Below are positions 1-64,000 of a stretch of 64,000 bases of DNA, in pieces (the first letter of the stretch is position 1; each line of letters begins with the position of its first letter). Source of the stretch: Candidatus Marinacidobacterium sp. (GTDB taxonomy: Bacteria; Acidobacteriota; Vicinamibacteria; Marinacidobacterales; Marinacidobacteraceae); NCBI GenBank assembly GCA_965204755.1, contig OZ242011.1, positions 2,400,001 to 2,464,000 of the forward strand, given 5' to 3'. Under the pieces are notes generated by a model, which searched no databases, had not been told where the DNA came from, and was given only the letters and a program-made list of their open reading frames with translations. Position numbers and translations under genes: made by a program.

Positions 1-1104
1 GCCATCTTCGACGCGGACTTCGTGCCCCGGCCCGACTTCCTCCGCCGGACGATCCCGGCCCTCCTCGCCCACCCCCGCCACGGCATGGCCCAGGCGAGAT
101 GGGAGCACCTGAACCGCTCCTACTCGGTCCTGACCGAGGTGCAGGCGATCCTGCTCGACGGGCACTTCGTCGGCGAACACGGCGGCCGCCACGCCGCCGG
201 GTGCTTCTTCAACTTCAACGGCACCGCCGGGGTCTGGCGGCGGGAAGCCATCCTCGACGCCGGCGGCTGGGCCGGGGACACGCTCACCGAGGACCTCGAC
301 CTCTCCTACCGGGCCCAACTCCGGGGCTGGAAGTTCCTGTTCCTGCCCGAAGTGGGCGCCCCGGCGGAACTCCCGGTGTCCATGACCGCGTTCAAGGCGC
401 AGCAGCGGCGCTGGGCGAAGGGCTCCTTCGAGACCGCGCGGAAACTGCTGCCGCAGGTGCTCGCCTCCCCGCTACCCTTGCGCGTGCGCGCCGAAGCGTT
501 GTTCCACCTGAGCGGCAACCTCGCCTATCCGCTGATGGCGCTGCTGAGCCTGCTCCTGATCCCGGCGCTCGCGGCCCGCGCGGCCACCGGGCTGCGGGAG
601 ACCGCGCTCCTCGACATCCCGGTGTTCGTCGCCGCCACCGTGTCCGTGATCTCGTTCTACGCCGCCACCCAGCGCCGCCTGTTCCGGTGGGAGCCGCCGG
701 CCGAGCGCGGCGGGTTCTGGTGGCGGGTGCGGCACATCCCCACGGCGCTGGCGGTGGGGATCGGCCTCTCCTTCTCCAACGGCGCGGCGGTGCTCGAAGG
801 GGCGTTCGGACGGCGGACGCCCTTCGTCCGCACGCCCAAGTTCGGCGTGGCCGGCGGGGCGCGGTCGCGGACCGACCGGGGGTGGCGGCGAAGCGGCTAC
901 CGGACGCCGGAAGGCGCGGTGATGGCGCTGGAACTCGCGGTCGGTCTCGCCTTGGCGCTGGCGGCGGCGTGGGCCGCGGCGTCCGGGGTCGCGGCCTCCG
1001 CGCCGTTCCTGCTCCTCTTCGCGGTGGGCTACCTCTATGTCGGGGGGCGCTCGCTGGTGGAGTCGGGCGCGGTGCGCCGCGCTTCCAACCGGCGGCCGGC
1101 ATGA
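1..1104 (+). CDS. GT2 glycosyltransferase (cellulose-synthase-like), 5'-truncated by window edge
   Basis: Frame is open from base 1 (AIFDADFVP). TEDLDLS and QQRRW motifs; C-terminal TM helices. Confidence 0.9.
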   Translation, partial: AIFDADFVPRPDFLRRTIPALLAHPRHGMAQARWEHLNRSYSVLTEVQAILLDGHFVGEHGGRHAAGCFFNFNGTAGVWRREAILDAGGWAGDTLTEDLDLSYRAQLRGWKFLFLPEVGAPAELPVSMTAFKAQQRRWAKGSFETARKLLPQVLASPLPLRVRAEALFHLSGNLAYPLMALLSLLLIPALAARAATGLRETALLDIPVFVAATVSVISFYAATQRRLFRWEPPAERGGFWWRVRHIPTALAVGIGLSFSNGAAVLEGAFGRRTPFVRTPKFGVAGGARSRTDRGWRRSGYRTPEGAVMALELAVGLALALAAAWAAASGVAASAPFLLLFAVGYLYVGGRSLVESGAVRRASNRRPA

Positions 1105-1709
1105 CTCCGCTGGCGCAGCGCCTCCTGTTCTTCGGGGCCGGGCTGGCGTTCGGGGGCCTGGTCGGCTGGCTCGCCGGGCGGTCGGCGCCGGGGGTCGGCG
1201 TGACTCCGGGCGCGCCGATGGTCTCCGGCGCTCCCGCCGCGGCGGCGACGCCGCCTCCGCCGGTCGCCGAGCCGCCCGCGCCGGTGGACGAGGGGCGCCT
1301 CGAAGCGCTGCTCGCCGAGGTCGAGACCCGGCCGGAGGATCCCGCCGCCCGCGCCGCTGTCGGCGGCCTCTACCTGGAGGCCCGGAACTTCGGCGAAGCG
1401 GCCTATTGGTTCCAACAGGCTCGGAATCTCGCGCCTGCGGACCTCGAGAGCCGCGCTTCGCTCGGGCTGGCGCTCCTCGGGATGGGCGATGTCCGAGGGG
1501 CGGCCGCGGAGTACGAGGCCGTCCTCGCCGAAGATCCGGCGCACGGCGGGGCGCTGCTGGCGCTCGGGCGGTTGCGGCTCTATGCGCTCCAGGACATGAC
1601 CGGCGGGATCGAACTCTGGGAGCGGTTCCTCGCCGCCCACCCGGACGCGCCGGAGGCGGGGGAGTTGCGCGAGGCGGTCCGGGCGCTCCGTTCGGCGCAC
1701 CCCGAGTAG
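1101..1709 (+). CDS. Membrane-anchored tetratricopeptide-repeat protein
   Basis: ATG 1101 overlaps upstream TGA. N-terminal TM helix, Pro-rich linker, TPR-like helices (GGLYLEARNFGEAAYWFQQA; LGLALLGMGDVRGAAAEYEAVL). Confidence 0.8.
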   Translation: MTPLAQRLLFFGAGLAFGGLVGWLAGRSAPGVGVTPGAPMVSGAPAAAATPPPPVAEPPAPVDEGRLEALLAEVETRPEDPAARAAVGGLYLEARNFGEAAYWFQQARNLAPADLESRASLGLALLGMGDVRGAAAEYEAVLAEDPAHGGALLALGRLRLYALQDMTGGIELWERFLAAHPDAPEAGELREAVRALRSAHPE

Positions 1710-1747
1710 GCTCGGAAGCGGACATTCGGCGGCGAGAGGGGCGGAAG

Positions 1748-2017
1748 TTGGTTCGGTTTCTCCTGCTCCTGCTGGGGCTGTTCTTCGCGCGGCTCCTCTG
1801 GGGGGCGGCGCGCCTCCTCTTGGCCGGCCGCCGGGCGGAGCGGGTCGCCGGCGGCGCGGCGGGGGCCTCCCCGGGTTCGGCGCCGTCGGGAACGGAGTTT
1901 CGGGGGGCGGTCGTCCGCTGCGAGCAGTGCGACCTCCATGTGCCGGAGCAGCGGGCGGTGACCGACGGGGGGCGGACTTTCTGTTCGGAGGCCTGCCGCG
2001 CCGCGGCGGGCTCCTGA
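1748..2017 (+). CDS. Small membrane protein with Zn-ribbon (PP0621-like)
   Basis: Hydrophobic N-terminus, then VRCEQCDLHVP...FCSEAC. TTG start inferred. Confidence 0.7.
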   Translation: MVRFLLLLLGLFFARLLWGAARLLLAGRRAERVAGGAAGASPGSAPSGTEFRGAVVRCEQCDLHVPEQRAVTDGGRTFCSEACRAAAGS

Positions 2018-2025
2018 TCGGTTCG

Positions 2026-2670
2026 GTGGAGAGCGATCGGGCCGCGGCCGCGCTCGCCGCGGAACTGTGCGAAGTGACGCGGCGGCTGGCCGAGCGCGGG
2101 TTCATCGTCGCCCGCGAAGGCAACGCCAGCGCGCTGTTGCCCGGCGGGGCGGAAGTGCTCGGGACGGCCGCCGGGACGCGGAAGGGCGACGCGGCGCCGG
2201 AGGGCTTGGTGCGCTGCGACCGCCACGGGCGGAAGACGGCCGGCGACAGCGGCGTGTCCAGCGAGATCCTGGTGCACCTGGCCGTCTACGACCGTCGTCC
2301 GGACATCCGCTCGGTGGTGCACGCCCATCCGAAGACCGCGACCGGGTTCGCCGCCGCCGGGGTGGCGCTCGACCCGCCGGCGCTGGCGGAGACGGTGGTC
2401 GTCCTCGGCCGGATCGGCATGGCCGACTACCACCCGCCGGGGTCGCCCGCGCTCGCCGCAGCGGTGGCCGAGCAGGCGGCGGCCGCGGATGCGGTGCTGC
2501 TCCGCAACCACGGCGCGCTCACCGTGGGCCGGACGCCGACGGAGGCGTTCGAGCGGATGGAGACCCTGGAGCGCTGCGCGGAGATCGTGCTCGCAGCTCG
2601 CGCGCTGGGCGGCGCGGAGGCGCTTCCCGAAGCGGAGACCGCCCGCCTTCTCGCCGCGCGCCGGCGCTGA
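2026..2670 (+). CDS. Class II aldolase/adducin family protein
   Basis: EGNAS, SSE..VH..VY, VVHAHP, LLRNHG motifs. Confidence 0.9.
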   Translation: MESDRAAAALAAELCEVTRRLAERGFIVAREGNASALLPGGAEVLGTAAGTRKGDAAPEGLVRCDRHGRKTAGDSGVSSEILVHLAVYDRRPDIRSVVHAHPKTATGFAAAGVALDPPALAETVVVLGRIGMADYHPPGSPALAAAVAEQAAAADAVLLRNHGALTVGRTPTEAFERMETLERCAEIVLAARALGGAEALPEAETARLLAARRR

Positions 2671-2706
2671 CGGCCCGCGCTGCCGACGGGGCGGTCACCG
2701 AGCGCC

Positions 2707-4521
2707 GTGATGCCGCAACCGGGCGGTTGGGGCGCGCGGCCGCCGAGGGCCGGGGCGGCCGGGCTCCCGATGTCGTTGAAGCAGGCCGGGGGCGCACCGG
2801 CGCTCGGGCTGCTGCTCGCGGCGGGCCTGCCGCCCGCCGGCGTTTCGTCCGCGGCCGAGCAGGACTTCCGACTCGAGGAGTCGGCGGCGGAGGCCGGAAT
2901 CCGGTTCCGCCACCTGCGCGGCGCTCGCGGGGAACGCCACCCGGTGGAGACGATGGGCTCCGGTGTGGCGGTGCTCGACTACGACGGCGACGGCGCGCCG
3001 GACCTGTTCTTCGTCCGGGGCGGCGAAGTTCCGGGGAGCGGGGCGCCGTCCGCTCCGCCGGGGGCGCTCTTCCGGAACGACGGCAGCGGCGGGTTCACCG
3101 AGGTGAGCGCCGCGGCGGGATTCGGCCGCCCGCCGCCCGGCGTTCCGCCCGGATTCGGCATGGGCGCCGCCGCCGCCGACTACGACGATGACGGCGACCC
3201 CGACCTGTTGGTCACCCGCGCCGGGCCGGACCTCCTCTACGAGAACCGGGGAGACGGTTCGTTCCGTCTCCATCCCGACGGCCCGCTCGCCGCTCCCGCC
3301 GTGCGCGGGCTCCCCGGCGGCTGGAGCGCGAGCGCGGCGTTCTTCGACGCCGACCACGACGGCGACCTCGACCTCTTCGTCACCCGCTACCTCGACTGGA
3401 GCGTGGAGAACAACCCGGAGTGCGCCCGCCGGATCCGCGGCGAGCGCATTCGCTCCTACTGCCTCCCGGACGCCTTCTCCGGCGTCCCCGACCTGCTCTA
3501 CGAGAACCGCGGCGGCTCGTTCGTCCCGGTCCCCGAATCCGCCGGTATCGCGCTGCCGACGGGCAAGGGACTGGGCGTCGTCGCCGCCGACCTCATCGGC
3601 GACCCGCTGCCCGATCTCTATGTGGCGAACGACACGGTTCCGAACTTCCTCTTCGAGAACCTGGGCGGCTGGCGCTTCCGCGAAGTCGGGCTGCCCGCCG
3701 GAGTCGCCTACGACGGCGACGGCAACGCGCTCGCCGGGATGGGTATCGCCCTCGCCGACCTCGAACCGGACGGCGACCCGGACCTGTTCGTCACCAACTT
3801 CTCCGGCGAAGCGAACACGCTCTACGCGATGCGCCGGCGGGGCGTGTTCCGCGATATGTCCTTCCCCTCGGGAGCGGGACGCCCTTCCATCCCGCTCCTC
3901 GGTTTCGGCGCCGTGTTCGCCGACCTGGACAACGACGGCGACCCCGACCTCTGCGTGACCAACGGGCATGTGCTCGACAACGCGGAACTCCTGTTCGCCG
4001 ACGCGTCCTACCGGCAGCCGGACGGCTGCTTCGCGAACCGGGGCGGCGGCCGCTTCGAGCCGGCGTGGACGGCGGCGGCGCCCGCGGTCGGCCGGGGCCT
4101 CGCCGCCGGCGACTTCGACGGCGACGGGCGGGTGGACCTGGCGGCGTCCCGCTCCGGCGAACCCGCGGCGCTGTTCCGGAACGAGACTCCCGGTGGCGGG
4201 AGCGCCCGCCTGCTGCTCGTGGGCCGCGAGTCCAACCGGGACGCGGTCGGCGCGGTCGTCCGGGTCCGCCGGGGGGAGGCGGAGCAGGTCTTCGTCGCGA
4301 CCGCCGGCGACAGTTACCTCTCCACTTCGTCCCGGGTCGCGTGGATCGGCCTCGGCGCCGCCGACAGCCCGCTCCCGGACGCCGCCTCCGTCCGCTGGCC
4401 GTCGGGCCGGGAGGACGCGCTCGGCCCCCTCGCTCCCGGCGCGGTCGCGGTCATCGAAGGCGTCGGCGCGACGGAGATCGGCGCGGGGAGGCGCGGCCCC
4501 GCCCGGCCCGGAACCCCCTGA
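2707..4521 (+). CDS. CRTAC1/ASPIC-UnbV family FG-GAP repeat protein
   Basis: Repeated DYDGDGAPDL, DADHDGDLDL and DLDNDGDPDL motifs; C-terminal SNRDAVGA..VRWPSG. True start may be 2770. Confidence 0.9.
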   Translation: MMPQPGGWGARPPRAGAAGLPMSLKQAGGAPALGLLLAAGLPPAGVSSAAEQDFRLEESAAEAGIRFRHLRGARGERHPVETMGSGVAVLDYDGDGAPDLFFVRGGEVPGSGAPSAPPGALFRNDGSGGFTEVSAAAGFGRPPPGVPPGFGMGAAAADYDDDGDPDLLVTRAGPDLLYENRGDGSFRLHPDGPLAAPAVRGLPGGWSASAAFFDADHDGDLDLFVTRYLDWSVENNPECARRIRGERIRSYCLPDAFSGVPDLLYENRGGSFVPVPESAGIALPTGKGLGVVAADLIGDPLPDLYVANDTVPNFLFENLGGWRFREVGLPAGVAYDGDGNALAGMGIALADLEPDGDPDLFVTNFSGEANTLYAMRRRGVFRDMSFPSGAGRPSIPLLGFGAVFADLDNDGDPDLCVTNGHVLDNAELLFADASYRQPDGCFANRGGGRFEPAWTAAAPAVGRGLAAGDFDGDGRVDLAASRSGEPAALFRNETPGGGSARLLLVGRESNRDAVGAVVRVRRGEAEQVFVATAGDSYLSTSSRVAWIGLGAADSPLPDAASVRWPSGREDALGPLAPGAVAVIEGVGATEIGAGRRGPARPGTP

Positions 4522-4559
4522 CGATTTCTGGCGCGGCTCTTGGTTACGATCCTTCGGAC

Positions 4560-7753
<3,194 letters not shown>

Positions 7754-7757
<4 letters not shown>

Positions 7758-10700
7758 GACGAGCGCGGCGCCCACCGCCGGTGAGACTGCGGAAGATCCT
7801 CGCGCTCCTGCCCTTCCTGTGTCTGGAGTTCGGGTTCGAGAAGATCGGACGGATCCTCCGGGTGCTGCGGGGCGTGGAAGGCGAACTCGGCGGCGAGCCC
7901 GGCGATGCCGTCCCGGAGGCTCTGTGGAGAGGCGGCGCTTGGGGCGCGGCGGCCCGGAGGGTGTCGGAGGACGATCTGCTCGAATACCACGCGAACATCA
8001 CGACGCTCAGCGAGCGACTGCGCATGACCGCGGCGCGCGGGCGCACCTGGAAACCCCACCAGTACTTGGCGCTGTTGTTCGCGGAGCGTTACTTCGATCG
8101 GTACTTCGGAGACCGGGAAGCCCTCCTGCGGGACCTGAATCGGTTCGCCCCCGGTTCGTGGAACGAGCCGACCTATCGGGACGCGGACCTGCGCCTCCTG
8201 GCGATCCAGAGCGCCACCGGATCGGGCAAGACCCTGCTCATGCACGCGAACATCCTCCAGTACCGGCGCTGCCTCCGCCGGACCGGCGGGCGGCTGAACA
8301 ACATCGTGCTGCTCACGCCGAACGAGCGCATGTCCGAGCAGCACGAGCGCGAATTGCGGGTGAGCGGCCTCCACGCCCGTATTTTCTCGCCCGACGCCCC
8401 GAAGGACCTCTTCCGCCCGGTCGAGATCCTGGACATCAACAAACTGGCGGAGAAGAAGGGCGTAAAGCGGGTCGCGGTGAGCGACTTCGGGGACGACAAC
8501 CTGGTCCTCGTGGACGAAGGACACCTCGGCGCGTCCGGAAAGACCTGGCGGCAGCGGCGGGCAGAACTCGCTCGAGGCGGGTTCACGATCGAGTACTCGG
8601 CCACTTTCGACCAGGTGACCCGGCGTGACGACGATCTTCGCCGGGCCTACGCCAAGTGTCTGCTGTTCGACTACGGGTACCACGACTTCCACGCCGACGG
8701 GTACGGCAAGGACTACACCATCTCCAACCTGCCGCAAGGGATGGAGGACGCCAACAGCGACATGTACCTGCTCGGCTGCCTCCTGACTTTCTACCAGCAG
8801 TGCAGTCTGTACGGGAAGTTGACCGGGGAGCGGCGCCCGTTCCACCTGTCGAGACCCCTGTGGGTGTTCCTGGGCAAGACCGTCCGGGGATCGAGCCGCG
8901 TGGACGAGGAGGCGAAATCCGATGTCCTTCGCATCCTGGACTTCCTCGGCTTCTTCCTCGCGCGGGACGAAGTCGTGACGCCGATGCTCGGCCGCCTTCT
9001 CGAGGGCCGCTCCGGGCTGGCGCACCCGGTGGGCGGCGGCGACTACTTCGCCGGCCGGTTCCGGCATCTCTCCGGGCAAGGCCCGGCTCAACTCTATCGG
9101 GACATCTGCGAAACCCTCTTCCACGCCGCCGGGCGGCTCCGCGTGGTGTACCTGGCGACCGGCGACGGGGAATTGCACCTCCGGGTCGGCGACGCCGACC
9201 CGTTCGGCGTGGTGAATGTGGGGGATTCGGCGGGCCTCTACAAGTTGCTTTCCGGGCGGGAGAATCCGGACTTCGACCTGGAACGGAATCCGGGCTTCTC
9301 GGACCGGCTCTTCCACGAGGTGGATCGGCCCGATTCCCCGGTGACCGTCGTCGTGGGCGCGCGGCGCTTCATCGCCGGCTGGAACAGTTGGCGGGTGAGC
9401 ACGATGGGGCTCATGCATGTCGGCGTCGGGGAAGGCCCCGAAATCATCCAGATGTTCGGTCGGGGAGTGCGCCTGAAGGGTTGGAACCTGACCTTGAAGC
9501 GGCATCGGGAAAGCGGCGGTCCGCCGCCGAGCGACGCCGCGGGTCTCGCGGAACTGGAAACGCTCCACATCTTCGGTCTGCGGGCGAACTACATGGAGGC
9601 ATTCGAACAGATCCTCCGGGAGGAGGGGATCGCCTTCGAACCCGTGGCGCTTCCCGTAACCTGGAACTTCGCCAAGAAGACGGATCTCAAGTTGATCCGT
9701 CGGAAAAGGGATCTCGACTACGAGCAGTCACGCGAGCGCCCCCGTCTGCCCGGCCCGCGGGAACCGCTGCGGCCGAAGGTGGACTTGGATCTGTATTCGC
9801 GTCTCCAGGCGACGGAGTCGGCCGGCGCTTCGACCGAGGCTTCGACCGATGCGGGCCGGAAGGCGCTGAAGTCCCCGCCGACGGAGAAGAATCGCGTCTT
9901 CCTGCCGGATTTCGCCGGCTTCTTCCGCCGCGACCGGGTGTATGCGACCCTGCTCGACCGCAAGCGGCGCCGCGGCTGGCACAACCTGGTCATCGACCGC
10001 GGGACGGTGGACGCCCTGCTCGAGGACGAGGACTGGTACGACCTCCGGATTCCCCCGGCGGCACTCCGCAAGAAGGGTTTCGCTCGAATCCGGCAGTTGG
10101 AGGACATCGCGGTGGCGCTGCTGGCCGAGTACGCGGAGGTCTTCTGGAGGCTGAAGCGGCGGGCTTGGGATCACGAGCGGCTCGAAGTCGTGAGACTGAC
10201 CGCGAACGACCCGAACCACATTCGCGAATACCGGCTCTCCGCGCGCGCCGGGGAGACCGAATTGGTGGAGCAGGTTCGCGCTCTGGCGAAGGATGTGGCG
10301 GCGAATGATGTCCCCGGTCTCTGGACGCTGTGGTACGAGGAACACGCTTACCGGCCGCTTCTCCGGACCGACGAGAAATGCCGCGTAACGGTGCAGCCGG
10401 CCGCCCTGGACAAGAACGAGGCGAAAGTCGTCGACCGGCTCGTGGGCTTGGTTGGGCTACGGCGGTCGTCGGTTCTCGAAGGCCGGGAACTCTTCCTGAT
10501 CCGGAACCTGACCGGAGGCAGGGGCGTCTCCTTCTTCGATGACTTCCACTACTACCCGGACTTCATCGTCTGGCTGAAGGGCGAAGCGGACCAGCATGTC
10601 GTGTTCCTCGACCCGAAGGGCCTCACGAGATTCGGTCGCCGGGAACGGAGCAAGGTCGGTCTCCACGCACAAATCCGCGAGGTCGAGGCGAAGGCGCGCG

Positions 10701-10894
10701 AGTCCGACCCGGATCTCTTCCTCCATTCCTATGTGCTTTCGGTGACGCCGCCGGAAGAGATCGGCGAGGAGGGGCGCTCCCGCGCCGAGTGGGAACGGGA
10801 CGGCGTGTACTTCCTGGACCGGCCGGACTGTCTCCAGCGCGTGATCGCGCACGCGCTGGCCTCCCGGGGCAGCGGGAACGGAGACGGCCCATGA
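7754..10894 (+). CDS. res: Type III R-M restriction subunit (SF2 helicase plus PD-(D/E)xK nuclease)
   Basis: SATGSGKT, VDEGH, YSATF, QMFGRGVR; C-terminal YYPDFIVW...FLDPKG. Confidence 0.88.
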
Positions 10895-11943
10895 AGGCGA
10901 AACGCGTGGTCCAGGCGGTGGACCTGCATGCGGCGGGGGAGCCCGGGCGGGTGATCGTGGGCGGGGTGCTCGATGTGCCCGGGGACACGATGTTCCGGAA
11001 GATGCAGCACCTCGAGCGGCACGGGGACTCGCTGCGCAAGTGGATGCTGCGGGAGCCGCGCGGGTATCCGGCGGCGAACTGCAACCTGGTGCTCCCGCCG
11101 ACGCATCCGGACGCGGACGCCGGGTTCGTCATCATGGAGCAGACGGAATACCCGCCGATGTCGGGGACGAACACCATGTGCGTCGTCACCGCGCTGCTCG
11201 AGACCGGGATGCTGCCGCCGAAAGAGCCGGTGACGGAGTTGACCCTGGAAACCCCCGCCGGGCTCGTCGAAGTCGAGGCGCGGGTCGAGGGCGGGAAAGT
11301 GACCCGGGTGACCTTCGAGAATGTGCCGGCGTTCGCGGTGCATCTCGATGCCGCGGTGGAAATCCCCACGGTCGGGGAAGTGCGGGTGGACTTGGCCTGG
11401 GGCGGGATGTTCTACGCCATCGCGGACGCCTCCCGGTTCGGGCTGGCCATCGCCCCGGAGCACGGGAAGGAACTCGCGCGGTTCGGGTCGATGGTGAAGC
11501 AGGCGGCGCGGGAGCAACTCGAAGCGGTCCACCCGGAGAACCCGGAGATCTCCCGCGCCAGCATCGGCCAACTCGCCGGGCCCTGGGACCCCGAAACGCG
11601 CACGGCATCGAACGCCGTTTCCGTGGCGACCGGCGACCTGGACTGGGAGCGGCCGGAGACCTGGACCGGCGCGCTCGACCGCTCTCCCTGCGGGACGGGC
11701 ACCTGCGCCCGGATGGCGGCGCTCCACGCGAAGGGCGAACTGGGGATCGGCGAGGACTTCCGCAACCGCGGCCCGGTGGGGACCGAGTTCCTGGGGCGGC
11801 TGCTCCGCGAGACCGAAGTGGGCGGGGTCCCGGCCGTGGTCCCGCAGATCAGCGGCCAGGCCTGGATCACCGGCGCGGCCTCCTACTCGCTCGACCCCTC
11901 CGACCCCTTCCCGGAGGGCTTCACGCTCGGCGACATCTGGTAG
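10891..11943 (+). CDS. Proline racemase family protein (Ser/Cys dyad)
   Basis: HAAGEP, EPRG, MSGTN and DRSPCGTGT motifs. Confidence 0.9.
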   Translation: MKAKRVVQAVDLHAAGEPGRVIVGGVLDVPGDTMFRKMQHLERHGDSLRKWMLREPRGYPAANCNLVLPPTHPDADAGFVIMEQTEYPPMSGTNTMCVVTALLETGMLPPKEPVTELTLETPAGLVEVEARVEGGKVTRVTFENVPAFAVHLDAAVEIPTVGEVRVDLAWGGMFYAIADASRFGLAIAPEHGKELARFGSMVKQAAREQLEAVHPENPEISRASIGQLAGPWDPETRTASNAVSVATGDLDWERPETWTGALDRSPCGTGTCARMAALHAKGELGIGEDFRNRGPVGTEFLGRLLRETEVGGVPAVVPQISGQAWITGAASYSLDPSDPFPEGFTLGDIW

Positions 11944-12102
11944 CCGCCCCGGCCTCGGCCCGAGGCCCGCCGGGGGCGCGGCCGCCGGGACCGCCCCGGC
12001 GCCGGACGCCCGCCCCGGCCCGCCGCGGGAGCCTGACCGGCCGGCGGAATAGAATTACCGGTTCCCCGCTGCGCGGGGCTCATCAGGAGGGTTCTCCCGA
12101 TC

Positions 12103-14199
12103 ATGCTGCACTTTGCTCCTCCGTTCCTTTCGGCGGGCCGGCGTTCGCGGCCCGCCGCCGGTTCGCCGCTCCGCCGCCCCCGCGGCCTCGCGGTCCCGGT
12201 CAGCGCGCCGGCTCTCGCCGCGTCGCTCCTCGCCGGGGCGGCGTTCGCCCAGGAGCCGGCGGAACTGGTGGTGGATCCGCCCGAACTCACGCTCGAAGTG
12301 GGCGACACCGCCCAACTCTCGGCGACCGTGAAGGACGCCGACGGGAACGAGATGGACCGCGGCGTGATCTTCTTCTCCCGCGCCCGCCGGTTCGTCGGCG
12401 TGAACCCGGCGGGGATGGTCGAGGCGCACCGCCCCGGCGAGCACACGCTGGTGGCCATGACGCCCCGCGAGCCGGGGGTCATGAACCGGCGCGCGGACAT
12501 GGCCCTGATGGTCGAGATCCCGGTTACGGTGGCGTTCCCGCCCCTCGAGCGGATCACCATCGCCCCGCTGCCGGCGAACCTCTACGCCGGGACTTCGCTG
12601 CCGGTCGGCGCGCTCGCCGTGGACGCCTCCGGCGCCGAGCGGAAACCGGACTTCGAGTGGGCGTCGTCGGACTCCGGGGTCGCCGGCGTGAGTGAACACG
12701 GCGTCCTGATGCTGCATCGCGAAGGCCGGACGACGCTCTCGGCGAGCGCCGAGTCGGTCGCCGGGGAAGTGGAACTCACCGTCCGGGCGAACCCGGCGGC
12801 GCGGCTCGAACTCACCGCGGACACGGAAGAAGCGCGCACCGGCGATGTGGTGTGGTTCGAGGCCCGCGCGCTCGACGAGGGCGGCAGCGAAGTCCCGGAC
12901 TTCCCGCTCGCGTTCGCCGCCTTCACCCGGACGCCGGACAACCTGGTGGCGCCGGGCGCGGCCGCCTTCGTGGAGCCGGACGGGGCCTTCGTCGCCGAGC
13001 GCCCCGGCCTCCACACCGTCGTGGTCTCCGGCGGCGGCCTGACCGCCCGGCGCGCGATCCGCGCGGTCCCCCGCAATGTGCGGAAGGACTGGGAGATCGT
13101 GGGCCGGGGGCCGGTGCGCGACCGCCATACCTCCGACCTGTGGGTCTGGGAGGGGCTCGACGGGCGCGACTACGCGATCACCGGCACCTGGGGCGCGGAC
13201 GGACACGCCTACTTCTGGGATGTGACCGATCCGGCGAGCATCCACTTGGTGGACACCGTGCGGGTGGACGCGCGCACGGTGAACGATGTGAAGGTGTCCG
13301 CCGACGGGAAGTTCGCGGTCATCAGCCGGGAGGGCGCTTCGAACCGCAAGAACGGGCTGGTCATCCTCGATGTGGCGAACCCGACCGACGGCGTCCGCAT
13401 CCTCGCGAGATACGACGACCAACTCAGCGGCGGCGTCCACAATGTCTTCGTGGCGGAGGAACACATCCTCGCGCTCTCCGCCGGCCGCAGGTACGACATC
13501 CTGAACGCCGAAGACCCGGCGAATCCCTACCGGGTGGGCCGCTTCGAACTCGACACGCCCGGCCACGGGATCCACGATGTCTGGGTCGAGGACGGCATCG
13601 CCTACTCGTCGAACTGGGCCGACGGCGTGGTGGCGGTGGACATCGGCGGGGGCGGCAAGGGCGGCGCGCCGAACAACCCGGTGATGATGGGCAGTTTCCG
13701 GTATCCCAACGGCTGGAACCACGCCGGATTCCCCTACCGCAGCCAGTCCACCGGCAAGATGCTGGTCTTCGCCGGCGACGAGAACTTCCCGTATTCCTTC
13801 GAGCCGGAAGGCGACCTGCCGGACCGGGCCGCCGGCTGGGTCCACATCGGGGAATGGGACGAGTCGGGAGACGCCCGGGAAGTGGCGCGGTACCAGGTGC
13901 CCGAGGCGGGCAGCCACAACCTCTGGGTGGAGGACGACATCCTCTATGTGGGCTACTACAACGGCGGCCTGCGCGTGGTGGATGTTTCCGGCGACCTGCG
14001 GGGCGACCTCTACCGGCAGGGGCGGGAGATCGCGTTCTTCGAACCGGCCGATCCGCAGGGCTACAAGAAGAACGCCCCCTTCGTCTGGGGGCCGCAGCCG
14101 TTCAAGGGGCACATCTTCTTCTCCGACTGGAACTCCGGGCTCTGGGCCGTGAAACTGGTGGACCCGGAGACGCCGCGCAACATGGGAGAACCGAATTGA
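12103..14199 (+). CDS. Exported Ig-like plus LVIVD-repeat beta-propeller protein (paralogue 1)
   Basis: Signal peptide ending AFA-QE; Ig-like segments; GLVILDVANP and GLRVVDVSG repeats; AGGAGG upstream. Confidence 0.8.
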   Translation: MLHFAPPFLSAGRRSRPAAGSPLRRPRGLAVPVSAPALAASLLAGAAFAQEPAELVVDPPELTLEVGDTAQLSATVKDADGNEMDRGVIFFSRARRFVGVNPAGMVEAHRPGEHTLVAMTPREPGVMNRRADMALMVEIPVTVAFPPLERITIAPLPANLYAGTSLPVGALAVDASGAERKPDFEWASSDSGVAGVSEHGVLMLHREGRTTLSASAESVAGEVELTVRANPAARLELTADTEEARTGDVVWFEARALDEGGSEVPDFPLAFAAFTRTPDNLVAPGAAAFVEPDGAFVAERPGLHTVVVSGGGLTARRAIRAVPRNVRKDWEIVGRGPVRDRHTSDLWVWEGLDGRDYAITGTWGADGHAYFWDVTDPASIHLVDTVRVDARTVNDVKVSADGKFAVISREGASNRKNGLVILDVANPTDGVRILARYDDQLSGGVHNVFVAEEHILALSAGRRYDILNAEDPANPYRVGRFELDTPGHGIHDVWVEDGIAYSSNWADGVVAVDIGGGGKGGAPNNPVMMGSFRYPNGWNHAGFPYRSQSTGKMLVFAGDENFPYSFEPEGDLPDRAAGWVHIGEWDESGDAREVARYQVPEAGSHNLWVEDDILYVGYYNGGLRVVDVSGDLRGDLYRQGREIAFFEPADPQGYKKNAPFVWGPQPFKGHIFFSDWNSGLWAVKLVDPETPRNMGEPN

Positions 14200-15371
14200 C
14201 GCTGTTTCCCGCGGGCTTCCCCGCCCGCTTCTTCGCCCGCCTGCTCACGCCGGCGCTGTCGGCTGCGTTCGCCTTCGCGCCCGCGGCGCCGGCCTTCTCG
14301 GAAGACCCGGCGCCGCCGAAGCGGAACTACTTCGTCTATGTCTGCGCCGAGTCCGACGACACGGTGCACCTGCTTCGCTACGGCCCCGGCGGCCTCGACG
14401 AAGTCGACGAGATCACCGTCGGCAGTTTCCCGACGGAGACGGAAGGGCCGCACGGGATCCGCATCTCCCCGGACGGCCGCCACTGGTATCTCTCCATCGC
14501 GCACGGAATGCCGTTCGGCTCGCTCCACAAGTACGAGACCGGAACGAACGAATGGCTCGGGGACGCCACGCTCGGGATGTTCCCGGCGACGATGGACATT
14601 TCGCCGAGCACCGGGCTCCTCTATGTGGTGAACTTCAACCTCCACGGCGACATGGAGCCGAGCACGATCTCGGTGGTGGAGACCGGCACCATGATCGAAG
14701 TGGCGACCATCGCCACCGGGGTCATGCCGCACGGCGCGCGCGCCGACCGCAGCGGCAGCCGGATCTACTCGGTGAACATGATGGACGACGAACTCGTCGA
14801 AGTGGATACCGCGCGGTTCGAGATCGCCCGCCGGCTCCCGCTCGGAACGGATCCGCACGCCGGTCACACCGGCATGGCCCATTCGGCCATGGACGACGGC
14901 GGAGACATGGGCGGCATGAGGATGCCGGTCGTGAAACCCACCTGGGCGACGAGCCCGACGCCCGCCGGCAAGGTCTATGTGGCCGGGAACGGCGACAGCG
15001 CGATCTACGAAGTGGATCTCGACGACTGGAACATCTCCCGCCGTTTCGACGCCGGCCCGGGCGAAAACCCCTACAACCTGGAAGCGACTTCCGACGGGGG
15101 GGTGCTGGTCGCCACCAACAAGTCCGGCTCGAAGGTCGTCTTCTGGGACCTCGACTCCGGCGAAGTGATCGCCGCTCCCGAGACCACCCGGCGCGTGCCG
15201 CACGGCGTGGTCGTTTCCGACGACGACCGCTACGCCTTCGTGACCCTGGAAGGCGTAGGCGGCGAGCCGGGAACGCTCGAGGTCTATGACATCGGCGCCG
15301 CGACGCGGGTCGCCGACATCGCCGTGGGCAAACAGGCCGGCGGCATCGCCTTCTGGAAGGCCGAGCCGTGA
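14196..15371 (+). CDS. Exported YncE/YVTN-like beta-propeller with His/Met-rich loop
   Basis: TTG start overlaps upstream stop; signal peptide; GPHGIRISPDGR, MPHG and VPHGVVVS repeats. Confidence 0.8.
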   Translation: MTLFPAGFPARFFARLLTPALSAAFAFAPAAPAFSEDPAPPKRNYFVYVCAESDDTVHLLRYGPGGLDEVDEITVGSFPTETEGPHGIRISPDGRHWYLSIAHGMPFGSLHKYETGTNEWLGDATLGMFPATMDISPSTGLLYVVNFNLHGDMEPSTISVVETGTMIEVATIATGVMPHGARADRSGSRIYSVNMMDDELVEVDTARFEIARRLPLGTDPHAGHTGMAHSAMDDGGDMGGMRMPVVKPTWATSPTPAGKVYVAGNGDSAIYEVDLDDWNISRRFDAGPGENPYNLEATSDGGVLVATNKSGSKVVFWDLDSGEVIAAPETTRRVPHGVVVSDDDRYAFVTLEGVGGEPGTLEVYDIGAATRVADIAVGKQAGGIAFWKAEP

Positions 15372-15445
15372 CCCGCAGCGCGAATCCCCCATCCCGCGAG
15401 GCGACTTCGCCCGCTTCCGGGCGCACCCCGCCCGAGGAGGAACCC

Positions 15446-17548
15446 ATGCTCCCGACGCGAAACCCCAAGCGAAACCCCAGGCGAAACACCTGCCGCCGCC
15501 CGGCGCGGCGCCTCCTGCCGCTGGCCGTCCTCCTGCTCCTCGCGCCCGGACTCGCCGCCGCGCAGGAAGAGGAAGAGGGAGAACCGGCCGGCCCGCAGCC
15601 GACCGAACTGGTGGTCACCCCCTCCGAAGTCGAACTCGAAGTCGGGGACACGCTGACGCTCGCGGCGGAAGTGCTCGACGAGAACGGGGAGGCGATGGAC
15701 CGCACGGTGGTCTTCTACTCGCGCCGCCGCCGTTCCGTCGGGGTGAACCCGGCCGGAATCGTCGAGGCGTACCGGCCGGGAGAACACACGCTGATCGCCA
15801 TGGTGCCGCGGGATCCGGAAGACACGGACCGCCGCGCCGAGCCGGCGGTAGTCGTCGAGATCCCGGTGACGATCCCGAATCCGCCGGTCGCTTCCGTTTC
15901 GGTGACGAACCTTCCCGGCCACCTCTACGCCGGCACCGAGATCGCGCTGGCGACCGAGGTCGAAGACATCTCCGGGGCGAAGCGCAACGATGTGGAAGTT
16001 TCCTTCTCCGCCGTGGACGGATCGGTTGCGGAAGTGAACGCCCTCGGCGTCCTCACGCTGACCGGCGAAGGCGCCACCACGCTGACGGTCATGGCGGAAG
16101 ACGCCTCCAGCGAGGTGGAGATCACGGTAACCGCGAACCCCGTCGCGGAGATCACCCTCTCCGCGAGCGAGAGCGGGCCCGCGCGCACCGGTGATGTCGT
16201 CTTCTTCACCGCGGAGGCGAAGGACGCGAGCGGCAACCCGGTTCCGGAGTACCCGATCCAGTTCGCCACCTTCGGCGTTCCGGCCGACGGCATCGTCGCT
16301 CCCGGGGCGATCGGCCAGGTCGGGGCGGACGGCGCGTTCGTCGCCGAGCGCTCCGGCACGCATACCGTCGTCGCCGACGGCTTCACCCGCTCGGCCACCG
16401 CCACGCTCGGCGTCGTCTCCCGGAATGTCCGGAAGGGAGTGGAAGTCGTCGGGCAGGCGCCGGTGCGCGACCGGCATACCTCCGACCTCTGGATCTGGGA
16501 AGGCGCGGACGGGCGCGACTACGCGGTCACCGGCACCTGGGGCGCCGACGGACACGCCTACTTCTGGGATGTGACCGATCCGGCGGCGATGAGCCTCATC
16601 GACACGGTGCGCGTGGATGCCCGCACGGTGAACGATGTCAAGATCTCCGAAGACGGCAAGTTCTGCGTCATCAGCCGCGAAGGCGCTTCGAACCGGAAGA
16701 ACGGCTTGGTCATCCTCGATGTGAGCGATCCGCAGACCGGGGTGCAGGTCATCGCCCGGTACGACGATCAACTCACCGGCGGCGTCCACAATGTGTTCAT
16801 CGCCGAGGACCACATCTACGCGCTCTCCGCCGGCCGGCGCTACGACATCATCAACGCCGAGGACCCGACGAATCCCTACCGCGTCGGGCGTTTCGAGTTG
16901 GATACCCCCGGGCACTCCATCCACGATGTGTGGGTCGAGGACGGCATCGCCTACTCCTCGAACTGGACCGACGGCGTGGTGGCCGTGGATGTCGGCGGCG
17001 GCGGCATGGGCGGCGCGCCGAACAACCCGGTGCTGCTCGGCAGCACGCCGTACCCGAGCGGCTGGAACCACGCGGCCTATCCCTACCGCAGCCAGTCCAC
17101 CGGGAAGTTCCTGATGATCGGCGGCGACGAGGCGTTCCCCTACCAGACGATGGAGGGAGACGACACGCCGGGCCGGGCCGCCGGCTGGATCCACATCTTC
17201 GAGTGGGACGACTGGGACAACCCGAAGGAAGTGGCGCGCTACCAGGTGCCGGAAGCGGGGACGCACAACCTCTGGGTGGAGGACGACATCCTCTACATCG
17301 CTTACTACAACGCCGGCCTCCGCGTGGTGGACATCTCCGGCGAGTTGCGCGGCGACCTCTACCGGCAGGGGCGCGAGATCGCCATGTTCCTCCCGCAGGA
17401 CCCGGAGAGTTTCATCCCGAACGCGCCGATGGCCTGGGGGCCGCAGCCCTACAAGGGGCACATCTTCGTGGCCGACCACAACTCCGGGCTGTGGGCGGTG
17501 AAACTGGTGGACGCCGAGCCGATCGATCTCGGCGAGCCGCAGGACTGA
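15446..17548 (+). CDS. Exported Ig-like plus LVIVD-repeat beta-propeller protein (paralogue 2)
   Basis: GAGGAGG RBS before ATG 15446; collinear and highly similar to 12103-14199. Confidence 0.82.
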   Translation: MLPTRNPKRNPRRNTCRRPARRLLPLAVLLLLAPGLAAAQEEEEGEPAGPQPTELVVTPSEVELEVGDTLTLAAEVLDENGEAMDRTVVFYSRRRRSVGVNPAGIVEAYRPGEHTLIAMVPRDPEDTDRRAEPAVVVEIPVTIPNPPVASVSVTNLPGHLYAGTEIALATEVEDISGAKRNDVEVSFSAVDGSVAEVNALGVLTLTGEGATTLTVMAEDASSEVEITVTANPVAEITLSASESGPARTGDVVFFTAEAKDASGNPVPEYPIQFATFGVPADGIVAPGAIGQVGADGAFVAERSGTHTVVADGFTRSATATLGVVSRNVRKGVEVVGQAPVRDRHTSDLWIWEGADGRDYAVTGTWGADGHAYFWDVTDPAAMSLIDTVRVDARTVNDVKISEDGKFCVISREGASNRKNGLVILDVSDPQTGVQVIARYDDQLTGGVHNVFIAEDHIYALSAGRRYDIINAEDPTNPYRVGRFELDTPGHSIHDVWVEDGIAYSSNWTDGVVAVDVGGGGMGGAPNNPVLLGSTPYPSGWNHAAYPYRSQSTGKFLMIGGDEAFPYQTMEGDDTPGRAAGWIHIFEWDDWDNPKEVARYQVPEAGTHNLWVEDDILYIAYYNAGLRVVDISGELRGDLYRQGREIAMFLPQDPESFIPNAPMAWGPQPYKGHIFVADHNSGLWAVKLVDAEPIDLGEPQD

Positions 17549-17581
17549 CGGCGGGCCACCGGCGGCGACGGGCGTAATCCG

Positions 17582-18037
17582 ATGAAACTCGCGCACACGC
17601 TCAGTTGGGCGGTCTTCGCGCTGCTCGGCGCGGTGACGCTCGCGGCTTCGCTCGGCTCGGTTTTCGCCGCCTATCTCGACCCGAGCGGCGACCTGATCGC
17701 CGGGAAGTACACACCCGGCGAGGTCGCCGACGGGGATGCGGAGATCGCCACCGCCCTCTCCGCCCGCCGGGGCACCGCCGCGGCGTTCGGCGTTTCCTAC
17801 GGAATCCTCCTCCTGGGCGTCGCGCTCGGGCCGTACCGGAAGCGCCGCCAGGCGCGCGCGGCGTTCGTCCTGCTCCTGCTCGCCACCGTGGCGAACGCCG
17901 CGGTCATCCTGCTGCGCGTGCCGCTGCTCGCGGTGAACTTCGGCGTGGGGCCGGCCATCATCCCGCTGCTGCTCGTGACGGCGGCGGCGGTCACCGGCGT
18001 ACTCGCGAAGAACCACGCTCCCGCCGGGAGCGCCTGA
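17582..18037 (+). CDS. Hypothetical 4-TM membrane protein
   Basis: Four hydrophobic segments; co-oriented in the operon. Confidence 0.65.
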   Translation: MKLAHTLSWAVFALLGAVTLAASLGSVFAAYLDPSGDLIAGKYTPGEVADGDAEIATALSARRGTAAAFGVSYGILLLGVALGPYRKRRQARAAFVLLLLATVANAAVILLRVPLLAVNFGVGPAIIPLLLVTAAAVTGVLAKNHAPAGSA

Positions 18038-18051
18038 AGACCGATTCGCTG

Positions 18052-18579
18052 ATGGGCTCGGGCGCCGACGCCGCTTCCGGCGGCGCCCGGCCCCCGATGA
18101 AGCGCCATCCGAGTCTGGTCCCCCTCTCCCGGGACCACCACCACGGGCTGGTGATGGCCCGGCGGCTGATCCTGGGAGGGCCGTCCACTCCGCGGGACGA
18201 TTGGCCGCGCGCCCCCGAGGAGCAGGCGAGCCGCCTGATCGCGTTCTACGAGTCCGCGTTGCGGCCGCACTTCGAAGCCGAAGAAGCGCAGGTCTTCCCT
18301 CTCGCCGCCGAGCGGCTGGCCGACGGGCCGGCCCGCGTCGAGGCCCTGGTCGCCCAGCACCGGATGATGACCGGGATGATCGAAGACCTGCGCGCCGACC
18401 TGCGGTCGGGGATCGAAAAACGCCTGGCCGCCTTCGGCGAGTTGCTGCGCGACCACATCCACGACGAGGAGCGGATCCTCTTCGAACGGATGCAGGCCGA
18501 GTGCGGCGAGGAAGAGATGGAGGCCCTCGGTTCCCGCCTCGCCGCCGGCGCGGCGTCCGCGCCCGCCTGCGCGCGCTGA
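18052..18579 (+). CDS. Hemerythrin-domain protein
   Basis: LSRDHHHGL, HFEAEE, QH and HIHDEERILF motifs. Start may be 18097. Confidence 0.85.
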   Translation: MGSGADAASGGARPPMKRHPSLVPLSRDHHHGLVMARRLILGGPSTPRDDWPRAPEEQASRLIAFYESALRPHFEAEEAQVFPLAAERLADGPARVEALVAQHRMMTGMIEDLRADLRSGIEKRLAAFGELLRDHIHDEERILFERMQAECGEEEMEALGSRLAAGAASAPACAR

Positions 18580-18781
18580 AGTCGCGGGTCGGGGGACGAG
18601 GGAACGGAAGTTCGATCGGGACTTCGAACCGGCGAGCAGGCAGGGGCGCCGGCCTGCTGCGGGTCGGCGCCCGTCCGCCGAGGCGGGGCGGAGAGCGCGG
18701 GAGCGCCGCCGGGCGGACCGGGCGCGACGGGTCCCGGGGCGCCTCGCGCCCGGCGCTGAGGAGCGCTCGACGCCCCGCGGG

Positions 18782-21520
18782 TCAGGTGGCGTTCGTGCGG
18801 ATGTGGGCCGGCATGGAGGCCACGATCGCCTGGTTCCGGGCGCTGTCCCAGAAGTAGTAGATCCGCAGGCACCGCTTCGGGTCGTGGGTGGAGCCGCCGC
18901 TCTTCAGGTGCCAGTCCACCCGGCGGTTCTTGCCCCGCCATTTCACCGAGAAGGCGTCGCCGCCGCAGCGGGCGTTGTGGACCCCGTTCTCGACGGTCTC
19001 CCGCCGATCCTCGGGCCGGCGCCCCATCCGGCGGTCGCGGAAGTCGTTCGCCAGCCAGAGCAGACACCGAGCGGCGAGCGGCACATCCGCGAACTGCGCC
19101 CGCTTGACCTCCCGGTGGGCGCGGGGAGTGAGCAGCACTCGCCCGGCCAGTTGCGTCTCGCACCAGTCGTTGAACTGCGCCCACTCGGTGGGGAGCGGGG
19201 CTTCGGGTTCCGGGTCTTCCCCGAGGTCGCGCAGCCGGTCGGCGAGCGCCTGCTGCTGTGAGATGGAGAGGTCGAACCGCCGCTCCGCGTCGTCGGCGCG
19301 CTCCCGCGCGTCGTCGAGTTCGTCGGAGTACTTCGTCTTCTCCTGCTCGGCGCGGTCGAGCAGCCGCTCCAGATCGGCCGCCCGGACTCCGAGCGCGCGC
19401 TTGTCCTTCTCCAGCCGCGCGAGTTCCGCCGGGTCCGGCGGCGCCGGCTCCGGCGCGGGCGGCGGTTCGGGCTCCGGGAGGGCGGGGCGCGGTTCCGGCA
19501 GCGCCGCGGGCGCCTTCTTCGGCCCACCGAAGAAGAGGTAGCGGAGCCGCGCGAAGAACCCCGCCGGCGGCGGCAGCGCGGGAGTGGCCGGGATCCCTTC
19601 CGGCGCCGGCTCGGCCGAAGTCGGCGGCGGCGCGGCCGTCGGTGGAGCCGCCGTCGGCGCCGGGGCGGGGGCCGGAGCCGGTCGGAGCGCCGGTGTTGGG
19701 GGTGGCGCGGCCGGTGGCCCCGGGGTCGCCGGAATCGCGGCCGGCGGCGGCGCGGGGGCCGGAGCGGGGGCGCCGTCCGGATAGGCGGCCGGCGGGTAGC
19801 CGACCGGCGGGTCGGCGCTCGATCGGGCGGCGGGAGGGTAGGGATCGGCCGCCTCGAACTCGGGGCGCCGACTGCGGTGCGGCGGGCGGGTCGGACGCGG
19901 CGGCCCTTCCGCCGGTCGGGTGGCGCCGGCCCGCGGGTAAGGCCGCGGTTCCCGGTAGATGCGGGAGCGTTCGGGCGGCTCCGGGGAAGGGATCGTCGGC
20001 GGACGGGCCTCGGAAGTCGGGCGCCGCGCGGGCGCGCTTCTCACGGACCGCGCCCAGAAGGGTTGTTCCTCCGGAGTCTCCTCCGCCTCCGCCGGGACTC
20101 CGCCCGGGCGTCCGGCTGCGGGTTCGAGCCGCGCGGTCGAGGGGGTCTCGACCGGCCCGAGCGGCAGCGGGGGAGCGGCCTCCGCGGGCTGCTCCTCGGG
20201 TGGGCGGGCCGCCGCCGCGATCGGGGGCGGGGCGCCGGCGGGCGCGGTCGCTTCGGGTTGCGGGGGGGCCACCGCCTGCGGGGGTGCCACCGGCTGCCGG
20301 GGGGCAACCGGCTGCGGCGGGACGACCGGCTGCGCCTGGGCCACCGGCTGCGGCGGGACGACCGGCTGCGCCTGGGCCACCGGCTGCGGGGGGACAACCG
20401 GCTGCGCCTGGGCCACCGGCTGCGGGGGGACAACCGGCTGCGCCTGGGCCACCGGCGGCTGCTGCGCCATCGGGGGCGCCGCCGCAGCCGGCGGAGCGGC
20501 GGGAGGCGGCGCCGCCGGAGCGGGATCGGCGGCGGGCGCGGGCGCCTCCGCCTCGACCGCCGCCCGGGCGGTCCGGTACTCGTTCGCGAGCCGCTGCACT
20601 TCCTCGAACGGCATCTCCGCCTGCCGTTCCAAACTCATCTGCGCCACCGTCTCCAGGATCTGGTTCGTGGTGAGTTCGATCCCGCTCGGGTTCGAGAGGC
20701 TGAGCCCGAGGAACAGCCGGTGGTCCCACTCGCTCGAGTTCGGGTGGAACCCGGGGTTGTAGATGCGCACCGCCCCTTGGTACACCGAGTGCCGCCGCCC
20801 GAAGCGGTCCGTGAGCCGCCAGGCGAATTCGGCCGGGATCACCACCACCGTGGCGAGGCCGATGCAGGCGCGGGCGAGCGCGTCCGGCTCGATGAGGGGG
20901 CCGTGCGGGTCGTCGGCGTCGTCCGGCACGGAGAGCGCGACGATGGGCAGCCCCCGCGCGGAGTCCGTGAGCCGGGCGCAGAGCCAGTCGGCGTCCGCGT
21001 TGGAGCCCACGGTCCACGCGGTTCCGGTCACCGGCTCGCCGAACTGCCGGAGTTCGAGCACGGAAGCGAGCCGCGTGGCCACATCGGGAACCTTCGGGGT
21101 GAGCGGCCGGAGCCCCGCCCCGTTCGACGACCGCAGCAGGCGCAGGTGGAACACCGGCGGGCTCCCCGGCATCCAGCCGACCCCGGTCTCGGTGACCCAC
21201 GCCTCGGCGGGCGCGCTCGGGTCCGGCGTCCTCAGCCGGACCGCCCAGAAATCGTTGTCCTCCCGCAGCACCCGCACCGCCTGGCACCGGATCGCGCCGT
21301 GCCGGATATCGAAGGTGCCGTGATCGGTGGCCTCCTCGGGCAATTTGCCCGGCACCCGCGAAGCGATCCACTCGTGGATGGTCGTTCGGCAGGTATGCGC
21401 CGCTATCCGGTCGTCGTCCGCCTCGATCTGGGCGGCGAACCGGAGAACGCCCTCCTCGCGCGCCTCCCGGGTGGCGGCGATGGAATCGTGCAATGCCTTG
21501 AATGAATCGAAACGAGCCAT
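18782..21520 (-). CDS. Uncharacterised multidomain protein: globular N-terminus, Pro/Ala-rich linker, coiled coil, possible RelE-like C-terminus
   Basis: ATG 21520 lies downstream of AT-rich TATTAAT. Coiled coil LARLEKDKRAL...LRDL; tail WHLKSGG..DPKRCLRIYYFWD..IVASMPAH. Confidence 0.7.
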   Translation of the reverse strand: MARFDSFKALHDSIAATREAREEGVLRFAAQIEADDDRIAAHTCRTTIHEWIASRVPGKLPEEATDHGTFDIRHGAIRCQAVRVLREDNDFWAVRLRTPDPSAPAEAWVTETGVGWMPGSPPVFHLRLLRSSNGAGLRPLTPKVPDVATRLASVLELRQFGEPVTGTAWTVGSNADADWLCARLTDSARGLPIVALSVPDDADDPHGPLIEPDALARACIGLATVVVIPAEFAWRLTDRFGRRHSVYQGAVRIYNPGFHPNSSEWDHRLFLGLSLSNPSGIELTTNQILETVAQMSLERQAEMPFEEVQRLANEYRTARAAVEAEAPAPAADPAPAAPPPAAPPAAAAPPMAQQPPVAQAQPVVPPQPVAQAQPVVPPQPVAQAQPVVPPQPVAQAQPVVPPQPVAPRQPVAPPQAVAPPQPEATAPAGAPPPIAAAARPPEEQPAEAAPPLPLGPVETPSTARLEPAAGRPGGVPAEAEETPEEQPFWARSVRSAPARRPTSEARPPTIPSPEPPERSRIYREPRPYPRAGATRPAEGPPRPTRPPHRSRRPEFEAADPYPPAARSSADPPVGYPPAAYPDGAPAPAPAPPPAAIPATPGPPAAPPPTPALRPAPAPAPAPTAAPPTAAPPPTSAEPAPEGIPATPALPPPAGFFARLRYLFFGGPKKAPAALPEPRPALPEPEPPPAPEPAPPDPAELARLEKDKRALGVRAADLERLLDRAEQEKTKYSDELDDARERADDAERRFDLSISQQQALADRLRDLGEDPEPEAPLPTEWAQFNDWCETQLAGRVLLTPRAHREVKRAQFADVPLAARCLLWLANDFRDRRMGRRPEDRRETVENGVHNARCGGDAFSVKWRGKNRRVDWHLKSGGSTHDPKRCLRIYYFWDSARNQAIVASMPAHIRTNAT
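20270..20460 (-). repeat. Intragenic tandem repeat, 18-bp period with 36-bp superunit (QPVAQAQPVVPP)
   Basis: ACCGGCTGC recurs every 18 bp from 20289 to 20433; four near-identical 36-bp units. Confidence 0.9.
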
Positions 21521-21710
21521 GAAACGGTCTCTCCAATGTCCTCCAGAATCCAACCCTCCGGCAATTAATAGCAACAGCCGGGCGATCGCCCTCCCCGGCC
21601 GGCCGCCGGAACACCGGCGGGGCGGCTCCCGGTCGGGCTGCCCGCCGCGCCGAAGCGGTGCCGCCGGGGGCGCGGGAACGACCGCTCCCGCTTGGTATTC
21701 TCGGCGGCGC

Positions 21711-24698
21711 ATGGCCGCGCGCGGGGGCGAACTGGCGCGCGCGCTCGCCTCCCGGATCGAGGGCCGGGTCCGCTTCGACCGGGCCTCGCGGCTCCTCTAC
21801 TCGACGGACGCGAGCATCTACCAGATCGAGCCGCTGGGGGTGGTGGTCCCCCGCCACCGAGGCGATGTGGCGGAGGCGGTGCGGACCGCGGCCGAGGCCG
21901 GCGCGCCGGTGCTCCCCCGCGGCGGCGGCACTTCGCTCGCCGGGCAGGCGGTGGGCGAAGCGGTGGTCCTCGACCTCTCCACCGACTTCCGGCGGGTCCT
22001 GGAAGTGAACCGCGAAGAACTCCGGGCGCGGGTCCAGCCCGGCGTGGTGCAGGACGCCCTGGGCGCCGCTCTCGCGCCGCTGGGACTCCGGTTCGGCCCG
22101 GAGACCTCCACCTCCAACCGGGCGAACCTGGGCGGGATGATCGGCAACAACTCCGCCGGCGCCCGGTCGCTGGTGTACGGGAAGACCGTCGAGAACCTGC
22201 TCGAGGCCTCGGTGGTCTTCCCGGACGGCTCCTGCGAGCGCCTCGGCTGGATGCGCTGGGAGGAGATCCGCCGGCGAGCCGCCGCCTTCGCCCGCGGGAA
22301 CGGCGCCGCCGGGGACCCGGTGTCGCGCGTCTGCGCCGCGGTCGCTTCCATCCGCGACGAGTACCGGGAGGACATCCGGGAGAGGTTCCCCCGCATCCCG
22401 CGCCGCGTCTCCGGCTACAACCTGGATGTCCTGCTCGACCCCGCGGGCGTCAACCTGGCGCACCTGGTGGTCGGCTCGGAGGGGACGCTCGGCGTCGTGG
22501 TCGAGGCGACGGTCCGCCTCCACCGGCTGCCGCCGGCGGTGGGGTTGGCCGTCCTCCACTTCGACGGCCTCCTGCCGGCGCTGGAAGCGGGGGTCGAAGC
22601 GCTCGAACTCCGGCCGAGCGCGGTGGAATTGGTGGACGGGACCGTCCTGCGCATGGCGCGGGAGTCGCTCGAGTACTCCCGGCGGCTGGGGTTCGTGAGC
22701 GGCGAGCCGGAGGCGCTCATCCTGGTGGAGTTCTCCGGGCCGAGCCGCGGCGAAGTCGCTTCCCGGATGGCGCGGCTGGAGCGGCGGCTCGGGCGGCGCG
22801 GCCAGCCGATGCTGCGGCTCCTCGACCCGGCGGCGCAGGCCAATGTGTGGAAAGTGCGGAAGGCGGCGCTCCCGCTGCTGCTCAGCCTCCCCGGCGACGA
22901 GAAGCCCATCGCCTTCGTCGAGGACACCGCGGTGGAACCGGCGCGCCTCCCGGAGTTCATCGCCCGGTTCGAGGAGATCCTCGCCGGGCGGGCCACGAAG
23001 GGCAGTTTCTACGCCCACGCCGGCGCCGGCTGCCTCCACATCCGCCCGCTCATCAACCTCAAGGATCCGCGGGAAGTCCGCAAGATGGAGGAGTTGGCGA
23101 GGGAGGTCTGCGACCTCGTCCTCGACTTCGGCGGTTCCATGAGCGGCGAGCACGGGGACGGGCTGGCGCGCAGCCACTTCAACGAGAAGGTGTTCGGCCC
23201 CCGCGTGTACGAGGCGTTCCGCCGGCTGAAGGCCGCCTTCGACCCGCAGGGGATCATGAACCCGGGGAAGGTGGTGGACGCCCCGGCGATGACCGACAAC
23301 CTCCGCTACGGCGAGTGGATGAAGCCGGTGGAGTTGCCGGTGGTGTTCCCCTACCGCCGCCAGCAAGGGTTCACCGGCGCGGTGGAACTGTGCAACGGCG
23401 CCGGCGTCTGCCGGAAGGAACTCAGCGGGACGATGTGCCCGTCGTTCATGGCGACCCGCGAGGAGGAACACTCGACCCGCGGCCGGGCGAACCTGATGCG
23501 GGCGCTGCTCGACGGCCGGCTCGCCCCCGGCGCGGAGTCCGAGGAGCGCGTCCTGGGGGCGCTCGACCTGTGCCTTTCGTGCAAGGCCTGCAAGGCGGAG
23601 TGCCCGTCCGGCGTGGACCTCGCCCGGCTGAAGTCGGACTTCCTGTTCCACTACTACCGGAACCGCCGCCGTCCGCTGGCCGACCGGGTCTTCGGCGCGC
23701 CGGACGCGCTGGCCCGGTTCGCGTCCCGGTTGGGGCCGGTGGCCGGTTGGCTCGCCTCCCGCGCCGGCCTCGGGGCCGCTTCCGGGTCGGGCCCGGGAGA
23801 CTCCGGGCGGAACGGGCCCGGGGGCGCCGCGGCGCGGCTGGTCGGCGGCGCGCTGCGCCGGACGCTGGGACTCGATCCCCGCCGCAGCCTGCCGGCGCTC
23901 GCCCGCGAGCCGTTCACCCGGTGGTTCGCGGCGAACGCCGCCGCCGGACAGCCCTCTTCCCCGCGTGGCGCCGTGGCGCTCTACCCGGACACCTTCACCA
24001 ACTACTTCGAACCGGAGGTGGGCGTGGCCGCCTGCCGGGTGCTCCAAGCGCTCGGCTACCGGGTTCGGCTGGCGCCGGCGGTCTGTTGCGGCCGCCCGGC
24101 GATCTCCCGGGGGATGCTCGACCGCGCCCGGCGGCTGGCCGCGGCGAGCGTTACCGCGCTCTCCGAGTTCGTGGATTCCGGGACGCCGGTGGTCGGGCTG
24201 GAACCGTCCTGCATCTTCACTTTCCGCGACGAGACGCCGGAACTCGTCCCCGAAGAACAGCAGCGCACCGCGGCGGCGCTCGCCGGGCAGACGCTGCTCT
24301 TCGACGAGTTCGTCTCCCGCGACGCGGCCCAGGTGCGGCAGTTGGCCGCCGGCCGGGCGGCCGAGACCCGCGCCGTGGCGCACGGCCACTGCCACCAGAA
24401 GGCGTTCTGCGGCGCCGGCCCCCTGAGCGCCGCCCTCGAAGCCACCGGCGCCGAAGTCACCGTCCTCGATTCCGGCTGCTGCGGCATGGCCGGCAGTTTC
24501 GGCTACACCGAGGCCCACTACGACCTCTCCTTGGACATCGGCGAACGCCGCCTCTTCCCCGCCGTCCGCGAGTTGGCCCCCCGGGACGCCCTGGTCGCCG
24601 CCGGCACCTCCTGCCGCCACCAGATCCGCGACGCCGTAGGCCGGGATGCGGAGCACCCGGCGCAGTTCCTGGCGCGGTTCGTGGGGCCGGGGGACTGA
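21711..24698 (+). CDS. FAD-linked oxidase with Fe-S/CCG domains (YdiJ/GlcD-GlcF-like)
   Basis: YSTDASIY, PRGGGTSLAGQ, GSEGTLG, SGEHGDG, CNGAGVC, CLSCKACKAECP, GCCGMAGSFGY. Confidence 0.93.
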   Translation: MAARGGELARALASRIEGRVRFDRASRLLYSTDASIYQIEPLGVVVPRHRGDVAEAVRTAAEAGAPVLPRGGGTSLAGQAVGEAVVLDLSTDFRRVLEVNREELRARVQPGVVQDALGAALAPLGLRFGPETSTSNRANLGGMIGNNSAGARSLVYGKTVENLLEASVVFPDGSCERLGWMRWEEIRRRAAAFARGNGAAGDPVSRVCAAVASIRDEYREDIRERFPRIPRRVSGYNLDVLLDPAGVNLAHLVVGSEGTLGVVVEATVRLHRLPPAVGLAVLHFDGLLPALEAGVEALELRPSAVELVDGTVLRMARESLEYSRRLGFVSGEPEALILVEFSGPSRGEVASRMARLERRLGRRGQPMLRLLDPAAQANVWKVRKAALPLLLSLPGDEKPIAFVEDTAVEPARLPEFIARFEEILAGRATKGSFYAHAGAGCLHIRPLINLKDPREVRKMEELAREVCDLVLDFGGSMSGEHGDGLARSHFNEKVFGPRVYEAFRRLKAAFDPQGIMNPGKVVDAPAMTDNLRYGEWMKPVELPVVFPYRRQQGFTGAVELCNGAGVCRKELSGTMCPSFMATREEEHSTRGRANLMRALLDGRLAPGAESEERVLGALDLCLSCKACKAECPSGVDLARLKSDFLFHYYRNRRRPLADRVFGAPDALARFASRLGPVAGWLASRAGLGAASGSGPGDSGRNGPGGAAARLVGGALRRTLGLDPRRSLPALAREPFTRWFAANAAAGQPSSPRGAVALYPDTFTNYFEPEVGVAACRVLQALGYRVRLAPAVCCGRPAISRGMLDRARRLAAASVTALSEFVDSGTPVVGLEPSCIFTFRDETPELVPEEQQRTAAALAGQTLLFDEFVSRDAAQVRQLAAGRAAETRAVAHGHCHQKAFCGAGPLSAALEATGAEVTVLDSGCCGMAGSFGYTEAHYDLSLDIGERRLFPAVRELAPRDALVAAGTSCRHQIRDAVGRDAEHPAQFLARFVGPGD

Positions 24699-24799
24699 CG
24701 ACTTCCGCCGGGGGCGCGGCGACCCCGGCAGCGGACACCCGCTGCTGCGCGACGGCGTTGCCGATGAGGGCGAGGGCGAGCGGTAATCTGCAGGTCGAG

Positions 24800-25483
24800 A
24801 TGTCCGACGCGCTGCCCGACCGGCGCCGCTCCATAGCCCGATCCGAGGTGGTCCTCTCGGCGATGGCGGCCGGCGGCGCCGGGACGCTCTTCGAACCGGC
24901 CCGAATCCGGACCCTGCTGTTCCTGATCGACCGGGAGATCCCCGAGCCGTTCGGGGGTCCCCACTTCGACTTCCGTCCGAACGACTACGGCCCGTTCGAC
25001 CGGGCGGTCCATGACGAGTTGGACACCTTGAACCGGAGCGGACAAGTCTGCATCGCGGACGGCCCCGACCGGAGAACCTACGCGTTGACGAAAACGGGAC
25101 TGAACAAGGGAAGGCGAGACCTGAGCCGGCTTCCGAACGAAGTCCGCCAGTACCTGCGCGAACTGGCGAGGTGGGCGCTCTCCCTTCGTTTCGGACGACT
25201 GCTCGCGGCCATCTACTGCCGGTACCCGGAGATGGCGACGAACAACCCGGCGCCGGGTGCGGAGCGCCCTTCTTCGTCGAGTGCGCGACGATCCGACTTG
25301 TCGCCGTTCTCGGAAGGTCTCGTGAGTGCTTTCGACATGACCGGCACATTCCTGACTCCGCTCCCGCGCCAGACCGGGTTCCCACGGGACGCCGAGGCGC
25401 TGCGGGCTGACTGGCGCGCGGTAGGGGACGACCTCCGCGCCGCCATGGCCGAATACGCCACGGAAGAAACGGAAAGTGTCTGA
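24800..25483 (+). CDS. SocA/Panacea(YwgA)-like protein, possible antitoxin
   Basis: LLFLID...FDFRPNDYGPFD..V.DEL and IYCRYPE pattern. Confidence 0.55.
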   Translation: MSDALPDRRRSIARSEVVLSAMAAGGAGTLFEPARIRTLLFLIDREIPEPFGGPHFDFRPNDYGPFDRAVHDELDTLNRSGQVCIADGPDRRTYALTKTGLNKGRRDLSRLPNEVRQYLRELARWALSLRFGRLLAAIYCRYPEMATNNPAPGAERPSSSSARRSDLSPFSEGLVSAFDMTGTFLTPLPRQTGFPRDAEALRADWRAVGDDLRAAMAEYATEETESV

Positions 25484-26306
25484 TCCCGACGAGCGCCGCA
25501 GGCCCATCCTGCTCAAGGACATCTGGCCCATGGCTGACCTGCGCGAGTACAAACTCCACTTCGCCGTGTACAACGGCAAACACCAGCCTCTGGATGTCTG
25601 GGTCCGAAACCCGGAGGATTGGCACGGATGGCAGGCCTATCGCCCGCACCGTAACGAGTTCAACCGACCCTACATCTTCTCAGTCATGGATTTCTATCGG
25701 GAAAGGGACATCTGGCTCTTTGGCGGTATCTTCCGGGTCGTTGCTCGCCACGCGGATCGCTACGAAGTGGAGTTGACTTCGCGCGGCGCACCCCTCATCG
25801 GCCGACTGAAACTCAAGTCCGACTACCGGGAGCGGCTCAGGCGAGTCAAGTTCGAGAACCACTACGAATCTCTCGAAGTTGCCGAGGTTCTCCGGGAGCC
25901 CTTCTCCGGGAGAGTTTTTCCGGGGTACGAGAGCATCGATCTCACTTTTCCGGAACTTGAGAATCTGGTGGCCCGCCAACGGCCCGATTGGAGATCTGCG
26001 CTATCTCATGTGAACGGCGTGTATCTCGTCACTGACACGGCGACAGGTAAGCGTTATGTCGGATCCGCTTACGGCAACGACGGGATCTGGGGGCGTTGGG
26101 CCGCGTACGCGCAGTCCGGTCACGGCGGGAACAAACAACTCCGCGAGTTGGTTGGGCGAGACCTGACCTATCCCCGGGCGCACTTCCGCTACACGCTGCT
26201 GGAGTTCTTCCCGTTCGGGACGCCGGATGCGGTGGTGATCGGCCGCGAGGGATTCTGGAAGGATGTCCTGTTGACGCGGGGGAAGTTCGGCCTCAACAGC
26301 AACTGA
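25476..26306 (+). CDS. GIY-YIG nuclease family protein
   Basis: GVYLVTD...KRYVGSAYG..GIWGRW..Y; RE.FWK..L..GLNSN. Confidence 0.85.
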   Translation: MSDPDERRRPILLKDIWPMADLREYKLHFAVYNGKHQPLDVWVRNPEDWHGWQAYRPHRNEFNRPYIFSVMDFYRERDIWLFGGIFRVVARHADRYEVELTSRGAPLIGRLKLKSDYRERLRRVKFENHYESLEVAEVLREPFSGRVFPGYESIDLTFPELENLVARQRPDWRSALSHVNGVYLVTDTATGKRYVGSAYGNDGIWGRWAAYAQSGHGGNKQLRELVGRDLTYPRAHFRYTLLEFFPFGTPDAVVIGREGFWKDVLLTRGKFGLNSN

Positions 26307-26389
26307 CCTCCCCGACAACTCGGAGGCCGGCGAACGAGCGGTTCGCTTCTCGGGGCTGCGGGGGCGGTCCGCCGGCCCGCCCCGCAGAG

Positions 26390-26995
26390 TCAGCGCGGGC
26401 GGGTGCCGCCGGTGGAGGTGGCTTCGAAGCGCCAGTCGGAGTAGCGGCGGGCGCCCTGGTAGACGCGGAAACTGAGGAGGCCGCTCTCGCTGGCGACGCC
26501 GATGATGCCGGAGGGGGTGGCGGCGGCCTCGGACGGGCCTTCTTCGCGGGCCTCGGTCGGCAGGGCTTCGGTGAGGCCGGGGCGTTCCATGAGGAGGGTC
26601 GGGTCTCCTTCCGCCGGGTTGGGGGGCGGCAGGGGGCGCGCGCCCGGCCCCGTGCCGCCGGCGGAGGCGCCGCCCTCCCGGCGCAGGAGGCGGAAGGGGC
26701 GGCCGGTGAACGGGTCGAGCCAGGCGCGGCGCAGGTACTTCTCTTCCACGAGTTGCTCCAGACTCTCGGGGAGCGTTCCGGGGCGGGTTTCGGAAAACCT
26801 TTCGATGGCCCGCACCACGGCTTCGCCCCGGAACAGCAACTCCGCTTCGCGTTCGCGCTGCAGGACCCGGCTCCACAGCGTGTTCGCGACCAACAGGCCG
26901 ATGCCGACCAAGTTCACGCCGACCAGCACGCCGAAGAGGACGAAACCGGCCGCGCCGCCGCCGGCGTTCTGCGCGCTCGCGGCGCGGCTCACCAT
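26390..26995 (-). CDS. Type II secretion/type IV pilin-like minor subunit
   Basis: GFVLFG N-terminus; REAELLFRG; KYLRRAWLDPFTG. Confidence 0.75.
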   Translation of the reverse strand: MVSRAASAQNAGGGAAGFVLFGVLVGVNLVGIGLLVANTLWSRVLQREREAELLFRGEAVVRAIERFSETRPGTLPESLEQLVEEKYLRRAWLDPFTGRPFRLLRREGGASAGGTGPGARPLPPPNPAEGDPTLLMERPGLTEALPTEAREEGPSEAAATPSGIIGVASESGLLSFRVYQGARRYSDWRFEATSTGGTRPR

Positions 26996-27435
26996 TCTCG
27001 GTAGGGGCGGCCGTCGGTGCCGACTTCGGTGGATCTGCTCCGGACATCGGAGACGCCGGAGACCGCGCTCGGGAACAGCGGGTCGTAGTCGTCGCGGACT
27101 TCTTCCCAGAGGATCGAATCCGTCATCGGGTCTTCGGGCACTTCCCGCAAGTACCCGGTGACCACGAGTTCCGCGAGACTGTCCGGGTACTGGTCCCGGT
27201 CCGCCCGGTATTGGTCCAGCCGCTCGCGCAGCACCGCCAAGTTGTGCTGAAGCACGGCTTCCTTCGCCTTCACGATCTGCGCCTGGTAGCGGGGAAGGGC
27301 GATCCCGAACAGGACGCCGAGCACCAGCAGCACCAGCACCATCTCGAGGAAACTGAACCCGGCGGCGGGTTTCGCCGCGGACGGCCGGCCGGACCTTCCG
27401 GCGGGTTTCCGGGCGGGGAGCGGCGTTGTCACCAT
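26989..27435 (-). CDS. Prepilin-type (GspG-like) protein
   Basis: GFSFLEMVLV cleavage/methylation motif; YLREVPEDPMT. Confidence 0.88.
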   Translation of the reverse strand: MVTTPLPARKPAGRSGRPSAAKPAAGFSFLEMVLVLLVLGVLFGIALPRYQAQIVKAKEAVLQHNLAVLRERLDQYRADRDQYPDSLAELVVTGYLREVPEDPMTDSILWEEVRDDYDPLFPSAVSGVSDVRSRSTEVGTDGRPYREW

Positions 27436-27941
27436 GAGCGGTATCTCGTTCCGTCGAGCGCGATTCCCGGAGAAGCGGAGCGGAGGTCGTACACATTCTC
27501 GCCGCCCCAGGAGAGTCGGCCCGGGTCGTCCTGGTGCGACCGCAACAGCCAGTCCGCTCTCCCGGTGATCGGGTCCACCGGCACGCGGCGAAGGAAACGC
27601 AGCACCGTCGGCCGTCCGTACTCGTCGTCCGGCCCGGGCGCGCCCTCCACCAGCGTGTCCAGGTCGGGCGGGTAGTTCCGGTGCTCCGGCTCGAGGAAGT
27701 CGGCAGAGATCTCGCCGGCTTCCGCCGCTCGGTGGTACCCGTCTATCGCGGAGCGCACCGACCGCAGCGTGCGCCGGAGTTCCACTTCCTTCACGCGCAC
27801 CGAAGTCACTTTCGCCACCGGCACGATGGCGAGCGCCAGCACGGCGAGGATCCCGGCGGCGACGACGAGTTCGACCAGCGTGAACCCCGCCGACCGGCCC
27901 GGCGCCGGTCGGTTCGGGGACGGACGGAAGCGCGGCGGCAC
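27429..27941 (-). CDS. Prepilin-type (GspG-like) protein
   Basis: GFTLVELVV motif; FLRRVPVDPITG. Confidence 0.88.
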   Translation of the reverse strand: MPPRFRPSPNRPAPGRSAGFTLVELVVAAGILAVLALAIVPVAKVTSVRVKEVELRRTLRSVRSAIDGYHRAAEAGEISADFLEPEHRNYPPDLDTLVEGAPGPDDEYGRPTVLRFLRRVPVDPITGRADWLLRSHQDDPGRLSWGGENVYDLRSASPGIALDGTRYRSW

Positions 27942-27944
27942 GAC

Positions 27945-29213
27945 TCAGAACTGGGGCACGGAGGCCAAACCGAACAGCGGCAGGTAGATCGCTAGCAGCA
28001 CCAGCGCCACGAATCCGCCAAGGATCACGAGCACTACGGGCGTGAGCAGGCTGAGCAGCACGGCGACCCGGTTCTCCACCACCTCGTCGTTGAAGTCGCT
28101 GACCGAGAGCACCATCCGCGCGAGGTCCCCGGTGCTCTCGCCGACCCGCACCATCTGCAGCGCGAAACCGGGGACTTCACCGGAGCCGTCGAGCGTGTCG
28201 GCCAGCGACCGGCCCTGCCGGATCTCGTCCGCGGTCGGCGCCATCGCGGCGCGGAAGTGGCGGTTCGAGACCGCTCCCGCGGCGACCGGCAGCGCGCCGG
28301 CGAGCGGCATTCCCCCGGCGAGGAGCGTGCCGAGCGCACGGCAGAACTGGGAGACCGAGTAGAGCCGGAGGACTTCCCCCACGGCCGGGAGCGAGAGCGC
28401 GAACCGGTCGCGGAGCCGCGCGGCGCCGTCGGTGCGCGAGAAGAAGTAGGCCGCGAGCGCCGCGGCCGCGACTGCGCCGGCCACCCAGGCCAGGCGGTCG
28501 CGCAGGAACTCGGCGGCGCCGAGGAGCGCCCGGGTCAGCGGCGGCAACTGCTGGTCGAAGCCGGCGAAGAAGGGGATGAAACTCGGCACGACGCCCAGCA
28601 GCAGGAAGCCGGCGGTGCCGAGCAGGGCCGCGAGCAGGAACGCCGGATACACCAGCGCCGCCGCCAGGTTCGACCGCGCCTTGACCGCCACCCTCATCGC
28701 CGCCGTGAACCGCTCGATCATCCCGGCGAGGTCGCCGCTCGACTCGCCGGCGCGGAGGCAGGCGGAATAGACGCCGGGGAAGAAGCGGTGGCGGGCGGCG
28801 GCCTCGCTCAGCGGCGCTCCGGCGCGCACCTCGGCGAGCATCGCGGAAACGGCGGCGCGGAGCGTGGGGTGGTCCATCCGCTCCACCATGATGGCGAGCG
28901 ACTCGGCGAGCGGGAGGCCGGCGCGGAGCAGCGCCGCGAGTTCCTGGTTGAACAGCAGGACCTCCCGGGGCTTGACCCGGCGCCGGCGGAAGCGGAATCC
29001 CGGAGCGCTTCCCGCCGCTTCGGCCGGGCGCGCGGCGGCCCGGTCGCGCGTTCGCCGGAAGAGTCTCTCGAACCGGCCGAGGCGGACGACGGACAGGACG
29101 CGATGGCCCCGCTCGGCCAGCCGGGCGCGGGCTTCGTCGGCGCTGCGCGCGGCCACGCGCAGCCGCGCCAACTCCCCGCCGGGGTCGCCGATCTGGCAGA
29201 GGTACTCGGGCAT
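27945..29213 (-). CDS. GspF/PilC family inner-membrane platform protein
   Basis: LAALLRAGLPL, AGESSGDL, ALVYP, VGESTGDL, AIYLPLF. Confidence 0.92.
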   Translation of the reverse strand: MPEYLCQIGDPGGELARLRVAARSADEARARLAERGHRVLSVVRLGRFERLFRRTRDRAAARPAEAAGSAPGFRFRRRRVKPREVLLFNQELAALLRAGLPLAESLAIMVERMDHPTLRAAVSAMLAEVRAGAPLSEAAARHRFFPGVYSACLRAGESSGDLAGMIERFTAAMRVAVKARSNLAAALVYPAFLLAALLGTAGFLLLGVVPSFIPFFAGFDQQLPPLTRALLGAAEFLRDRLAWVAGAVAAAALAAYFFSRTDGAARLRDRFALSLPAVGEVLRLYSVSQFCRALGTLLAGGMPLAGALPVAAGAVSNRHFRAAMAPTADEIRQGRSLADTLDGSGEVPGFALQMVRVGESTGDLARMVLSVSDFNDEVVENRVAVLLSLLTPVVLVILGGFVALVLLAIYLPLFGLASVPQF

Positions 29214-29272
29214 CGGAACCGGGAAGGGATGGTACGCGCCGGTTACACTCGCGCGGACGCCGAACCGCCGCC

Positions 29273-29785
29273 GTGAGCCGCAAGAAGACGACCCGCCGCA
29301 AACGCCGCAGCCGGGGCGCCGGGGCGCGCGGGGCCTCCGCCGCGCCGGGGCAGGTCCTCGCGGAGAACCGCCGCGCCCGGCGGCTGTTCACCGTGCTGGA
29401 GCGGTTCGAAGCGGGGATCGCGCTCACCGGCGCCGAAGTGAAGTCCTGCCGGATGGGCGGCGCCAACCTGAAGGACTCCTACGGACGGGAGCGGAACGGG
29501 GAACTGTTCCTGGTGAATTGCCACATCGCCCCCTACGCCCACGCGGCGGCGAACCGGGACGACCCGGACCGGAACCGCAAACTGCTCCTCCACGCGGCCG
29601 AGATGAAGCGCATCGCCGGGCAACTGGCGACCGCGGGGCTGACCTTGGTCCCGCTCCGCATCTATGTGCGGAACGGGTGGATCAAGGTGCAGGTGGCGCT
29701 GGCGAAGGGCCGCAGCGTGCGCGACCGTCGCGAGGCGGTTCGCGAACGCGAGGCGCAGCGGGAGGTCCGGGAAGCGCTCGGTTGA
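29273..29785 (+). CDS. smpB: SsrA-binding protein
   Basis: NRRAR, FEAGIALTGAEVKS, RKLLLH, GLTLVPL, ALAKG..DRR. Confidence 0.95.
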   Translation: MSRKKTTRRKRRSRGAGARGASAAPGQVLAENRRARRLFTVLERFEAGIALTGAEVKSCRMGGANLKDSYGRERNGELFLVNCHIAPYAHAAANRDDPDRNRKLLLHAAEMKRIAGQLATAGLTLVPLRIYVRNGWIKVQVALAKGRSVRDRREAVREREAQREVREALG

Positions 29786-29922
29786 CGCCGCGCGCGGGAC
29801 TCGGGCGTCCGGGGCGGCGGCGGAACCGCCGGTCTCCGGCGGCCTTCGGCGGGCGCGGCAGGTTCCCGGCCTCCTCCATCGAGTCGCCGCGCCGCGCATC
29901 GGCGGGCCGGGCCGTCGGCCGC

Positions 29923-29928
29923 TATATT
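29923..29928 (+). promoter_or_regulatory. Putative -10 box (TATATT), probably leaderless fic transcript
   Basis: 7 nt before ATG 29936; the same element lies at 31052-31057, 6 nt before the second fic. Confidence 0.5.
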
Positions 29929-29935
29929 GGTTGCG

Positions 29936-30943
29936 ATGGCCGAACCTCCGGGCCCGAAACCCTACGGCGCTCGCTGGCGCCGAGTCGCCGACCTGCCGAC
30001 TGCCGCCGAGACTTGGGGTGTATCCACTTATCGGGAGGTGGTCGAGGAATGGCGCGAAGTCCGGCGGAACTTGGAAGATCGGAAGGTCGGCCGTGAACTC
30101 ATGGACATCTGGCTCCGGGAGCGGAAGCGCGCCTTCGCCATCGAGACGGGACAGATCGAGGATCTCTACCTCCTCCGCCGCGGCGTGGCGGAACATCTCA
30201 TCGCCGAGGGTTTCGAAGGAGTGCGGGGCGCCCACAGCGTCACGGGAGAACTCGACGACGACACGCTTCGCGGGCTCCTCGAAGACCAGGAAGAGACGCT
30301 CGAGATCGTCTTCGACATGGCCAAAGGCGGAACCCCGCTGAGCCACACGACGATCAAGGGGCTTCACGCGATCCTGACGCGGCATCAGGAGACGGCGGCG
30401 GGCATTCACGGTCTCACCGGCGAACGGATCCAGATTCCGCTGAGGAAGGGCGACTACAAGATCCGGCCGAACAACCCGCGCCGCCACGACGGCTTCGTCC
30501 ATGAGTATTGCCCGCCGGAGCAAGTGGACTCCGAGATGGATGCGTTCCTCGAGTTCCACCGTTCTCACGCGAAGAGCGATCTGCCGACGGAAGTGGAGGC
30601 GGCGTGGATGCATCACGCCTTCGTCCGCATCCACCCGTTTCAGGACGGCAACGGGCGCATTTCCCGGCTCTTGGTGGCCTATGTCTTCGTGCGGAACGGC
30701 GAGTTCCCACCGGTGGTTCCGTCGGAGGGAAAGCCGATCTACATCCGCACGCTGGAAGCGGCGGACGACGGGAACCTGCAGCCGTTCATCGAGTACTTGG
30801 CTTTGCGTTCCCAAGAGAGCACTCGGGACGCCGCTCTCGTAGGCCGACAGATCCTCGAGGGACATAACCACCTGCGGCATGGCAACGGCGGGATCACGGT
30901 CAACGGGAAGTACTACCCGCCCCTGGAAGGACTTCCGGTCTGA
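29936..30943 (+). CDS. Fic family protein (paralogue 1)
   Basis: Canonical HPFQDGNGRISR. Confidence 0.92.
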   Translation: MAEPPGPKPYGARWRRVADLPTAAETWGVSTYREVVEEWREVRRNLEDRKVGRELMDIWLRERKRAFAIETGQIEDLYLLRRGVAEHLIAEGFEGVRGAHSVTGELDDDTLRGLLEDQEETLEIVFDMAKGGTPLSHTTIKGLHAILTRHQETAAGIHGLTGERIQIPLRKGDYKIRPNNPRRHDGFVHEYCPPEQVDSEMDAFLEFHRSHAKSDLPTEVEAAWMHHAFVRIHPFQDGNGRISRLLVAYVFVRNGEFPPVVPSEGKPIYIRTLEAADDGNLQPFIEYLALRSQESTRDAALVGRQILEGHNHLRHGNGGITVNGKYYPPLEGLPV

Positions 30944-31063
30944 TTCGACCGGTCCTCCCCGGCGATCGCTCGACACGGGCGCGGCCCCGGGGAGGCCGCA
31001 CGCAGCGGATCGAGTGCTGCCCGCCCGTTGGCGGGTTCGGCGACGGGCGGCTATATTGGTTCG

Positions 31064-32140
31064 ATGGCTGAACCTCCGGGCCCGAAGCCCTACGGAGCCC
31101 GCTGGCGCCCGGTCGCCGATTTGCCGGCCGATGCCGAGGGATGGGGCTCGCGTGGGTATCGAGAGGCCCTCGAGGAATGGGGTGCTGTCCGCCGCGAAAT
31201 GGAAGACCGGAAGACGAACCGATACCTCCTGGACATTCGGCGGAAGGAGCGCGCTCGGGCCCTCGCCATCGAGACCGGTCAGATCGAAGGTCTCTATCTG
31301 CTGCGCCGGGGTGTGACGGAGCGATTGGTTACGGAGGGCTTCGAGAGTGTGCGGGGCGCGAACAACGTCGCCGGAGAACTCGACGACGACACGCTTCGCG
31401 GGCTTCTCGAGGACCAGCAGGAGACCCTCGAGATCGTGTGCGGCATGGCGAAGCGCGGGGCGCCACTGAGCCATACGACGATCAAGGGGCTTCACGCGAT
31501 CTTGACGCGGCGTCAGGAGACGGCGGTGGGCATTCACGGCTTGACGGGCGAGCGCGTCGAGATCCCGCTGCGGAAGGGGGACTACAAGATCCGGCCGAAC
31601 AACCCGCGCCGCCGGGACGGCCATGTCCACGAGTACTGTTCCCCGGAGCAGGTGGACTCGGAGATGGACGCGTTCCTCGCGTTCCATCGTTCGCACGCCG
31701 ATCGGGAATTGCCGACCGAAGTCGAGGCGGCGTGGATCCACCACGAGTTCGTCCGCATCCACCCGTTCCAAGACGGCAACGGCCGGATGTCCCGACTGCT
31801 CGTGGCGTATGTCTTCGCCCGGAACGAGGAGTTAATCCCGTTGATCACCGCGACCGGTCGAGGCCACTACATCGAAATGCTCGAGATCGCTGACGACGGC
31901 GACCTCCGTCCGTTCGTCAAGTATCTGGCCGACCTCGCCATGCTGAACACCCACTATGTGGCCGTGCTGGGACAGCAGATACTCAAGGGCCGCGACCGCC
32001 TGCGCCATGGAAATGGCGGTGTGACCGCGAACGGGAAGTGCTATCCGCCCCCGGAGGAACCCTCGGTCCGACTCACGGGGCGCCCGGAGTCCAGGCCATC
32101 CCGTGCGCAAGGTTCCGGGCCGACCGGCCATACCCCATGA
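31064..32140 (+). CDS. Fic family protein (paralogue 2)
   Basis: HPFQDGNGRMSR; collinear with paralogue 1. Confidence 0.92.
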   Translation: MAEPPGPKPYGARWRPVADLPADAEGWGSRGYREALEEWGAVRREMEDRKTNRYLLDIRRKERARALAIETGQIEGLYLLRRGVTERLVTEGFESVRGANNVAGELDDDTLRGLLEDQQETLEIVCGMAKRGAPLSHTTIKGLHAILTRRQETAVGIHGLTGERVEIPLRKGDYKIRPNNPRRRDGHVHEYCSPEQVDSEMDAFLAFHRSHADRELPTEVEAAWIHHEFVRIHPFQDGNGRMSRLLVAYVFARNEELIPLITATGRGHYIEMLEIADDGDLRPFVKYLADLAMLNTHYVAVLGQQILKGRDRLRHGNGGVTANGKCYPPPEEPSVRLTGRPESRPSRAQGSGPTGHTP

Positions 32141-32190
32141 CAGCGGTCGTCACCCCCGGCGCATAGGATGCCCCTTCTCCGGAGGCCCGC

Positions 32191-34305
32191 ATGATCCACC
32201 GCTTCGCCCTTCGACCCGGCCTTTTCGGCGCCGCCCTCCTCGCGGCCCTCGCCGTCGTCGTCCCGCCGGCTGCCGCCCAGACCGCGTTCACCCTCCAGCA
32301 GGTCCTCTCGGCGCCGTTCCCGACCGGACTCACCGCTTCGCGCGGCGGGGAGCGCGCCGCCTGGGTGTTCGACGAGGCCGGCGCCCGGAATGTCTGGGCC
32401 GCCGAGGCGCCGGACTTCGCCGGCCGCCGCCTCACCGACTTCGCCGGCGACGACGGCGCGACGATCCACGGCCTGACGCTGAGCCGCGACGGCTCCAAGA
32501 TCGCCTTCATCCGCGGCGACGGCCCGAACCGCGCCGGCGAACTCCCCAACCCCACCAGCGACCCCGCCGGCGTGGAACAGGCGCTGTGGGTCATCGAGGA
32601 AGGCGCCGCCCCGCGCCGGCTCACCGAGCCGGCGTCCTCGCCGCTCTTCACCGCGGACGGGGCCTCCGTGCTGTTCCTGCGCCGCGGCCAGGTCTTTCGC
32701 GTGGGCCTCGAGGACGGCGCCGAGCCGAGCCGGTTGATCCACGGGCGCGGCTCCTTCGGCAACCTGCGCCTGTCTCCCGACGGCGGACATCTCGCCCTCG
32801 TCTCGAACCGGGGCGCGCACTCCTTCGTCGGGCTCTACGACTTCGCCGCGGAGACGCTGCGTTATCTCGATCCCTCGGTGGACCGCGACGGTTTCCCGGC
32901 CTTCGCGCCCGACGGCGGCGCGCTCGCCTTCGTCCGCCGTCCGCCGGTCCTCGAGCCGTACCTGTTCGTGCCGCAGCGCGAAGGCCCGCCGTGGAGCATC
33001 CGGGTCGTCGAGTTGACCGACGACGGGGAGCCGGGCGCCGCGCGCGAGGTCTTCCGCGCCGACCCCGGCGCGGGGAGCGTCTTCTCCGGCACGGCTTCGG
33101 CCGATCAACTCCACTGGACCGACGACGGCCGTCTGCTCTTCCCGTGGGAACGCGGCGGCTACCGCCGAATCCACGCGGTATCCGCGGCGGGAGGCGGCGA
33201 GCCGGAACTGCTCACGCCCGGCGAGTTCGAAGTGGAGTACGCGGTTTCCGACGGCCGGGGCGGCCTGCTGGTCGCGACGAACCAGGACGACCTCCACCGC
33301 CGCCACCTCTGGCGGGTCGCGCCGGGCGGTCCGCCGGAGGCGCTGACCGCCGGCGCCGGGATCGAAACCCTCCCGGCAGCCGTGGACGGGGGCGTGGCGT
33401 ACCTCGGCGGCGGGGCGCGCCGTCCGCTGCAGCCCATGCTCCAACCGGACGGCGGGGAAGCGCGGCTGCTCGCCCCGGACGCTTTCCCCGACGACTTTCC
33501 GCTGGCGGCGATGGTGGAGCCGCGCCCGGTCGTCTTCCCCGCCGCGGACGGGATGTCCATACCCGGCCAATTGTTCGAACCGCCCCGCCCCGAAGACGCC
33601 GAACCCGGCCCGGGCGTCCTGTTCCTCCACGGAGGCTCCCGCCGGCAGATGCTGCTCGGCTGGCACTACATGGCCTACTACGCCAACTGCTACGCCTTCC
33701 ACCAATACCTGGCGAGCCGCGGCTACACCGTCCTGTCGGTGAACTACCGCAGCGGCACCGGCTACGGGATGGGATTCCGCGAAGCGCTGAACTACGGAGC
33801 GAGCGGCGCTTCCGAATTCGGCGATGTGCTCGGCGCCGGACGCTTCCTCGCCGACCTTCCCGGCGTGGACCAAGACCGCGTCGGGCTGTGGGGCGGCTCC
33901 TACGGCGGTTACCTCACCGCGCTCGGCCTTTCGCGGGCGTCCGACCTGTTCGCCGCCGGCGTGGACATCCACGGCGTCCACGACTGGAACCGCACGATCC
34001 AGGGCTTCATCCCGAGTTACGAACCCCGCCACCATCCGGAACAGCGGCGCCTCGCCTTCGAGTCCTCACCGCTGTCCACGGTGGACGGGTGGAAGTCGCC
34101 CGTCCTCCTCGTCCACGGCGACGACGACCGCAATGTCCCCTTCGACGAGACCGTCGAGTTGGTGGAACGCCTGCGCGACTTGGGCGTCGAACACGAGTTG
34201 CTCATCCTCCCGGACGAGGTGCACGGCTTCCTGCGCCAGGAGAGTTGGCTCCGCGTCTTCCGCGAGAGCGCCGACTTCCTGGACCGCCACCTGGCCGGCC
34301 GATGA
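32191..34305 (+). CDS. Exported S9 family peptidase
   Basis: Signal peptide; GGSYGG nucleophile; HGDDDRNV; DEVHGF. Confidence 0.92.
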   Translation: MIHRFALRPGLFGAALLAALAVVVPPAAAQTAFTLQQVLSAPFPTGLTASRGGERAAWVFDEAGARNVWAAEAPDFAGRRLTDFAGDDGATIHGLTLSRDGSKIAFIRGDGPNRAGELPNPTSDPAGVEQALWVIEEGAAPRRLTEPASSPLFTADGASVLFLRRGQVFRVGLEDGAEPSRLIHGRGSFGNLRLSPDGGHLALVSNRGAHSFVGLYDFAAETLRYLDPSVDRDGFPAFAPDGGALAFVRRPPVLEPYLFVPQREGPPWSIRVVELTDDGEPGAAREVFRADPGAGSVFSGTASADQLHWTDDGRLLFPWERGGYRRIHAVSAAGGGEPELLTPGEFEVEYAVSDGRGGLLVATNQDDLHRRHLWRVAPGGPPEALTAGAGIETLPAAVDGGVAYLGGGARRPLQPMLQPDGGEARLLAPDAFPDDFPLAAMVEPRPVVFPAADGMSIPGQLFEPPRPEDAEPGPGVLFLHGGSRRQMLLGWHYMAYYANCYAFHQYLASRGYTVLSVNYRSGTGYGMGFREALNYGASGASEFGDVLGAGRFLADLPGVDQDRVGLWGGSYGGYLTALGLSRASDLFAAGVDIHGVHDWNRTIQGFIPSYEPRHHPEQRRLAFESSPLSTVDGWKSPVLLVHGDDDRNVPFDETVELVERLRDLGVEHELLILPDEVHGFLRQESWLRVFRESADFLDRHLAGR

Positions 34306-34384
34306 GAGCCGGTTCGCTTTCCCGCAGGAAAGACTTGCCGCCGGCGCAGTCTCGTGTCGGGCGCCGTCTCAAGGGGGACGCCAA

Positions 34385-34705
34385 ATGAACGAAACCCATG
34401 CCCGAGCCGTCGTAGCCGGCAAGAAGGCCGGCGAGGACTTCTCCGCGGCGGCGTGGATGGTCGGCGGCGTCTTCCTCGGTCTGATCATGCCGCTCATCTC
34501 CCATGCCATGAGAAAGCCGGAGCCGCCGGCGACGCTCCTGGTCTCGATGTCCGGGGACGACCGCCTGCTCTTCGCCGACGCCTACGGCGATGCGGCCAAG
34601 TCCAAGCGCAACCGATTCTCGTGGATCGGGACGGGTATCTCCTTCGTGCTGTTCTTCACGCTCTCGAACTGCGGCGCCTGCCTCGCCGCGATGGGTACCG
34701 TCTGA
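34385..34705 (+). CDS. Small membrane protein
   Basis: Purine-rich AAGGGGG before ATG 34385; two TM segments. Confidence 0.55.
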   Translation: MNETHARAVVAGKKAGEDFSAAAWMVGGVFLGLIMPLISHAMRKPEPPATLLVSMSGDDRLLFADAYGDAAKSKRNRFSWIGTGISFVLFFTLSNCGACLAAMGTV

Positions 34706-34739
34706 GGTAGAGGGGATCCGCCGCTCACGGAGGTGGTCG

Positions 34740-36398
34740 TCAGCCACCACCCAAGCGGTGTTCTCGTAGGCGCTCCACACCCAGTTCGTCGAGGAGGCGC
34801 CGCGTGAGCGCCTGCTCCCGGTCGTCCGCGAGCCGGTCCACCATGTCGTCGAAGAGTTCCCGCTTTCCTTCCAGGATGCGTTCCAAGCCCTCCTCGACTG
34901 TATCCCGGCAGACGAAGCGGTATTCGCGCACCGACCGAGTTTGGCCGATCCGGTGGACCCGGTCGCGCGCCTGGTTGTTCGTGGACGGGTTCCACCACTG
35001 GTTGAACAGGAATACATGGTTCGCCTCGGTGAGCGTCAAGCCTTCGCCGCCGATGCGTGTCGAGGCGAGCAGCGCGGTCGTCCGTTCGTCCGCGCGAAAC
35101 CGTTGGAGGGCGCGCTCGCGTTCGTCGGCGTCCATTTCACCGACGAACAACAAACCGGCGCTCTCGCCCCAGCGTTCCGTCATCCGCCGGCGGAGTTCGT
35201 GGAGAGGTTTCAGCCGGTGGGAAAAGACGACGGCTTTCTCTCCTTCGTCGCGGATGCCGGCGAGCCGCCCCAGGATTCGATCTCCCTTGCTGCTCTCGTT
35301 GGTGTCCGGATCGAGATCGCAGACCGTGAGGAGCCGCGTGAGCAGCGCCAGTTCTTCACCGGGCGAGCGGTGCTCCCGCAGCGCGCTCCGGTAGGCGCGT
35401 TCCTGTCCGGCGGAGAGTTCCAGGTGTTCCGTCGTCTCGCGACGAGGGGGGAGTTGATCCAGGACTTCCCGTTTCCGCCGTCGCAACATGAACTCCCGCG
35501 CCCGGCTGCGGAGCGAGGCCGGGAGTCGCGCGTCCGATGGCGAGAACCGGGTTGGCTGGACGAGTGCGAGCAGCGTCGCCAAGTCGTCCGGAGCCCGCTC
35601 CAGCGGCGTGCCGCTGATCGCCCAGAACCGCTTGGGCCGCAACCGCGCCAGGCCGCCGGTGACCTTCACGCCCTGCTTGCGCAGTCGGTGCGCTTCGTCG
35701 GCGACGATCACTTCCGGTGGGTTGCCGACCAGCGCTTCCGGCGTCGTCCGCAGGTGTTCGTAGTTGGTCAAGAGCACATGCCGCCGTCCGGCGACCGCCC
35801 GCCACGCATCCTCCCGAATGGATCGGGGCGGGTTCAGGACGGCGACGCCGAGTTCCGGCGCCCACTTTTCGAATTCGTTCTCCCAGGTCGGGATGAGGCC
35901 CTTCGGGCAGACGACGACGACCGTGCGGATCGTCCCCCCATTGAACAGCAGACGGAGAGCGGTGATGACTTGGACGGTCTTCCCCAGCCCCATGTCATCG
36001 GCGAGGATGGCGCCGGTTCGCTCGACGAGCCATTCCACCCCGTCGCGCTGAAAGGGATAGAGACTCTCCATCTCCGGGGGATCGCAGAGCACCGGCAGTA
36101 CCAACTCCCCTACTCCGAGCCGGAGTCGGCGGTATTCCGCCAACTTCGGCCGCATCGCGCGTCCGGAACGGATCGCCCGGTCGGCGGAGACGACGACGCG
36201 CACCTGTTCGCCGTTCTCGACGAGCCGGCGTTGTTGCGCGTCGAGCGAAAGAGCCCACTCGGACGCCACCCTCAACCGCTCGGCGACCGTGGAGGCGTCG
36301 TGGATCGGTGGCGCGGAGGACAGGAACCGGAAGACGACCCCGCCGGAAACCGCATCCACCGGTTGGGATCGAGGCCGGTCGGCGCTCCGCGCCGGCAT
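34740..36398 (-). CDS. Minimal SNF2/SWI2-family ATPase
   Basis: LADDMGLGKT, DEAH, SGTP, GEGLTL, WWNP..QARDRVHRIGQ. Confidence 0.92.
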   Translation of the reverse strand: MPARSADRPRSQPVDAVSGGVVFRFLSSAPPIHDASTVAERLRVASEWALSLDAQQRRLVENGEQVRVVVSADRAIRSGRAMRPKLAEYRRLRLGVGELVLPVLCDPPEMESLYPFQRDGVEWLVERTGAILADDMGLGKTVQVITALRLLFNGGTIRTVVVVCPKGLIPTWENEFEKWAPELGVAVLNPPRSIREDAWRAVAGRRHVLLTNYEHLRTTPEALVGNPPEVIVADEAHRLRKQGVKVTGGLARLRPKRFWAISGTPLERAPDDLATLLALVQPTRFSPSDARLPASLRSRAREFMLRRRKREVLDQLPPRRETTEHLELSAGQERAYRSALREHRSPGEELALLTRLLTVCDLDPDTNESSKGDRILGRLAGIRDEGEKAVVFSHRLKPLHELRRRMTERWGESAGLLFVGEMDADERERALQRFRADERTTALLASTRIGGEGLTLTEANHVFLFNQWWNPSTNNQARDRVHRIGQTRSVREYRFVCRDTVEEGLERILEGKRELFDDMVDRLADDREQALTRRLLDELGVERLREHRLGGG

Positions 36399-36407
36399 CG
36401 GTGATCC

Positions 36408-37766
36408 CTACGATCCGGCGCCGACGGCCGCGGAGCGGGCGGCAGTGACCCGCTCCCACATGCGCTTGATCTCGTCGTTCGTGGCCGGCGGATAGAGGAA
36501 ACTCGACCAGCGATCGCGGAGATCCTTCTCTTCTTGCTCGGTCAACGGATCGAGGCCCGACATCCAGCGGAACAATTCCTCGGCCCCGTCCACGGCCTTC
36601 GTGCGATCCTCGCTGCGCATTCGCAGTTTCCCGGTCTTCGGGTCCTCGACGAGGAAATAGTTCCGCCACGGCGGGCCGTGGAGGTCCCAGGGCATGGAGG
36701 CCAAGGGACGGAGCGCCTGCACCATCGCCTGGTCGTCGCCGACCGGGTCCAGGTCACACCGATCCAGGAGCGATCGCGCCACTCGCGCCAACACTTCCTG
36801 CCCCACCGGCCAGAACGCGAGGTGGTCCGCGTACTTCTCGGGCTCCGCCTTCGGAATCTCGTGGGCGCGCATCAGTTCCGGTTCGCTGCGAAGCACCGGA
36901 AGGGCCTCGATGAGCGCCGACCAGATCCGGGAGATCTGGTCGTTGTAGGCGGCGATCTCGGTGTCTTCCGGTCGGAATTGCAAGAAGACCTTCAGATCCC
37001 TCGGCCTCCCGAGTTTCTGCCGCCGCGTGACGCCCATGAGCAGGACGCGGTTCATGTAGTAGAGCGTCTGGAGACTCGTGAAGTACTGCTGGCCCGAGCG
37101 CAGGTTCTTTCCGCTCGTCAGCACGCGAAAGGACTCCTTGTGCGGCAGGGGCACGCGGAAGAACTCGTGGTCGGAGATCAGCGCACGGGTCGCGATCGCG
37201 AACACATCGTCTTCGTCCATGATGATGTTCGTGTCGGGGTCCGTCGGCTTCGCGTAGCGGTTCAGGCTGGAGAACAGCCGCCGATACCGTTGAATCCAGA
37301 GCGACTTGTCCCGTTCCTCGGACGGGTCGGGCCGAGGCACGACGATCACCGAGATCTGCTCGTTGGCGAAGTCGGGCGGGGCGCCGGCCGGATCTTCGAG
37401 GAGTTCCTGGATGGAAGTCAGCCGGTGCTGGCCGTCGAGAGCGTAGTAGCGGGGATCCTTCTGGAAGGTCAGTTCGCCGAAGGTCTCGGCGAACCGGGAC
37501 TCCACCGGCGTCCAGGTCGGGTTCCCCCCGATCGCGGCGACGACCAGCGAGGAGTAGAAGCGGTCGGGCCGGCGGGAAAGGAACTTGACGAGTTCGTTCT
37601 TGACCCGCGACTCCTTCACCGCGCGCTGGATCGCGTCGCTCAGCGTCTCGTCGGTCCACAACTCGCTCGCGAGGTCCACTTCGCGAGCGACCTCCCGCAT
37701 GGTCATGCGGGCGATGTAGTAAGTCCAGTCGCCCATCCGGGCGCGCATGGCGGGATAGACCTGCAT
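36408..37766 (-). CDS. DGQHR-domain (DndB-like) protein
   Basis: AGGAGG RBS; YPAMRARMGDWTYY, IQR, LDGQHRL, RRLFSSLNRYAKP. Confidence 0.88.
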   Translation of the reverse strand: MQVYPAMRARMGDWTYYIARMTMREVAREVDLASELWTDETLSDAIQRAVKESRVKNELVKFLSRRPDRFYSSLVVAAIGGNPTWTPVESRFAETFGELTFQKDPRYYALDGQHRLTSIQELLEDPAGAPPDFANEQISVIVVPRPDPSEERDKSLWIQRYRRLFSSLNRYAKPTDPDTNIIMDEDDVFAIATRALISDHEFFRVPLPHKESFRVLTSGKNLRSGQQYFTSLQTLYYMNRVLLMGVTRRQKLGRPRDLKVFLQFRPEDTEIAAYNDQISRIWSALIEALPVLRSEPELMRAHEIPKAEPEKYADHLAFWPVGQEVLARVARSLLDRCDLDPVGDDQAMVQALRPLASMPWDLHGPPWRNYFLVEDPKTGKLRMRSEDRTKAVDGAEELFRWMSGLDPLTEQEEKDLRDRWSSFLYPPATNDEIKRMWERVTAARSAAVGAGS

Positions 37767-37789
37767 CGGTGTGTCCTCCTGGCTGCGGC

Positions 37790-39637
37790 TCAGCAGCCGC
37801 GGTGTTCTTTCTTGATTCGATCGAGCGCTTGACGCAGCCGCCGGATGTCGCGGGCGGCCTCCTTGCGGGCCTTCCTGTTGACGGCATCGGTCAGGGGCTT
37901 TCCGCCCTCGGGGAACTCTTCCTTGAGTCCCGGGCGAATCTGCTTCTTGTACCCCCGAAGGACGGTGTTCTCCAGAGTCTCCAGCAGCGTCTCCCGCCAG
38001 CCCTCCCAGTCCGTCGTCCAAGTCTTCGGCCACGGGCCGCCGTAGGCTGCGACCAGCAACTCCAGGTAGGCGCCCAGAGCGTCCGGGACCTGCGAGAAAC
38101 GGTAGTTGACGATGGTGTCGTTGTGATCTTCCGCGATGTGCAGCAGTTCGCGTCGTCCCTGTTTGAGCCAACCCGCGTCGAACAGTCCATTCAGGCCGAT
38201 GGCGAACCGCTTCCCGTACTTCGACCAGTCGGGGTTGTCGAACCGTTCCCGGAGCGCGCCGAAGGCGGCCATGACGCCTCTCATGCCGATATCGAGGCCG
38301 ATCGGTCCGGTGAGATGTTCCTTCTTGAGTTCCTCGATTCGGCCCCGGATGGTGTGGAGTTCCTTCCCTACGGCCTCCTTGATGGGATCATCCGCTCGGT
38401 TGCTGCCGAATCGCAGTTCTTCGAAGGCATGGCTCGCCAGGTCGGACTTCGCGTCGTCGCGGTAGTCCCGCTCGAGTTCGCGGAGTCCCTTCACATAGGA
38501 GGCGAAGGGACGGAAGGTCTGCAGGATGTGCTCGATAGCCGGAAGGATCCGCTTTCGAAAACGCTCCCGCAGCCGTTCACTGTCCGCGTGATTCAGCTTC
38601 TGGACGCCCGTGTTCCGGACGCTCGTGAAGGCGCGGTGGAGTGGATCCGGGGGCACGATTCCGAGGGCCGTTCGCGCCTGCTGGGAGAACTCGTCGACTT
38701 CGCCGTCGTTCTTGAACTCGCATCCGAGGATGTAGTAGCGCAGCCAGTCGCGAAGTTCCTCGACACTCTTGACGGCGGCCGGAGCGGCAACGCGTCGCCC
38801 CAAGCGCTCCTTCCCGGTCCAGTCGTAGAACAGCAGGGGTACGCGGTCGGGGTCTCGCCCCGCCAGCGGGCGGAGGTCGTTCTGGTGCGACCGTTCCAAG
38901 ATCTCCTGCGTGCAGATCGCAGATGGACTCTCGTCGGAGAGGAGGATCTGGCGGGCGACGCTGACGACCTGCGCCGTGGTGTTGATGTACACGAAGATCT
39001 TCCGCACGACATCGACGAGCCGAGGAAGGTTCTTCGCGCTGCCTTGAGAGCGGAAGGTGACGATGACCGCCGGAATACGCCACTGGCGCAATTGCCTGTA
39101 CCCAGACCTCCACATCCTCTTGAGGGCCGACAGTCGGTGTTGGCCGTCGACCGCGACCAGCCGGGTACGGGCGTCGCTCCACTCCAGGACTCCGTACTCG
39201 AAATGGCCCTCCATCCAGCGGACTCGGTAGTGGTCACCGTGGGTCAGGCAGTGCCACGGGGCCTCGCCTTCTCCGGAGATCCGCTGTTTCCGTTTGGTCA
39301 GCCGAGGCATCGCGGCGACGATGGAGCCGGCGCCCGTGGAAACGGGAAGGAGCGTCAGGGTGAGCGGATTGAAGAAGCGGACCTTGTCTTCGGATTCCAA
39401 GTACGGAATGAGGTTGTGCGTGACTCGTTCGAGGTCCACATCCCGCTGGAAGAGGTCCCGGACCGGCCACTGTTCCGATCCCTCGATGTCACTGACGAGC
39501 GAGATGTGATCGAGTTGGGCGGGATCGAGAGCGGTCTGGAGGTAGAGGGCGCTCACGCCGGAGCCGGCGCCGAATTCGCCGTACGCGCCGGCGAGTCGTT
39601 GGTTGAAGAGATGGTCCTTGACGGGAGGGGGAGGCAT
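37790..39637 (-). CDS. Large DGQHR-domain protein (615 aa)
   Basis: LFQRDVD, FFNPLT, VDGQHRL, RKIFVYINTTA; long helical C-terminal region. Confidence 0.85.
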   Translation of the reverse strand: MPPPPVKDHLFNQRLAGAYGEFGAGSGVSALYLQTALDPAQLDHISLVSDIEGSEQWPVRDLFQRDVDLERVTHNLIPYLESEDKVRFFNPLTLTLLPVSTGAGSIVAAMPRLTKRKQRISGEGEAPWHCLTHGDHYRVRWMEGHFEYGVLEWSDARTRLVAVDGQHRLSALKRMWRSGYRQLRQWRIPAVIVTFRSQGSAKNLPRLVDVVRKIFVYINTTAQVVSVARQILLSDESPSAICTQEILERSHQNDLRPLAGRDPDRVPLLFYDWTGKERLGRRVAAPAAVKSVEELRDWLRYYILGCEFKNDGEVDEFSQQARTALGIVPPDPLHRAFTSVRNTGVQKLNHADSERLRERFRKRILPAIEHILQTFRPFASYVKGLRELERDYRDDAKSDLASHAFEELRFGSNRADDPIKEAVGKELHTIRGRIEELKKEHLTGPIGLDIGMRGVMAAFGALRERFDNPDWSKYGKRFAIGLNGLFDAGWLKQGRRELLHIAEDHNDTIVNYRFSQVPDALGAYLELLVAAYGGPWPKTWTTDWEGWRETLLETLENTVLRGYKKQIRPGLKEEFPEGGKPLTDAVNRKARKEAARDIRRLRQALDRIKKEHRGC

Positions 39638-39649
39638 GAGCGGTTGGTG

Positions 39650-40282
39650 TCAGTGGATGCTGAAGGGTGGCCGGCAGGCGTTCATGAGGATGTGCTCGAT
39701 GAGGCCGGTCAGTGCTTCGTCGTCGATGCGACCGAGGTCTTGGCGGACGGACTTCTCGGTCCGGAGACAGGCGAAGAGGAGGTCGGACACGGGAAGGGAG
39801 ATTCCGAGTTCCTCCGTGTGACGGGTGAAGCGGCGGTGGAAGTTGCCGTTGGAGTTCCTGACATGCTCCGAGTATCGGCGCTTCAGGCAGTTCGTTCGGC
39901 CCACATACAGCGGGGGCATGAGCAAACTGGCTTCGAGAAGCAGGCGCTGCAGTGCGGTTCTCGTCTTCGACACCGACACGAGGCGCTTCCAAGTCTCCTC
40001 CGCGTCGCTACTCGTGTGGACGCGTTCGGTCCGACTGACGAGGAGATCGACGGACTGCCAGGTGAACTTCGCCGGAACCCGCCGCTCCGTCGGGTCGTCG
40101 TAACTGCGCAGATCGCGAACGATCTGCATCAACTTGGGGAGATCCCGGTCGTAGATCCAGAGCGGGACGAACCAGGCGTAGCAGCCAGGTTCTTCCGGGA
40201 TCTTGTGGGAGGTCTCGCTCGTGTAGAACGCGAGGCGGCCGTCGGCGCTCCGGAGGTCGCGGAAAACGCTGAGGTCGGTCAC
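39650..40282 (-). CDS. Putative GIY-YIG nuclease with long insert between motif halves
   Basis: GTG overlaps the desulfurase stop. IPEEPGCYAW ... PLYVGRTNCLKRRYSEH ... IEHILM..RPPF. Confidence 0.65.
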   Translation of the reverse strand: MTDLSVFRDLRSADGRLAFYTSETSHKIPEEPGCYAWFVPLWIYDRDLPKLMQIVRDLRSYDDPTERRVPAKFTWQSVDLLVSRTERVHTSSDAEETWKRLVSVSKTRTALQRLLLEASLLMPPLYVGRTNCLKRRYSEHVRNSNGNFHRRFTRHTEELGISLPVSDLLFACLRTEKSVRQDLGRIDDEALTGLIEHILMNACRPPFSIH

Positions 40283-41556
40283 GACGAAGATCGGTTCGCG
40301 GCGCGCCGCCGTGCGGATTCGAGTCGCGTGGCCAGATGGACCGGCGCGGACTCCTCGGTCATCGGGCCGAGGGCGAGGCGGAGGGTGGAGTAGGCGTCGG
40401 TCGGGGTGAGGCCGAGGGCGCGGAGGACCTGGGAGGGTTCCGGGGCGCCGGAGTGGCAGGCGGAGGCGGCGGAGAGGTCGAAGGCGGGGAGGTTGGCGAT
40501 GAGGGCGTCGGCGTCCGCGCCGGGGAAGGTGATCGATGTCGTGTGCGGGAGGCGGTGGGCGAGGGCGCCGTTGATGCGGGCTTCGGGGACGCGCGCGGTG
40601 ATTTCGCGTTCGAGGCGGTCGCGGAGGGCGGCGAGGCGGGGGGCCACTTGCGGGAGGCGGGCGACGGCGTTCGTGGCGGCTTCGGCGAAGGCGGCGATGG
40701 CCGGGGTGTTGGAGGTGCCCGGGCGGAGGCCGCGTTCGTGGCCGCCGCCGAACTGGATCGGGGCGACGGGGGCCCGGCGGGGGCCGCCTCGGACGAAGAG
40801 GGCGCCGACGCCCTTGGGGCCGTAGCACTTGTGGCCGCTCAGCGAAGCGAAGTCGAGGTCGAGGGATTCGACATCGAAGGGGATCTTCCCGAGGGCCTGC
40901 GCGGCGTCGGAATGGACCGGGACGCCGTGTTCCCGCGCGAGCGCGGCCGCCTCGGCGACCGGTTGGATCGTGCCGATCTCGTTGTTCGCGGTCTGGATGC
41001 TGAGGAGGAGCGCCGGTTCGTCTTCGGGCGGGGCGAGCAGGGCTGCCAGGGAGTCGAGGTCCACGCGGCCGTCCCGGCCGACGGGGGCGGTCAGCAACTC
41101 GAAGCCGTCCGCCGCCAGGTATCGCGCCGGGGCGAGGACCGACGGGTGTTCGATGGGCAGGGTGACGATGCGGCGGCGGGCGTCGCCTCGTTCGCGCGCG
41201 GCGCGGGCGGCGCCGAGGAGCGCCAGGTTGTTGCTCTCCGTCGCGCCGCCGGTGAAGACGATCTCTTCCGGAAGCGCGCCGACCGCTTCCGCCAGTCGTT
41301 CGCGGGCGTTTTCGACGATCTCGGCGGCGCGCTTTCCGGCGCGGTGGGCGCTCGAAGGGTTCGCGTAGGTCTCCTCGGCGACTCGCTGCATCAGCGCGAG
41401 GGCCGCCGGGTCCATCGGCGTGGACGCCTGGTGGTCGAGGTAGGTGCGGGTCGGTACGGCGGTCACGGCGCGCGCCGGCGGCCCGGCCGACGGCGATACG
41501 ACCGGAGCGGCCGGCGCGGCCATCCCCGAGGGAAGGGCCGGCGCGGGGGCGCTCAC
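40279..41556 (-). CDS. sspA: Cysteine desulfurase (IscS/DndA/SspA-like)
   Basis: YLDHQASTP, FTGGATESNN, DAAQ, SGHKCYGPKG (PLP Lys), SACHS (catalytic Cys); GTGA overlaps at both ends. Confidence 0.9.
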   Translation of the reverse strand: MSAPAPALPSGMAAPAAPVVSPSAGPPARAVTAVPTRTYLDHQASTPMDPAALALMQRVAEETYANPSSAHRAGKRAAEIVENARERLAEAVGALPEEIVFTGGATESNNLALLGAARAARERGDARRRIVTLPIEHPSVLAPARYLAADGFELLTAPVGRDGRVDLDSLAALLAPPEDEPALLLSIQTANNEIGTIQPVAEAAALAREHGVPVHSDAAQALGKIPFDVESLDLDFASLSGHKCYGPKGVGALFVRGGPRRAPVAPIQFGGGHERGLRPGTSNTPAIAAFAEAATNAVARLPQVAPRLAALRDRLEREITARVPEARINGALAHRLPHTTSITFPGADADALIANLPAFDLSAASACHSGAPEPSQVLRALGLTPTDAYSTLRLALGPMTEESAPVHLATRLESARRRAANRSSS

Positions 41557-42422
41557 TTGTGACACATCAGGCACAGGTCGTCCTCGTCGTCGCCGAGCGC
41601 CTCGTAACCGAAGGCCTGGCCGAGGGTCTTCGGGCGGCGTCTCGCCGCGCGGCGCTCCCGATCCTTCGCTTCCCGGTCGAGGATCTGCTGCGTGCGGGCC
41701 GGGTCTTCGATCTGCGTGAGGCTCTCGTGACTCACCCAGGTGTATCCCTCTTCCTCCTTCTCGTAGGCCTTGGCCTTCTCGTAGAGGTCGGGGTGTTCCC
41801 GGCGCAGCCGCACCCACTCGCCGCGCTGCTGGAAGAAGCAGAAGTAGCAGCCGGAGCGGGAACGCCATTCGTAGTACTTCGGCACGCCGACGCCGCTGGT
41901 TTCCAGCAGGCGCAGGACATCGCCCTTGGCGAGTCCGTCCTCCTTGAACGGGAAGACCGCGGTGATGTTGGGTTTCGTGGAGATGTAGCCGCCGCGGTTC
42001 TCGTCGGCGCGGATGCCGACATAGAGGAGCGTGGGGTCGTCGCCGACATACTTCTCGAAGGGCTCGATCTTGAGCAGCCGGGTGCACCACCTGGCGCTGG
42101 GCGAGGGCAGGAAGCCGCCGTAGAGTTTGAGGAAGTGGTCGAAGCCGCGGTCGCCGTGTTCCGAAGCGAGGCGGACGATGGGGCGGCCGAGCCGCGCTTC
42201 GATGCGGGCCAGGTACTCGTAGGTTTCGGGGAGTTCCTTGTGGGTATCGCAGAAGAGGTACTCGTAGTCGGTTTCGGGGTGCTTCTCGCGGAGGTAGAGC
42301 GCCAGCGCGGTCGAGTCCTTGCCGCCGGAGAGCGTCACGATGTGGCGCACGGCTTCCGAACCGTCGGCGGGAGCCCCAGCGCGGCCCGAGCGCGCGGCGT
42401 CCTCTTTCGTACCGGCGCTCAT
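41553..42422 (-). CDS. sspD: PAPS-reductase-family PP-loop protein (SspD/DndC-like)
   Basis: SGGKDS, RWCT..LKI.P, GIRADE, RSGCYFC; ATGA overlap with the ATPase. Confidence 0.85.
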   Translation of the reverse strand: MSAGTKEDAARSGRAGAPADGSEAVRHIVTLSGGKDSTALALYLREKHPETDYEYLFCDTHKELPETYEYLARIEARLGRPIVRLASEHGDRGFDHFLKLYGGFLPSPSARWCTRLLKIEPFEKYVGDDPTLLYVGIRADENRGGYISTKPNITAVFPFKEDGLAKGDVLRLLETSGVGVPKYYEWRSRSGCYFCFFQQRGEWVRLRREHPDLYEKAKAYEKEEEGYTWVSHESLTQIEDPARTQQILDREAKDRERRAARRRPKTLGQAFGYEALGDDEDDLCLMCHK

Positions 42423-45400
42423 GCGTCAGGCCTCGGGCGGGGCGGTCCGACGGCAGGTTCGATGAGCCGGGTCAACAGCGTGAGCGCGGCTTGGTGTTCC
42501 TGCGGCGTGTAGCGCGCCATCGCGCCGCGCCAGTCTTCGAACAGGCGCTCGGCCGCCCCGTTGCCGTTCGCTGCGCCGTTGGCGGGGGCGCCGTTGCCGT
42601 TCGCCGCACCGTTGGCGGGGGCGCCGTTCCCCTCCGCCGCCGCGGCCCTCGACGAAACGCCCTCCGCGGCGCGGGAATCCACCAAGCGGCCCAGCCGAGC
42701 CATCTCGTGGGCCAGCAGCCGGATGCGCGCTTCCGCCCGCTCCGCCCGGTCGTCGTTCCAGCGGTCCGCCGGGAGCCCGTCGCCCAGCGGGAGCGCGAGC
42801 GTCTCCCGCCAGTCCGTCCGGTCGTCGTCGGTCCGGAGCGCCGCTTCGAGGAATTGCCTCAGGGTCAACTCGGTGGCGTGCTCCCGCAGCCGCATCGCCT
42901 CCTCGCGCAGTCGGCGCGGGAGGTCGGCGTCCGTCTCCGCCCGTTCCGCCGGCGCTCCCCCGGCCCCGGATTCCGCCGCGACCGCCCGGCCGAGTTCGCG
43001 TTCGAGCCGCCGGAGCAGCGACGGGTAGGCCGCGCCGATCTCCTCGACCGCCATCCCCAACCGGGCCGCGTACTCGGCGCCGTCCGTCCGCCCTCGCGTC
43101 GGCGAGGCCAGGCCCAGCGCCTTCGGGAGGTCGCGGAGGACCAGGTCGCGCGGATCCCGGGCGGACAGCAACTCGTCGCGGACGCGGCGGGAGTCGTCGC
43201 CGATCCGTCGCGTCTGCCGGGCGTACGCGGGCAGGCGAACGGCGCCGCCCACGAGCCGGCGCGTGACCGCGAGCAGCCGCTGGTCGTCCCGCGCGGAGTC
43301 CGGGACGCCGAAGGCGCGGCCGACAGCCCGCAACACCCGCCGCTCGGCCGGGCGGAACCGCAGTGACCGGAGCGCGAAGGTCTCCGGGCGGCGGATGAGG
43401 CGCTCCAGCGTCTCGATGCCGGTGTCCGGGACGAACAGCCCGTCCTCGTAGAGCGCGACGCGGTCGCCGAACACCCGGAGGTAGAGCGCGAGCAGCACCG
43501 GGAACGGCCCGGAGCGCAGCCCGAACGGGGGCGCTTCCAACCGGGCGATGAGGTCGGTGAGCGGCCTCGGCGCCTCGGCCGCTTGCCGGACGAACTCCGA
43601 GATCGCCTTCCACACCGGCTTCCAGGCCGGCGCGGTCGGCGAATCCAACCGGAACGACCCGTCGCGGCGCCTCCGGTGGAAGCCGCCCGCCTCGACCAGC
43701 GAGCAGTACATGCTGAACTCCGGCGGGAAACCCCGGATTCCCAACCGCTCTTCGGCGCTCCCGGCGACGATGCGCTCGATCAGGTTCCGCCGCCCGGCGG
43801 CCGCCGCCGCCGACAGCGCGCTGCGGTTCAGCAACTCGTTGCGCAGCGGCGGCGCCTCGGCGTACTCCTCGTCGCAGAGGCGGGTGAGGCGCGCCTGGAG
43901 CGCCCGCGGCCCGGTCAACTCGGTCGCCTCGTCGCCGGCGAAGAACCAGCGCCAATGTGACGGGTCGAGGACATGGCCGGAGAGGCCGAGCGCCGGGCCG
44001 GCGGCCTCCTCGAACCGCCGCCGCGCCGCGTCCTCGCGTTCGGCGGCTTCCCGGCGGGCGGCTTCGTCGCCGGCGAGTTCGGGGACCCGCTCCCGCACCT
44101 GCCGCCAGGCCTCCACTTCGTCGAGGGCCGCGCCGAGCGCCTCCGGCTTCCGCGAGACCGCCACGACCACCGGCCGGCCCGGCGGCCGCTCGCCGAAGAG
44201 ACTCGCTCGCTCGCTGTCTCCGTCCCCCGCGCCGCGGCCGCCGGCCGCCCGCGCCCGGGCCGGCGGAAGGTCCCCGAGGACGAAGAGCAGGATCCCGTCG
44301 GCGGCGGCGGGTTCGGCGAGCGCTTCGTCGAGGGCGTCCGGCGCGGTGAGGCGCGGCTCGAACCAGCGGAGCGTCCCGGTGCGGACGCTGTGCTCGCGGG
44401 CCACCGGGGGCCGGGGTTCGCTGACGCGGCGGAGCCGCTCGTGGAGCGGCGCGGGCTCCCGCTCGGCGAGCGCCTGCGCCAGCGAGTCGTCGAGGTCGAG
44501 GTCGGAGCCCTCCCAGAGCCCGTAGGCCGAACGGTGCCGCCGCCAGAGCGCGATGGACTCCCGGGTGAGACCGGCGAGCGCCGCGCGAACCGCCTTCGGC
44601 GGGCGGTCGTCCAGCGCGGTCTCCAGGGTCTCCCGGTCCGGGCGCAGCCCGACGGGGTCCCCGTAGAGCGTGAGCAGGCCGATGGCCTTGACCAGGTCGG
44701 CGGCGAGCGGCGGCGCGTCCGCCGGCACGCGGTCGAGCGCCCCGGCGATGAGGCGGAAGCGGCGCGCGTCCGGGCCGCTGAACGCGGCGGAACCCAGCGC
44801 CTCCACCGCGTAGTCGTAGAGCCGGGGCAGGCGGAAGAACGGTGGCGGGGTCCCCGGGGCGACGGTCTCCTCGTCGAGGAACCGGCGGAAGCCATAGGGC
44901 TCGTGGCTGGTCAGGAAGGCGAACAGCGAGCGCTCGTTCTGCGCCGCCTTGCTGCGGAACAGCGGCCAGAGCAGCAGGGCCGTCGTCGCGTGGAGCGGGG
45001 CGCAGGCGGCCACGCGGGCCGGCGCGGCGGGCGGGCGGCGGCTCCGGCGGTGGAGCGTCCCGGCGAGGGCGGCGGCGCGCGCCGCGTAGGGGTCCTCCGC
45101 GGCGTCCTTCTCCGGCGCCCGGCCCAGCGCGGCGGCGATCAGGTCGAGGACCTGGTCGTCGGGGAGGGCGAAGGGGAGGTCCTGGAACCGGCCTTGGACC
45201 TTCTGCCACTCGGCGCGGCGGCGGGCGGAGGCGCCGGCGCCGGGGAGGTAGTCGGAGAAGCCCGAGTGGAGCGCGCCGATGAGCAGCAGCGGCCGTTCGC
45301 TCCGCGCCGCGGCTTCCGCGAGTTGCTGGAGGAAGAAGATGTCCTCGGTGTCCTCGCCGGCGGCGAATTCGAGGTACTTGCCGAGTTCGTCGAGGACGAG

Positions 45401-45976
45401 CAGCAGCCCGCCCGGGCTTTGGGCCGCGGCTTCGGAGAGCAGCGCGGCGCACTTGGCGCCGGACGGCGCGGCGCTCCGCGCGAGGGCCAGCGCCCGGCGG
45501 CGGATCGTCGGGAGGCCGGCGGCGGCGAGCGAGCCGGCGACGGCCGGGATCAGCGGGGCGGCCTCCGCCTGGAGCAGCAGGGGGGTGAGCGGCGCGGCGC
45601 GCTTCGGGAAGAGGTCGCCGCGCAGCCGCTCCGCTTCCGGGTGCTCCGGGGCCCTCCGGGCCAGCAGGTCGGCGAGGAAGAGGAGGAACGAGGACTTGCC
45701 CGAGCCGTAGGGGCCGGTGAGCGTCCAAGCGCGGGCTCCTCCGGGAGTCGTCAGGTCTTCGAGGATTTGGCGGGCGGTCTCCCGGATGGCGCCGGTGACC
45801 ACATAGCCGCCGGGGGCGTCCCGGTTCTCCCAGTCGCGGGGGAGGTGCGCCGAGCGGTGGAAGCGGAGGGGCGGCCGCACCAGGGCCCGGAGCGGGCGCG
45901 GCGCCGGCCGGGAAGTCGTCTGCCGGGCCGGGCGCGGTTTCGCCGCGGCGGCCGGGCGGCTCAGTTTCGATACCAC
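42419..45976 (-). CDS. sspC: Large P-loop ATPase (SspC/BrxC-like)
   Basis: GPYGSGKSS Walker A, LLLVLDELGK Walker B, EWQKVQGRF, QNERSLF, PPFGLR.G. GTG start inferred. Confidence 0.78.
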   Translation of the reverse strand: MVSKLSRPAAAAKPRPARQTTSRPAPRPLRALVRPPLRFHRSAHLPRDWENRDAPGGYVVTGAIRETARQILEDLTTPGGARAWTLTGPYGSGKSSFLLFLADLLARRAPEHPEAERLRGDLFPKRAAPLTPLLLQAEAAPLIPAVAGSLAAAGLPTIRRRALALARSAAPSGAKCAALLSEAAAQSPGGLLLVLDELGKYLEFAAGEDTEDIFFLQQLAEAAARSERPLLLIGALHSGFSDYLPGAGASARRRAEWQKVQGRFQDLPFALPDDQVLDLIAAALGRAPEKDAAEDPYAARAAALAGTLHRRSRRPPAAPARVAACAPLHATTALLLWPLFRSKAAQNERSLFAFLTSHEPYGFRRFLDEETVAPGTPPPFFRLPRLYDYAVEALGSAAFSGPDARRFRLIAGALDRVPADAPPLAADLVKAIGLLTLYGDPVGLRPDRETLETALDDRPPKAVRAALAGLTRESIALWRRHRSAYGLWEGSDLDLDDSLAQALAEREPAPLHERLRRVSEPRPPVAREHSVRTGTLRWFEPRLTAPDALDEALAEPAAADGILLFVLGDLPPARARAAGGRGAGDGDSERASLFGERPPGRPVVVAVSRKPEALGAALDEVEAWRQVRERVPELAGDEAARREAAEREDAARRRFEEAAGPALGLSGHVLDPSHWRWFFAGDEATELTGPRALQARLTRLCDEEYAEAPPLRNELLNRSALSAAAAAGRRNLIERIVAGSAEERLGIRGFPPEFSMYCSLVEAGGFHRRRRDGSFRLDSPTAPAWKPVWKAISEFVRQAAEAPRPLTDLIARLEAPPFGLRSGPFPVLLALYLRVFGDRVALYEDGLFVPDTGIETLERLIRRPETFALRSLRFRPAERRVLRAVGRAFGVPDSARDDQRLLAVTRRLVGGAVRLPAYARQTRRIGDDSRRVRDELLSARDPRDLVLRDLPKALGLASPTRGRTDGAEYAARLGMAVEEIGAAYPSLLRRLERELGRAVAAESGAGGAPAERAETDADLPRRLREEAMRLREHATELTLRQFLEAALRTDDDRTDWRETLALPLGDGLPADRWNDDRAERAEARIRLLAHEMARLGRLVDSRAAEGVSSRAAAAEGNGAPANGAANGNGAPANGAANGNGAAERLFEDWRGAMARYTPQEHQAALTLLTRLIEPAVGPPRPRPDA

Positions 45977-47056
45977 CGTTCGAGGAGGGAGAGCGGGCGC
46001 GGGGCGCCGCGGCGGTGGAGTCCGCGGAGTCCGGCGGTCTCGTCGTAGCGGAGGCCGGTGTCCTTCGGGAGGCGCTCGAGAGCGGCGACCAGACTGCGGT
46101 CGTCGAGCCGGAAGGCCGCGCCGGGGCTGCCGGGGTGGAAGAGGAGCCGTTCGAGGGTCAGCGTCTGCTGTCCGGCGGCCCTCGCGTCCCAGAACTCGAG
46201 GACGGCGAAGGCGAGTACGGCGTCGGGCAGGCTGGGCCGGGGGCCGCGCGGGATCGCGTAGCGGCGGCCCGCGAGCGGGCGGATCAGGCCGAGTTCGGCC
46301 AGCGGGCAGTCGAAGGACTCTTCCACCGGCCGGCGGCGGTCGTTCTTCGGCGGCAGGTAGGTGCGCAGGAAGACATCCACATCCCGGCGGATCGAGGACA
46401 GCGAGACCGCGCGGCCCGGCGGCGCGGCGTTCCGGGCCTGGAGGAGGAGCCACTGCGCCAGCCCCTCGCGGGTGAACGAGGACTCCGGGAACCGGGTGAA
46501 CGCCAGGCGCCAGGTGGACGCCGGCGCCGTCGGCGCCGTGAGACGCCAGTGGAGCAGCCAGAGGGTCCCGGGGTCTTCCAGGAACGGGTCTGCGCCCGAA
46601 AGGGCGTCAGCGGCGCTCTCAGCGCCGTTCAGCGACTGGTGAGAGTGGAGTCCCGGTGATTTCTGGGGGGGGGGGGGGGGGGGGTAGGTTGGTTCGGAGG
46701 TCGGGGCCGGCGCCGAGGAGGAGCGTTCCGAGGTCGGTCAGGCGGGCCTCGCGGCCCCGGTCGCGCGGCGTTCGGCCGCGAGCCCCGGCGGCGAATCGGA
46801 TCAGTCCGGCGGCGGCGCACCAGTGCCGGATGGAGGCGACCATGTTCTTCCCGACGCCGAGCCGGGCGAGCGCGTCCGGGCGGGCGAAGAGGGCGGGGTC
46901 TTCGTGGATCGCGGCGGCGGCCTTGGCGAACCAGCCGTGCCGGAACGGGAAGGTCTGATGCCCGGTGAACCGGTAGGCGGGGTCGGCCGCCGCGCCGGGG
47001 ACGGGGCCGCCGGGAGCGCGGGCGGCGGTTCCGGCGAGCGACCCGGTGGGAGGCAC
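45961..47056 (-). pseudogene. sspB: DUF4007 (SspB-like) gene frameshifted in a C20 tract (phase-variable or assembly error)
   Basis: N-half: FTGHQTFPFRHGW..K, LGVGKNMVASIRHW. C-half in another frame, open from the tract to 45961: DPFLEDPGTLWLLHW, RRDVDVFLRTY, CPLAELGLI, PGAAFRL. Start inferred. Confidence 0.85.
46665..46684 (-). repeat. Homopolymer G20 (+) / C20 (coding strand)
   Basis: Counted directly; by far the longest homopolymer noticed in the window. Confidence 0.95.
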
Positions 47057-47435
47057 GGAGGGCTTCGGCGAAGGGGGTTCCGGAGACGGGCGGGCGGCGC
47101 TCCGGGAACCGGGCGGGATTATTCCATTTCGGGCGGCGGAGGGCGGGGTCGGGCGTCGTTCCGCTGCGAGGGGCGGCGCGGAGGGAGCGTGCCGACGGTC
47201 TCGGCAGCGGCCGGCTGCCGAGCGGGATCGAGGCCCGAGGTCGCGCTGTGGCTCGGAGAGGAGCCGTCGGTCGGCGAAGAGAGGTCCGGCGCGCGGCGAC
47301 AGCGAGGAGGGAGTCGGCAAGAAGTGTCCGTGTCCGTTGTGGCGACGGTCATCTTCGTCCGATGGGTGGACGGAAAGTGTCATCCCTTCGTTCGGCGCGT
47401 CCGTCGGCGTCTCGCAGCCCGGGTCGTGGTTCCGG

Positions 47436-48371
47436 TCAGCGGCCTCGGGGCTCGCCCCGGAAGACCTGCTTCCGATGCCATGCCACGAACTCGGCGCTCG
47501 GGAGGAACTTCCCCTCCTGCGGCGGTCGGAGCGGGCGACCGCGGGCGTCCACGAGTTGGCGGAAGACCTCGCCTTGACCGCTCAGATTCCGGGACACGAG
47601 AAGGACGAAGCCGGCGCCGGCTTCGCGTTCGAGGCCGATGGCGCCCCGGTCGAGGGCGCGGTGGTGGAAGGCGCAGAGCGCGAGCCCGTTCGGGATCGTG
47701 TCGGGGCCTCCGTGGGAATGCCAGCGGATGTGGGCCGCATCGAGCCCGAAGAGATCGTCGGAGAGACGGATGTCGTAGTCGCACACCGCGCAGCGGCGCT
47801 CGTAGGCCGTGAGCACCAACTCCCGGAAGCGCGGGTCGCGCGGCCTTCGGCGCGCGGCGTCGAAGATCGTGTCTTCATGGCTCATGACCTCGTCGAGGCC
47901 GACCTCGTTCCGTATCGCTTGGTGCAGGGACTCCGGGAAATGGTCGGTGAGCAACCGGTTCGCGGCGCGCTCGACGAGTTCGCGATCGGCGAGCAACAGG
48001 CTCTGCAGCGACTCCGGGAACCCGCCCGCCACGGCGTGTTCCCGAAGATACTTCGCTCGGAGGTCGTCCCAACTGGTCTTGGCCTTTTCGGGCAGGGTCT
48101 CGAAACCCGGAATCTCCCAGAGTCCGTCCGTAAGCAGCCGTCGGAACGGATGTTCGGGATGGTGCCGTTTCCTCGGCGGGCCGAACCGTTCGAGCAGTCC
48201 GCTCAGTGGTCTCTCGATTTCGCGGCCGAAGTCGTGGAGGCGCGACGCCTCGCCCCTCGCCACGCGACCGAGCGCGAGCAGCAGAAGCAGCGGCTTGTGC
48301 GGCGCTCGTTTGCCTCCCTTCCGATGGACCCTCAGCCCGTCGAGACGGCGAAGGAACTCTTCGGGCGTCAT
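47436..48371 (-). CDS. SBD-HNH endonuclease (phosphorothioate-DNA-binding restriction enzyme, SprMcrA-like)
   Basis: N-terminal RAPHKPLLLLLALG...PEHPF..L.TDGLWE; C-terminal RDPRFR..VL.AY..RCAVC...AAHI.WH..GGPD...NGLALC..HH...DRG. Confidence 0.82.
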   Translation of the reverse strand: MTPEEFLRRLDGLRVHRKGGKRAPHKPLLLLLALGRVARGEASRLHDFGREIERPLSGLLERFGPPRKRHHPEHPFRRLLTDGLWEIPGFETLPEKAKTSWDDLRAKYLREHAVAGGFPESLQSLLLADRELVERAANRLLTDHFPESLHQAIRNEVGLDEVMSHEDTIFDAARRRPRDPRFRELVLTAYERRCAVCDYDIRLSDDLFGLDAAHIRWHSHGGPDTIPNGLALCAFHHRALDRGAIGLEREAGAGFVLLVSRNLSGQGEVFRQLVDARGRPLRPPQEGKFLPSAEFVAWHRKQVFRGEPRGR

Positions 48372-48382
48372 CGCGTATCGAG

Positions 48383-48835
48383 TCAGTCGTTCGTTTCAGT
48401 AAGTCGGCGGTGGTCCTCCCGCGAGCGGGAGAGGGCGCGGTTGGCCAGGTTGATCGGGTCTTCGTTGCCGGTGAGTCCGAAGCCCTTCTCCTCGAGCATC
48501 TCGCTGACGCGTTCGCATTCGGCCCAGTAGGCCTGCTCGGCGCGTTCCTTCGCTTCCGGGCCGTCGTCGGGGTTCCACGAGGGGCCCATGGCGGGCAGCG
48601 CGTCCAGGCCGGTGACCCGGCCGTCCTCGTGGATGCGGACATGACGGTCGTTCGTCATGCGGTGCATGGCGTAGTAATCCAGGAACTCCCCGTCCTCGTC
48701 CCGGTCGAAGAGGAACCAGATCGCCCAACCTTGGTCGAGGATCTGCCCGCGCTCCCGCTGCCGGACGGCGCCGGCGGGCAGGCGTATGCCCCAGTGGTCG
48801 AACATGTCGCCGAAGATGGTTTCGATGCGTTCCAT
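48383..48835 (-). CDS. Hypothetical protein (150 aa), probably co-transcribed with SBD-HNH
   Basis: GGAGG RBS; globular composition (FLDYYAMHRMTNDRHVRI); 11-nt gap to the HNH gene. Confidence 0.7.
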   Translation of the reverse strand: MERIETIFGDMFDHWGIRLPAGAVRQRERGQILDQGWAIWFLFDRDEDGEFLDYYAMHRMTNDRHVRIHEDGRVTGLDALPAMGPSWNPDDGPEAKERAEQAYWAECERVSEMLEEKGFGLTGNEDPINLANRALSRSREDHRRLTETND

Positions 48836-48898
48836 GGTGCGTTCCCTCCGGATCCCCCGCGCCGGTCGAGGCGCGGCCCGAATGGTAGAGGCCGCGCC

Positions 48899-50008
48899 TC
48901 AGACCTTGAAGTAGATCCGGCGGCGGTCGAGGAAGACCGCGACCCCGATCCAGAGCGCCGTGTGGGTGAGCGCGAAGCCCAGGGAACCGTGGAGCGGGCC
49001 GAGCCACGAAGCGAAGACCGACTCCCAGATCCGGGTATGCGCCGAGCCCGCGCCGGGCGCCGGGAACAGCAGCAGGGTCTTCGCCAGCAGGCCCGAACCC
49101 ACGAAGATCAGGATGGAGTTTTTCCCCGCCGCCTCGGCCCAGCGGATGAAGGGTCGGCCCCATCGCGGCGGCTCCCCGCCGTAGTCGAGCAGGTTCGCCG
49201 AGAGGGCGAGGCAGGAGAGCGCGATGCCTCCCGTGAACACCGCGTAGGAACTCGTCCACAGGTTCTTGTTGATCGGCAGCCAGAAACTCCAGATCCACCC
49301 GGCGCTCAGGAGGACGAATCCGGCGCCGAGCAACCCGGAGGTCTTTTCCGCCGGCGAACGCCCGCTTCGCAGGTACGCGCCGGCGAACACGCCGATGAGC
49401 GCGCTGGCGATCGCCGGAACGGTGGAGAGGACGCCCTCCGGATCCCAACTGCCCTGGTAGAGGCTGCCGGGGAGCAGGACGCGGTCGAGGTATGCCGCGA
49501 GGTTCGTCCCCGGCTCGAGGTCGCCGGCCCGTCCGCCCGGAGGCGGAACGAACGCCAGCGCCGCATGGAAGCCGGCGAGACACGCTCCGGTGAGCCAGAG
49601 CAGTCCGCGCCGCGAGAGGTAGAGGAACGCCGCTCCGGTGACCAGGTACGCCGCGCCGATCCGCTGCAGTACGCCGGGGAGCCGCAGGTCGGCGAGATCG
49701 AAGAACGGATAGGCGGCGAGCAGCAGGCCGAGCGCGACCAGGATCCCGCTCCGCCGCGCCACCCGCCCGAGCAGCCGCGCGCGCGGCGTCCCGGCTTCGA
49801 CCCGCGCCCCCAGCGAGAAGGGAATCGCCGCGCCGACGATGAACAGGAAGAACGGGAAGATCAGGTCGGTGGGCGTCCACCCGTGCCACGGCGCGTGGAG
49901 CAGCGCCGGATAGACATGGCTCCAACTCCCCGGGTTGTTCACCACGATCATCGAGACGATGGTGACCCCGCGAAAGTAGTCGAGGGAACGAAGCCGCGTC
50001 CGCATCAC
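48899..50008 (-). CDS. Heparan-alpha-glucosaminide N-acetyltransferase-like membrane protein
   Basis: RSLDYFRG, VNNPG, HAPWHGWTPTDLIFPFFLFIVG, GVLQRI, DPEG, PINKNLWTSSY. Confidence 0.9.
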   Translation of the reverse strand: MMRTRLRSLDYFRGVTIVSMIVVNNPGSWSHVYPALLHAPWHGWTPTDLIFPFFLFIVGAAIPFSLGARVEAGTPRARLLGRVARRSGILVALGLLLAAYPFFDLADLRLPGVLQRIGAAYLVTGAAFLYLSRRGLLWLTGACLAGFHAALAFVPPPGGRAGDLEPGTNLAAYLDRVLLPGSLYQGSWDPEGVLSTVPAIASALIGVFAGAYLRSGRSPAEKTSGLLGAGFVLLSAGWIWSFWLPINKNLWTSSYAVFTGGIALSCLALSANLLDYGGEPPRWGRPFIRWAEAAGKNSILIFVGSGLLAKTLLLFPAPGAGSAHTRIWESVFASWLGPLHGSLGFALTHTALWIGVAVFLDRRRIYFKV

Positions 50009-50066
50009 CGGCGAAGGGTACGCGGGGCGTTCGCGCGGAGTCGGGCCTCGTGGTACAACGGGCGGC

Positions 50067-50894
50067 GTGGCTGGATCGAGCGACCCCCCGATCTCCCCGT
50101 CCGGCGGCGGGTTCTGGTTTCCGCGGACGCCGGCCGGCCGGGCCTCGCTGGTTTCGGCGCCGCCGTGGTTCTACTCGGGGGAGATGTTGACCATCGAGTA
50201 CCTGGCCGCGCCGGGCGCGGTGGCGGCGCTGCTGCCGCCGCCGCTCGCCGCGGTGACCGATCGGCCGGACGCGGTGGCGGCGATCTGGGCCGAGTGGCAG
50301 TGTTGTTCGGAGAGCGGCGAGGAACTGCTCGATCCGGTGCGCGCCCAGTACCGGGAATGCCTGCTCGTCGTCCGCTGCCGCTTCCGCGGCCGCGACTGGT
50401 CCCGGTGCGTCTTCATCTGGGTGGACAGCGACGCGTCGCTCGCTCGCGGCCACTTCCAGGGGTATCCGAAGAAACTCGGCGAGATCCGGATGACCCGGCC
50501 GGCGCTCGTCGGGCGCGCCGGGCCGAGGCTCGGTCCCGGCGGGCGGTTCGGAGCTACGGTCGCCGCCGGTTCGCGGCGGTTGCTGGAGGCGGAGTTCACC
50601 ATCACCGGCGAAGCGGAGTCCGCGGGTTTCGTGAACGCGCATCCCATGCTGCACCACCGGCTGATGCCGCGGGTGGAGGCCGACGGAAGCGACGCGTTCG
50701 CCGAACCGGTGGCGGTCGCTTCCGAAGATGTCGAGTTCGGGACGGCTTACACCGGTGACGCCGCGCTTCGGGTGTTTCCCTCACCGACCGAGGAACTCGA
50801 ACGGCTCGCCCCGCGAGAGGTGCTGGGCGGGTTCTGGCGGCGGGCGGGTTTCACCTTTCGCGGCGGGCGGAGTCTCGCCGCGGCGGGCGGCTGA
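50067..50894 (+). CDS. Acetoacetate decarboxylase family protein
   Basis: PPWFYSG, QYREC, FIWVD, RGHFQGYPKKLG (Schiff-base Lys). Confidence 0.85.
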   Translation: MAGSSDPPISPSGGGFWFPRTPAGRASLVSAPPWFYSGEMLTIEYLAAPGAVAALLPPPLAAVTDRPDAVAAIWAEWQCCSESGEELLDPVRAQYRECLLVVRCRFRGRDWSRCVFIWVDSDASLARGHFQGYPKKLGEIRMTRPALVGRAGPRLGPGGRFGATVAAGSRRLLEAEFTITGEAESAGFVNAHPMLHHRLMPRVEADGSDAFAEPVAVASEDVEFGTAYTGDAALRVFPSPTEELERLAPREVLGGFWRRAGFTFRGGRSLAAAGG

Positions 50895-50913
50895 GCCCGG
50901 GGAGGCCCACGGC

Positions 50914-51816
50914 ATGGCGGTCGTCGGTTTCGGGCTTCTTTCCCATGTGCCCACGATCATGCTGCCCGAGCGGGAGCGCCGGGCGCTGAACGAAGGCGAG
51001 GAGATCAGTCTCGTTCCCGGTCTCCGGCGGTTGCGCTCCGAGGTCCTGGATCCGCTCGCGGCGGAGACCTTCGTCGTCTTCGATACGCACTGGGCGAGCA
51101 CCTTCGAGCACCTGCTCAGCGCGCACGACCGGCGGCGGGGGGCGTACACCTCCGACGAACTGCCGCGCGGCCTGGCCGGGATTCCCTACGACTTTCCCGG
51201 CGACCCGGCGCTCGCTGACGGGGCGGCGGCCGCCGCGGAGCGGTTCGGCCAGCGGGCGCATGCGAGCCGCGATCCGCACCTGCCGATCCACTACCCGACG
51301 GTCAACCTGCTCCACCACCTCCACCGGGGGGAGCGGGTGGTGTCGGTGAGTTGCGCCCAGACCGGGGAGACCGCCGACTTCCTCGCGATGGGCCGGGCCA
51401 TCGGCGAGGCGGTGAGCGCCGCCGGGCGCCGCGTGGCGCTGCTGGCTTCCGGCGGGCTGAGCCACCGGTTCTGGCCGCTTTCGGTCATCGCCGACCACGA
51501 GCCCTCGGATCCGGTCCATGTGCGGACGCCGGAGGCGCGGGCGGCCGACGAACTCCGCCTTCGATGGATGCGGGAGGGGCGCCATCGCCGGGTCGTGGAG
51601 ACGATGGACGAGTACGCCCGGTTCGCGCCGGAGGGTCGTTTCGGCCACTACCTGATGGCCCTCGGCGCGGTCGGCGGCGCGGACTGCCGGGCGCCCGGAC
51701 GGATGTTCTCCCGCTACGAGAGCGCGGTGGGAACCGGCCAGGCGCATGTGTGGTTCGACCGCCCGGCGGACGGATGGTCCGGGTCGAACGACGGACCGAC
51801 GCCGCCGCGGCGGTGA
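50914..51816 (+). CDS. LigB-family extradiol dioxygenase (HpaD-like)
   Basis: SHVPTI, FDTHW, HYPT, LASGGLSHRFW, GTGQ..VWF. Confidence 0.85.
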   Translation: MAVVGFGLLSHVPTIMLPERERRALNEGEEISLVPGLRRLRSEVLDPLAAETFVVFDTHWASTFEHLLSAHDRRRGAYTSDELPRGLAGIPYDFPGDPALADGAAAAAERFGQRAHASRDPHLPIHYPTVNLLHHLHRGERVVSVSCAQTGETADFLAMGRAIGEAVSAAGRRVALLASGGLSHRFWPLSVIADHEPSDPVHVRTPEARAADELRLRWMREGRHRRVVETMDEYARFAPEGRFGHYLMALGAVGGADCRAPGRMFSRYESAVGTGQAHVWFDRPADGWSGSNDGPTPPRR

Positions 51817-51862
51817 TGGGTCGGCCTCCCCGAATCGCCCGAACCGGTCACCGGACGCGGAC

Positions 51863-52237
51863 TGGCGCCACTACGCGGAGGGTGGCGTCGATACGCGAGG
51901 TGGTGTCAACTACGCCCTACCGTCTCGGTGCGCAAGGGGCACTCGATATGCCGGTGGTCTTCGCGCGGGGTCGTGTCGTTGCACGAGGTGGTGTCACTAC
52001 GGCGAAGGGTTCGGTGCACCGAGTCATGTCGTTCGGCGGAGTCGTGTCGCTGCGCGAGATGCGCCCCGCAGGGCGTCGTCGCTTCGGGCGATCGTTGGCG
52101 AGGTCGTGTCGATTTCCGCGAGAGTCGTGACGATAACGGCGAGGTGGAGTCAATTACCGCCGAGGTGGTGCCAATTGCGGCGGAGGTGGAGTCAATTCCG
52201 CGGAAGTGGTGTCGATACGCGAGGTGGTGTCATTGGC
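51863..52237. repeat. Degenerate array of ~15 short repeats, consensus GAGGT(G/C)GTGTC(A/G), 17-21 bp period
   Basis: Clear units at 51897, 51985, 52099, 52141, 52162, 52183, 52203 and 52221. A 27-bp direct repeat (1 mismatch) sits at 51882-51908 and 52206-52232. Confidence 0.8.
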
Positions 52238-52269
52238 GAAGGCGGGAACCGCCGCCCGGTCGTCTCCGG

Positions 52270-54555
52270 TTACTCCGGCGACGGGAACTCCAGTCCGACC
52301 TGCGTCATCAGGAACGCGGTCTCCATCGCCACATCGGCGACCACTTTGGCCCGCGGGCGTCCGCCGGCGTGGCCGGCGCGTTCGTCGTACCGGAGGATGA
52401 CCGGCAGCCCGGAAGAACTCGCCGCCTGCAGCCGCGCGGTCATCTTGCGCGCCTGGAGCGGCGGCACCCGCGTATCCAGGTCGCCCTGGGTCAACATCAC
52501 CGCCGGGTAGTCCACCCCGTCGCGCACCGCCTGGTAGGGCGAATACCGGCGCAGGAACTCGAACTCCTCCGCCTTCTCCGCGTTCCCGTATTCGAGGAGC
52601 GCCGGCAGGTTGTTCGTCTCGCGGAAGGTGAAGAAGCGCACCATGTCCAGGTCCGGGAAACCGCAGAACACCGCGCGGAAGAGATCCGGCCGCTGCGTGA
52701 ACGCGCTCGCCACCAGGAGCCCGCCGTTGCTCGCTCCGGTGATCGCCAGTCGGGCCGGATTCGTGACGCCGTTGTCGACGAGCCATTCGGCGGCGGAGAG
52801 GAAGTCGTCGAAGACCTGCTGCTTGTTCCCGAGCATTCCGGCGCGGTGCCACTCCTCCCCGTACTCGCCGCCGCCCCGGAGCGTCGCCACGGCATAGACG
52901 CCGCCGGCCTCCGCCCAGACCGCGGCCTGGGCCCGGAAGGTCGGCGTGAGGCTCACATCGAAACCGCCGTAGCCGTGGAGCAGCGTCGGCGTTTCGCCGT
53001 CCGGCTCGACATCGCGCCGCCGGAGGAGCGTCATCGGCGCCCGGGCGCCGTCGGTCGAGGTGTAGAACACCTGCTCGACGACGAGGTTCCCGCCGTCGTA
53101 GTCCGGACGCGGGGGTTCGATGAGTTCGCGTTCGCGGGTCTCGAGGTCGAGGCGGTAGCGCGCCTCCGGCGAGGTGAACGAACGGAGCGTGAGCACCGCG
53201 GTGTCCTCGCTGTCGCCGGCGCTTTCGATCGAGGCGGTATGGAGCGGCGGGAGCGGCACTTCGCCGACCGCGCGCAGCGGCGCTCCGTCCTCCCCGTCCT
53301 CGTCCGCTTCGTACGCGACGATCCTCGACGCCGCGTCGGCGAGGTAGTGCGCGTAGGTCCGTCCGCCGATCGTCGTATAGCGGGTCAGCCGCTGCTCGCC
53401 TTCGGGGATCCATTCCGTCCAGAGCGAGCGGTCGGCCCATCGCTCCGGGGCGACGCCCTCCACCGGCGCGGAGAGCACCCGGTAGTTCGGGGCGTCCCAG
53501 TCCGTGTGGAGCAGCAGCCGTCCGTCCGCGTATCGCGCCGCCATATGGGCGTCTTCGCCGGCGAACACCGGGTGGACGGCGCCGCTCGCCCGCTCCAGCA
53601 GGAAGACTTCGTTCCGCGCCCAGCCGTGCTGCGCGCCGACGAGCAACCACTCCCCGCCGCGGATCTCTTCCACCCGCAGGAAGGTTTCCGGGCCGTAGCC
53701 CTCGCCGAAGAGTTCCGCCGCTTCGCCGGCGGCGCCCCCGATCCGGTGGTGGCGCACTCGCGGCCCGATCTCCCGCGACCGATGGACGGCGTAGAAGCCC
53801 TCGCCTTCGCCGTCGAAGGCGATCGTTCCGTAGAGCGCCTCCGGCAGCGAGTCGGGCCGCGCTTCGCCGGCGCCCAGGTCGAACAGGTGGACGCTGATCT
53901 CGTCGAGCCCGCCGTCCCGGACCCGGAACAGGAGGAGCGATCCGTCAGGCGACACATCCACGATGTCCACGCTGGCGGCGTCGTCGTAACCGAGGGCGGC
54001 CGGATCCACCAAAGTCTCGTAGTCGCCGTCCGCCGCCGGCCGGGGCGCGCCGGCGGGTTCCGCGCCCTCCGCCGGAGCGGGACGGGAGACGATCCGCGCC
54101 TGGGGCTCGCCCGGGCGGCGCAGGGTGAAGACCTCCCGGTCGCCGGCGCGCCGCGGCGCCCCCACCGACGCGGTGTCCATCAACTCGGAGAGCCGGGCCT
54201 GCAGCCTCGCCGTGAGCGCCGCGTCGGCGACCACCTCCCGGGCGTAGGCGTTCTGCGCCGCGATCCAGGCGCGGGTCTCCGCGCTGTCCTGTTCCTCCAG
54301 CCACCGGTAGGGATCGGGGACTTCCACGCCGTGGAGCGTGTCCACGACGACTTCCACCCGCGTCGGCGGCGGCGCCGGCCAGCGCTCGCCGCCGCAACCG
54401 GAAGAGACCGCCGCCAGGGCGAGCGCCGGCAGCAGCGGCGCGAGCCTCCGCCTCCCTCCGCCGAAAGGCGCCGCCGAGGCGCCGCCGCCGGGCGTCGCCC
54501 CACTTGCCGGCCCACCTTCCGCCGCCGTTGCGCCGGGTCGCCGAATCCCGCTCAT
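52270..54555 (-). CDS. Prolyl oligopeptidase (S9A), probable lipoprotein
   Basis: AAGGAG RBS; VPDPYRWLE, GYGGF, RGGGEYG, GASNGG, DTRV, AGH; VSSGC lipobox-like. Confidence 0.93.
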   Translation of the reverse strand: MSGIRRPGATAAEGGPASGATPGGGASAAPFGGGRRRLAPLLPALALAAVSSGCGGERWPAPPPTRVEVVVDTLHGVEVPDPYRWLEEQDSAETRAWIAAQNAYAREVVADAALTARLQARLSELMDTASVGAPRRAGDREVFTLRRPGEPQARIVSRPAPAEGAEPAGAPRPAADGDYETLVDPAALGYDDAASVDIVDVSPDGSLLLFRVRDGGLDEISVHLFDLGAGEARPDSLPEALYGTIAFDGEGEGFYAVHRSREIGPRVRHHRIGGAAGEAAELFGEGYGPETFLRVEEIRGGEWLLVGAQHGWARNEVFLLERASGAVHPVFAGEDAHMAARYADGRLLLHTDWDAPNYRVLSAPVEGVAPERWADRSLWTEWIPEGEQRLTRYTTIGGRTYAHYLADAASRIVAYEADEDGEDGAPLRAVGEVPLPPLHTASIESAGDSEDTAVLTLRSFTSPEARYRLDLETRERELIEPPRPDYDGGNLVVEQVFYTSTDGARAPMTLLRRRDVEPDGETPTLLHGYGGFDVSLTPTFRAQAAVWAEAGGVYAVATLRGGGEYGEEWHRAGMLGNKQQVFDDFLSAAEWLVDNGVTNPARLAITGASNGGLLVASAFTQRPDLFRAVFCGFPDLDMVRFFTFRETNNLPALLEYGNAEKAEEFEFLRRYSPYQAVRDGVDYPAVMLTQGDLDTRVPPLQARKMTARLQAASSSGLPVILRYDERAGHAGGRPRAKVVADVAMETAFLMTQVGLEFPSPE

Positions 54556-54645
54556 CGGAGTCTCCTTCGGGGCGTCCTTCGGCGCTCGGTCCGCCATGGC
54601 CCCCCGGCTATTCTCCCCCGGCCGCTTCGCCCCCCCGTCGCCGAC

Positions 54646-55236
54646 TTGCCGTTTCGCCTGCCCGAAGACTTCGTCCTCGATCCCGACCGGGGTTTCCCGA
54701 TCCACCGGGGCGTGGTCGCTCCGGATTGGACCGACCGGAACGGCCACATGAATGTCGTGTACTACCGGCTGGCCTTCGACCGGGCGACCCAAGCCTTCCT
54801 CACCCGCATCGGCCTTTGGGACAACGACAACGACGAGGGCTCCACCTTCGCCCTGGAGGACCATGTGACCTACCAGGGCGAACTCCATCCGGGACGGGGT
54901 TTCTTCGTCACCTACCAACTGCTGGACTACAGCCAGAAACTGGTCCACGCCTTCCTCCGGCTCTACGCCGACCCGGAGTCCGGCGGCGGCGCCCCGACCC
55001 TGGCGGCCACCTGCGAGCACATCGGCTGCTATGTGGACATGCGCACCCGCCGCTCGGCGCCGATGCCGGCGGCCTTCACCGCGCTCCTCGAAGCGGTCGC
55101 CGAGCGGCAGCGCGGCCTTTCGCCCGATCTCGCGCCGCCGGCGGAGAAGGGGCGGGTCATCGGCATCCGCCGCCGGCCGCGCGCCGGCGCCGAGGCGGAG
55201 GCGCCGGCCGGAACCGCCGCCGCGGCGGCCCGCTGA
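54646..55236 (+). CDS. Hot-dog fold thioesterase-like protein
   Basis: DWTDRNGHMNVVYY..AFD motif. Start uncertain. Confidence 0.75.
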   Translation: MPFRLPEDFVLDPDRGFPIHRGVVAPDWTDRNGHMNVVYYRLAFDRATQAFLTRIGLWDNDNDEGSTFALEDHVTYQGELHPGRGFFVTYQLLDYSQKLVHAFLRLYADPESGGGAPTLAATCEHIGCYVDMRTRRSAPMPAAFTALLEAVAERQRGLSPDLAPPAEKGRVIGIRRRPRAGAEAEAPAGTAAAAAR

Positions 55237-55381
55237 CCGGGGCCGCCGGCCCCGCCTTCCCCGAAGGCCGGAGGCCGGCGCCGTCCCCTCTACAATGGCG
55301 GGTTCGGCCTCGCGCCCGGCCCCTCCGAGGGGCCGGGGAGGCCACGACACCGACCCCATCGAGACCCCGGAGGTCCTTCCC

Positions 55382-55915
55382 ATGACGATCTCGAACCCCC
55401 GTCCGCTCCGCCTCCCGGCGCTCGCCGCCGCCCTCGCCGTTTCCTTCGGCCTCGCCGCCGCGCCGGCGTTCGCCCAGAGTCCGCGGGGAACCGCCGAAGG
55501 GACCGTCGGCGGGGCCTCCGTGACCGTCGAATACGGCCGCCCCAGCCTCGGGGGCCGCGACATGCTTTCGCGGATCGAGGACGGCATGGTCTGGCGGCTG
55601 GGCGCCGACCAGTCCACCACGCTGACCACCAGCGCGGCCCTGGAGATCGGCGGCGCTTCGCTGGCCGCCGGTTCCTACAGCCTGTTCGCCCGGAAGACGG
55701 CCGACGGCTGGGTGCTGCTGGTGAACTCGGAGACCGGCCAGTGGGGCACGGAGCACGAGTCGGCCAAGGATGTGGCCGAGACGCCCCTCTCGGTTTCGAC
55801 CGGCGAGTCGGTGGAGCAGTTCACGATCAGCATCGAAGAGCACGGCGGCTCGCAGATGCTCCACTTCGCCTGGGGCGAGACCACGCTCATGGCGCCGGTG
55901 TCCGCCGGTTCCTGA
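55382..55915 (+). CDS. DUF2911 domain exported protein
   Basis: GGAGG RBS; signal peptide; SPR, VEYGRP..GGR, VWRLGA, GSYSLF, GQWG. Confidence 0.85.
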   Translation: MTISNPRPLRLPALAAALAVSFGLAAAPAFAQSPRGTAEGTVGGASVTVEYGRPSLGGRDMLSRIEDGMVWRLGADQSTTLTTSAALEIGGASLAAGSYSLFARKTADGWVLLVNSETGQWGTEHESAKDVAETPLSVSTGESVEQFTISIEEHGGSQMLHFAWGETTLMAPVSAGS

Positions 55916-56042
55916 ACCCCGCGCGCGCCGAACCCCTTTCCCTCGAAGAGTCGAAACGCCGCGCCGGAGGCCGTTCTCGCACGGTTTCCGGCGGCGGCCG
56001 TTCCTCTTCTCCCTCATCCGTTTGACCCAAGGAGGCCCTCAG

Positions 56043-58961
56043 ATGGCTGACACCAGGACGATGTCGATGCTCGGACGCCCCGGGAGGTGCTCGGGAGTCG
56101 GGACTTGTTCGAAGGCGGCCACGCTGACGGCCGCCCTTTTCTTCTTCCTCGCCGCTCCGGCGTTCGCCCAGTACGGGCAGATCGAGGGACGGGTCGCCGA
56201 CGCCACCGGCGCGGTGCTCCCCGGTGTGACCGTCACCGCGGTCAACGAAGACACCGGCGTGGCGCGCTCGGCGGTCACGGACGCGGAAGGCGACTACCGC
56301 CTTCCCGCGCTCCTGCCCGGGCCGTACACCGTTTCCGCCGAACTCACCGGTTTCTCGACGGTCGCGACCACCGGCGTAATCCTGACCATCCAACAGACCA
56401 TCGTCATGAACATGGACCTGGCGATCGCCCAGGTCGAGGAGACGGTCACGGTGACCGGCGCCGCCCCCCTGCTCGACACCCGCCGATCCGATGTCTCGAC
56501 CGCGGTCTCCGACCTCCAGATCCAGGACCTGCCGGTGGCGTCGCGCCGCTGGGTGGACCTGGCCCTGCTCACTCCGGGAACCAGCCAGGACGCGATCCGC
56601 GGCTTCTACTACCGCGGCAATGTGAACATGGGCGCCGGCGGCCGGTACTACGCGAACGCCTTCATCGTGGACGGCGTGAACAACACCTGGGCGGAGATGG
56701 GCGAAGCGCGCCAGAACTTCCCCATGGACGCGATCGGCGAGTTCAAGATCACGACGAGCAACTTCAAGGCGGAATACGGCCTCGCCACCGGCGGACTGAT
56801 GACCGTGGTGACCAAGTCGGGGACGAACGACTTCTCCGGGAGCGCCTTCGTCTTCTTCCGCGACAAGTCGCTCACCGCGCTCACCTACCAGGACCGGGAG
56901 GCCGGGCGCGAAAAGCCCGACTACCGCCGGTACCAGTGGGGCGGCTCGCTGGGCGGCCCGATCGTCGAGGACCGGACGCACTTCTTCTTCGCCTACGAGC
57001 GCACCGACGAGTCCCTGTTCTACACGGTGGACACCGGCGGGGTCTTTCCCGACTACGACGGCACTTTCCCCAAGGACGAGTGGCGCTACATGTGGCTCGG
57101 CCGGATCAACCACCAACTGACCGACGACCACTCGATCTGGCTGCGCGTGGCCTGGGAGAACGAGTACCGGCCTAACCTGAACGCCCGCGGGATCACCGCC
57201 GAGGGCTTCGACTTCGCGGTTCCGAGGAACGCCGAAGTGTTCGGCGTCACCTCGGTGCTCGGCGAGAACGGGCTGAACGAGTTCCGCTTCCAGCGCGCCT
57301 TCTCCAAGTACGAAGTGAGCCCGGCCTTCACGCACGGCTCGTTCGACGCCGGCGACTTCAACCCGGAGCGGCTGGCGAATTGCTCGGTCAACATCCGCCG
57401 TCCGGACCTCCGCACCGGTTCCTGCAACGACCAGATGGGGCCGGAGACGCGCTGGCAGTTCAAGGACGACTTCACGCTCTTCCGCCCCGGCTTCGGCGGC
57501 GACCACCAGTTGAAGATCGGCGTGGACTACAACTGGATCGATTTCAAGGCGGACAGCCTCGGCAACTACGCCGGCCGGTTCACCTTCGAGACCAACGATC
57601 CGTTCGACGAGGACGACCCGGAGACCTACCCCTCGCAGTATGTCCAGTCGCAGCCCCGCTACGACCGGGTGCCGGTGCACCATGTCTCCGCGTATGTCCA
57701 GGACGATGTCACCGCGGACCGGCTGACGCTGAACCTCGGTCTCCGCTACGACCTCCAGGTCGGCACCTTCAACGAGGACATCCGCGACATCTCGTTCCCG
57801 CTGCCCATTCCCTTCCACGAGGGAGCGGAGAACCGGGGCGACGGCGACAACTGGGGACCCAGGATCGGCTTCGTCTTCGACCTGTCGTCGGACAACACCG
57901 GCCGCACCACGGTGAAGGGCGGCTACGGGAAGTTCTTCGAGAACATCCGCACGCTCACGAACTTCGGCGAGCGGTGGTGGCACCAGCAGCAGACGATCGT
58001 CATCAACAACCCGCCGTATCCGGATCCGCTGGGCGGCCGGTCGCGGGAGGAATTCCTCTCCTCGGCCGCGCCGAACATCACGGTGCTGGCCAACGACTAC
58101 GAGAACCCGTACGCCCACCACTTCAACCTCGGCGTCGCCCATCAACTCCGGGACGACATGGCGCTCTCGTTCGACCTGACCCGGGTCGCGACCCGCGCCG
58201 ACGCCCAGCGGAACATCAACATCAACTACGCCGTGGACGGCGTTCGCCCCTACCCGCAGTTCCGCCGCGTGGCCGCCTCCTACTCCCTGCTCGACCACGA
58301 CTACCAGGCGTTCTACGCCAAGTTCGAGAAGCGGTACGCGAACAGTTGGCAATTCCTGGTGAGTTACACGCTGGCCGAGACCGAGACGACGGAACTCTGG
58401 ACCCGGAACACGGAACCGGCGGGCTGGGAATCGCAATTCCCCGGCTACACGCGGGTCACCCATCCGGGGGACACCGACCGCCGCCACCGGCTGGTAACCA
58501 GCGCCATCGTGACGCTTCCGTTCGACATCCGTCTCTCGACGATCATGGATTACCGCTCGGCGCTCCCGGTGCTGGTGCATTCCGGCCGCAACCTCAACGG
58601 CGACGACTTCAACCAGGACCTGCCCGCCGGCTTTACTGCGTCCAACACCTACGGCTGCCGGAACTTGGACCTCGGACTGGCGAACACCTACCGGGCTGAA
58701 ATCGGCCAGCCGGCTGCGAACGACTTTTCCTGCGCCGACTTTCTGAATGTGGACTTCCGCGCGGCCAAGACCTTCTACTTCGGCAACGACTACGGAATCG
58801 AGGCCGTGTTCCAGGTGCTGAACGCCTTCGACCGCGCCAACTTCGATGTCCCGATCGGGAACCTGAGTTCGGCCAACTTCGGGGTCGAGGAGCGCTCGCT
58901 GGCGGCGAACATCAACGCGCCGTCCCGCCAGATCGAACTGGCGCTGCGTCTCTCCTTCTGA
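56043..58961 (+). CDS. TonB-dependent receptor (Oar-like, N-terminal carboxypeptidase-regulatory-like domain)
   Basis: AAGGAGG RBS; G.V.DATGAVLPGVTV, TKSGTN.FSG, GGSLGGPI, LNLGLRYD, PRIGF; terminal LRLSF. Confidence 0.92.
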   Translation: MADTRTMSMLGRPGRCSGVGTCSKAATLTAALFFFLAAPAFAQYGQIEGRVADATGAVLPGVTVTAVNEDTGVARSAVTDAEGDYRLPALLPGPYTVSAELTGFSTVATTGVILTIQQTIVMNMDLAIAQVEETVTVTGAAPLLDTRRSDVSTAVSDLQIQDLPVASRRWVDLALLTPGTSQDAIRGFYYRGNVNMGAGGRYYANAFIVDGVNNTWAEMGEARQNFPMDAIGEFKITTSNFKAEYGLATGGLMTVVTKSGTNDFSGSAFVFFRDKSLTALTYQDREAGREKPDYRRYQWGGSLGGPIVEDRTHFFFAYERTDESLFYTVDTGGVFPDYDGTFPKDEWRYMWLGRINHQLTDDHSIWLRVAWENEYRPNLNARGITAEGFDFAVPRNAEVFGVTSVLGENGLNEFRFQRAFSKYEVSPAFTHGSFDAGDFNPERLANCSVNIRRPDLRTGSCNDQMGPETRWQFKDDFTLFRPGFGGDHQLKIGVDYNWIDFKADSLGNYAGRFTFETNDPFDEDDPETYPSQYVQSQPRYDRVPVHHVSAYVQDDVTADRLTLNLGLRYDLQVGTFNEDIRDISFPLPIPFHEGAENRGDGDNWGPRIGFVFDLSSDNTGRTTVKGGYGKFFENIRTLTNFGERWWHQQQTIVINNPPYPDPLGGRSREEFLSSAAPNITVLANDYENPYAHHFNLGVAHQLRDDMALSFDLTRVATRADAQRNININYAVDGVRPYPQFRRVAASYSLLDHDYQAFYAKFEKRYANSWQFLVSYTLAETETTELWTRNTEPAGWESQFPGYTRVTHPGDTDRRHRLVTSAIVTLPFDIRLSTIMDYRSALPVLVHSGRNLNGDDFNQDLPAGFTASNTYGCRNLDLGLANTYRAEIGQPAANDFSCADFLNVDFRAAKTFYFGNDYGIEAVFQVLNAFDRANFDVPIGNLSSANFGVEERSLAANINAPSRQIELALRLSF

Positions 58962-59008
58962 GCCCACCGCGCCCGGGCGGCTGACCCCGCCCGGGGCCCC
59001 GCCGCCTC

Positions 59009-59081
59009 GACCCGGCTCCCCGGCCGGGTCGCGGTGGCGGAGGCTGCCGCGGCCGCGCCTCCGGGGGGCTTCGGCCCTCCG
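59009..59081. terminator. GC hairpins after the TonB receptor (9-bp stem; cUUCGg tetraloop hairpin)
   Basis: CGACCCGGC..GCCGGGTCG at ~59009-59032 and CGGGGGGC-TTCG-GCCCTCCG at 59062-59081. No adjacent U-tract. Confidence 0.35.
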
Positions 59082-59130
59082 CGTCGGCGCCAGGCGTGGA
59101 GTTTTTCGGGCGATAGCGGATTCTCTCTCG

Positions 59131-59151
59131 CATGAATGATTATCATTCATG
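59131..59151. promoter_or_regulatory. Perfect 10-1-10 palindrome, putative operator
   Basis: CATGAATGAT-T-ATCATTCATG, ending 2 nt before ATG 59154. Confidence 0.65.
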
Positions 59152-59153
59152 AC

Positions 59154-60392
59154 ATGACTTCCCATGTTCTGCCGCGGCAGATATTGCCCCGGCTCGCCCG
59201 CAACCTCCGGGTGATGCCCGCGGTCGTGCTCACCGGCGCCCGGCAGACCGGGAAGAGCACGCTGGCGCGGGAACTGGCGCCGGGGCCGCGCCGGTTCGAG
59301 ACGCTGGACGACTTCGCGGTCGCGAGAACCGCCCGGCGCGACCCCCGGGCGCTGCTGGCGGGCCCGGGGCCGATCACGCTCGACGAAGCGCAGCGCGAAC
59401 CGGCGCTCCTTCCGGCGCTCAAGATCGAGATAGACGAACGGCGGGCGCGCGGAGACCACGAGGGAGGGCGATACCTGCTCACCGGTTCCGCAAACCTGCT
59501 GCTGATGCGGCGCGTCACGGAGTCGCTCGCCGGCCGGGCCGGCTACCTGAACCTCTGGCCGATGACCCGGCGCGAGCAGCGGGGCGAAGAGTCCGGCGCC
59601 GCGTGGGAGGAGTTGGTTCGGGCCGATGACCGGGATTGGCCGGCCCTGCTGGCGGCGCGTCCGGCGGAGCGGGAGGACTGGCGTCACCTGGCCCGCCGGG
59701 GCGGGCTTCCGACTCCGGCGGTCCACCTCGCCGACGCGGACGAACGGGCCGTCTGGTTCGACGGCTATGTCCGCACTTATCTCGAACGCGACCTGTCCGA
59801 CTTGGCGGCCGTTTCGTCGTTACCGGACTTCCGGCTGCTCATGAAACTCGCCGCCGAGCGGCTCGGCCAAGCCGTGAACCAGACGAACCTGGGGCGGGAT
59901 TGCTCGTTGCCGCAGCCGACCGTACGGCGGTACCTGAATCTCCTGGAAGCCTCCTACCAACTGGTCCGGCTGCCGGCGTACGCCGTGAATCGAGGGAAAC
60001 GGCTCATCCGGACGCCGAAACTCTATTGGGGCGATACCGGCGTGGCGCTCCATCTCGCGAGCGGAATGGAGCCGGGGGGCGCGCACCTGGAGAATGTCGT
60101 CCTGAACGACCTGCTGGTTTGGCGCGATACGCGCAGCGCCAAGGCTGATGTCTTCTACTGGCGTACGACGATCGGCGAGGAAGTGGACTTCGTGATCGAG
60201 AACGAACGCCGACTGCTTCCGGTCGAAGTGAAGGCGGCGGCGCGTCCGCGCCTCGGGGACGCGAAGGGGCTGCTCGCGTTCCAGGAGGCGTACGGCGACG
60301 CGGCGCGCGCGGGACTGCTCCTCCACACCGGCTCCGAGATCGAGTGGTTGACCGGTCGGGTGCTCGCGGCGCCGTGGTGGAGGGTGCTGTAG
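59154..60392 (+). CDS. AAA_14 ATPase with DUF4143 (wHTH plus REase-like) domain
   Basis: GARQTGKST, LDEAQ, LTGSA, GGLP, YVRTYLERD, PKLYWGDTG, EVDFV..PVEVK. Confidence 0.92.
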   Translation: MTSHVLPRQILPRLARNLRVMPAVVLTGARQTGKSTLARELAPGPRRFETLDDFAVARTARRDPRALLAGPGPITLDEAQREPALLPALKIEIDERRARGDHEGGRYLLTGSANLLLMRRVTESLAGRAGYLNLWPMTRREQRGEESGAAWEELVRADDRDWPALLAARPAEREDWRHLARRGGLPTPAVHLADADERAVWFDGYVRTYLERDLSDLAAVSSLPDFRLLMKLAAERLGQAVNQTNLGRDCSLPQPTVRRYLNLLEASYQLVRLPAYAVNRGKRLIRTPKLYWGDTGVALHLASGMEPGGAHLENVVLNDLLVWRDTRSAKADVFYWRTTIGEEVDFVIENERRLLPVEVKAAARPRLGDAKGLLAFQEAYGDAARAGLLLHTGSEIEWLTGRVLAAPWWRVL

Positions 60393-60479
60393 CCCGTCCT
60401 TCTTTTCTCTCGGCTTCTCCCGACCCCGGGTTTCCCCGGCGGCGGCCCGCCCCGGAGCGCGCGGCCGCCGTCGGCGCGG

Positions 60480-62219
60480 TTACTCCCGGCGGATCACTTC
60501 TCCGGCGAGCGCTCCGGTGAGACGCCCGTTTGCGACCGCCGGTTCCCCGTTCACGAGCACCCAGGGGATTCCCTCCGGGGCGCCGTCCGGATCGAGGATC
60601 GTGGCGTGGTCCACCACGCCCTCGTAGTCGAAGATCACGATGTCCGCTTTACACCCGACGCGCAGACACCCGCGGTCGGTCATACCGATGATCGCCGCCG
60701 GAAGGCTGGTCGAAGACCGCACCATGAAGGGCAGCGAAACCACCCCCCGCTCCCGGACATAGTGCGCGATCCGCCGCGGATAGGAGCCCCAGAACCGCGG
60801 ATGGCGTCCGGGCGTCGCTTCCAGCGCGATTCCCGCGTCGGTGGAAGCGGCGGTGAAGTCCTGTTCCATGTAGGTCTCCACATCGAACCGGTGGCCGGCC
60901 ACCGGACGGAACGCCACGCCGTGGAGCAACTCCTCGTTACCGGCCCGCGCGAACTCGATCAGCGCTTCGGCGGCCGTCGAGCCGCGGCCGGCGGCGACTT
61001 CGGCGAGCGTGGCGCCCACCAACGCCGGGTCCTCCGGGAACAGGACGACGATGAGCCGGTCCGCGCCGCCGAAGAGATCGAGTTGCTGTTCGATGTCTTT
61101 CGTCAAGTCGGCGCGGATGGCGTCGTCCGCCAGGTTCGCTTCCAGGTTCTCGAGGGAGAGCAGGCCCGGCCGGCGCCAGTCGGGGTCGTCGAGGCCGCCG
61201 GAGCGGTCGCTGCCCGGGGGCGCGAACGCCCAGATCGGGATGACGCCCACCGGCCCGCCGCCGAAGGTCTCGTAGGGGTATTGGTCGAGGAACACCTGGA
61301 CGCCCTGCCGCCGCGCCTCCACGATGGCGCGCACATCCTTCGCCGAGTGCCCCCAACTCGACGGGCCCTTCGCCTTGATGTGCGTGCCCACGACGCGAAT
61401 GCCGGTTTCGCGGCCGATGCGGATCGTCTCCGCCATCCCGTCCGTGCCGGTCAGCGTCGCGCCGTCCACGATGCTCGGCACCTGCCAGCGCGGCATCGGC
61501 GACTGGCTGCGTTGGTGCGAGTAGTAGAAGCCGTCGTAGTCCGCGACCACCTGCGCGAGGGCGATGATCTCTTCCGTCTCGGAGAACCGCGCCGGGCGGT
61601 ACTCCGGGCCGGCGCCGAGCCCCCAGGCGCCTTCCTCCATACCCGTTCGCACCAGTTCGGCCATCCGGGCGACCTCTTCCCCGGTAGCCGCCCGCTCGTG
61701 GTCGCCGCCCATCACCTGGAGCCGCACGGTGGAATGCCCGACGACCGGAACGACATTGAGGCCGACGCCCAGCCTCTCGTAGGCGGCGATCTCCTCCGCG
61801 ATCGGCCAGCGCGCGTTCCGTCCGTCCGCGCCCATGACCACCGTGGTGATTCCCTGGGCGACCAGGTTCGGCGCCCGCCGCAACTCGAGATCGTCGCCGA
61901 CCAGGGCCCGGTCGGCGTGCGAGTGGAGGTCCACCCAGCCCGGCGCGACGAACATCCCGTCGGCCTCGATCACCCGATCCGCCGAGACCCCGTCCCGCCC
62001 GGCGAGCCGCCCGGCTGCCGCCACTTCCCCGTCCCGGATCCCCAGGTCCGCCCGAATCGCCGGGTTCCCCGACCCGTCGAACACGAACCCCCCGGAGACG
62101 AGCAGGTCGAACCGCTCCTGCGCCCCGCCCGCCGCCGCGAGCGCCGAGGCCGCCGCGAACAGGAGGCTGTGCCGCACCCGGTTCGACCGGCCGAAGTTCT
62201 TGTGGTCTCGGTTCCTCAT
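60480..62219 (-). CDS. Exported amidohydrolase (N-acyl-D-amino-acid deacylase-like)
   Basis: FDGSG, APGWVDLHSH, QGITTV, YPY, STD, HPR.WG.YPR, KADIVIFD. Confidence 0.9.
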   Translation of the reverse strand: MRNRDHKNFGRSNRVRHSLLFAAASALAAAGGAQERFDLLVSGGFVFDGSGNPAIRADLGIRDGEVAAAGRLAGRDGVSADRVIEADGMFVAPGWVDLHSHADRALVGDDLELRRAPNLVAQGITTVVMGADGRNARWPIAEEIAAYERLGVGLNVVPVVGHSTVRLQVMGGDHERAATGEEVARMAELVRTGMEEGAWGLGAGPEYRPARFSETEEIIALAQVVADYDGFYYSHQRSQSPMPRWQVPSIVDGATLTGTDGMAETIRIGRETGIRVVGTHIKAKGPSSWGHSAKDVRAIVEARRQGVQVFLDQYPYETFGGGPVGVIPIWAFAPPGSDRSGGLDDPDWRRPGLLSLENLEANLADDAIRADLTKDIEQQLDLFGGADRLIVVLFPEDPALVGATLAEVAAGRGSTAAEALIEFARAGNEELLHGVAFRPVAGHRFDVETYMEQDFTAASTDAGIALEATPGRHPRFWGSYPRRIAHYVRERGVVSLPFMVRSSTSLPAAIIGMTDRGCLRVGCKADIVIFDYEGVVDHATILDPDGAPEGIPWVLVNGEPAVANGRLTGALAGEVIRRE

Positions 62220-62552
62220 GATGTCCCTCACGCCGGCGCCGAAGGCCGTTCCGTCCCGATGCGGGCTCGGCTCGCCGAGGGCGGCGCGCACCCGATTCTA
62301 CGGGCACGCCGCTGGTGCGCTCCGGACCGGCCCGGATACCGGGCCTCCGGCACGGCGTTCCCATGGACTCGCCGGCGCCCGAACGCGCTCCTTTCCCGGC
62401 TTGCCTCCCGGTCGCTGCCGCCCGGCAGAACGCGGCGATATCCTTAGCGCCGTGCCGCTGCCGCCGAGCGCCGGCTTCGCCACATCGGTCCGGGCGTTCG
62501 TCGTCGTGGCCGAGGCGCCGGGCTTCCCCGGGACAGACTCCGAAACCGAACG

Positions 62553-63335
62553 ATGACCGGGAAGGGCTCGATGTCCGACCGTCACCGCTATCGCGCGCCT
62601 CCGATCGAAGAGGCCGTCTGCGAGTTCCGCTTCCAACCCGGGCCCGCGTGGAATCCCACGATACCGGGAAAACTCCACACTCGACTCGCCGAGGAGTATT
62701 CCGGCCAGCCCCGCGAACAGACCACGACCGAACTGACAGCGGAAGGCCCGGACGCTTCGTCCGGGGGCTCCACGGTCAGCCGAAGCATTACCCGAGTGCA
62801 ACTCGCGACGGCGGACGGGCGGCGCGTGGTCAGCGTGGGGGAGGATGTCCTCAGCGTCCACACGCTGAAGCCCTACCAACGGGACCGCGACTCCGGCGGA
62901 TGGGAGGAGTTTCGACCGCGAATCGAACGCGCCGTCGCCGCGTACTGGCGGGTGGCCCGACCGAAGGGTGTCGTCCGGATTGCGTTGCGGTACATCAATC
63001 GACTCACGCCGCCCGCAGGCTTGAGCGAGACGACGAAGTTCGTTCGCTGCGCTTTCGAGAGTCTTCCGGACCTTCCCGCAACGCCGCAGCGATATTTCGT
63101 GGAGCGGGAGTACGCCTACGACGACGGCATCCACTTGAATCTGCGGTACGGGACACCGGGCGGCGTGCCGGATCCGAAGGACCTCTATCTCGACATCGAA
63201 GTCCTATGGAAGCCGTCGGAGGCCTTGGCGGAGGGCGCCGCGGTCGCCAAGACGGACTGGCTCCGGGACCGGGAGCGCCGAGTCTTCGAGGCGCTGATCA
63301 CAGATTCCGCGAGGGACTTGTTCGATGCCGTCTGA
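62553..63335 (+). CDS. TIGR04255-like family protein
   Basis: Y..PPIEEAVCEFRF, RIALRYINR, LDIEV, FEALIT. Start may be 62571. Confidence 0.78.
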   Translation: MTGKGSMSDRHRYRAPPIEEAVCEFRFQPGPAWNPTIPGKLHTRLAEEYSGQPREQTTTELTAEGPDASSGGSTVSRSITRVQLATADGRRVVSVGEDVLSVHTLKPYQRDRDSGGWEEFRPRIERAVAAYWRVARPKGVVRIALRYINRLTPPAGLSETTKFVRCAFESLPDLPATPQRYFVEREYAYDDGIHLNLRYGTPGGVPDPKDLYLDIEVLWKPSEALAEGAAVAKTDWLRDRERRVFEALITDSARDLFDAV

Positions 63336-64000
63336 GTTCGCGGCCGCGGCGGTGGAGACGGACTCCGCGAGCGCTCCGGAACTTGAGTGGCCGGGCCACG
63401 GCGCGGCGACCCGGGGAGAGGAGCGGACTCGGTTCTGGCCCGCGTTCGTGGAGTCGTGGGCTCGGCAACATCGGTTGAACTCCGGCCGTCTGCCGATCTC
63501 GCACGATTCCGTGCGGCCGATCGTAGATTGGTCGGTCGGCCGGCTGATCACAGTCTCGGTAGAGTCCGCCGACTCCGAGGAGCGGGAAATCTCCTGGAGT
63601 CGCCTCAAGACCCGTCTTCACATTGCTTTCACCGAAGAGCCGCTCGAAGACGGCGTGTCCCATCGCGCGGAGACGATTCTCGTCGAGTCGCTGACGGCGC
63701 CGCCGGGTGATTCCTTGTTCGACGCCGTCCGGACTTACTGCACCGGGGCATCCAGACCGTCCTTTGCCGCAGAAACCCTGCGCTGTCTGGGACGCATAAC
63801 TGCTCCGGGTACGGCGGACTGGAGACTGGCGCTGGTTCGGGACGCCTTGGGGTCCCCGGACATCGAGATCCGGGACGCTGCTCTGCAGGCGGTGGAAGGC
63901 TGGGAGGACGCCGCGTTGGTTCCCGTGTTGAAGTCGCACCGGGAGAGCGAGGAGTGGCTCCGAGACTACCTCCGCGAAGTCCTTCACTACCTGGACAAGT
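63325..64000 (+). CDS. Hypothetical protein with HEAT-like C-terminus; runs to window edge, absent from ORF track
   Basis: ATG 63325 overlaps the upstream gene; open for 225 codons: EEPLEDGVSH...DIEIRDAALQAVEGW...EWLRDYLREVL. Confidence 0.65.
   Translation, partial: MPSEFAAAAVETDSASAPELEWPGHGAATRGEERTRFWPAFVESWARQHRLNSGRLPISHDSVRPIVDWSVGRLITVSVESADSEEREISWSRLKTRLHIAFTEEPLEDGVSHRAETILVESLTAPPGDSLFDAVRTYCTGASRPSFAAETLRCLGRITAPGTADWRLALVRDALGSPDIEIRDAALQAVEGWEDAALVPVLKSHRESEEWLRDYLREVLHYLDK

Follow-up and report, generated by a model that had tools for sequence, protein, structure and literature searches.

The closest described relatives of the locus presented here are phosphorothioation (PT) systems in which a writing core is combined with a partner for restriction. 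In the SspABCD-SspE systems of Vibrio cyclitrophicus FF75, E. coli 3234/A and Streptomyces, the partner is one polypeptide, in which an N-terminal DUF262 domain (motif DGQQR) precedes a DUF1524/HNH-type nuclease at the C-terminus. According to passages of PMC12065111 and PMC10853773, PT is sensed by this DUF262/ParB domain, the equivalent of DndB. In the SspABCD-SspFGH system of Vibrio anguillarum FF-93 the partner is encoded by several genes, including one for a motor-like protein. According to the sections of PMC8092258 that deal with it, SspH is FtsK-like, SspF has a Walker A motif, and SspFGH is without sequence homology to SspE or DndFGH and is toxic in the absence of PT. The same sections count 2,211 of 2,678 sspBCD clusters that have neither sspE nor sspFGH, and expect further restriction partners.

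We analysed a locus with the same PT-writing core in a 64-kb stretch of DNA from Candidatus Marinacidobacterium sp. (this whole stretch is called the window below). Between positions 34740 and 47056, the ORF listing and a junction check gave eight co-oriented genes, all on the minus strand, in the order sspB, sspC, sspD, sspA, GIY-YIG (210 aa), DGQHR (615 aa), DGQHR (452 aa) and SNF2 helicase. The features are as follows:

45961..47056, minus strand: sspB (DUF4007), GTG start at 47056, read in two frames that meet at a C20 tract
46665..46684, minus strand: C20 homopolymer (G20 on the plus strand) in the sspB linker, read from the sequence
42419..45976, minus strand: sspC (BrxC-like AAA+ ATPase), 1185 aa, GTG start; PADLOC SspC
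41553..42422, minus strand: sspD (PAPS-reductase-like), 289 aa; PADLOC SspD, Pfam PAPS_reduct
40279..41556, minus strand: sspA (cysteine desulfurase), 425 aa; PADLOC SspA, Pfam Aminotran_5
39650..40282, minus strand: GIY-YIG nuclease 'GIY210', 210 aa, GTG start; family PF01541 matches, motifs, AF2 fold
37790..39637, minus strand: DndB-like DGQHR protein, 615 aa; motifs, hhalign, AF2/VIA-align fold
36408..37766, minus strand: DndB-family DGQHR protein, 452 aa; PF14072 and TIGR03187 above cut-off
34740..36398, minus strand: SNF2-family helicase, 552 aa; PF00176 and Helicase_C
47436..48371, minus strand: SBD-HNH PT-dependent restriction endonuclease, a neighbour outside the operon span; NF045808, HNH_2

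The operon is tight. The sspB and sspC genes overlap by 16 nt, the sspC/sspD, sspD/sspA and sspA/GIY-YIG junctions are overlaps of 4 nt each (ATGA, GTGA and GTGA), and after the GIY-YIG gene come intergenic gaps of 12, 23 and 9 nt, in order down to the SNF2 gene. A preliminary description of the sequence had proposed the eight genes in this order, which the ORF listing bears out, and had given these overlaps and gaps, which the junction check reproduced exactly. All seven genes downstream of sspB are intact in the ORF listing. The G+C content is 0.63-0.67 in the effector genes, compared to 0.74-0.78 in the ssp core, which is compatible with a shuffling of modules.

The preliminary description took the DUF4007, ATPase, PAPS reductase and desulfurase genes for an SspBCD(A) core, and PADLOC agrees for all four: SspA (408.1 bits; Pfam Aminotran_5, 199.3 bits), SspD (360.3 bits; Pfam PAPS_reduct, 41.5 bits), SspC (791.6 bits over residues 198-1260 of the long ORF) and the N-terminal part of SspB (78.6 bits). 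The complete SspABCD set is encoded together, the DUF4007 profile being covered from 1 to 288 across two frames. Going by family membership, SspA, B, C and D would write single-strand PT marks. The SBD-HNH neighbour matches the NCBIfam model NF045808 (PT-DNA_restrict) at 301.9 bits for a cut-off of 180, as well as Pfam HNH_2, and its homologues flank 8 of the 12 related loci in which sspB carries the tract. Other defence genes of the window are a type III R-M system, HEC-07, UzuA, two SoFic-like genes and PDC-S01.

The four genes that follow the core were assigned by profiles, motifs and predicted folds. The window GIY-YIG protein alone is below threshold (PF01541, 19.2 bits for a cut-off of 22.6), and among family members PF01541 matches were found in 28/39 (GIY210 family) and 23/27. 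An insertion of about 85 residues separates the GIY strand from the YIG strand, and the catalytic set is intact, residues G33, Y35, Y126, G128, R136, H140 and E196 being invariant. The AF2 model (pLDDT 94.3) was compared to known structures with VIA-align, giving Z 7.6 for T4 EndoII, 7.6 for UvrC-N and 7.0 for I-TevI; unrelated rows did not exceed 3.1. From its strands, catalytic set and modelled fold, GIY210 is assigned to the GIY-YIG nuclease superfamily.

The 452-aa protein scores well above cut-off with PF14072 (DndB, 106.6 bits versus 29.1) and TIGR03187 (DGQHR, 83.5 bits versus 58.85), and far short of it with the DndB equivalog TIGR03233 (58.7 bits versus 328). The 615-aa protein has no TIGR03233 match in the NCBIfam search and alone is sub-threshold for the two other models (PF14072, 18.3 bits; TIGR03187, 30.9 bits); hhalign of its family to the 452-aa family gave 97.6%, and the Atlas neighbours of its homologue P0082 are DndB-family clusters. 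The DGQHR, QR and FxxxN motifs of DndB, defined in the relevant section of PMC4619093, are common to both proteins: the Q64 R65 pair, DGQHR (164-168) and FxxxN (215-219) are invariant in 18 sequences of the 615-aa family, and Q47 R48, D111-R115, F165 and N169 in the 452-aa family. Judging by these sequences, both proteins retain the three ParB/DUF262 NTPase motifs. In the AF2 model of the 615-aa protein (pLDDT 79.9), a ParB/Srx-like N-domain is followed by a helical C-domain. VIA-align gave weak matches for residues ~19-226, namely PadC (Z 6.5), KorB (5.6) and SspE (6jiv; Z 4.1, 124 residues aligned), and no informative fold match for the C-terminal half. Finally, in the SNF2 protein PF00176 scores 150.2 bits and Helicase_C 68.6 bits, and no nuclease domain was detected along its 552 residues; the PADLOC models of ZorD, DpdE and DrmD match it over their helicase cores only (E-values 1e-35 to 1e-68).

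None of the known partners was recognized among these four proteins, as the preliminary description had stated for SspE and PglZ/BrxL: the PADLOC models of SspE, DndF/G/H, PbeA/C, PglZ and BrxL gave no match in them. As controls, the SspE model was run on whole genomes, where it gave partial matches only, none above 34 bits, in five other carrier genomes and in that of the window itself, and the Pbe models were seen to match genes of related loci (PbeA at 531 bits, PbeC at 138-176 bits, on genes of loci L019 and L003). PbeABCD, in which PbeA is an HKD nuclease plus helicase and PbeC a CxC ABC ATPase, has no PADLOC match in the window genes. PglZ and BrxL of BREX type 4 have none among 23 window proteins (PADLOC) or 36 (Pfam). 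SspF/G/H gave no PADLOC match in the four genes, the presence of such models in the library being unconfirmed; no such model was seen to match anything, and SspFGH is set apart by domain content only.

The likeness to SspE lies in a partner that has a ParB/DUF262-type NTPase with a DGQxR motif, together with nuclease activity. The differences are that no DUF1524/HNH domain is found in any of the four genes, that the nuclease is encoded apart, as a GIY-YIG protein, that the DndB branch contributes two DGQHR paralogues, and that a SNF2 motor is added. A search for fused nuclease-DGQHR or DGQHR-helicase proteins found none, which is weak evidence. Compared to SspFGH, the partner here is made of GIY-YIG, DndB-like and SNF2 proteins, and stands beside out-of-frame sspB alleles. 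Unlike DndB, the two DGQHR proteins have no dndCDE context (in PADLOC, DndD has no match in the locus and DndC only 17-19 bits, on SspD), are longer, and are always paired with a nuclease. DpdE, DrmD and ZorD, of the Dpd, DISARM and Zorya systems, share the SNF2-type core of the 552-aa protein, which is without their extra domains; no other component of these systems was found by PADLOC among ten proteins scanned. A literature search found no description of such a set. The Ssp writing core is known, and the nuclease, sensor-like and motor set that follows it is apparently undescribed.

We then examined the neighbourhoods of homologues. Among 37 genome loci with a full-length homologue of the 615-aa protein, sspD was present in 29, sspC in 28, GIY210 in 20, the 452-aa type in 18 and SNF2 in 16; six of the eight loci without sspD have an upstream flank shorter than 2 kb. 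Metagenome loci of 452-aa homologues (n = 80) had a 150-aa GIY-YIG gene directly upstream in 72 cases, and SNF2 in 39 of the 42 where there was room for it; SNF2 lay on the opposite strand in 14/48 occurrences. Where both flanks reached 4 kb or more, ssp genes were found in 10/10 of the metagenome loci; where the flanks together came to 9 kb or more, in 19/20. The linkage to sspBCD spans Acidobacteriota, Pseudomonadota, Planctomycetota, Bacteroidota, Actinomycetota and others; two of the carriers are cultured, Stieleria tagensis TO1_6 (L023) and Marinobacter sp. ELB17 (L032). Homologues do co-occur with PT cores in several phyla, one of the points on which the preliminary description could have failed; neither this check nor the comparison with known partner modules refuted it.

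What recurs beside sspBCD is a set of three, or triad, of a GIY-YIG nuclease, a DndB-like ParB-fold protein and an SF2 helicase, and it exists in two paralogous versions. In the first, GIY210 and the 615-aa type are followed by a ResIII/DEAD helicase of ~540 aa, which is found in place of SNF2 at loci without the latter; in the second, giy150 precedes the 452-aa type and SNF2. At three loci (L006, L011 and L038), GIY210 and the 615-aa type are present and no helicase was found by the queries used. The window carries a hybrid of the two versions. The 'four-gene module' proposed earlier is supported, its genes being linked to ssp and not chance neighbours, with the refinement that it combines two paralogous triads.

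The nuclease, DGQHR and helicase genes might be a stand-alone, PT-independent defence system that shares an island with ssp. The abundance of defence genes in the window would fit, as would the G+C difference from the core and the variation of effector content between close SspD relatives (L005 compared to L006, for instance, or L019, which has PbeA and PbeC); Rakesh et al., in the relevant part of PMC10853773, argue that DndFGH is stand-alone. Against this, the linkage to ssp is near complete once the flanks are long enough (10/10 and 19/20; 29/37 for the 615-aa type), it extends across phyla, and the sspA stop overlaps the start of the GIY gene. We therefore hold an independent system to be improbable.

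We lean, with reserve, towards the last four genes being a PT-coupled effector that is functionally SspE-like and split over several genes; they would probably form the anti-phage arm of the PT system. The locus would then be an Ssp-type PT system in which a multi-gene effector replaces SspE or SspFGH. The two DndB-like proteins would read PT status, as the DUF262 domain of SspE does, and would release the separate GIY-YIG protein for nicking or cutting of DNA; the SNF2 ATPase would move the complex along DNA from one mark to another. Less favourable to this reading are the weak fold matches of the 615-aa protein, the lack of fused proteins, the three loci where the queries found no helicase, the SNF2 genes on the opposite strand and the differing G+C content. 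A distinct PT-coupled module, as first proposed, agrees both with the lack of matches to SspE, Dnd and Pbe models and with the co-occurrence with ssp; PT sensing, nuclease licensing, translocation and an anti-phage role, and with them the 'defence' and 'split SspE analogue' parts of that proposal, are what we infer.

The DGQHR proteins, perhaps with the nuclease and helicase, could on the other hand be accessories or regulators of PT writing, setting mark density or the choice of sites much as DndB acts on dnd transcription. In Dpd systems, the ParB-like protein DpdB counts among the modification components. DndB is presented as a transcriptional regulator of Dnd systems in passages of PMC10853773, and these two precedents count against the effector reading. 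Pfam places the 452-aa protein in the DndB family (106.6 bits), DndB is called a negative regulator of PT in parts of PMC10853773 and PMC6435447, and SspB binds and nicks DNA, so that an extra nuclease and motor could serve writing. However, the DndB equivalog cut-off is widely missed; the DGQHR proteins always come with a nuclease that retains all its catalytic residues, and in most cases with a helicase, a combination typical of effectors; and canonical SspABCD writes PT without such partners, as described in the corresponding section of PMC8092258. A regulatory role seems to us conceivable and rather unlikely.

The sspB gene is interrupted. The N-terminal part of DUF4007 (profile positions 1-79, 84.6 bits in Pfam) and its C-terminal part (positions 74-288, 162.1 bits) lie in different frames. 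A three-frame reading shows that the first frame stops at 46619-46621 and that the second ends at the TGA at 45961-45963. The frameshift implied by the preliminary description is real and was located at the G20 run (plus strand), where the change of frame is the sole lesion of sspB; a length of C19 or C22 would preserve the frame. C20 is the only homopolymer of at least 9 nt within the 64-kb window. A tract is present at the same linker position in 12/12 related loci of the clade, which span two classes, with lengths of C13-C32; seven of the twelve are out of frame and five in frame, the state of L007 and L008 being unsure because of masked letters beside the tract. On the SspD tree, all 13 Acidobacteriota relatives have the tract, with both states mixed. 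The unitigs of run X13 imply C18-C22 (depths 55, 45, 35, 21 and 10, compared to 231 in the flanks), a spread that sequencing stutter could mimic.

The frameshift might be a dead-end mutation in a decaying locus, or a homopolymer assembly error, in a tract without function. Indeed the assembled sspB is out of frame, sequencing is prone to errors in homopolymers of 20 or more, and of the loci with a tract about two thirds have lost the frame (7/12 plus the window), as random lengths would give. Yet both halves of sspB score strongly, with no other lesion and seven intact genes downstream; the position of the tract is conserved in the clade across two classes; no frameshift occurs in the 29 tract-less loci; and the genome has no G/C runs of 10-13 but 37 of 14-34. 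Moreover, a pure C run is unexpected from proline coding alone, because CCC represents only 80 of the 257 proline codons of the operon. This makes decay or error quite improbable in our view.

Since the tract is conserved in relatives with mixed in-frame and out-of-frame states, it is a candidate phase switch; a long coding homopolymer that varies in length and frame among relatives is what characterizes a contingency locus. By slippage of the C tract, PT writing would be switched between on and off states. The Streptomyces pglX G-tract is a homopolymer in the modification gene of a defence system. Phase-variable R-M methyltransferases likewise carry a homopolymer inside a modification gene, with on and off frames among relatives; here, by contrast, the gene concerned is a phosphorothioation gene, and the tracts are unusually long (13-32 nt). 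PT phase variation was raised for dnd in a 2018 review, a section of which states that dnd genes showed no simple sequence repeats (PMC6435447).

The presence of intact effector genes beside out-of-frame sspB alleles, whose tract lengths may have been misreported by sequencing, favours an SspE-like logic, in which the effector would need PT and be harmless without it, over an SspFGH-like one, in which it would attack any unmarked DNA. More speculatively, and with more doubt than belief on our part, the PT epigenome could be phase-variable, tract slippage splitting the population into PT-on and PT-off cells. PT-on cells would use host PT marks, the split effector attacking unmarked invaders, and PT-off cells would free the SBD-HNH enzyme to cut phage DNA that was PT-marked in sister cells.

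Part of the gap of partnerless clusters (2,211/2,678 in the count given in that section of PMC8092258) would be filled by a triad that accompanies sspBCD in several phyla. As a natural 'split SspE', the triad would allow sensing, cutting and translocation to be studied separately, and a homopolymer switch conserved in sspB would open phase variation of the PT epigenome to direct testing. If the phase-variable scheme is true, the locus would provide the first case of a simple-sequence switch acting on DNA-backbone modification, together with a new Ssp effector family in many phyla.

The window has a G+C content of about 0.70 and belongs to a genome of 3.98 Mb in a single contig. The preliminary description had recognised eight co-oriented genes in it, and their junctions proved to be as claimed: sspB and sspC overlap by 16 nt, the next three junctions are ATGA, GTGA and GTGA overlaps, and the last three are gaps of 12, 23 and 9 nt. 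The operon and the products of its last four genes, designated here the effector genes, were assigned as follows.

47056 to 34740, minus strand: eight-gene operon (ORF listing and junction check)
Fifth gene: 210-aa protein, GIY-YIG match below threshold (19.2 bits against 22.6)
Sixth gene: 615-aa protein, DndB/DGQHR matches, below threshold
Seventh gene: 452-aa protein, a clear member of its family (Pfam DndB 106.6 bits, TIGR03187 DGQHR 83.5 bits)
Eighth gene: 552-aa protein, SNF2 helicase

The first four genes had been read as an Ssp core that writes phosphorothioate (PT), and PADLOC agrees, with SspB at 78.6 bits (on its N-terminal part), SspC at 791.6, SspD at 360.3 and SspA at 408.1; these are PT-writing genes of Ssp type. 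The closest relative in the SspD tree comes from a Candidatus Marinacidobacterium MAG of the phylum Acidobacteriota. The genes are translationally coupled, and the effector genes are linked to ssp across phyla. The G+C content of the effector genes is 0.63 to 0.67, against 0.74 to 0.78 for the ssp core. A scan of positions 34000-49000 predicted no promoter, and the 10 terminator-like sites found there, compared to 7.9 expected, do not exceed chance. No known partner of such cores had been recognised in the preliminary description, and none of the four effector genes had a PADLOC match to SspE, DndF/G/H, PbeA/C, PglZ or BrxL. Since genes at related loci are matched by the Pbe models, these models at least work. 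Canonical SspE was not found by the PADLOC SspE model in the window's genome or in five other carrier genomes.

A scan was carried out around the 615-aa protein, with one genome per species and the window's proteins mapped by tblastn, and 78 loci were kept (handles beginning with L). The predicted co-occurrence with the PT core was observed: among the 37 loci with a full-length 615-aa homologue, sspD was present at 29, sspC at 28, sspB at 28 and sspA at 22, while the 210-aa nuclease was found at 20, the 452-aa type at 18 and SNF2 at 16. At six of the 8 loci lacking sspD, the available upstream sequence is shorter than 2 kb. The exact gene order of the window recurs at L001, L003, L004, L005, L007, L008, L009 and L016. 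Elsewhere, genes were exchanged like for like. A canonical 150-aa GIY-YIG gene lies between both DGQHR genes at L012, L023, L024 and L028, and a ResIII/DEAD helicase of about 540 aa replaces the 452-aa protein and SNF2 at L017, L018, L020, L022, L033, L035-L037 and L040. In Actinomycetota (L041, L042, L044, L048, L049), sspABCD is followed by distant DGQHR proteins and then by a ResIII/DEAD helicase.

An independent metagenome scan, centred on the 452-aa protein, retained 80 loci. The 150-aa GIY-YIG gene was immediately upstream of the 452-aa gene at 72 of these, and SNF2 was present at 39 of the 42 whose sequence extends far enough to include it; the 615-aa type occurred at only 2 of the 80. 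Among 27 of the 150-aa GIY-YIG proteins, 23 match PF01541, and the residues G, Y, Y, G, R, H, E and N are kept. One of the main rival explanations is that the effector genes form a stand-alone system, merely co-located with ssp. The loci with sufficient flanking sequence bear on this point: ssp genes accompanied the 452-aa homologues, as had been expected, at all 10 loci whose flanks both reach 4 kb and at 19 of the 20 whose flanks total 9 kb or more, and the single exception has 513 nt on one side.

We conclude that what recurs beside sspBCD is a triad made of a GIY-YIG nuclease, a DndB-like protein and an SF2 helicase, which exists in two paralogous versions. The window is a hybrid, with a nuclease and a DGQHR protein from one version and a DGQHR protein and a helicase from the other. 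The system is rare: in a sample of 401 genomes of the phylum, only 5 had a relative of the 452-aa protein. Effector content varies among close relatives in the SspD tree. Rarity and variable content together make up the patchy, modular pattern typical of defence genes.

Three other arrangements were encountered in this set of loci. Pbe-like genes (PbeA at 531 bits, PbeC at 138-176 bits) adjoin sspBCD and the 615-aa gene at L019:11905-16532, L003:6656-9283 and L013, and Ssp cores may pair with Pbe-type modules in some relatives. A small DUF1232 protein is encoded between sspD and the effector genes at L022:8918-9355, L033:8874-9302, L023:9564-10001 (Stieleria tagensis TO1_6), L024:9489-9956 and L028:9201-9965. 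Lastly, at L025:3932-8887 and L021:5298-9769, the 615-aa type stands beside HATPase_c_3 and DUF6339 proteins with a weak PAPS-reductase-like ORF, or beside a helicase, with no plain sspBCD; this arrangement may be another modification variant, based on sulfur or on a PAPS reductase.

For the 615-aa protein, more than 120 full-length relatives were found, sharing 45-87% identity with it, and the three that are named are all annotated 'hypothetical protein'. A QR pair, the DGQHR pentapeptide and FxxxN are conserved without exception in 18 sequences, and according to the available text of PMC4619093 these are the three motifs that mark the DGQHR/DUF262 ParB-type domain. Profile comparison relates the 615-aa and 452-aa families with 97.6% probability over 214 columns, at 19% identity, and the ESM Atlas neighbours of P0082, a homologue of the 615-aa protein, are of the DndB family. 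In the AlphaFold2 model (pLDDT 79.9), residues 19-226 or so resemble ParB-like proteins, with Z values of 6.5 for PadC, 5.6 for KorB, 5.4 for pNOB8 ParB-N, 5.0 for sulfiredoxin and 4.1 for the SspE crystal structure; the helical C-terminal half gave generic fold matches only. Neither the 615-aa profile nor the 452-aa protein matched a solved structure in sequence at E <=1. On plasmids, no close relative of the 615-aa protein was found, only 7 distant DndB-type matches, and viral_contigs held no relative of the 452-aa family. A second main rival would give the effector genes a DndB-like regulatory or writing-accessory role. The DndB kinship just described is shared by both DGQHR proteins, but the 452-aa protein falls far under the DndB equivalog cut-off (58.7 compared to 328 bits); both proteins retain NTPase motifs, and the nuclease and the helicase encoded beside them retain their catalytic motifs.

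The 210-aa nuclease, GIY210, forms a stand-alone family of about 210 residues, for which an exhaustive HMMER search gave 202 representative clusters at E <=0.001. In an alignment of 39 members, G33, Y35, W37, P40, P124, H140, R151, L168, E196 and P205 are invariant, and Y126, G128 and R136 nearly so. This corresponds to a GIY strand, an insert of about 85 residues and a YIG strand, after which come the Arg, His and Glu characteristic of GIY-YIG nucleases. PF01541 was matched by 28 of the 39 members (E <=0.01), GIY_YIG_2 by 5 and RE_Eco29kI by 3. The AlphaFold2 model is confident (pLDDT 94.3, pTM 0.88). Compared with 48,161 PDB representatives, it was closest to T4 EndoII (Z 7.6, rmsd 3.5, 105 residues aligned) and to the UvrC GIY-YIG domain (Z 7.6, rmsd 2.9, 85 aligned), followed by I-TevI (Z 7.0), PD-T4-3 (Z 5.1) and R.Eco29kI (Z 4.9), while unrelated structures appeared from Z 3.1. 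These values are moderate, yet they agree on one family, and the predicted fold is consistent with a GIY-YIG nuclease. A sequence search of solved structures with the GIY210 profile returned only UvrC, at non-significant values (E 0.36-0.77). No relative of GIY210 or of the 452-aa family was found that is longer and fused, in a search that is weak evidence.

Conservation supports the claim of a distinct PT-linked module; for its mechanism, we infer a split arrangement. The DGQHR proteins would act as sensors of PT status, in the way described for the DUF262 domain of SspE in the available text of PMC12065111, and would in turn license the GIY-YIG nuclease; the helicase would carry the complex along DNA. 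No description of a DndB-like/GIY-YIG/helicase partner of sspBCD was found in the literature, as far as the main texts available go; the supplementary neighbourhood lists of PMC8092258, PMC10853773, PMC12839542 and PMC12914056 may already include the module. The nearest hints in these texts are the sspBCD clusters without a known partner, 2,211 of 2,678 in PMC8092258, and the URI/GIY-YIG nucleases listed among dnd neighbours in PMC10853773.

In the window, sspB is split over two frames at a C20 tract of the gene strand (46665-46684), the sole homopolymer of at least 9 nt in the stretch. DUF4007 matches both halves (profile positions 1-79 at 84.6 bits and 74-288 at 162.1 bits), and the frame would be kept at C19 or C22. 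In 12 related Acidobacteriota loci, the linker has a C run of 13-32 nt at this position, between '...LG.LLFG' and 'DPYLEDPGTLWLLHW'. In the SspD tree, tract-bearing loci make up the 13 Acidobacteriota rows of one 16-row clade. Of the 257 proline codons of the operon only 80 are CCC, so that polyproline coding alone would not be expected to give a pure C run. A third main rival is that the locus is decaying in the window's genome. The split gene is what such decay would look like. Among the tract loci, 7 of 12 are out of frame and 5 of 12 in frame (masked letters beside the tract make the state of L007 and L008 unsure), compared to 0 of 29 out of frame at tract-less loci.

Sequencing runs were also inspected. 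Tract length could be read from X13, the run that best holds the stretch, while X1, X14 and X5 gave no clear length. In X13, long contigs break at the tract, and the unitigs that span it, of 42, 41, 40, 39 and 38 nt, have depths of 55, 45, 35, 21 and 10, compared to 231 in the flanks. They correspond to tract lengths of 18-22, and this spread may be real heterogeneity or sequencing stutter. We regard the sspB tract as a candidate phase switch in a phosphorothioation gene. In dnd genes, simple sequence repeats were not observed, according to the available text of a 2018 review (PMC6435447). If sspB is really switched by the tract, the effector beside off alleles should be harmless without PT, which fits an SspE-like logic and differs from SspFGH, described in the available text of PMC8092258 as toxic without PT.

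Other genes were identified in the window, defence-type genes among them.

47436-48371, minus strand: SBD-HNH PT-dependent endonuclease, directly upstream of sspB (NF045808, 301.9 bits against a cut-off of 180)
3420-10894, 18785-21712, 25476-26303, 29927-32140 and 59136-60392: other defence-type genes, comprising a type III R-M pair (methyltransferase and restriction enzyme), HEC-07, UzuA (Uzume), two Fic proteins of SoFic-like type and PDC-S01
29273-29785: SmpB

The pairing of a PT-cutting SBD-HNH enzyme with a PT-writing operon is puzzling. Homologues of this enzyme flank 8 of the 12 tract-bearing loci, as tandem pairs in two of them (L001, L009). For orf150 (48383-48835), neither a family match nor a homologue in the related loci was found, and the window contains no tRNA or tmRNA.

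Over the whole genome, G/C runs are bimodal in length: 45 of length 8, 5 of 9, none of 10-13 and 37 of 14-34 nt. A GC3-phase test of these 37 tracts classed 6 as shifted and none as in frame; the remaining 31 were unclear or lay at the edge of a gene. A short way to the left of the window, an ORF for an N6_N4 DNA methylase (136.6 bits, G000:C1:2397822-2398931) has a G26 tract close to its 5' end, and a weak DUF262-type match lies at 2397510-2397764. Three related Acidobacteriota genomes are also rich in long G runs, a gammaproteobacterial carrier has fewer, and Stieleria has none. Among 20 ORFs at or adjoining tracts, two encode DNA methyltransferases, and others encode arylsulfotransferases, GDSL lipases, a PMT_2 glycosyltransferase, a TonB-dependent receptor and giant proteins, a set typical of contingency genes. 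The tracts of this genome look like genome-wide contingency loci in a sponge- or marine-associated lineage of Acidobacteriota.

Follow-up and report, generated by a model that had tools for sequence, protein, structure and literature searches.

The window, a stretch of 64,000 nucleotides, lies in a genome (G000) assembled as a single contig of 3.98 Mb with 71.7% GC; the sequencing runs that contain at least half of its words and whose label can be read come from sponges or marine metagenomes. Its minus strand carries a phosphorothioate (PT) cluster in the order sspB-sspC-sspD-sspA, followed by a 216-aa protein, two DGQHR/DndB-like proteins and an SNF2 helicase. The first gene, sspB, adjoins the gene of a PT-dependent nuclease within a defence island and is frameshifted; the rest of the PT cluster is intact, and sspC, sspD, sspA, both DGQHR genes, the SNF2 gene and the HNH gene occupy one frame each. 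Profile matches identified the ATPase gene sspC (42419..45976; PADLOC SspC, E 1.7e-238), the PAPS-reductase family gene sspD (41553..42422; SspD, E 2e-108) and the cysteine desulfurase gene sspA (40279..41400, start approximate; SspA, E 4e-116), all on the minus strand. Beyond them on the same strand are the protein of about 216 aa (39650..40300), which had no matches in family-profile scans and is also found in the clusters of G001, G007, G483 and G474; a DGQHR-like protein of 615 aa (37790..39637), whose match to TIGR03187 (E 2e-7) is under the curated cut-off; a DndB-like DGQHR protein of 452 aa (36408..37766; PF14072, E 1.8e-30); and the SNF2-family helicase (34740..36398), which is co-conserved with the ssp cluster. 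The nuclease gene upstream of sspB (47436..48371, minus strand) is intact and encodes an SBD-HNH phosphorothioated-DNA-binding restriction endonuclease (NF045808, 302 bits against a cut-off of 180). A scan for promoters and terminators across window positions 45500-49000 revealed nothing above chance. An in-frame GTG at 45976, the candidate start of sspC, overlaps the 3' end of sspB, so that a frameshift in sspB may be polar on sspC.

The gene sspB is split at a minus-strand homopolymer of exactly 20 C (G20 on the forward strand, 46665-46684). The 5' half (46619..47056, minus strand), taken from the GTG at 47056 used by the public gene call (protein P0129), encodes 145 aa. It reads ...RTNL-P7-EITG... 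and, after P7, runs through 15 out-of-frame codons to a stop at 46619. The 3' half (45961..46664, minus strand) lies in a different frame here and reads QKSPG...ADPFLEDPGTLWLLHW..., open from the tract to 45961. Both frames agree with an earlier sequence-only reading of this DNA, as does its statement that 19 or 22 C would restore the gene. Lengths of 13 and 16 C are also in frame: a run of 3n+1 letters (13, 16, 19, 22) yields full-length SspB, and 14, 15, 17, 18, 20 or 21 C do not. Each half keeps the features of the family, as had been proposed; they match positions 1-78 and 74-288 of the Pfam DUF4007 profile, and positions 2-79 and 82-284 of the PADLOC SspB model. The tract was indeed found in an insertion between LLG and DPFLED, a variable loop of 40 codons (46591..46711, minus strand), where tract-less SspB homologues mostly have just a few residues.

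An AlphaFold2 model of P0130, the product of a 19-C allele, was computed from 103 sequences and had a pLDDT of 85.7. The prolines, at residues ~116-145, formed a low-confidence coil (pLDDT ~52-57) between two helices. When the model was searched with Foldseek, the only matches under E 0.001 were the SspB crystal structures 6JUF and 6LB9 (E 2e-20, TM 0.70-0.77). On this model, it is credible that the in-frame product adopts the SspB fold.

The genes that make up an SspABCD system adjoin one another in the window: both halves of sspB, sspC, sspD and sspA. A search of the window's genome, which is 89% complete, with one SspE model gave only partial matches of 19-28 bits. Four of its five proteins with DUF262 and DUF1524 were scanned as SspE candidates, and their best scores were to Orf5/HEC-06. 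The genome has five such DUF262+DUF1524 (GmrSD-like) genes and 13 GmrSD_N matches above cut-off, and its set of predicted modification-dependent nucleases is unusually rich. The tract-less cluster of another genome, G006, does include a genuine sspE. No match to the SspF, SspG or SspH models was among those listed for the proteins near sspB, which for the SNF2 protein comprise 25 of 39 families.

We then compared the site in related genomes. Among 40 relatives there were 13 sspB-like matches, and the five closest (60-81% identity, four genera) carry a C run in the loop. The run is found in 5/5 close orthologues, all from the window's family, f1, and in 0/8 distant sspB genes, which have neither loop nor run. 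A DUF4007 search across 28 genomes of the family gave six split genes, seven whole and one truncated, and seven matches among 400 sampled genomes from across the phylum pointed to two further families. In genus g162, 15 of 42 genomes matched; all ten with the window's sspB type have a C run in the loop, and the five with a divergent type have no run of at least 8. In G191 the loop holds G14 instead of C, and this is the sole C/G run of at least 14 nt in its 6 Mb. G009, G004 and G005 have 2, 5 and 7 long runs genome-wide, one of which in each is the sspB site. A scan of metagenomes and named genomes returned 46 loci, and a C/G run of at least 9 was present only in L065 (the same sequence as L002) and L081.

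Altogether, 14 gap-free genomes from three Acidobacteriota families have a run of 14-32 nt at the same site of the sspB loop, C in all but one, which has G; this is the comparison with related genomes that the sequence-only reading had proposed. Five are in frame (G229, G477, G479, G483, G484) and nine out of frame (G000, G001, G004, G005, G009, G191, G474, G476, G478). The 14 genomes have one island in common and cannot be treated as independent; the phase counts leave out G007 and G468, which have N gaps and poly-C/G debris at the site, and G462, whose contig breaks there. Outside genus g162, 6/6 gap-free genomes are out of frame, which could reflect selection for the off state there. The tract-bearing SspB proteins of the three families are ~55-80% identical. 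On a quick tree built on the part of sspB 3' of the loop, at least five changes of tract label are required, and the tract has apparently been placed in the same loop at least twice, in C and G versions.

The genes around the tract are also retained. In the tract-bearing loci examined, sspC, sspD and sspA are full length, the exception being a split sspA in G484. Most of these loci have the DGQHR, DndB-like DGQHR and SNF2 genes 3' of sspA, accompanied in some by the 216-aa protein; the same module is found 3' of sspE in G006. The module (window positions 34740-40300) is a candidate for an uncharacterised Ssp partner. Elsewhere, G116, from another family of the class, has 25 long C/G runs, yet its sspB is tract-free and intact; long-run repertoires thus extend beyond family f1, and a genome can have one and still lack a run in sspB. 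In G003 (L117), sspB is truncated after ~104 profile positions and lies beside sspA and an SBD-HNH gene; this is a decayed ssp cluster that retains the nuclease. In G021 (L119), an intact tract-less sspB is followed by a truncated sspC and a partial sspD.

Variation in run length was examined in the 90% protein cluster of the window's own product, which has 14 members, by inferring the length backwards from the protein sequences. Truncated members correspond to 14 C (P0125) and 20 C (P0129, from the window's genome), and full-length members to 16 C (P0131) and 19 C (P0130, 364 aa). P0130 has no differences from the window's protein in the first 120 aa and one in the last 234. The remaining members were left out as alleles: P0001 has foreign upstream sequence, P0121 an extra deletion beside the run and P0122 a run that is broken up and may be duplicated; P0123 and P0127 stop short of the run; and five consist of C-terminal fragments only. 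In-frame and out-of-frame pairs with identical C-terminal domains occur in four further lineages (P0136/L004; P0138/P0147; P0154/P0034 with P0155; and the poly-G pair P0152/P0051). The proposal that sspB is phase-variable is thus well supported by a conserved site, a varying length and both phases on otherwise identical or near-identical proteins in five lineages. We conclude that the run is very probably a conserved contingency locus, with a frame-setting repeat and both phases among close relatives.

Reads were examined as assembled contigs. In sequencing run X1, both flanks of the tract are covered ~230-fold and show no differences, and the contigs end inside the tract, each holding 18 G. 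Short branches of 18 G and 19 G, at depths of 55 and 45, join flanks of depth ~233; the branches might stem from homopolymer errors in the reads, and X1 is possibly the source sample. In X3, from another sample and study, one contig spans the site and is 6 letters shorter, which fits a length of 14 G if the gaps lie in the tract. In X2 and X7, contigs break around it. Consensus lengths of long C runs are commonly off by 1-2 nt. The difference between samples exceeds this error, so the tract is real and its length varies between samples. Error of 1-2 nt alone would give about one third in frame, so the ratio of 5/14 is no measure of switching, and the exact phase of any single assembly, the window's included, is uncertain. 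The sequence-only reading had held a sequencing error to be an equally live explanation. This does not apply to the existence of the tract, which recurs in relatives and is bridged by X3; it does still apply to the exact length here (20 as opposed to 19 or 18), since the X1 read graph branches into 18- and 19-G forms.

The sspB tract is one of many long runs in this genome. Of C/G runs, G000 contains 37 with 14-34 nt and not one with 10-13 nt; its A/T runs do not exceed 8. Between 4 and 9 nt, the count of C/G runs drops ~6-fold with each additional base, and extrapolating these counts gives 0.001 runs of at least 14 nt, against 37 observed. Motifs like those of MutL and MutS are present (motif match only), and great length may be what a run requires in order to slip despite mismatch repair. 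Runs of at least 14 nt were found in 20 of the 24 genomes of family f1 and in two other families of the order, where 2 of 16 genomes had a single run each; counts in fragmented genomes are inflated by contig-end debris. Genes under or beside the runs encode GT-C/PMT-like membrane proteins, GDSL/AlgX acyltransferases, arylsulfotransferases, a TupA ATP-grasp protein, TonB receptors, large surface proteins, polysaccharide loci and DNA-modification proteins (45 frames scanned, 18 of them with no Pfam match); three runs are in lipoprotein genes (L028). Among the DNA-modification genes, one of type III mod is split by G34 (L025:2961-2994) and one of type IIG/ISP restriction-modification by G21 (L032:3460-3480), and a type II methyltransferase gene has C26 at its 5' end (L030:2758-2783), located 1.2 kb ahead of the window. 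This one genome appears to have several switchable systems of DNA modification. When frames were read by eye for sspB and 17 of the 36 other runs, 3/18 were in frame, which is not clearly different from one third (p 0.10).

Other features of the runs were seen in passing. Two pairs of long runs ~200 bp apart with similar flanks (L022:8246-8480 and L023:7326-7526) lie at the 5' ends of two very large proteins (>2300 aa), and are possibly a two-stage switch or a duplicated leader. Paralogous GT-C/PMT-like membrane proteins and SGNH acyltransferases in L017 (G000:84000-95800), L029 and L037 have runs at differing positions, mostly out of frame, and may form a switchable surface-glycan kit. TA lies directly 5' of 24% of long runs compared to 1% of C5-C7 runs, and GAAA or GAAT shortly 3' of 16% compared to 2%, counts that paralogues inflate. 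Both flanks are also present at the sspB site across families.

Long mononucleotide runs slip during replication. We consider it likely that the sspB run brings about slipped-strand phase variation of Ssp-type PT. Mispairing during replication would add or remove C in a loop of sspB that tolerates changes in length; one length in three would yield full-length SspB, and the other two a stub of 140-150 aa. The frameshift would probably also lower translation of the overlapping sspC. Cells of a clone would then switch back and forth between states with and without a functional SspABCD machine, and the DNA of the genome would alternate between phosphorothioated and unmodified. We infer this toggling of PT from the place of SspB among the core components of Ssp-type PT (PMC12707154, PMC12914056). 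The purpose is most likely bet-hedging in conflicts over phage or DNA exchange, given the defence island and the methyltransferase and surface genes of the same genome that appear to be switched alike. Switching might also pay if PT is chemically costly where halogen oxidants are present in the sponge. An off phase should do no harm as long as unmodified DNA is not attacked by an effector, as suggested by the lack of an sspE among the genes found in the genome and of an SspFGH match among those listed for the locus; SspE is inactive without PT and SspFGH is toxic without it (PMC8092258). The idea that tract-less clusters are barred from switching by an effector toxic without PT gained no support in five such loci, one of which has sspE; no sspFGH was seen among the 27 frames scanned. 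The sequence-only reading had also spoken of a PT phasevarion. Gene regulation by PT proteins has a precedent (PMC9239176); for the sspB tract, the label, which implies a switched regulon, is unsupported.

Four other explanations were weighed against a slipped-strand switch. Programmed recoding sites normally hold one length and one shift. This bears on the possibility that the run acts at expression, with RNA polymerase slippage or a ribosome shift providing some full-length SspB in every cell, so that the run would be a dimmer and not a heritable switch. The prevalence of out-of-frame alleles (9/14) while the remaining cluster genes are intact would be explained in this way. However, +1, +2 and in-frame alleles all occur, with DNA lengths from 14 to 32, and the DNA length itself differs inside one species cluster, and we regard a dimmer as improbable. 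The run could instead be an unselected mutational hot spot, a short C run that expanded in a permissive loop and left out-of-frame sspB genes to decay. Long C/G runs are common in family f1 (20/24 genomes), and the family does include decayed ssp clusters (truncated sspB in G003, truncated sspC in G021). Such a hot spot is nevertheless hard to reconcile with one site retained across three families whose proteins are ~55-80% identical, with two stop-free sspB halves and intact neighbours, or with G191, where the run is the only long one of the genome and is G rather than C. For any particular 100 bp, the probability that a run falls there is 6e-5 to 1e-3 per genome, and the absence of runs of 10-13 nt is unlike a smooth drift process; this explanation is likewise improbable.

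A sequencing or assembly artefact, with a gene that is truly intact or has no long run, is very improbable. It would account for the poly-G debris and N gaps at the site in fragmented genomes (G007, G468, G462) and for the breaks around the run in X2 and X7, and the 19-G branch in X1 means that the population sampled may be partly or mostly in frame. But the X1 flanks match with no differences and each contig carries 18 G, X3 bridges the site, and an artefact would not recur in one loop of 14 gap-free genomes, turn C into G or create length differences of at least 6 nt inside a species cluster. It is more improbable still that the run is kept for its product, as a polyproline linker required by this SspB subfamily. 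In-frame alleles do encode 4-9 prolines in the loop, but only 30% of the Pro codons of the window's genome are CCC, and polyproline runs in well-scoring frames use mixed codons in 20/25 cases. Moreover, long loops occur with no polyproline in three sister proteins (P0011, P0018, P0032), and one SspB lineage has polyglycine in its place.

An SBD-HNH gene is present in 12 of the 14 tract-bearing loci within the 16-20 kb examined around sspB (4/6 loci in family f1 including the window, 7/7 in g162, and G191), and the two remaining tract-bearing genomes have one elsewhere. Among tract-less loci of the family, it is present in 1/4 examined. The window's protein matches the SBD structures 7CC9 and 5ZMO and keeps its HK and HNH motifs, with HP where the described sulfur pocket has YP. 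On the plain reading, it is a putative nuclease against foreign Dnd-type marks that is carried on the same island. A more speculative reading, which we hold to be unlikely, is that the island is a two-state self/non-self device in which the PT mark is turned on and off by the tract and read by the linked SBD-HNH protein. If so, off-phase cells would cut phage or plasmid DNA arriving from on-phase siblings, and in on-phase cells the mark would serve together with the DGQHR-SNF2 module, or else activate the nuclease in the way that PT arms SspE. A clone would split into two immunity types, and phage grown on one would be stopped by the other. The device is weakened by three observations: the SBD-HNH gene is intact in 5/5 in-frame genomes checked; it also lies beside the tract-less sspABCDE cluster of G006; and SBDSpr, the one SBD tested on CpsCA, did not bind it (PMC7470945). 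Strict mutual exclusion of PT and the nuclease is also unsupported.

Compared to known systems, the locus resembles SspABCD (SspB = DUF4007; 6JUF, 6LB9) in its four adjacent genes and in the predicted crystal-structure fold of the in-frame SspB. It differs in the hypermutable run in sspB, in that neither sspE nor sspFGH turned up at the locus, and in its partners, two DGQHR proteins, an SNF2 helicase and the SBD-HNH nuclease. Characterised Ssp systems place a single-strand PT at CpsCA, and 83.9% of sspBCD loci are without both known effectors (PMC8092258). The sspB alleles would provide a natural isogenic PT-on/PT-off pair for studying orphan Ssp function and the cost of PT. BREX type 4, in which BrxP is an SspD-SspB fusion (PMC12914056, PMC12839542), shares DUF4007, a PAPS reductase and a BrxC/SspC-type ATPase. 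In the window, DUF4007 and the PAPS reductase are separate genes, and PglZ and BrxL are absent among the 11 locus proteins scanned. By its genes and modelled fold, the locus is an SspABCD system and neither Ssp-SspE nor BREX type 4 (PMC12839542, PMC10853773). The upstream gene resembles the PT-dependent SBD-HNH enzymes EcoWI and SprMcrA (PMC7461809, PMC7470945) in passing the NF045808 cut-off with its motifs kept. It differs in having HP for YP and in its linkage to ssp in 12/14 tract-bearing loci, compared to the less than 3.6% of cases in which such enzymes adjoin dnd clusters (PMC7461809).

The nearest parallels to the switch itself are phase-variable methyltransferases (type III mod, type I phasevarions; PMC12707154, PMC6435447), in which a simple repeat in the reading frame likewise produces on and off alleles. 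The poly-G switch of a Campylobacter type IIG enzyme is a further parallel; the present genome also has the G34-split type III mod gene and the G21-split type IIG/ISP gene. In contrast to those methyltransferases, the mark predicted to be switched in the window is backbone sulfur, the regulon part of the likeness is unsupported, and SspB is the DNA-recognition and nicking subunit of a four-protein machine with a mid-gene run of 14-32 nt. The parallel was raised in a 2018 PT review that predates the ssp genes and reports no simple sequence repeats in dnd genes or promoters (PMC6435447). We found no phase-variable PT system in the literature searched, mostly open-access texts; an earlier mention elsewhere is possible. 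Repeat-slippage phase variation is well known for base methylation, and the sspB tract would be an example for PT, in its ssp branch. The sspB 'pseudogenes' of these genomes would accordingly be switch states, which annotators of defence systems will miscount. On the genome scale, the runs resemble the poly-G/C repertoires of Campylobacter and Neisseria, where dozens of C/G runs, as in G000, affect capsule- or glycan-modifying, surface and restriction-modification genes (PMC8713573, PMC5084427). Here they occur in uncultured, sponge-associated Acidobacteriota of 72% GC and measure 14-34 nt, with none of 10-13. Together, these comparisons suggest that contingency repertoires of the style known from pathogens occur in uncultured sponge-associated bacteria.
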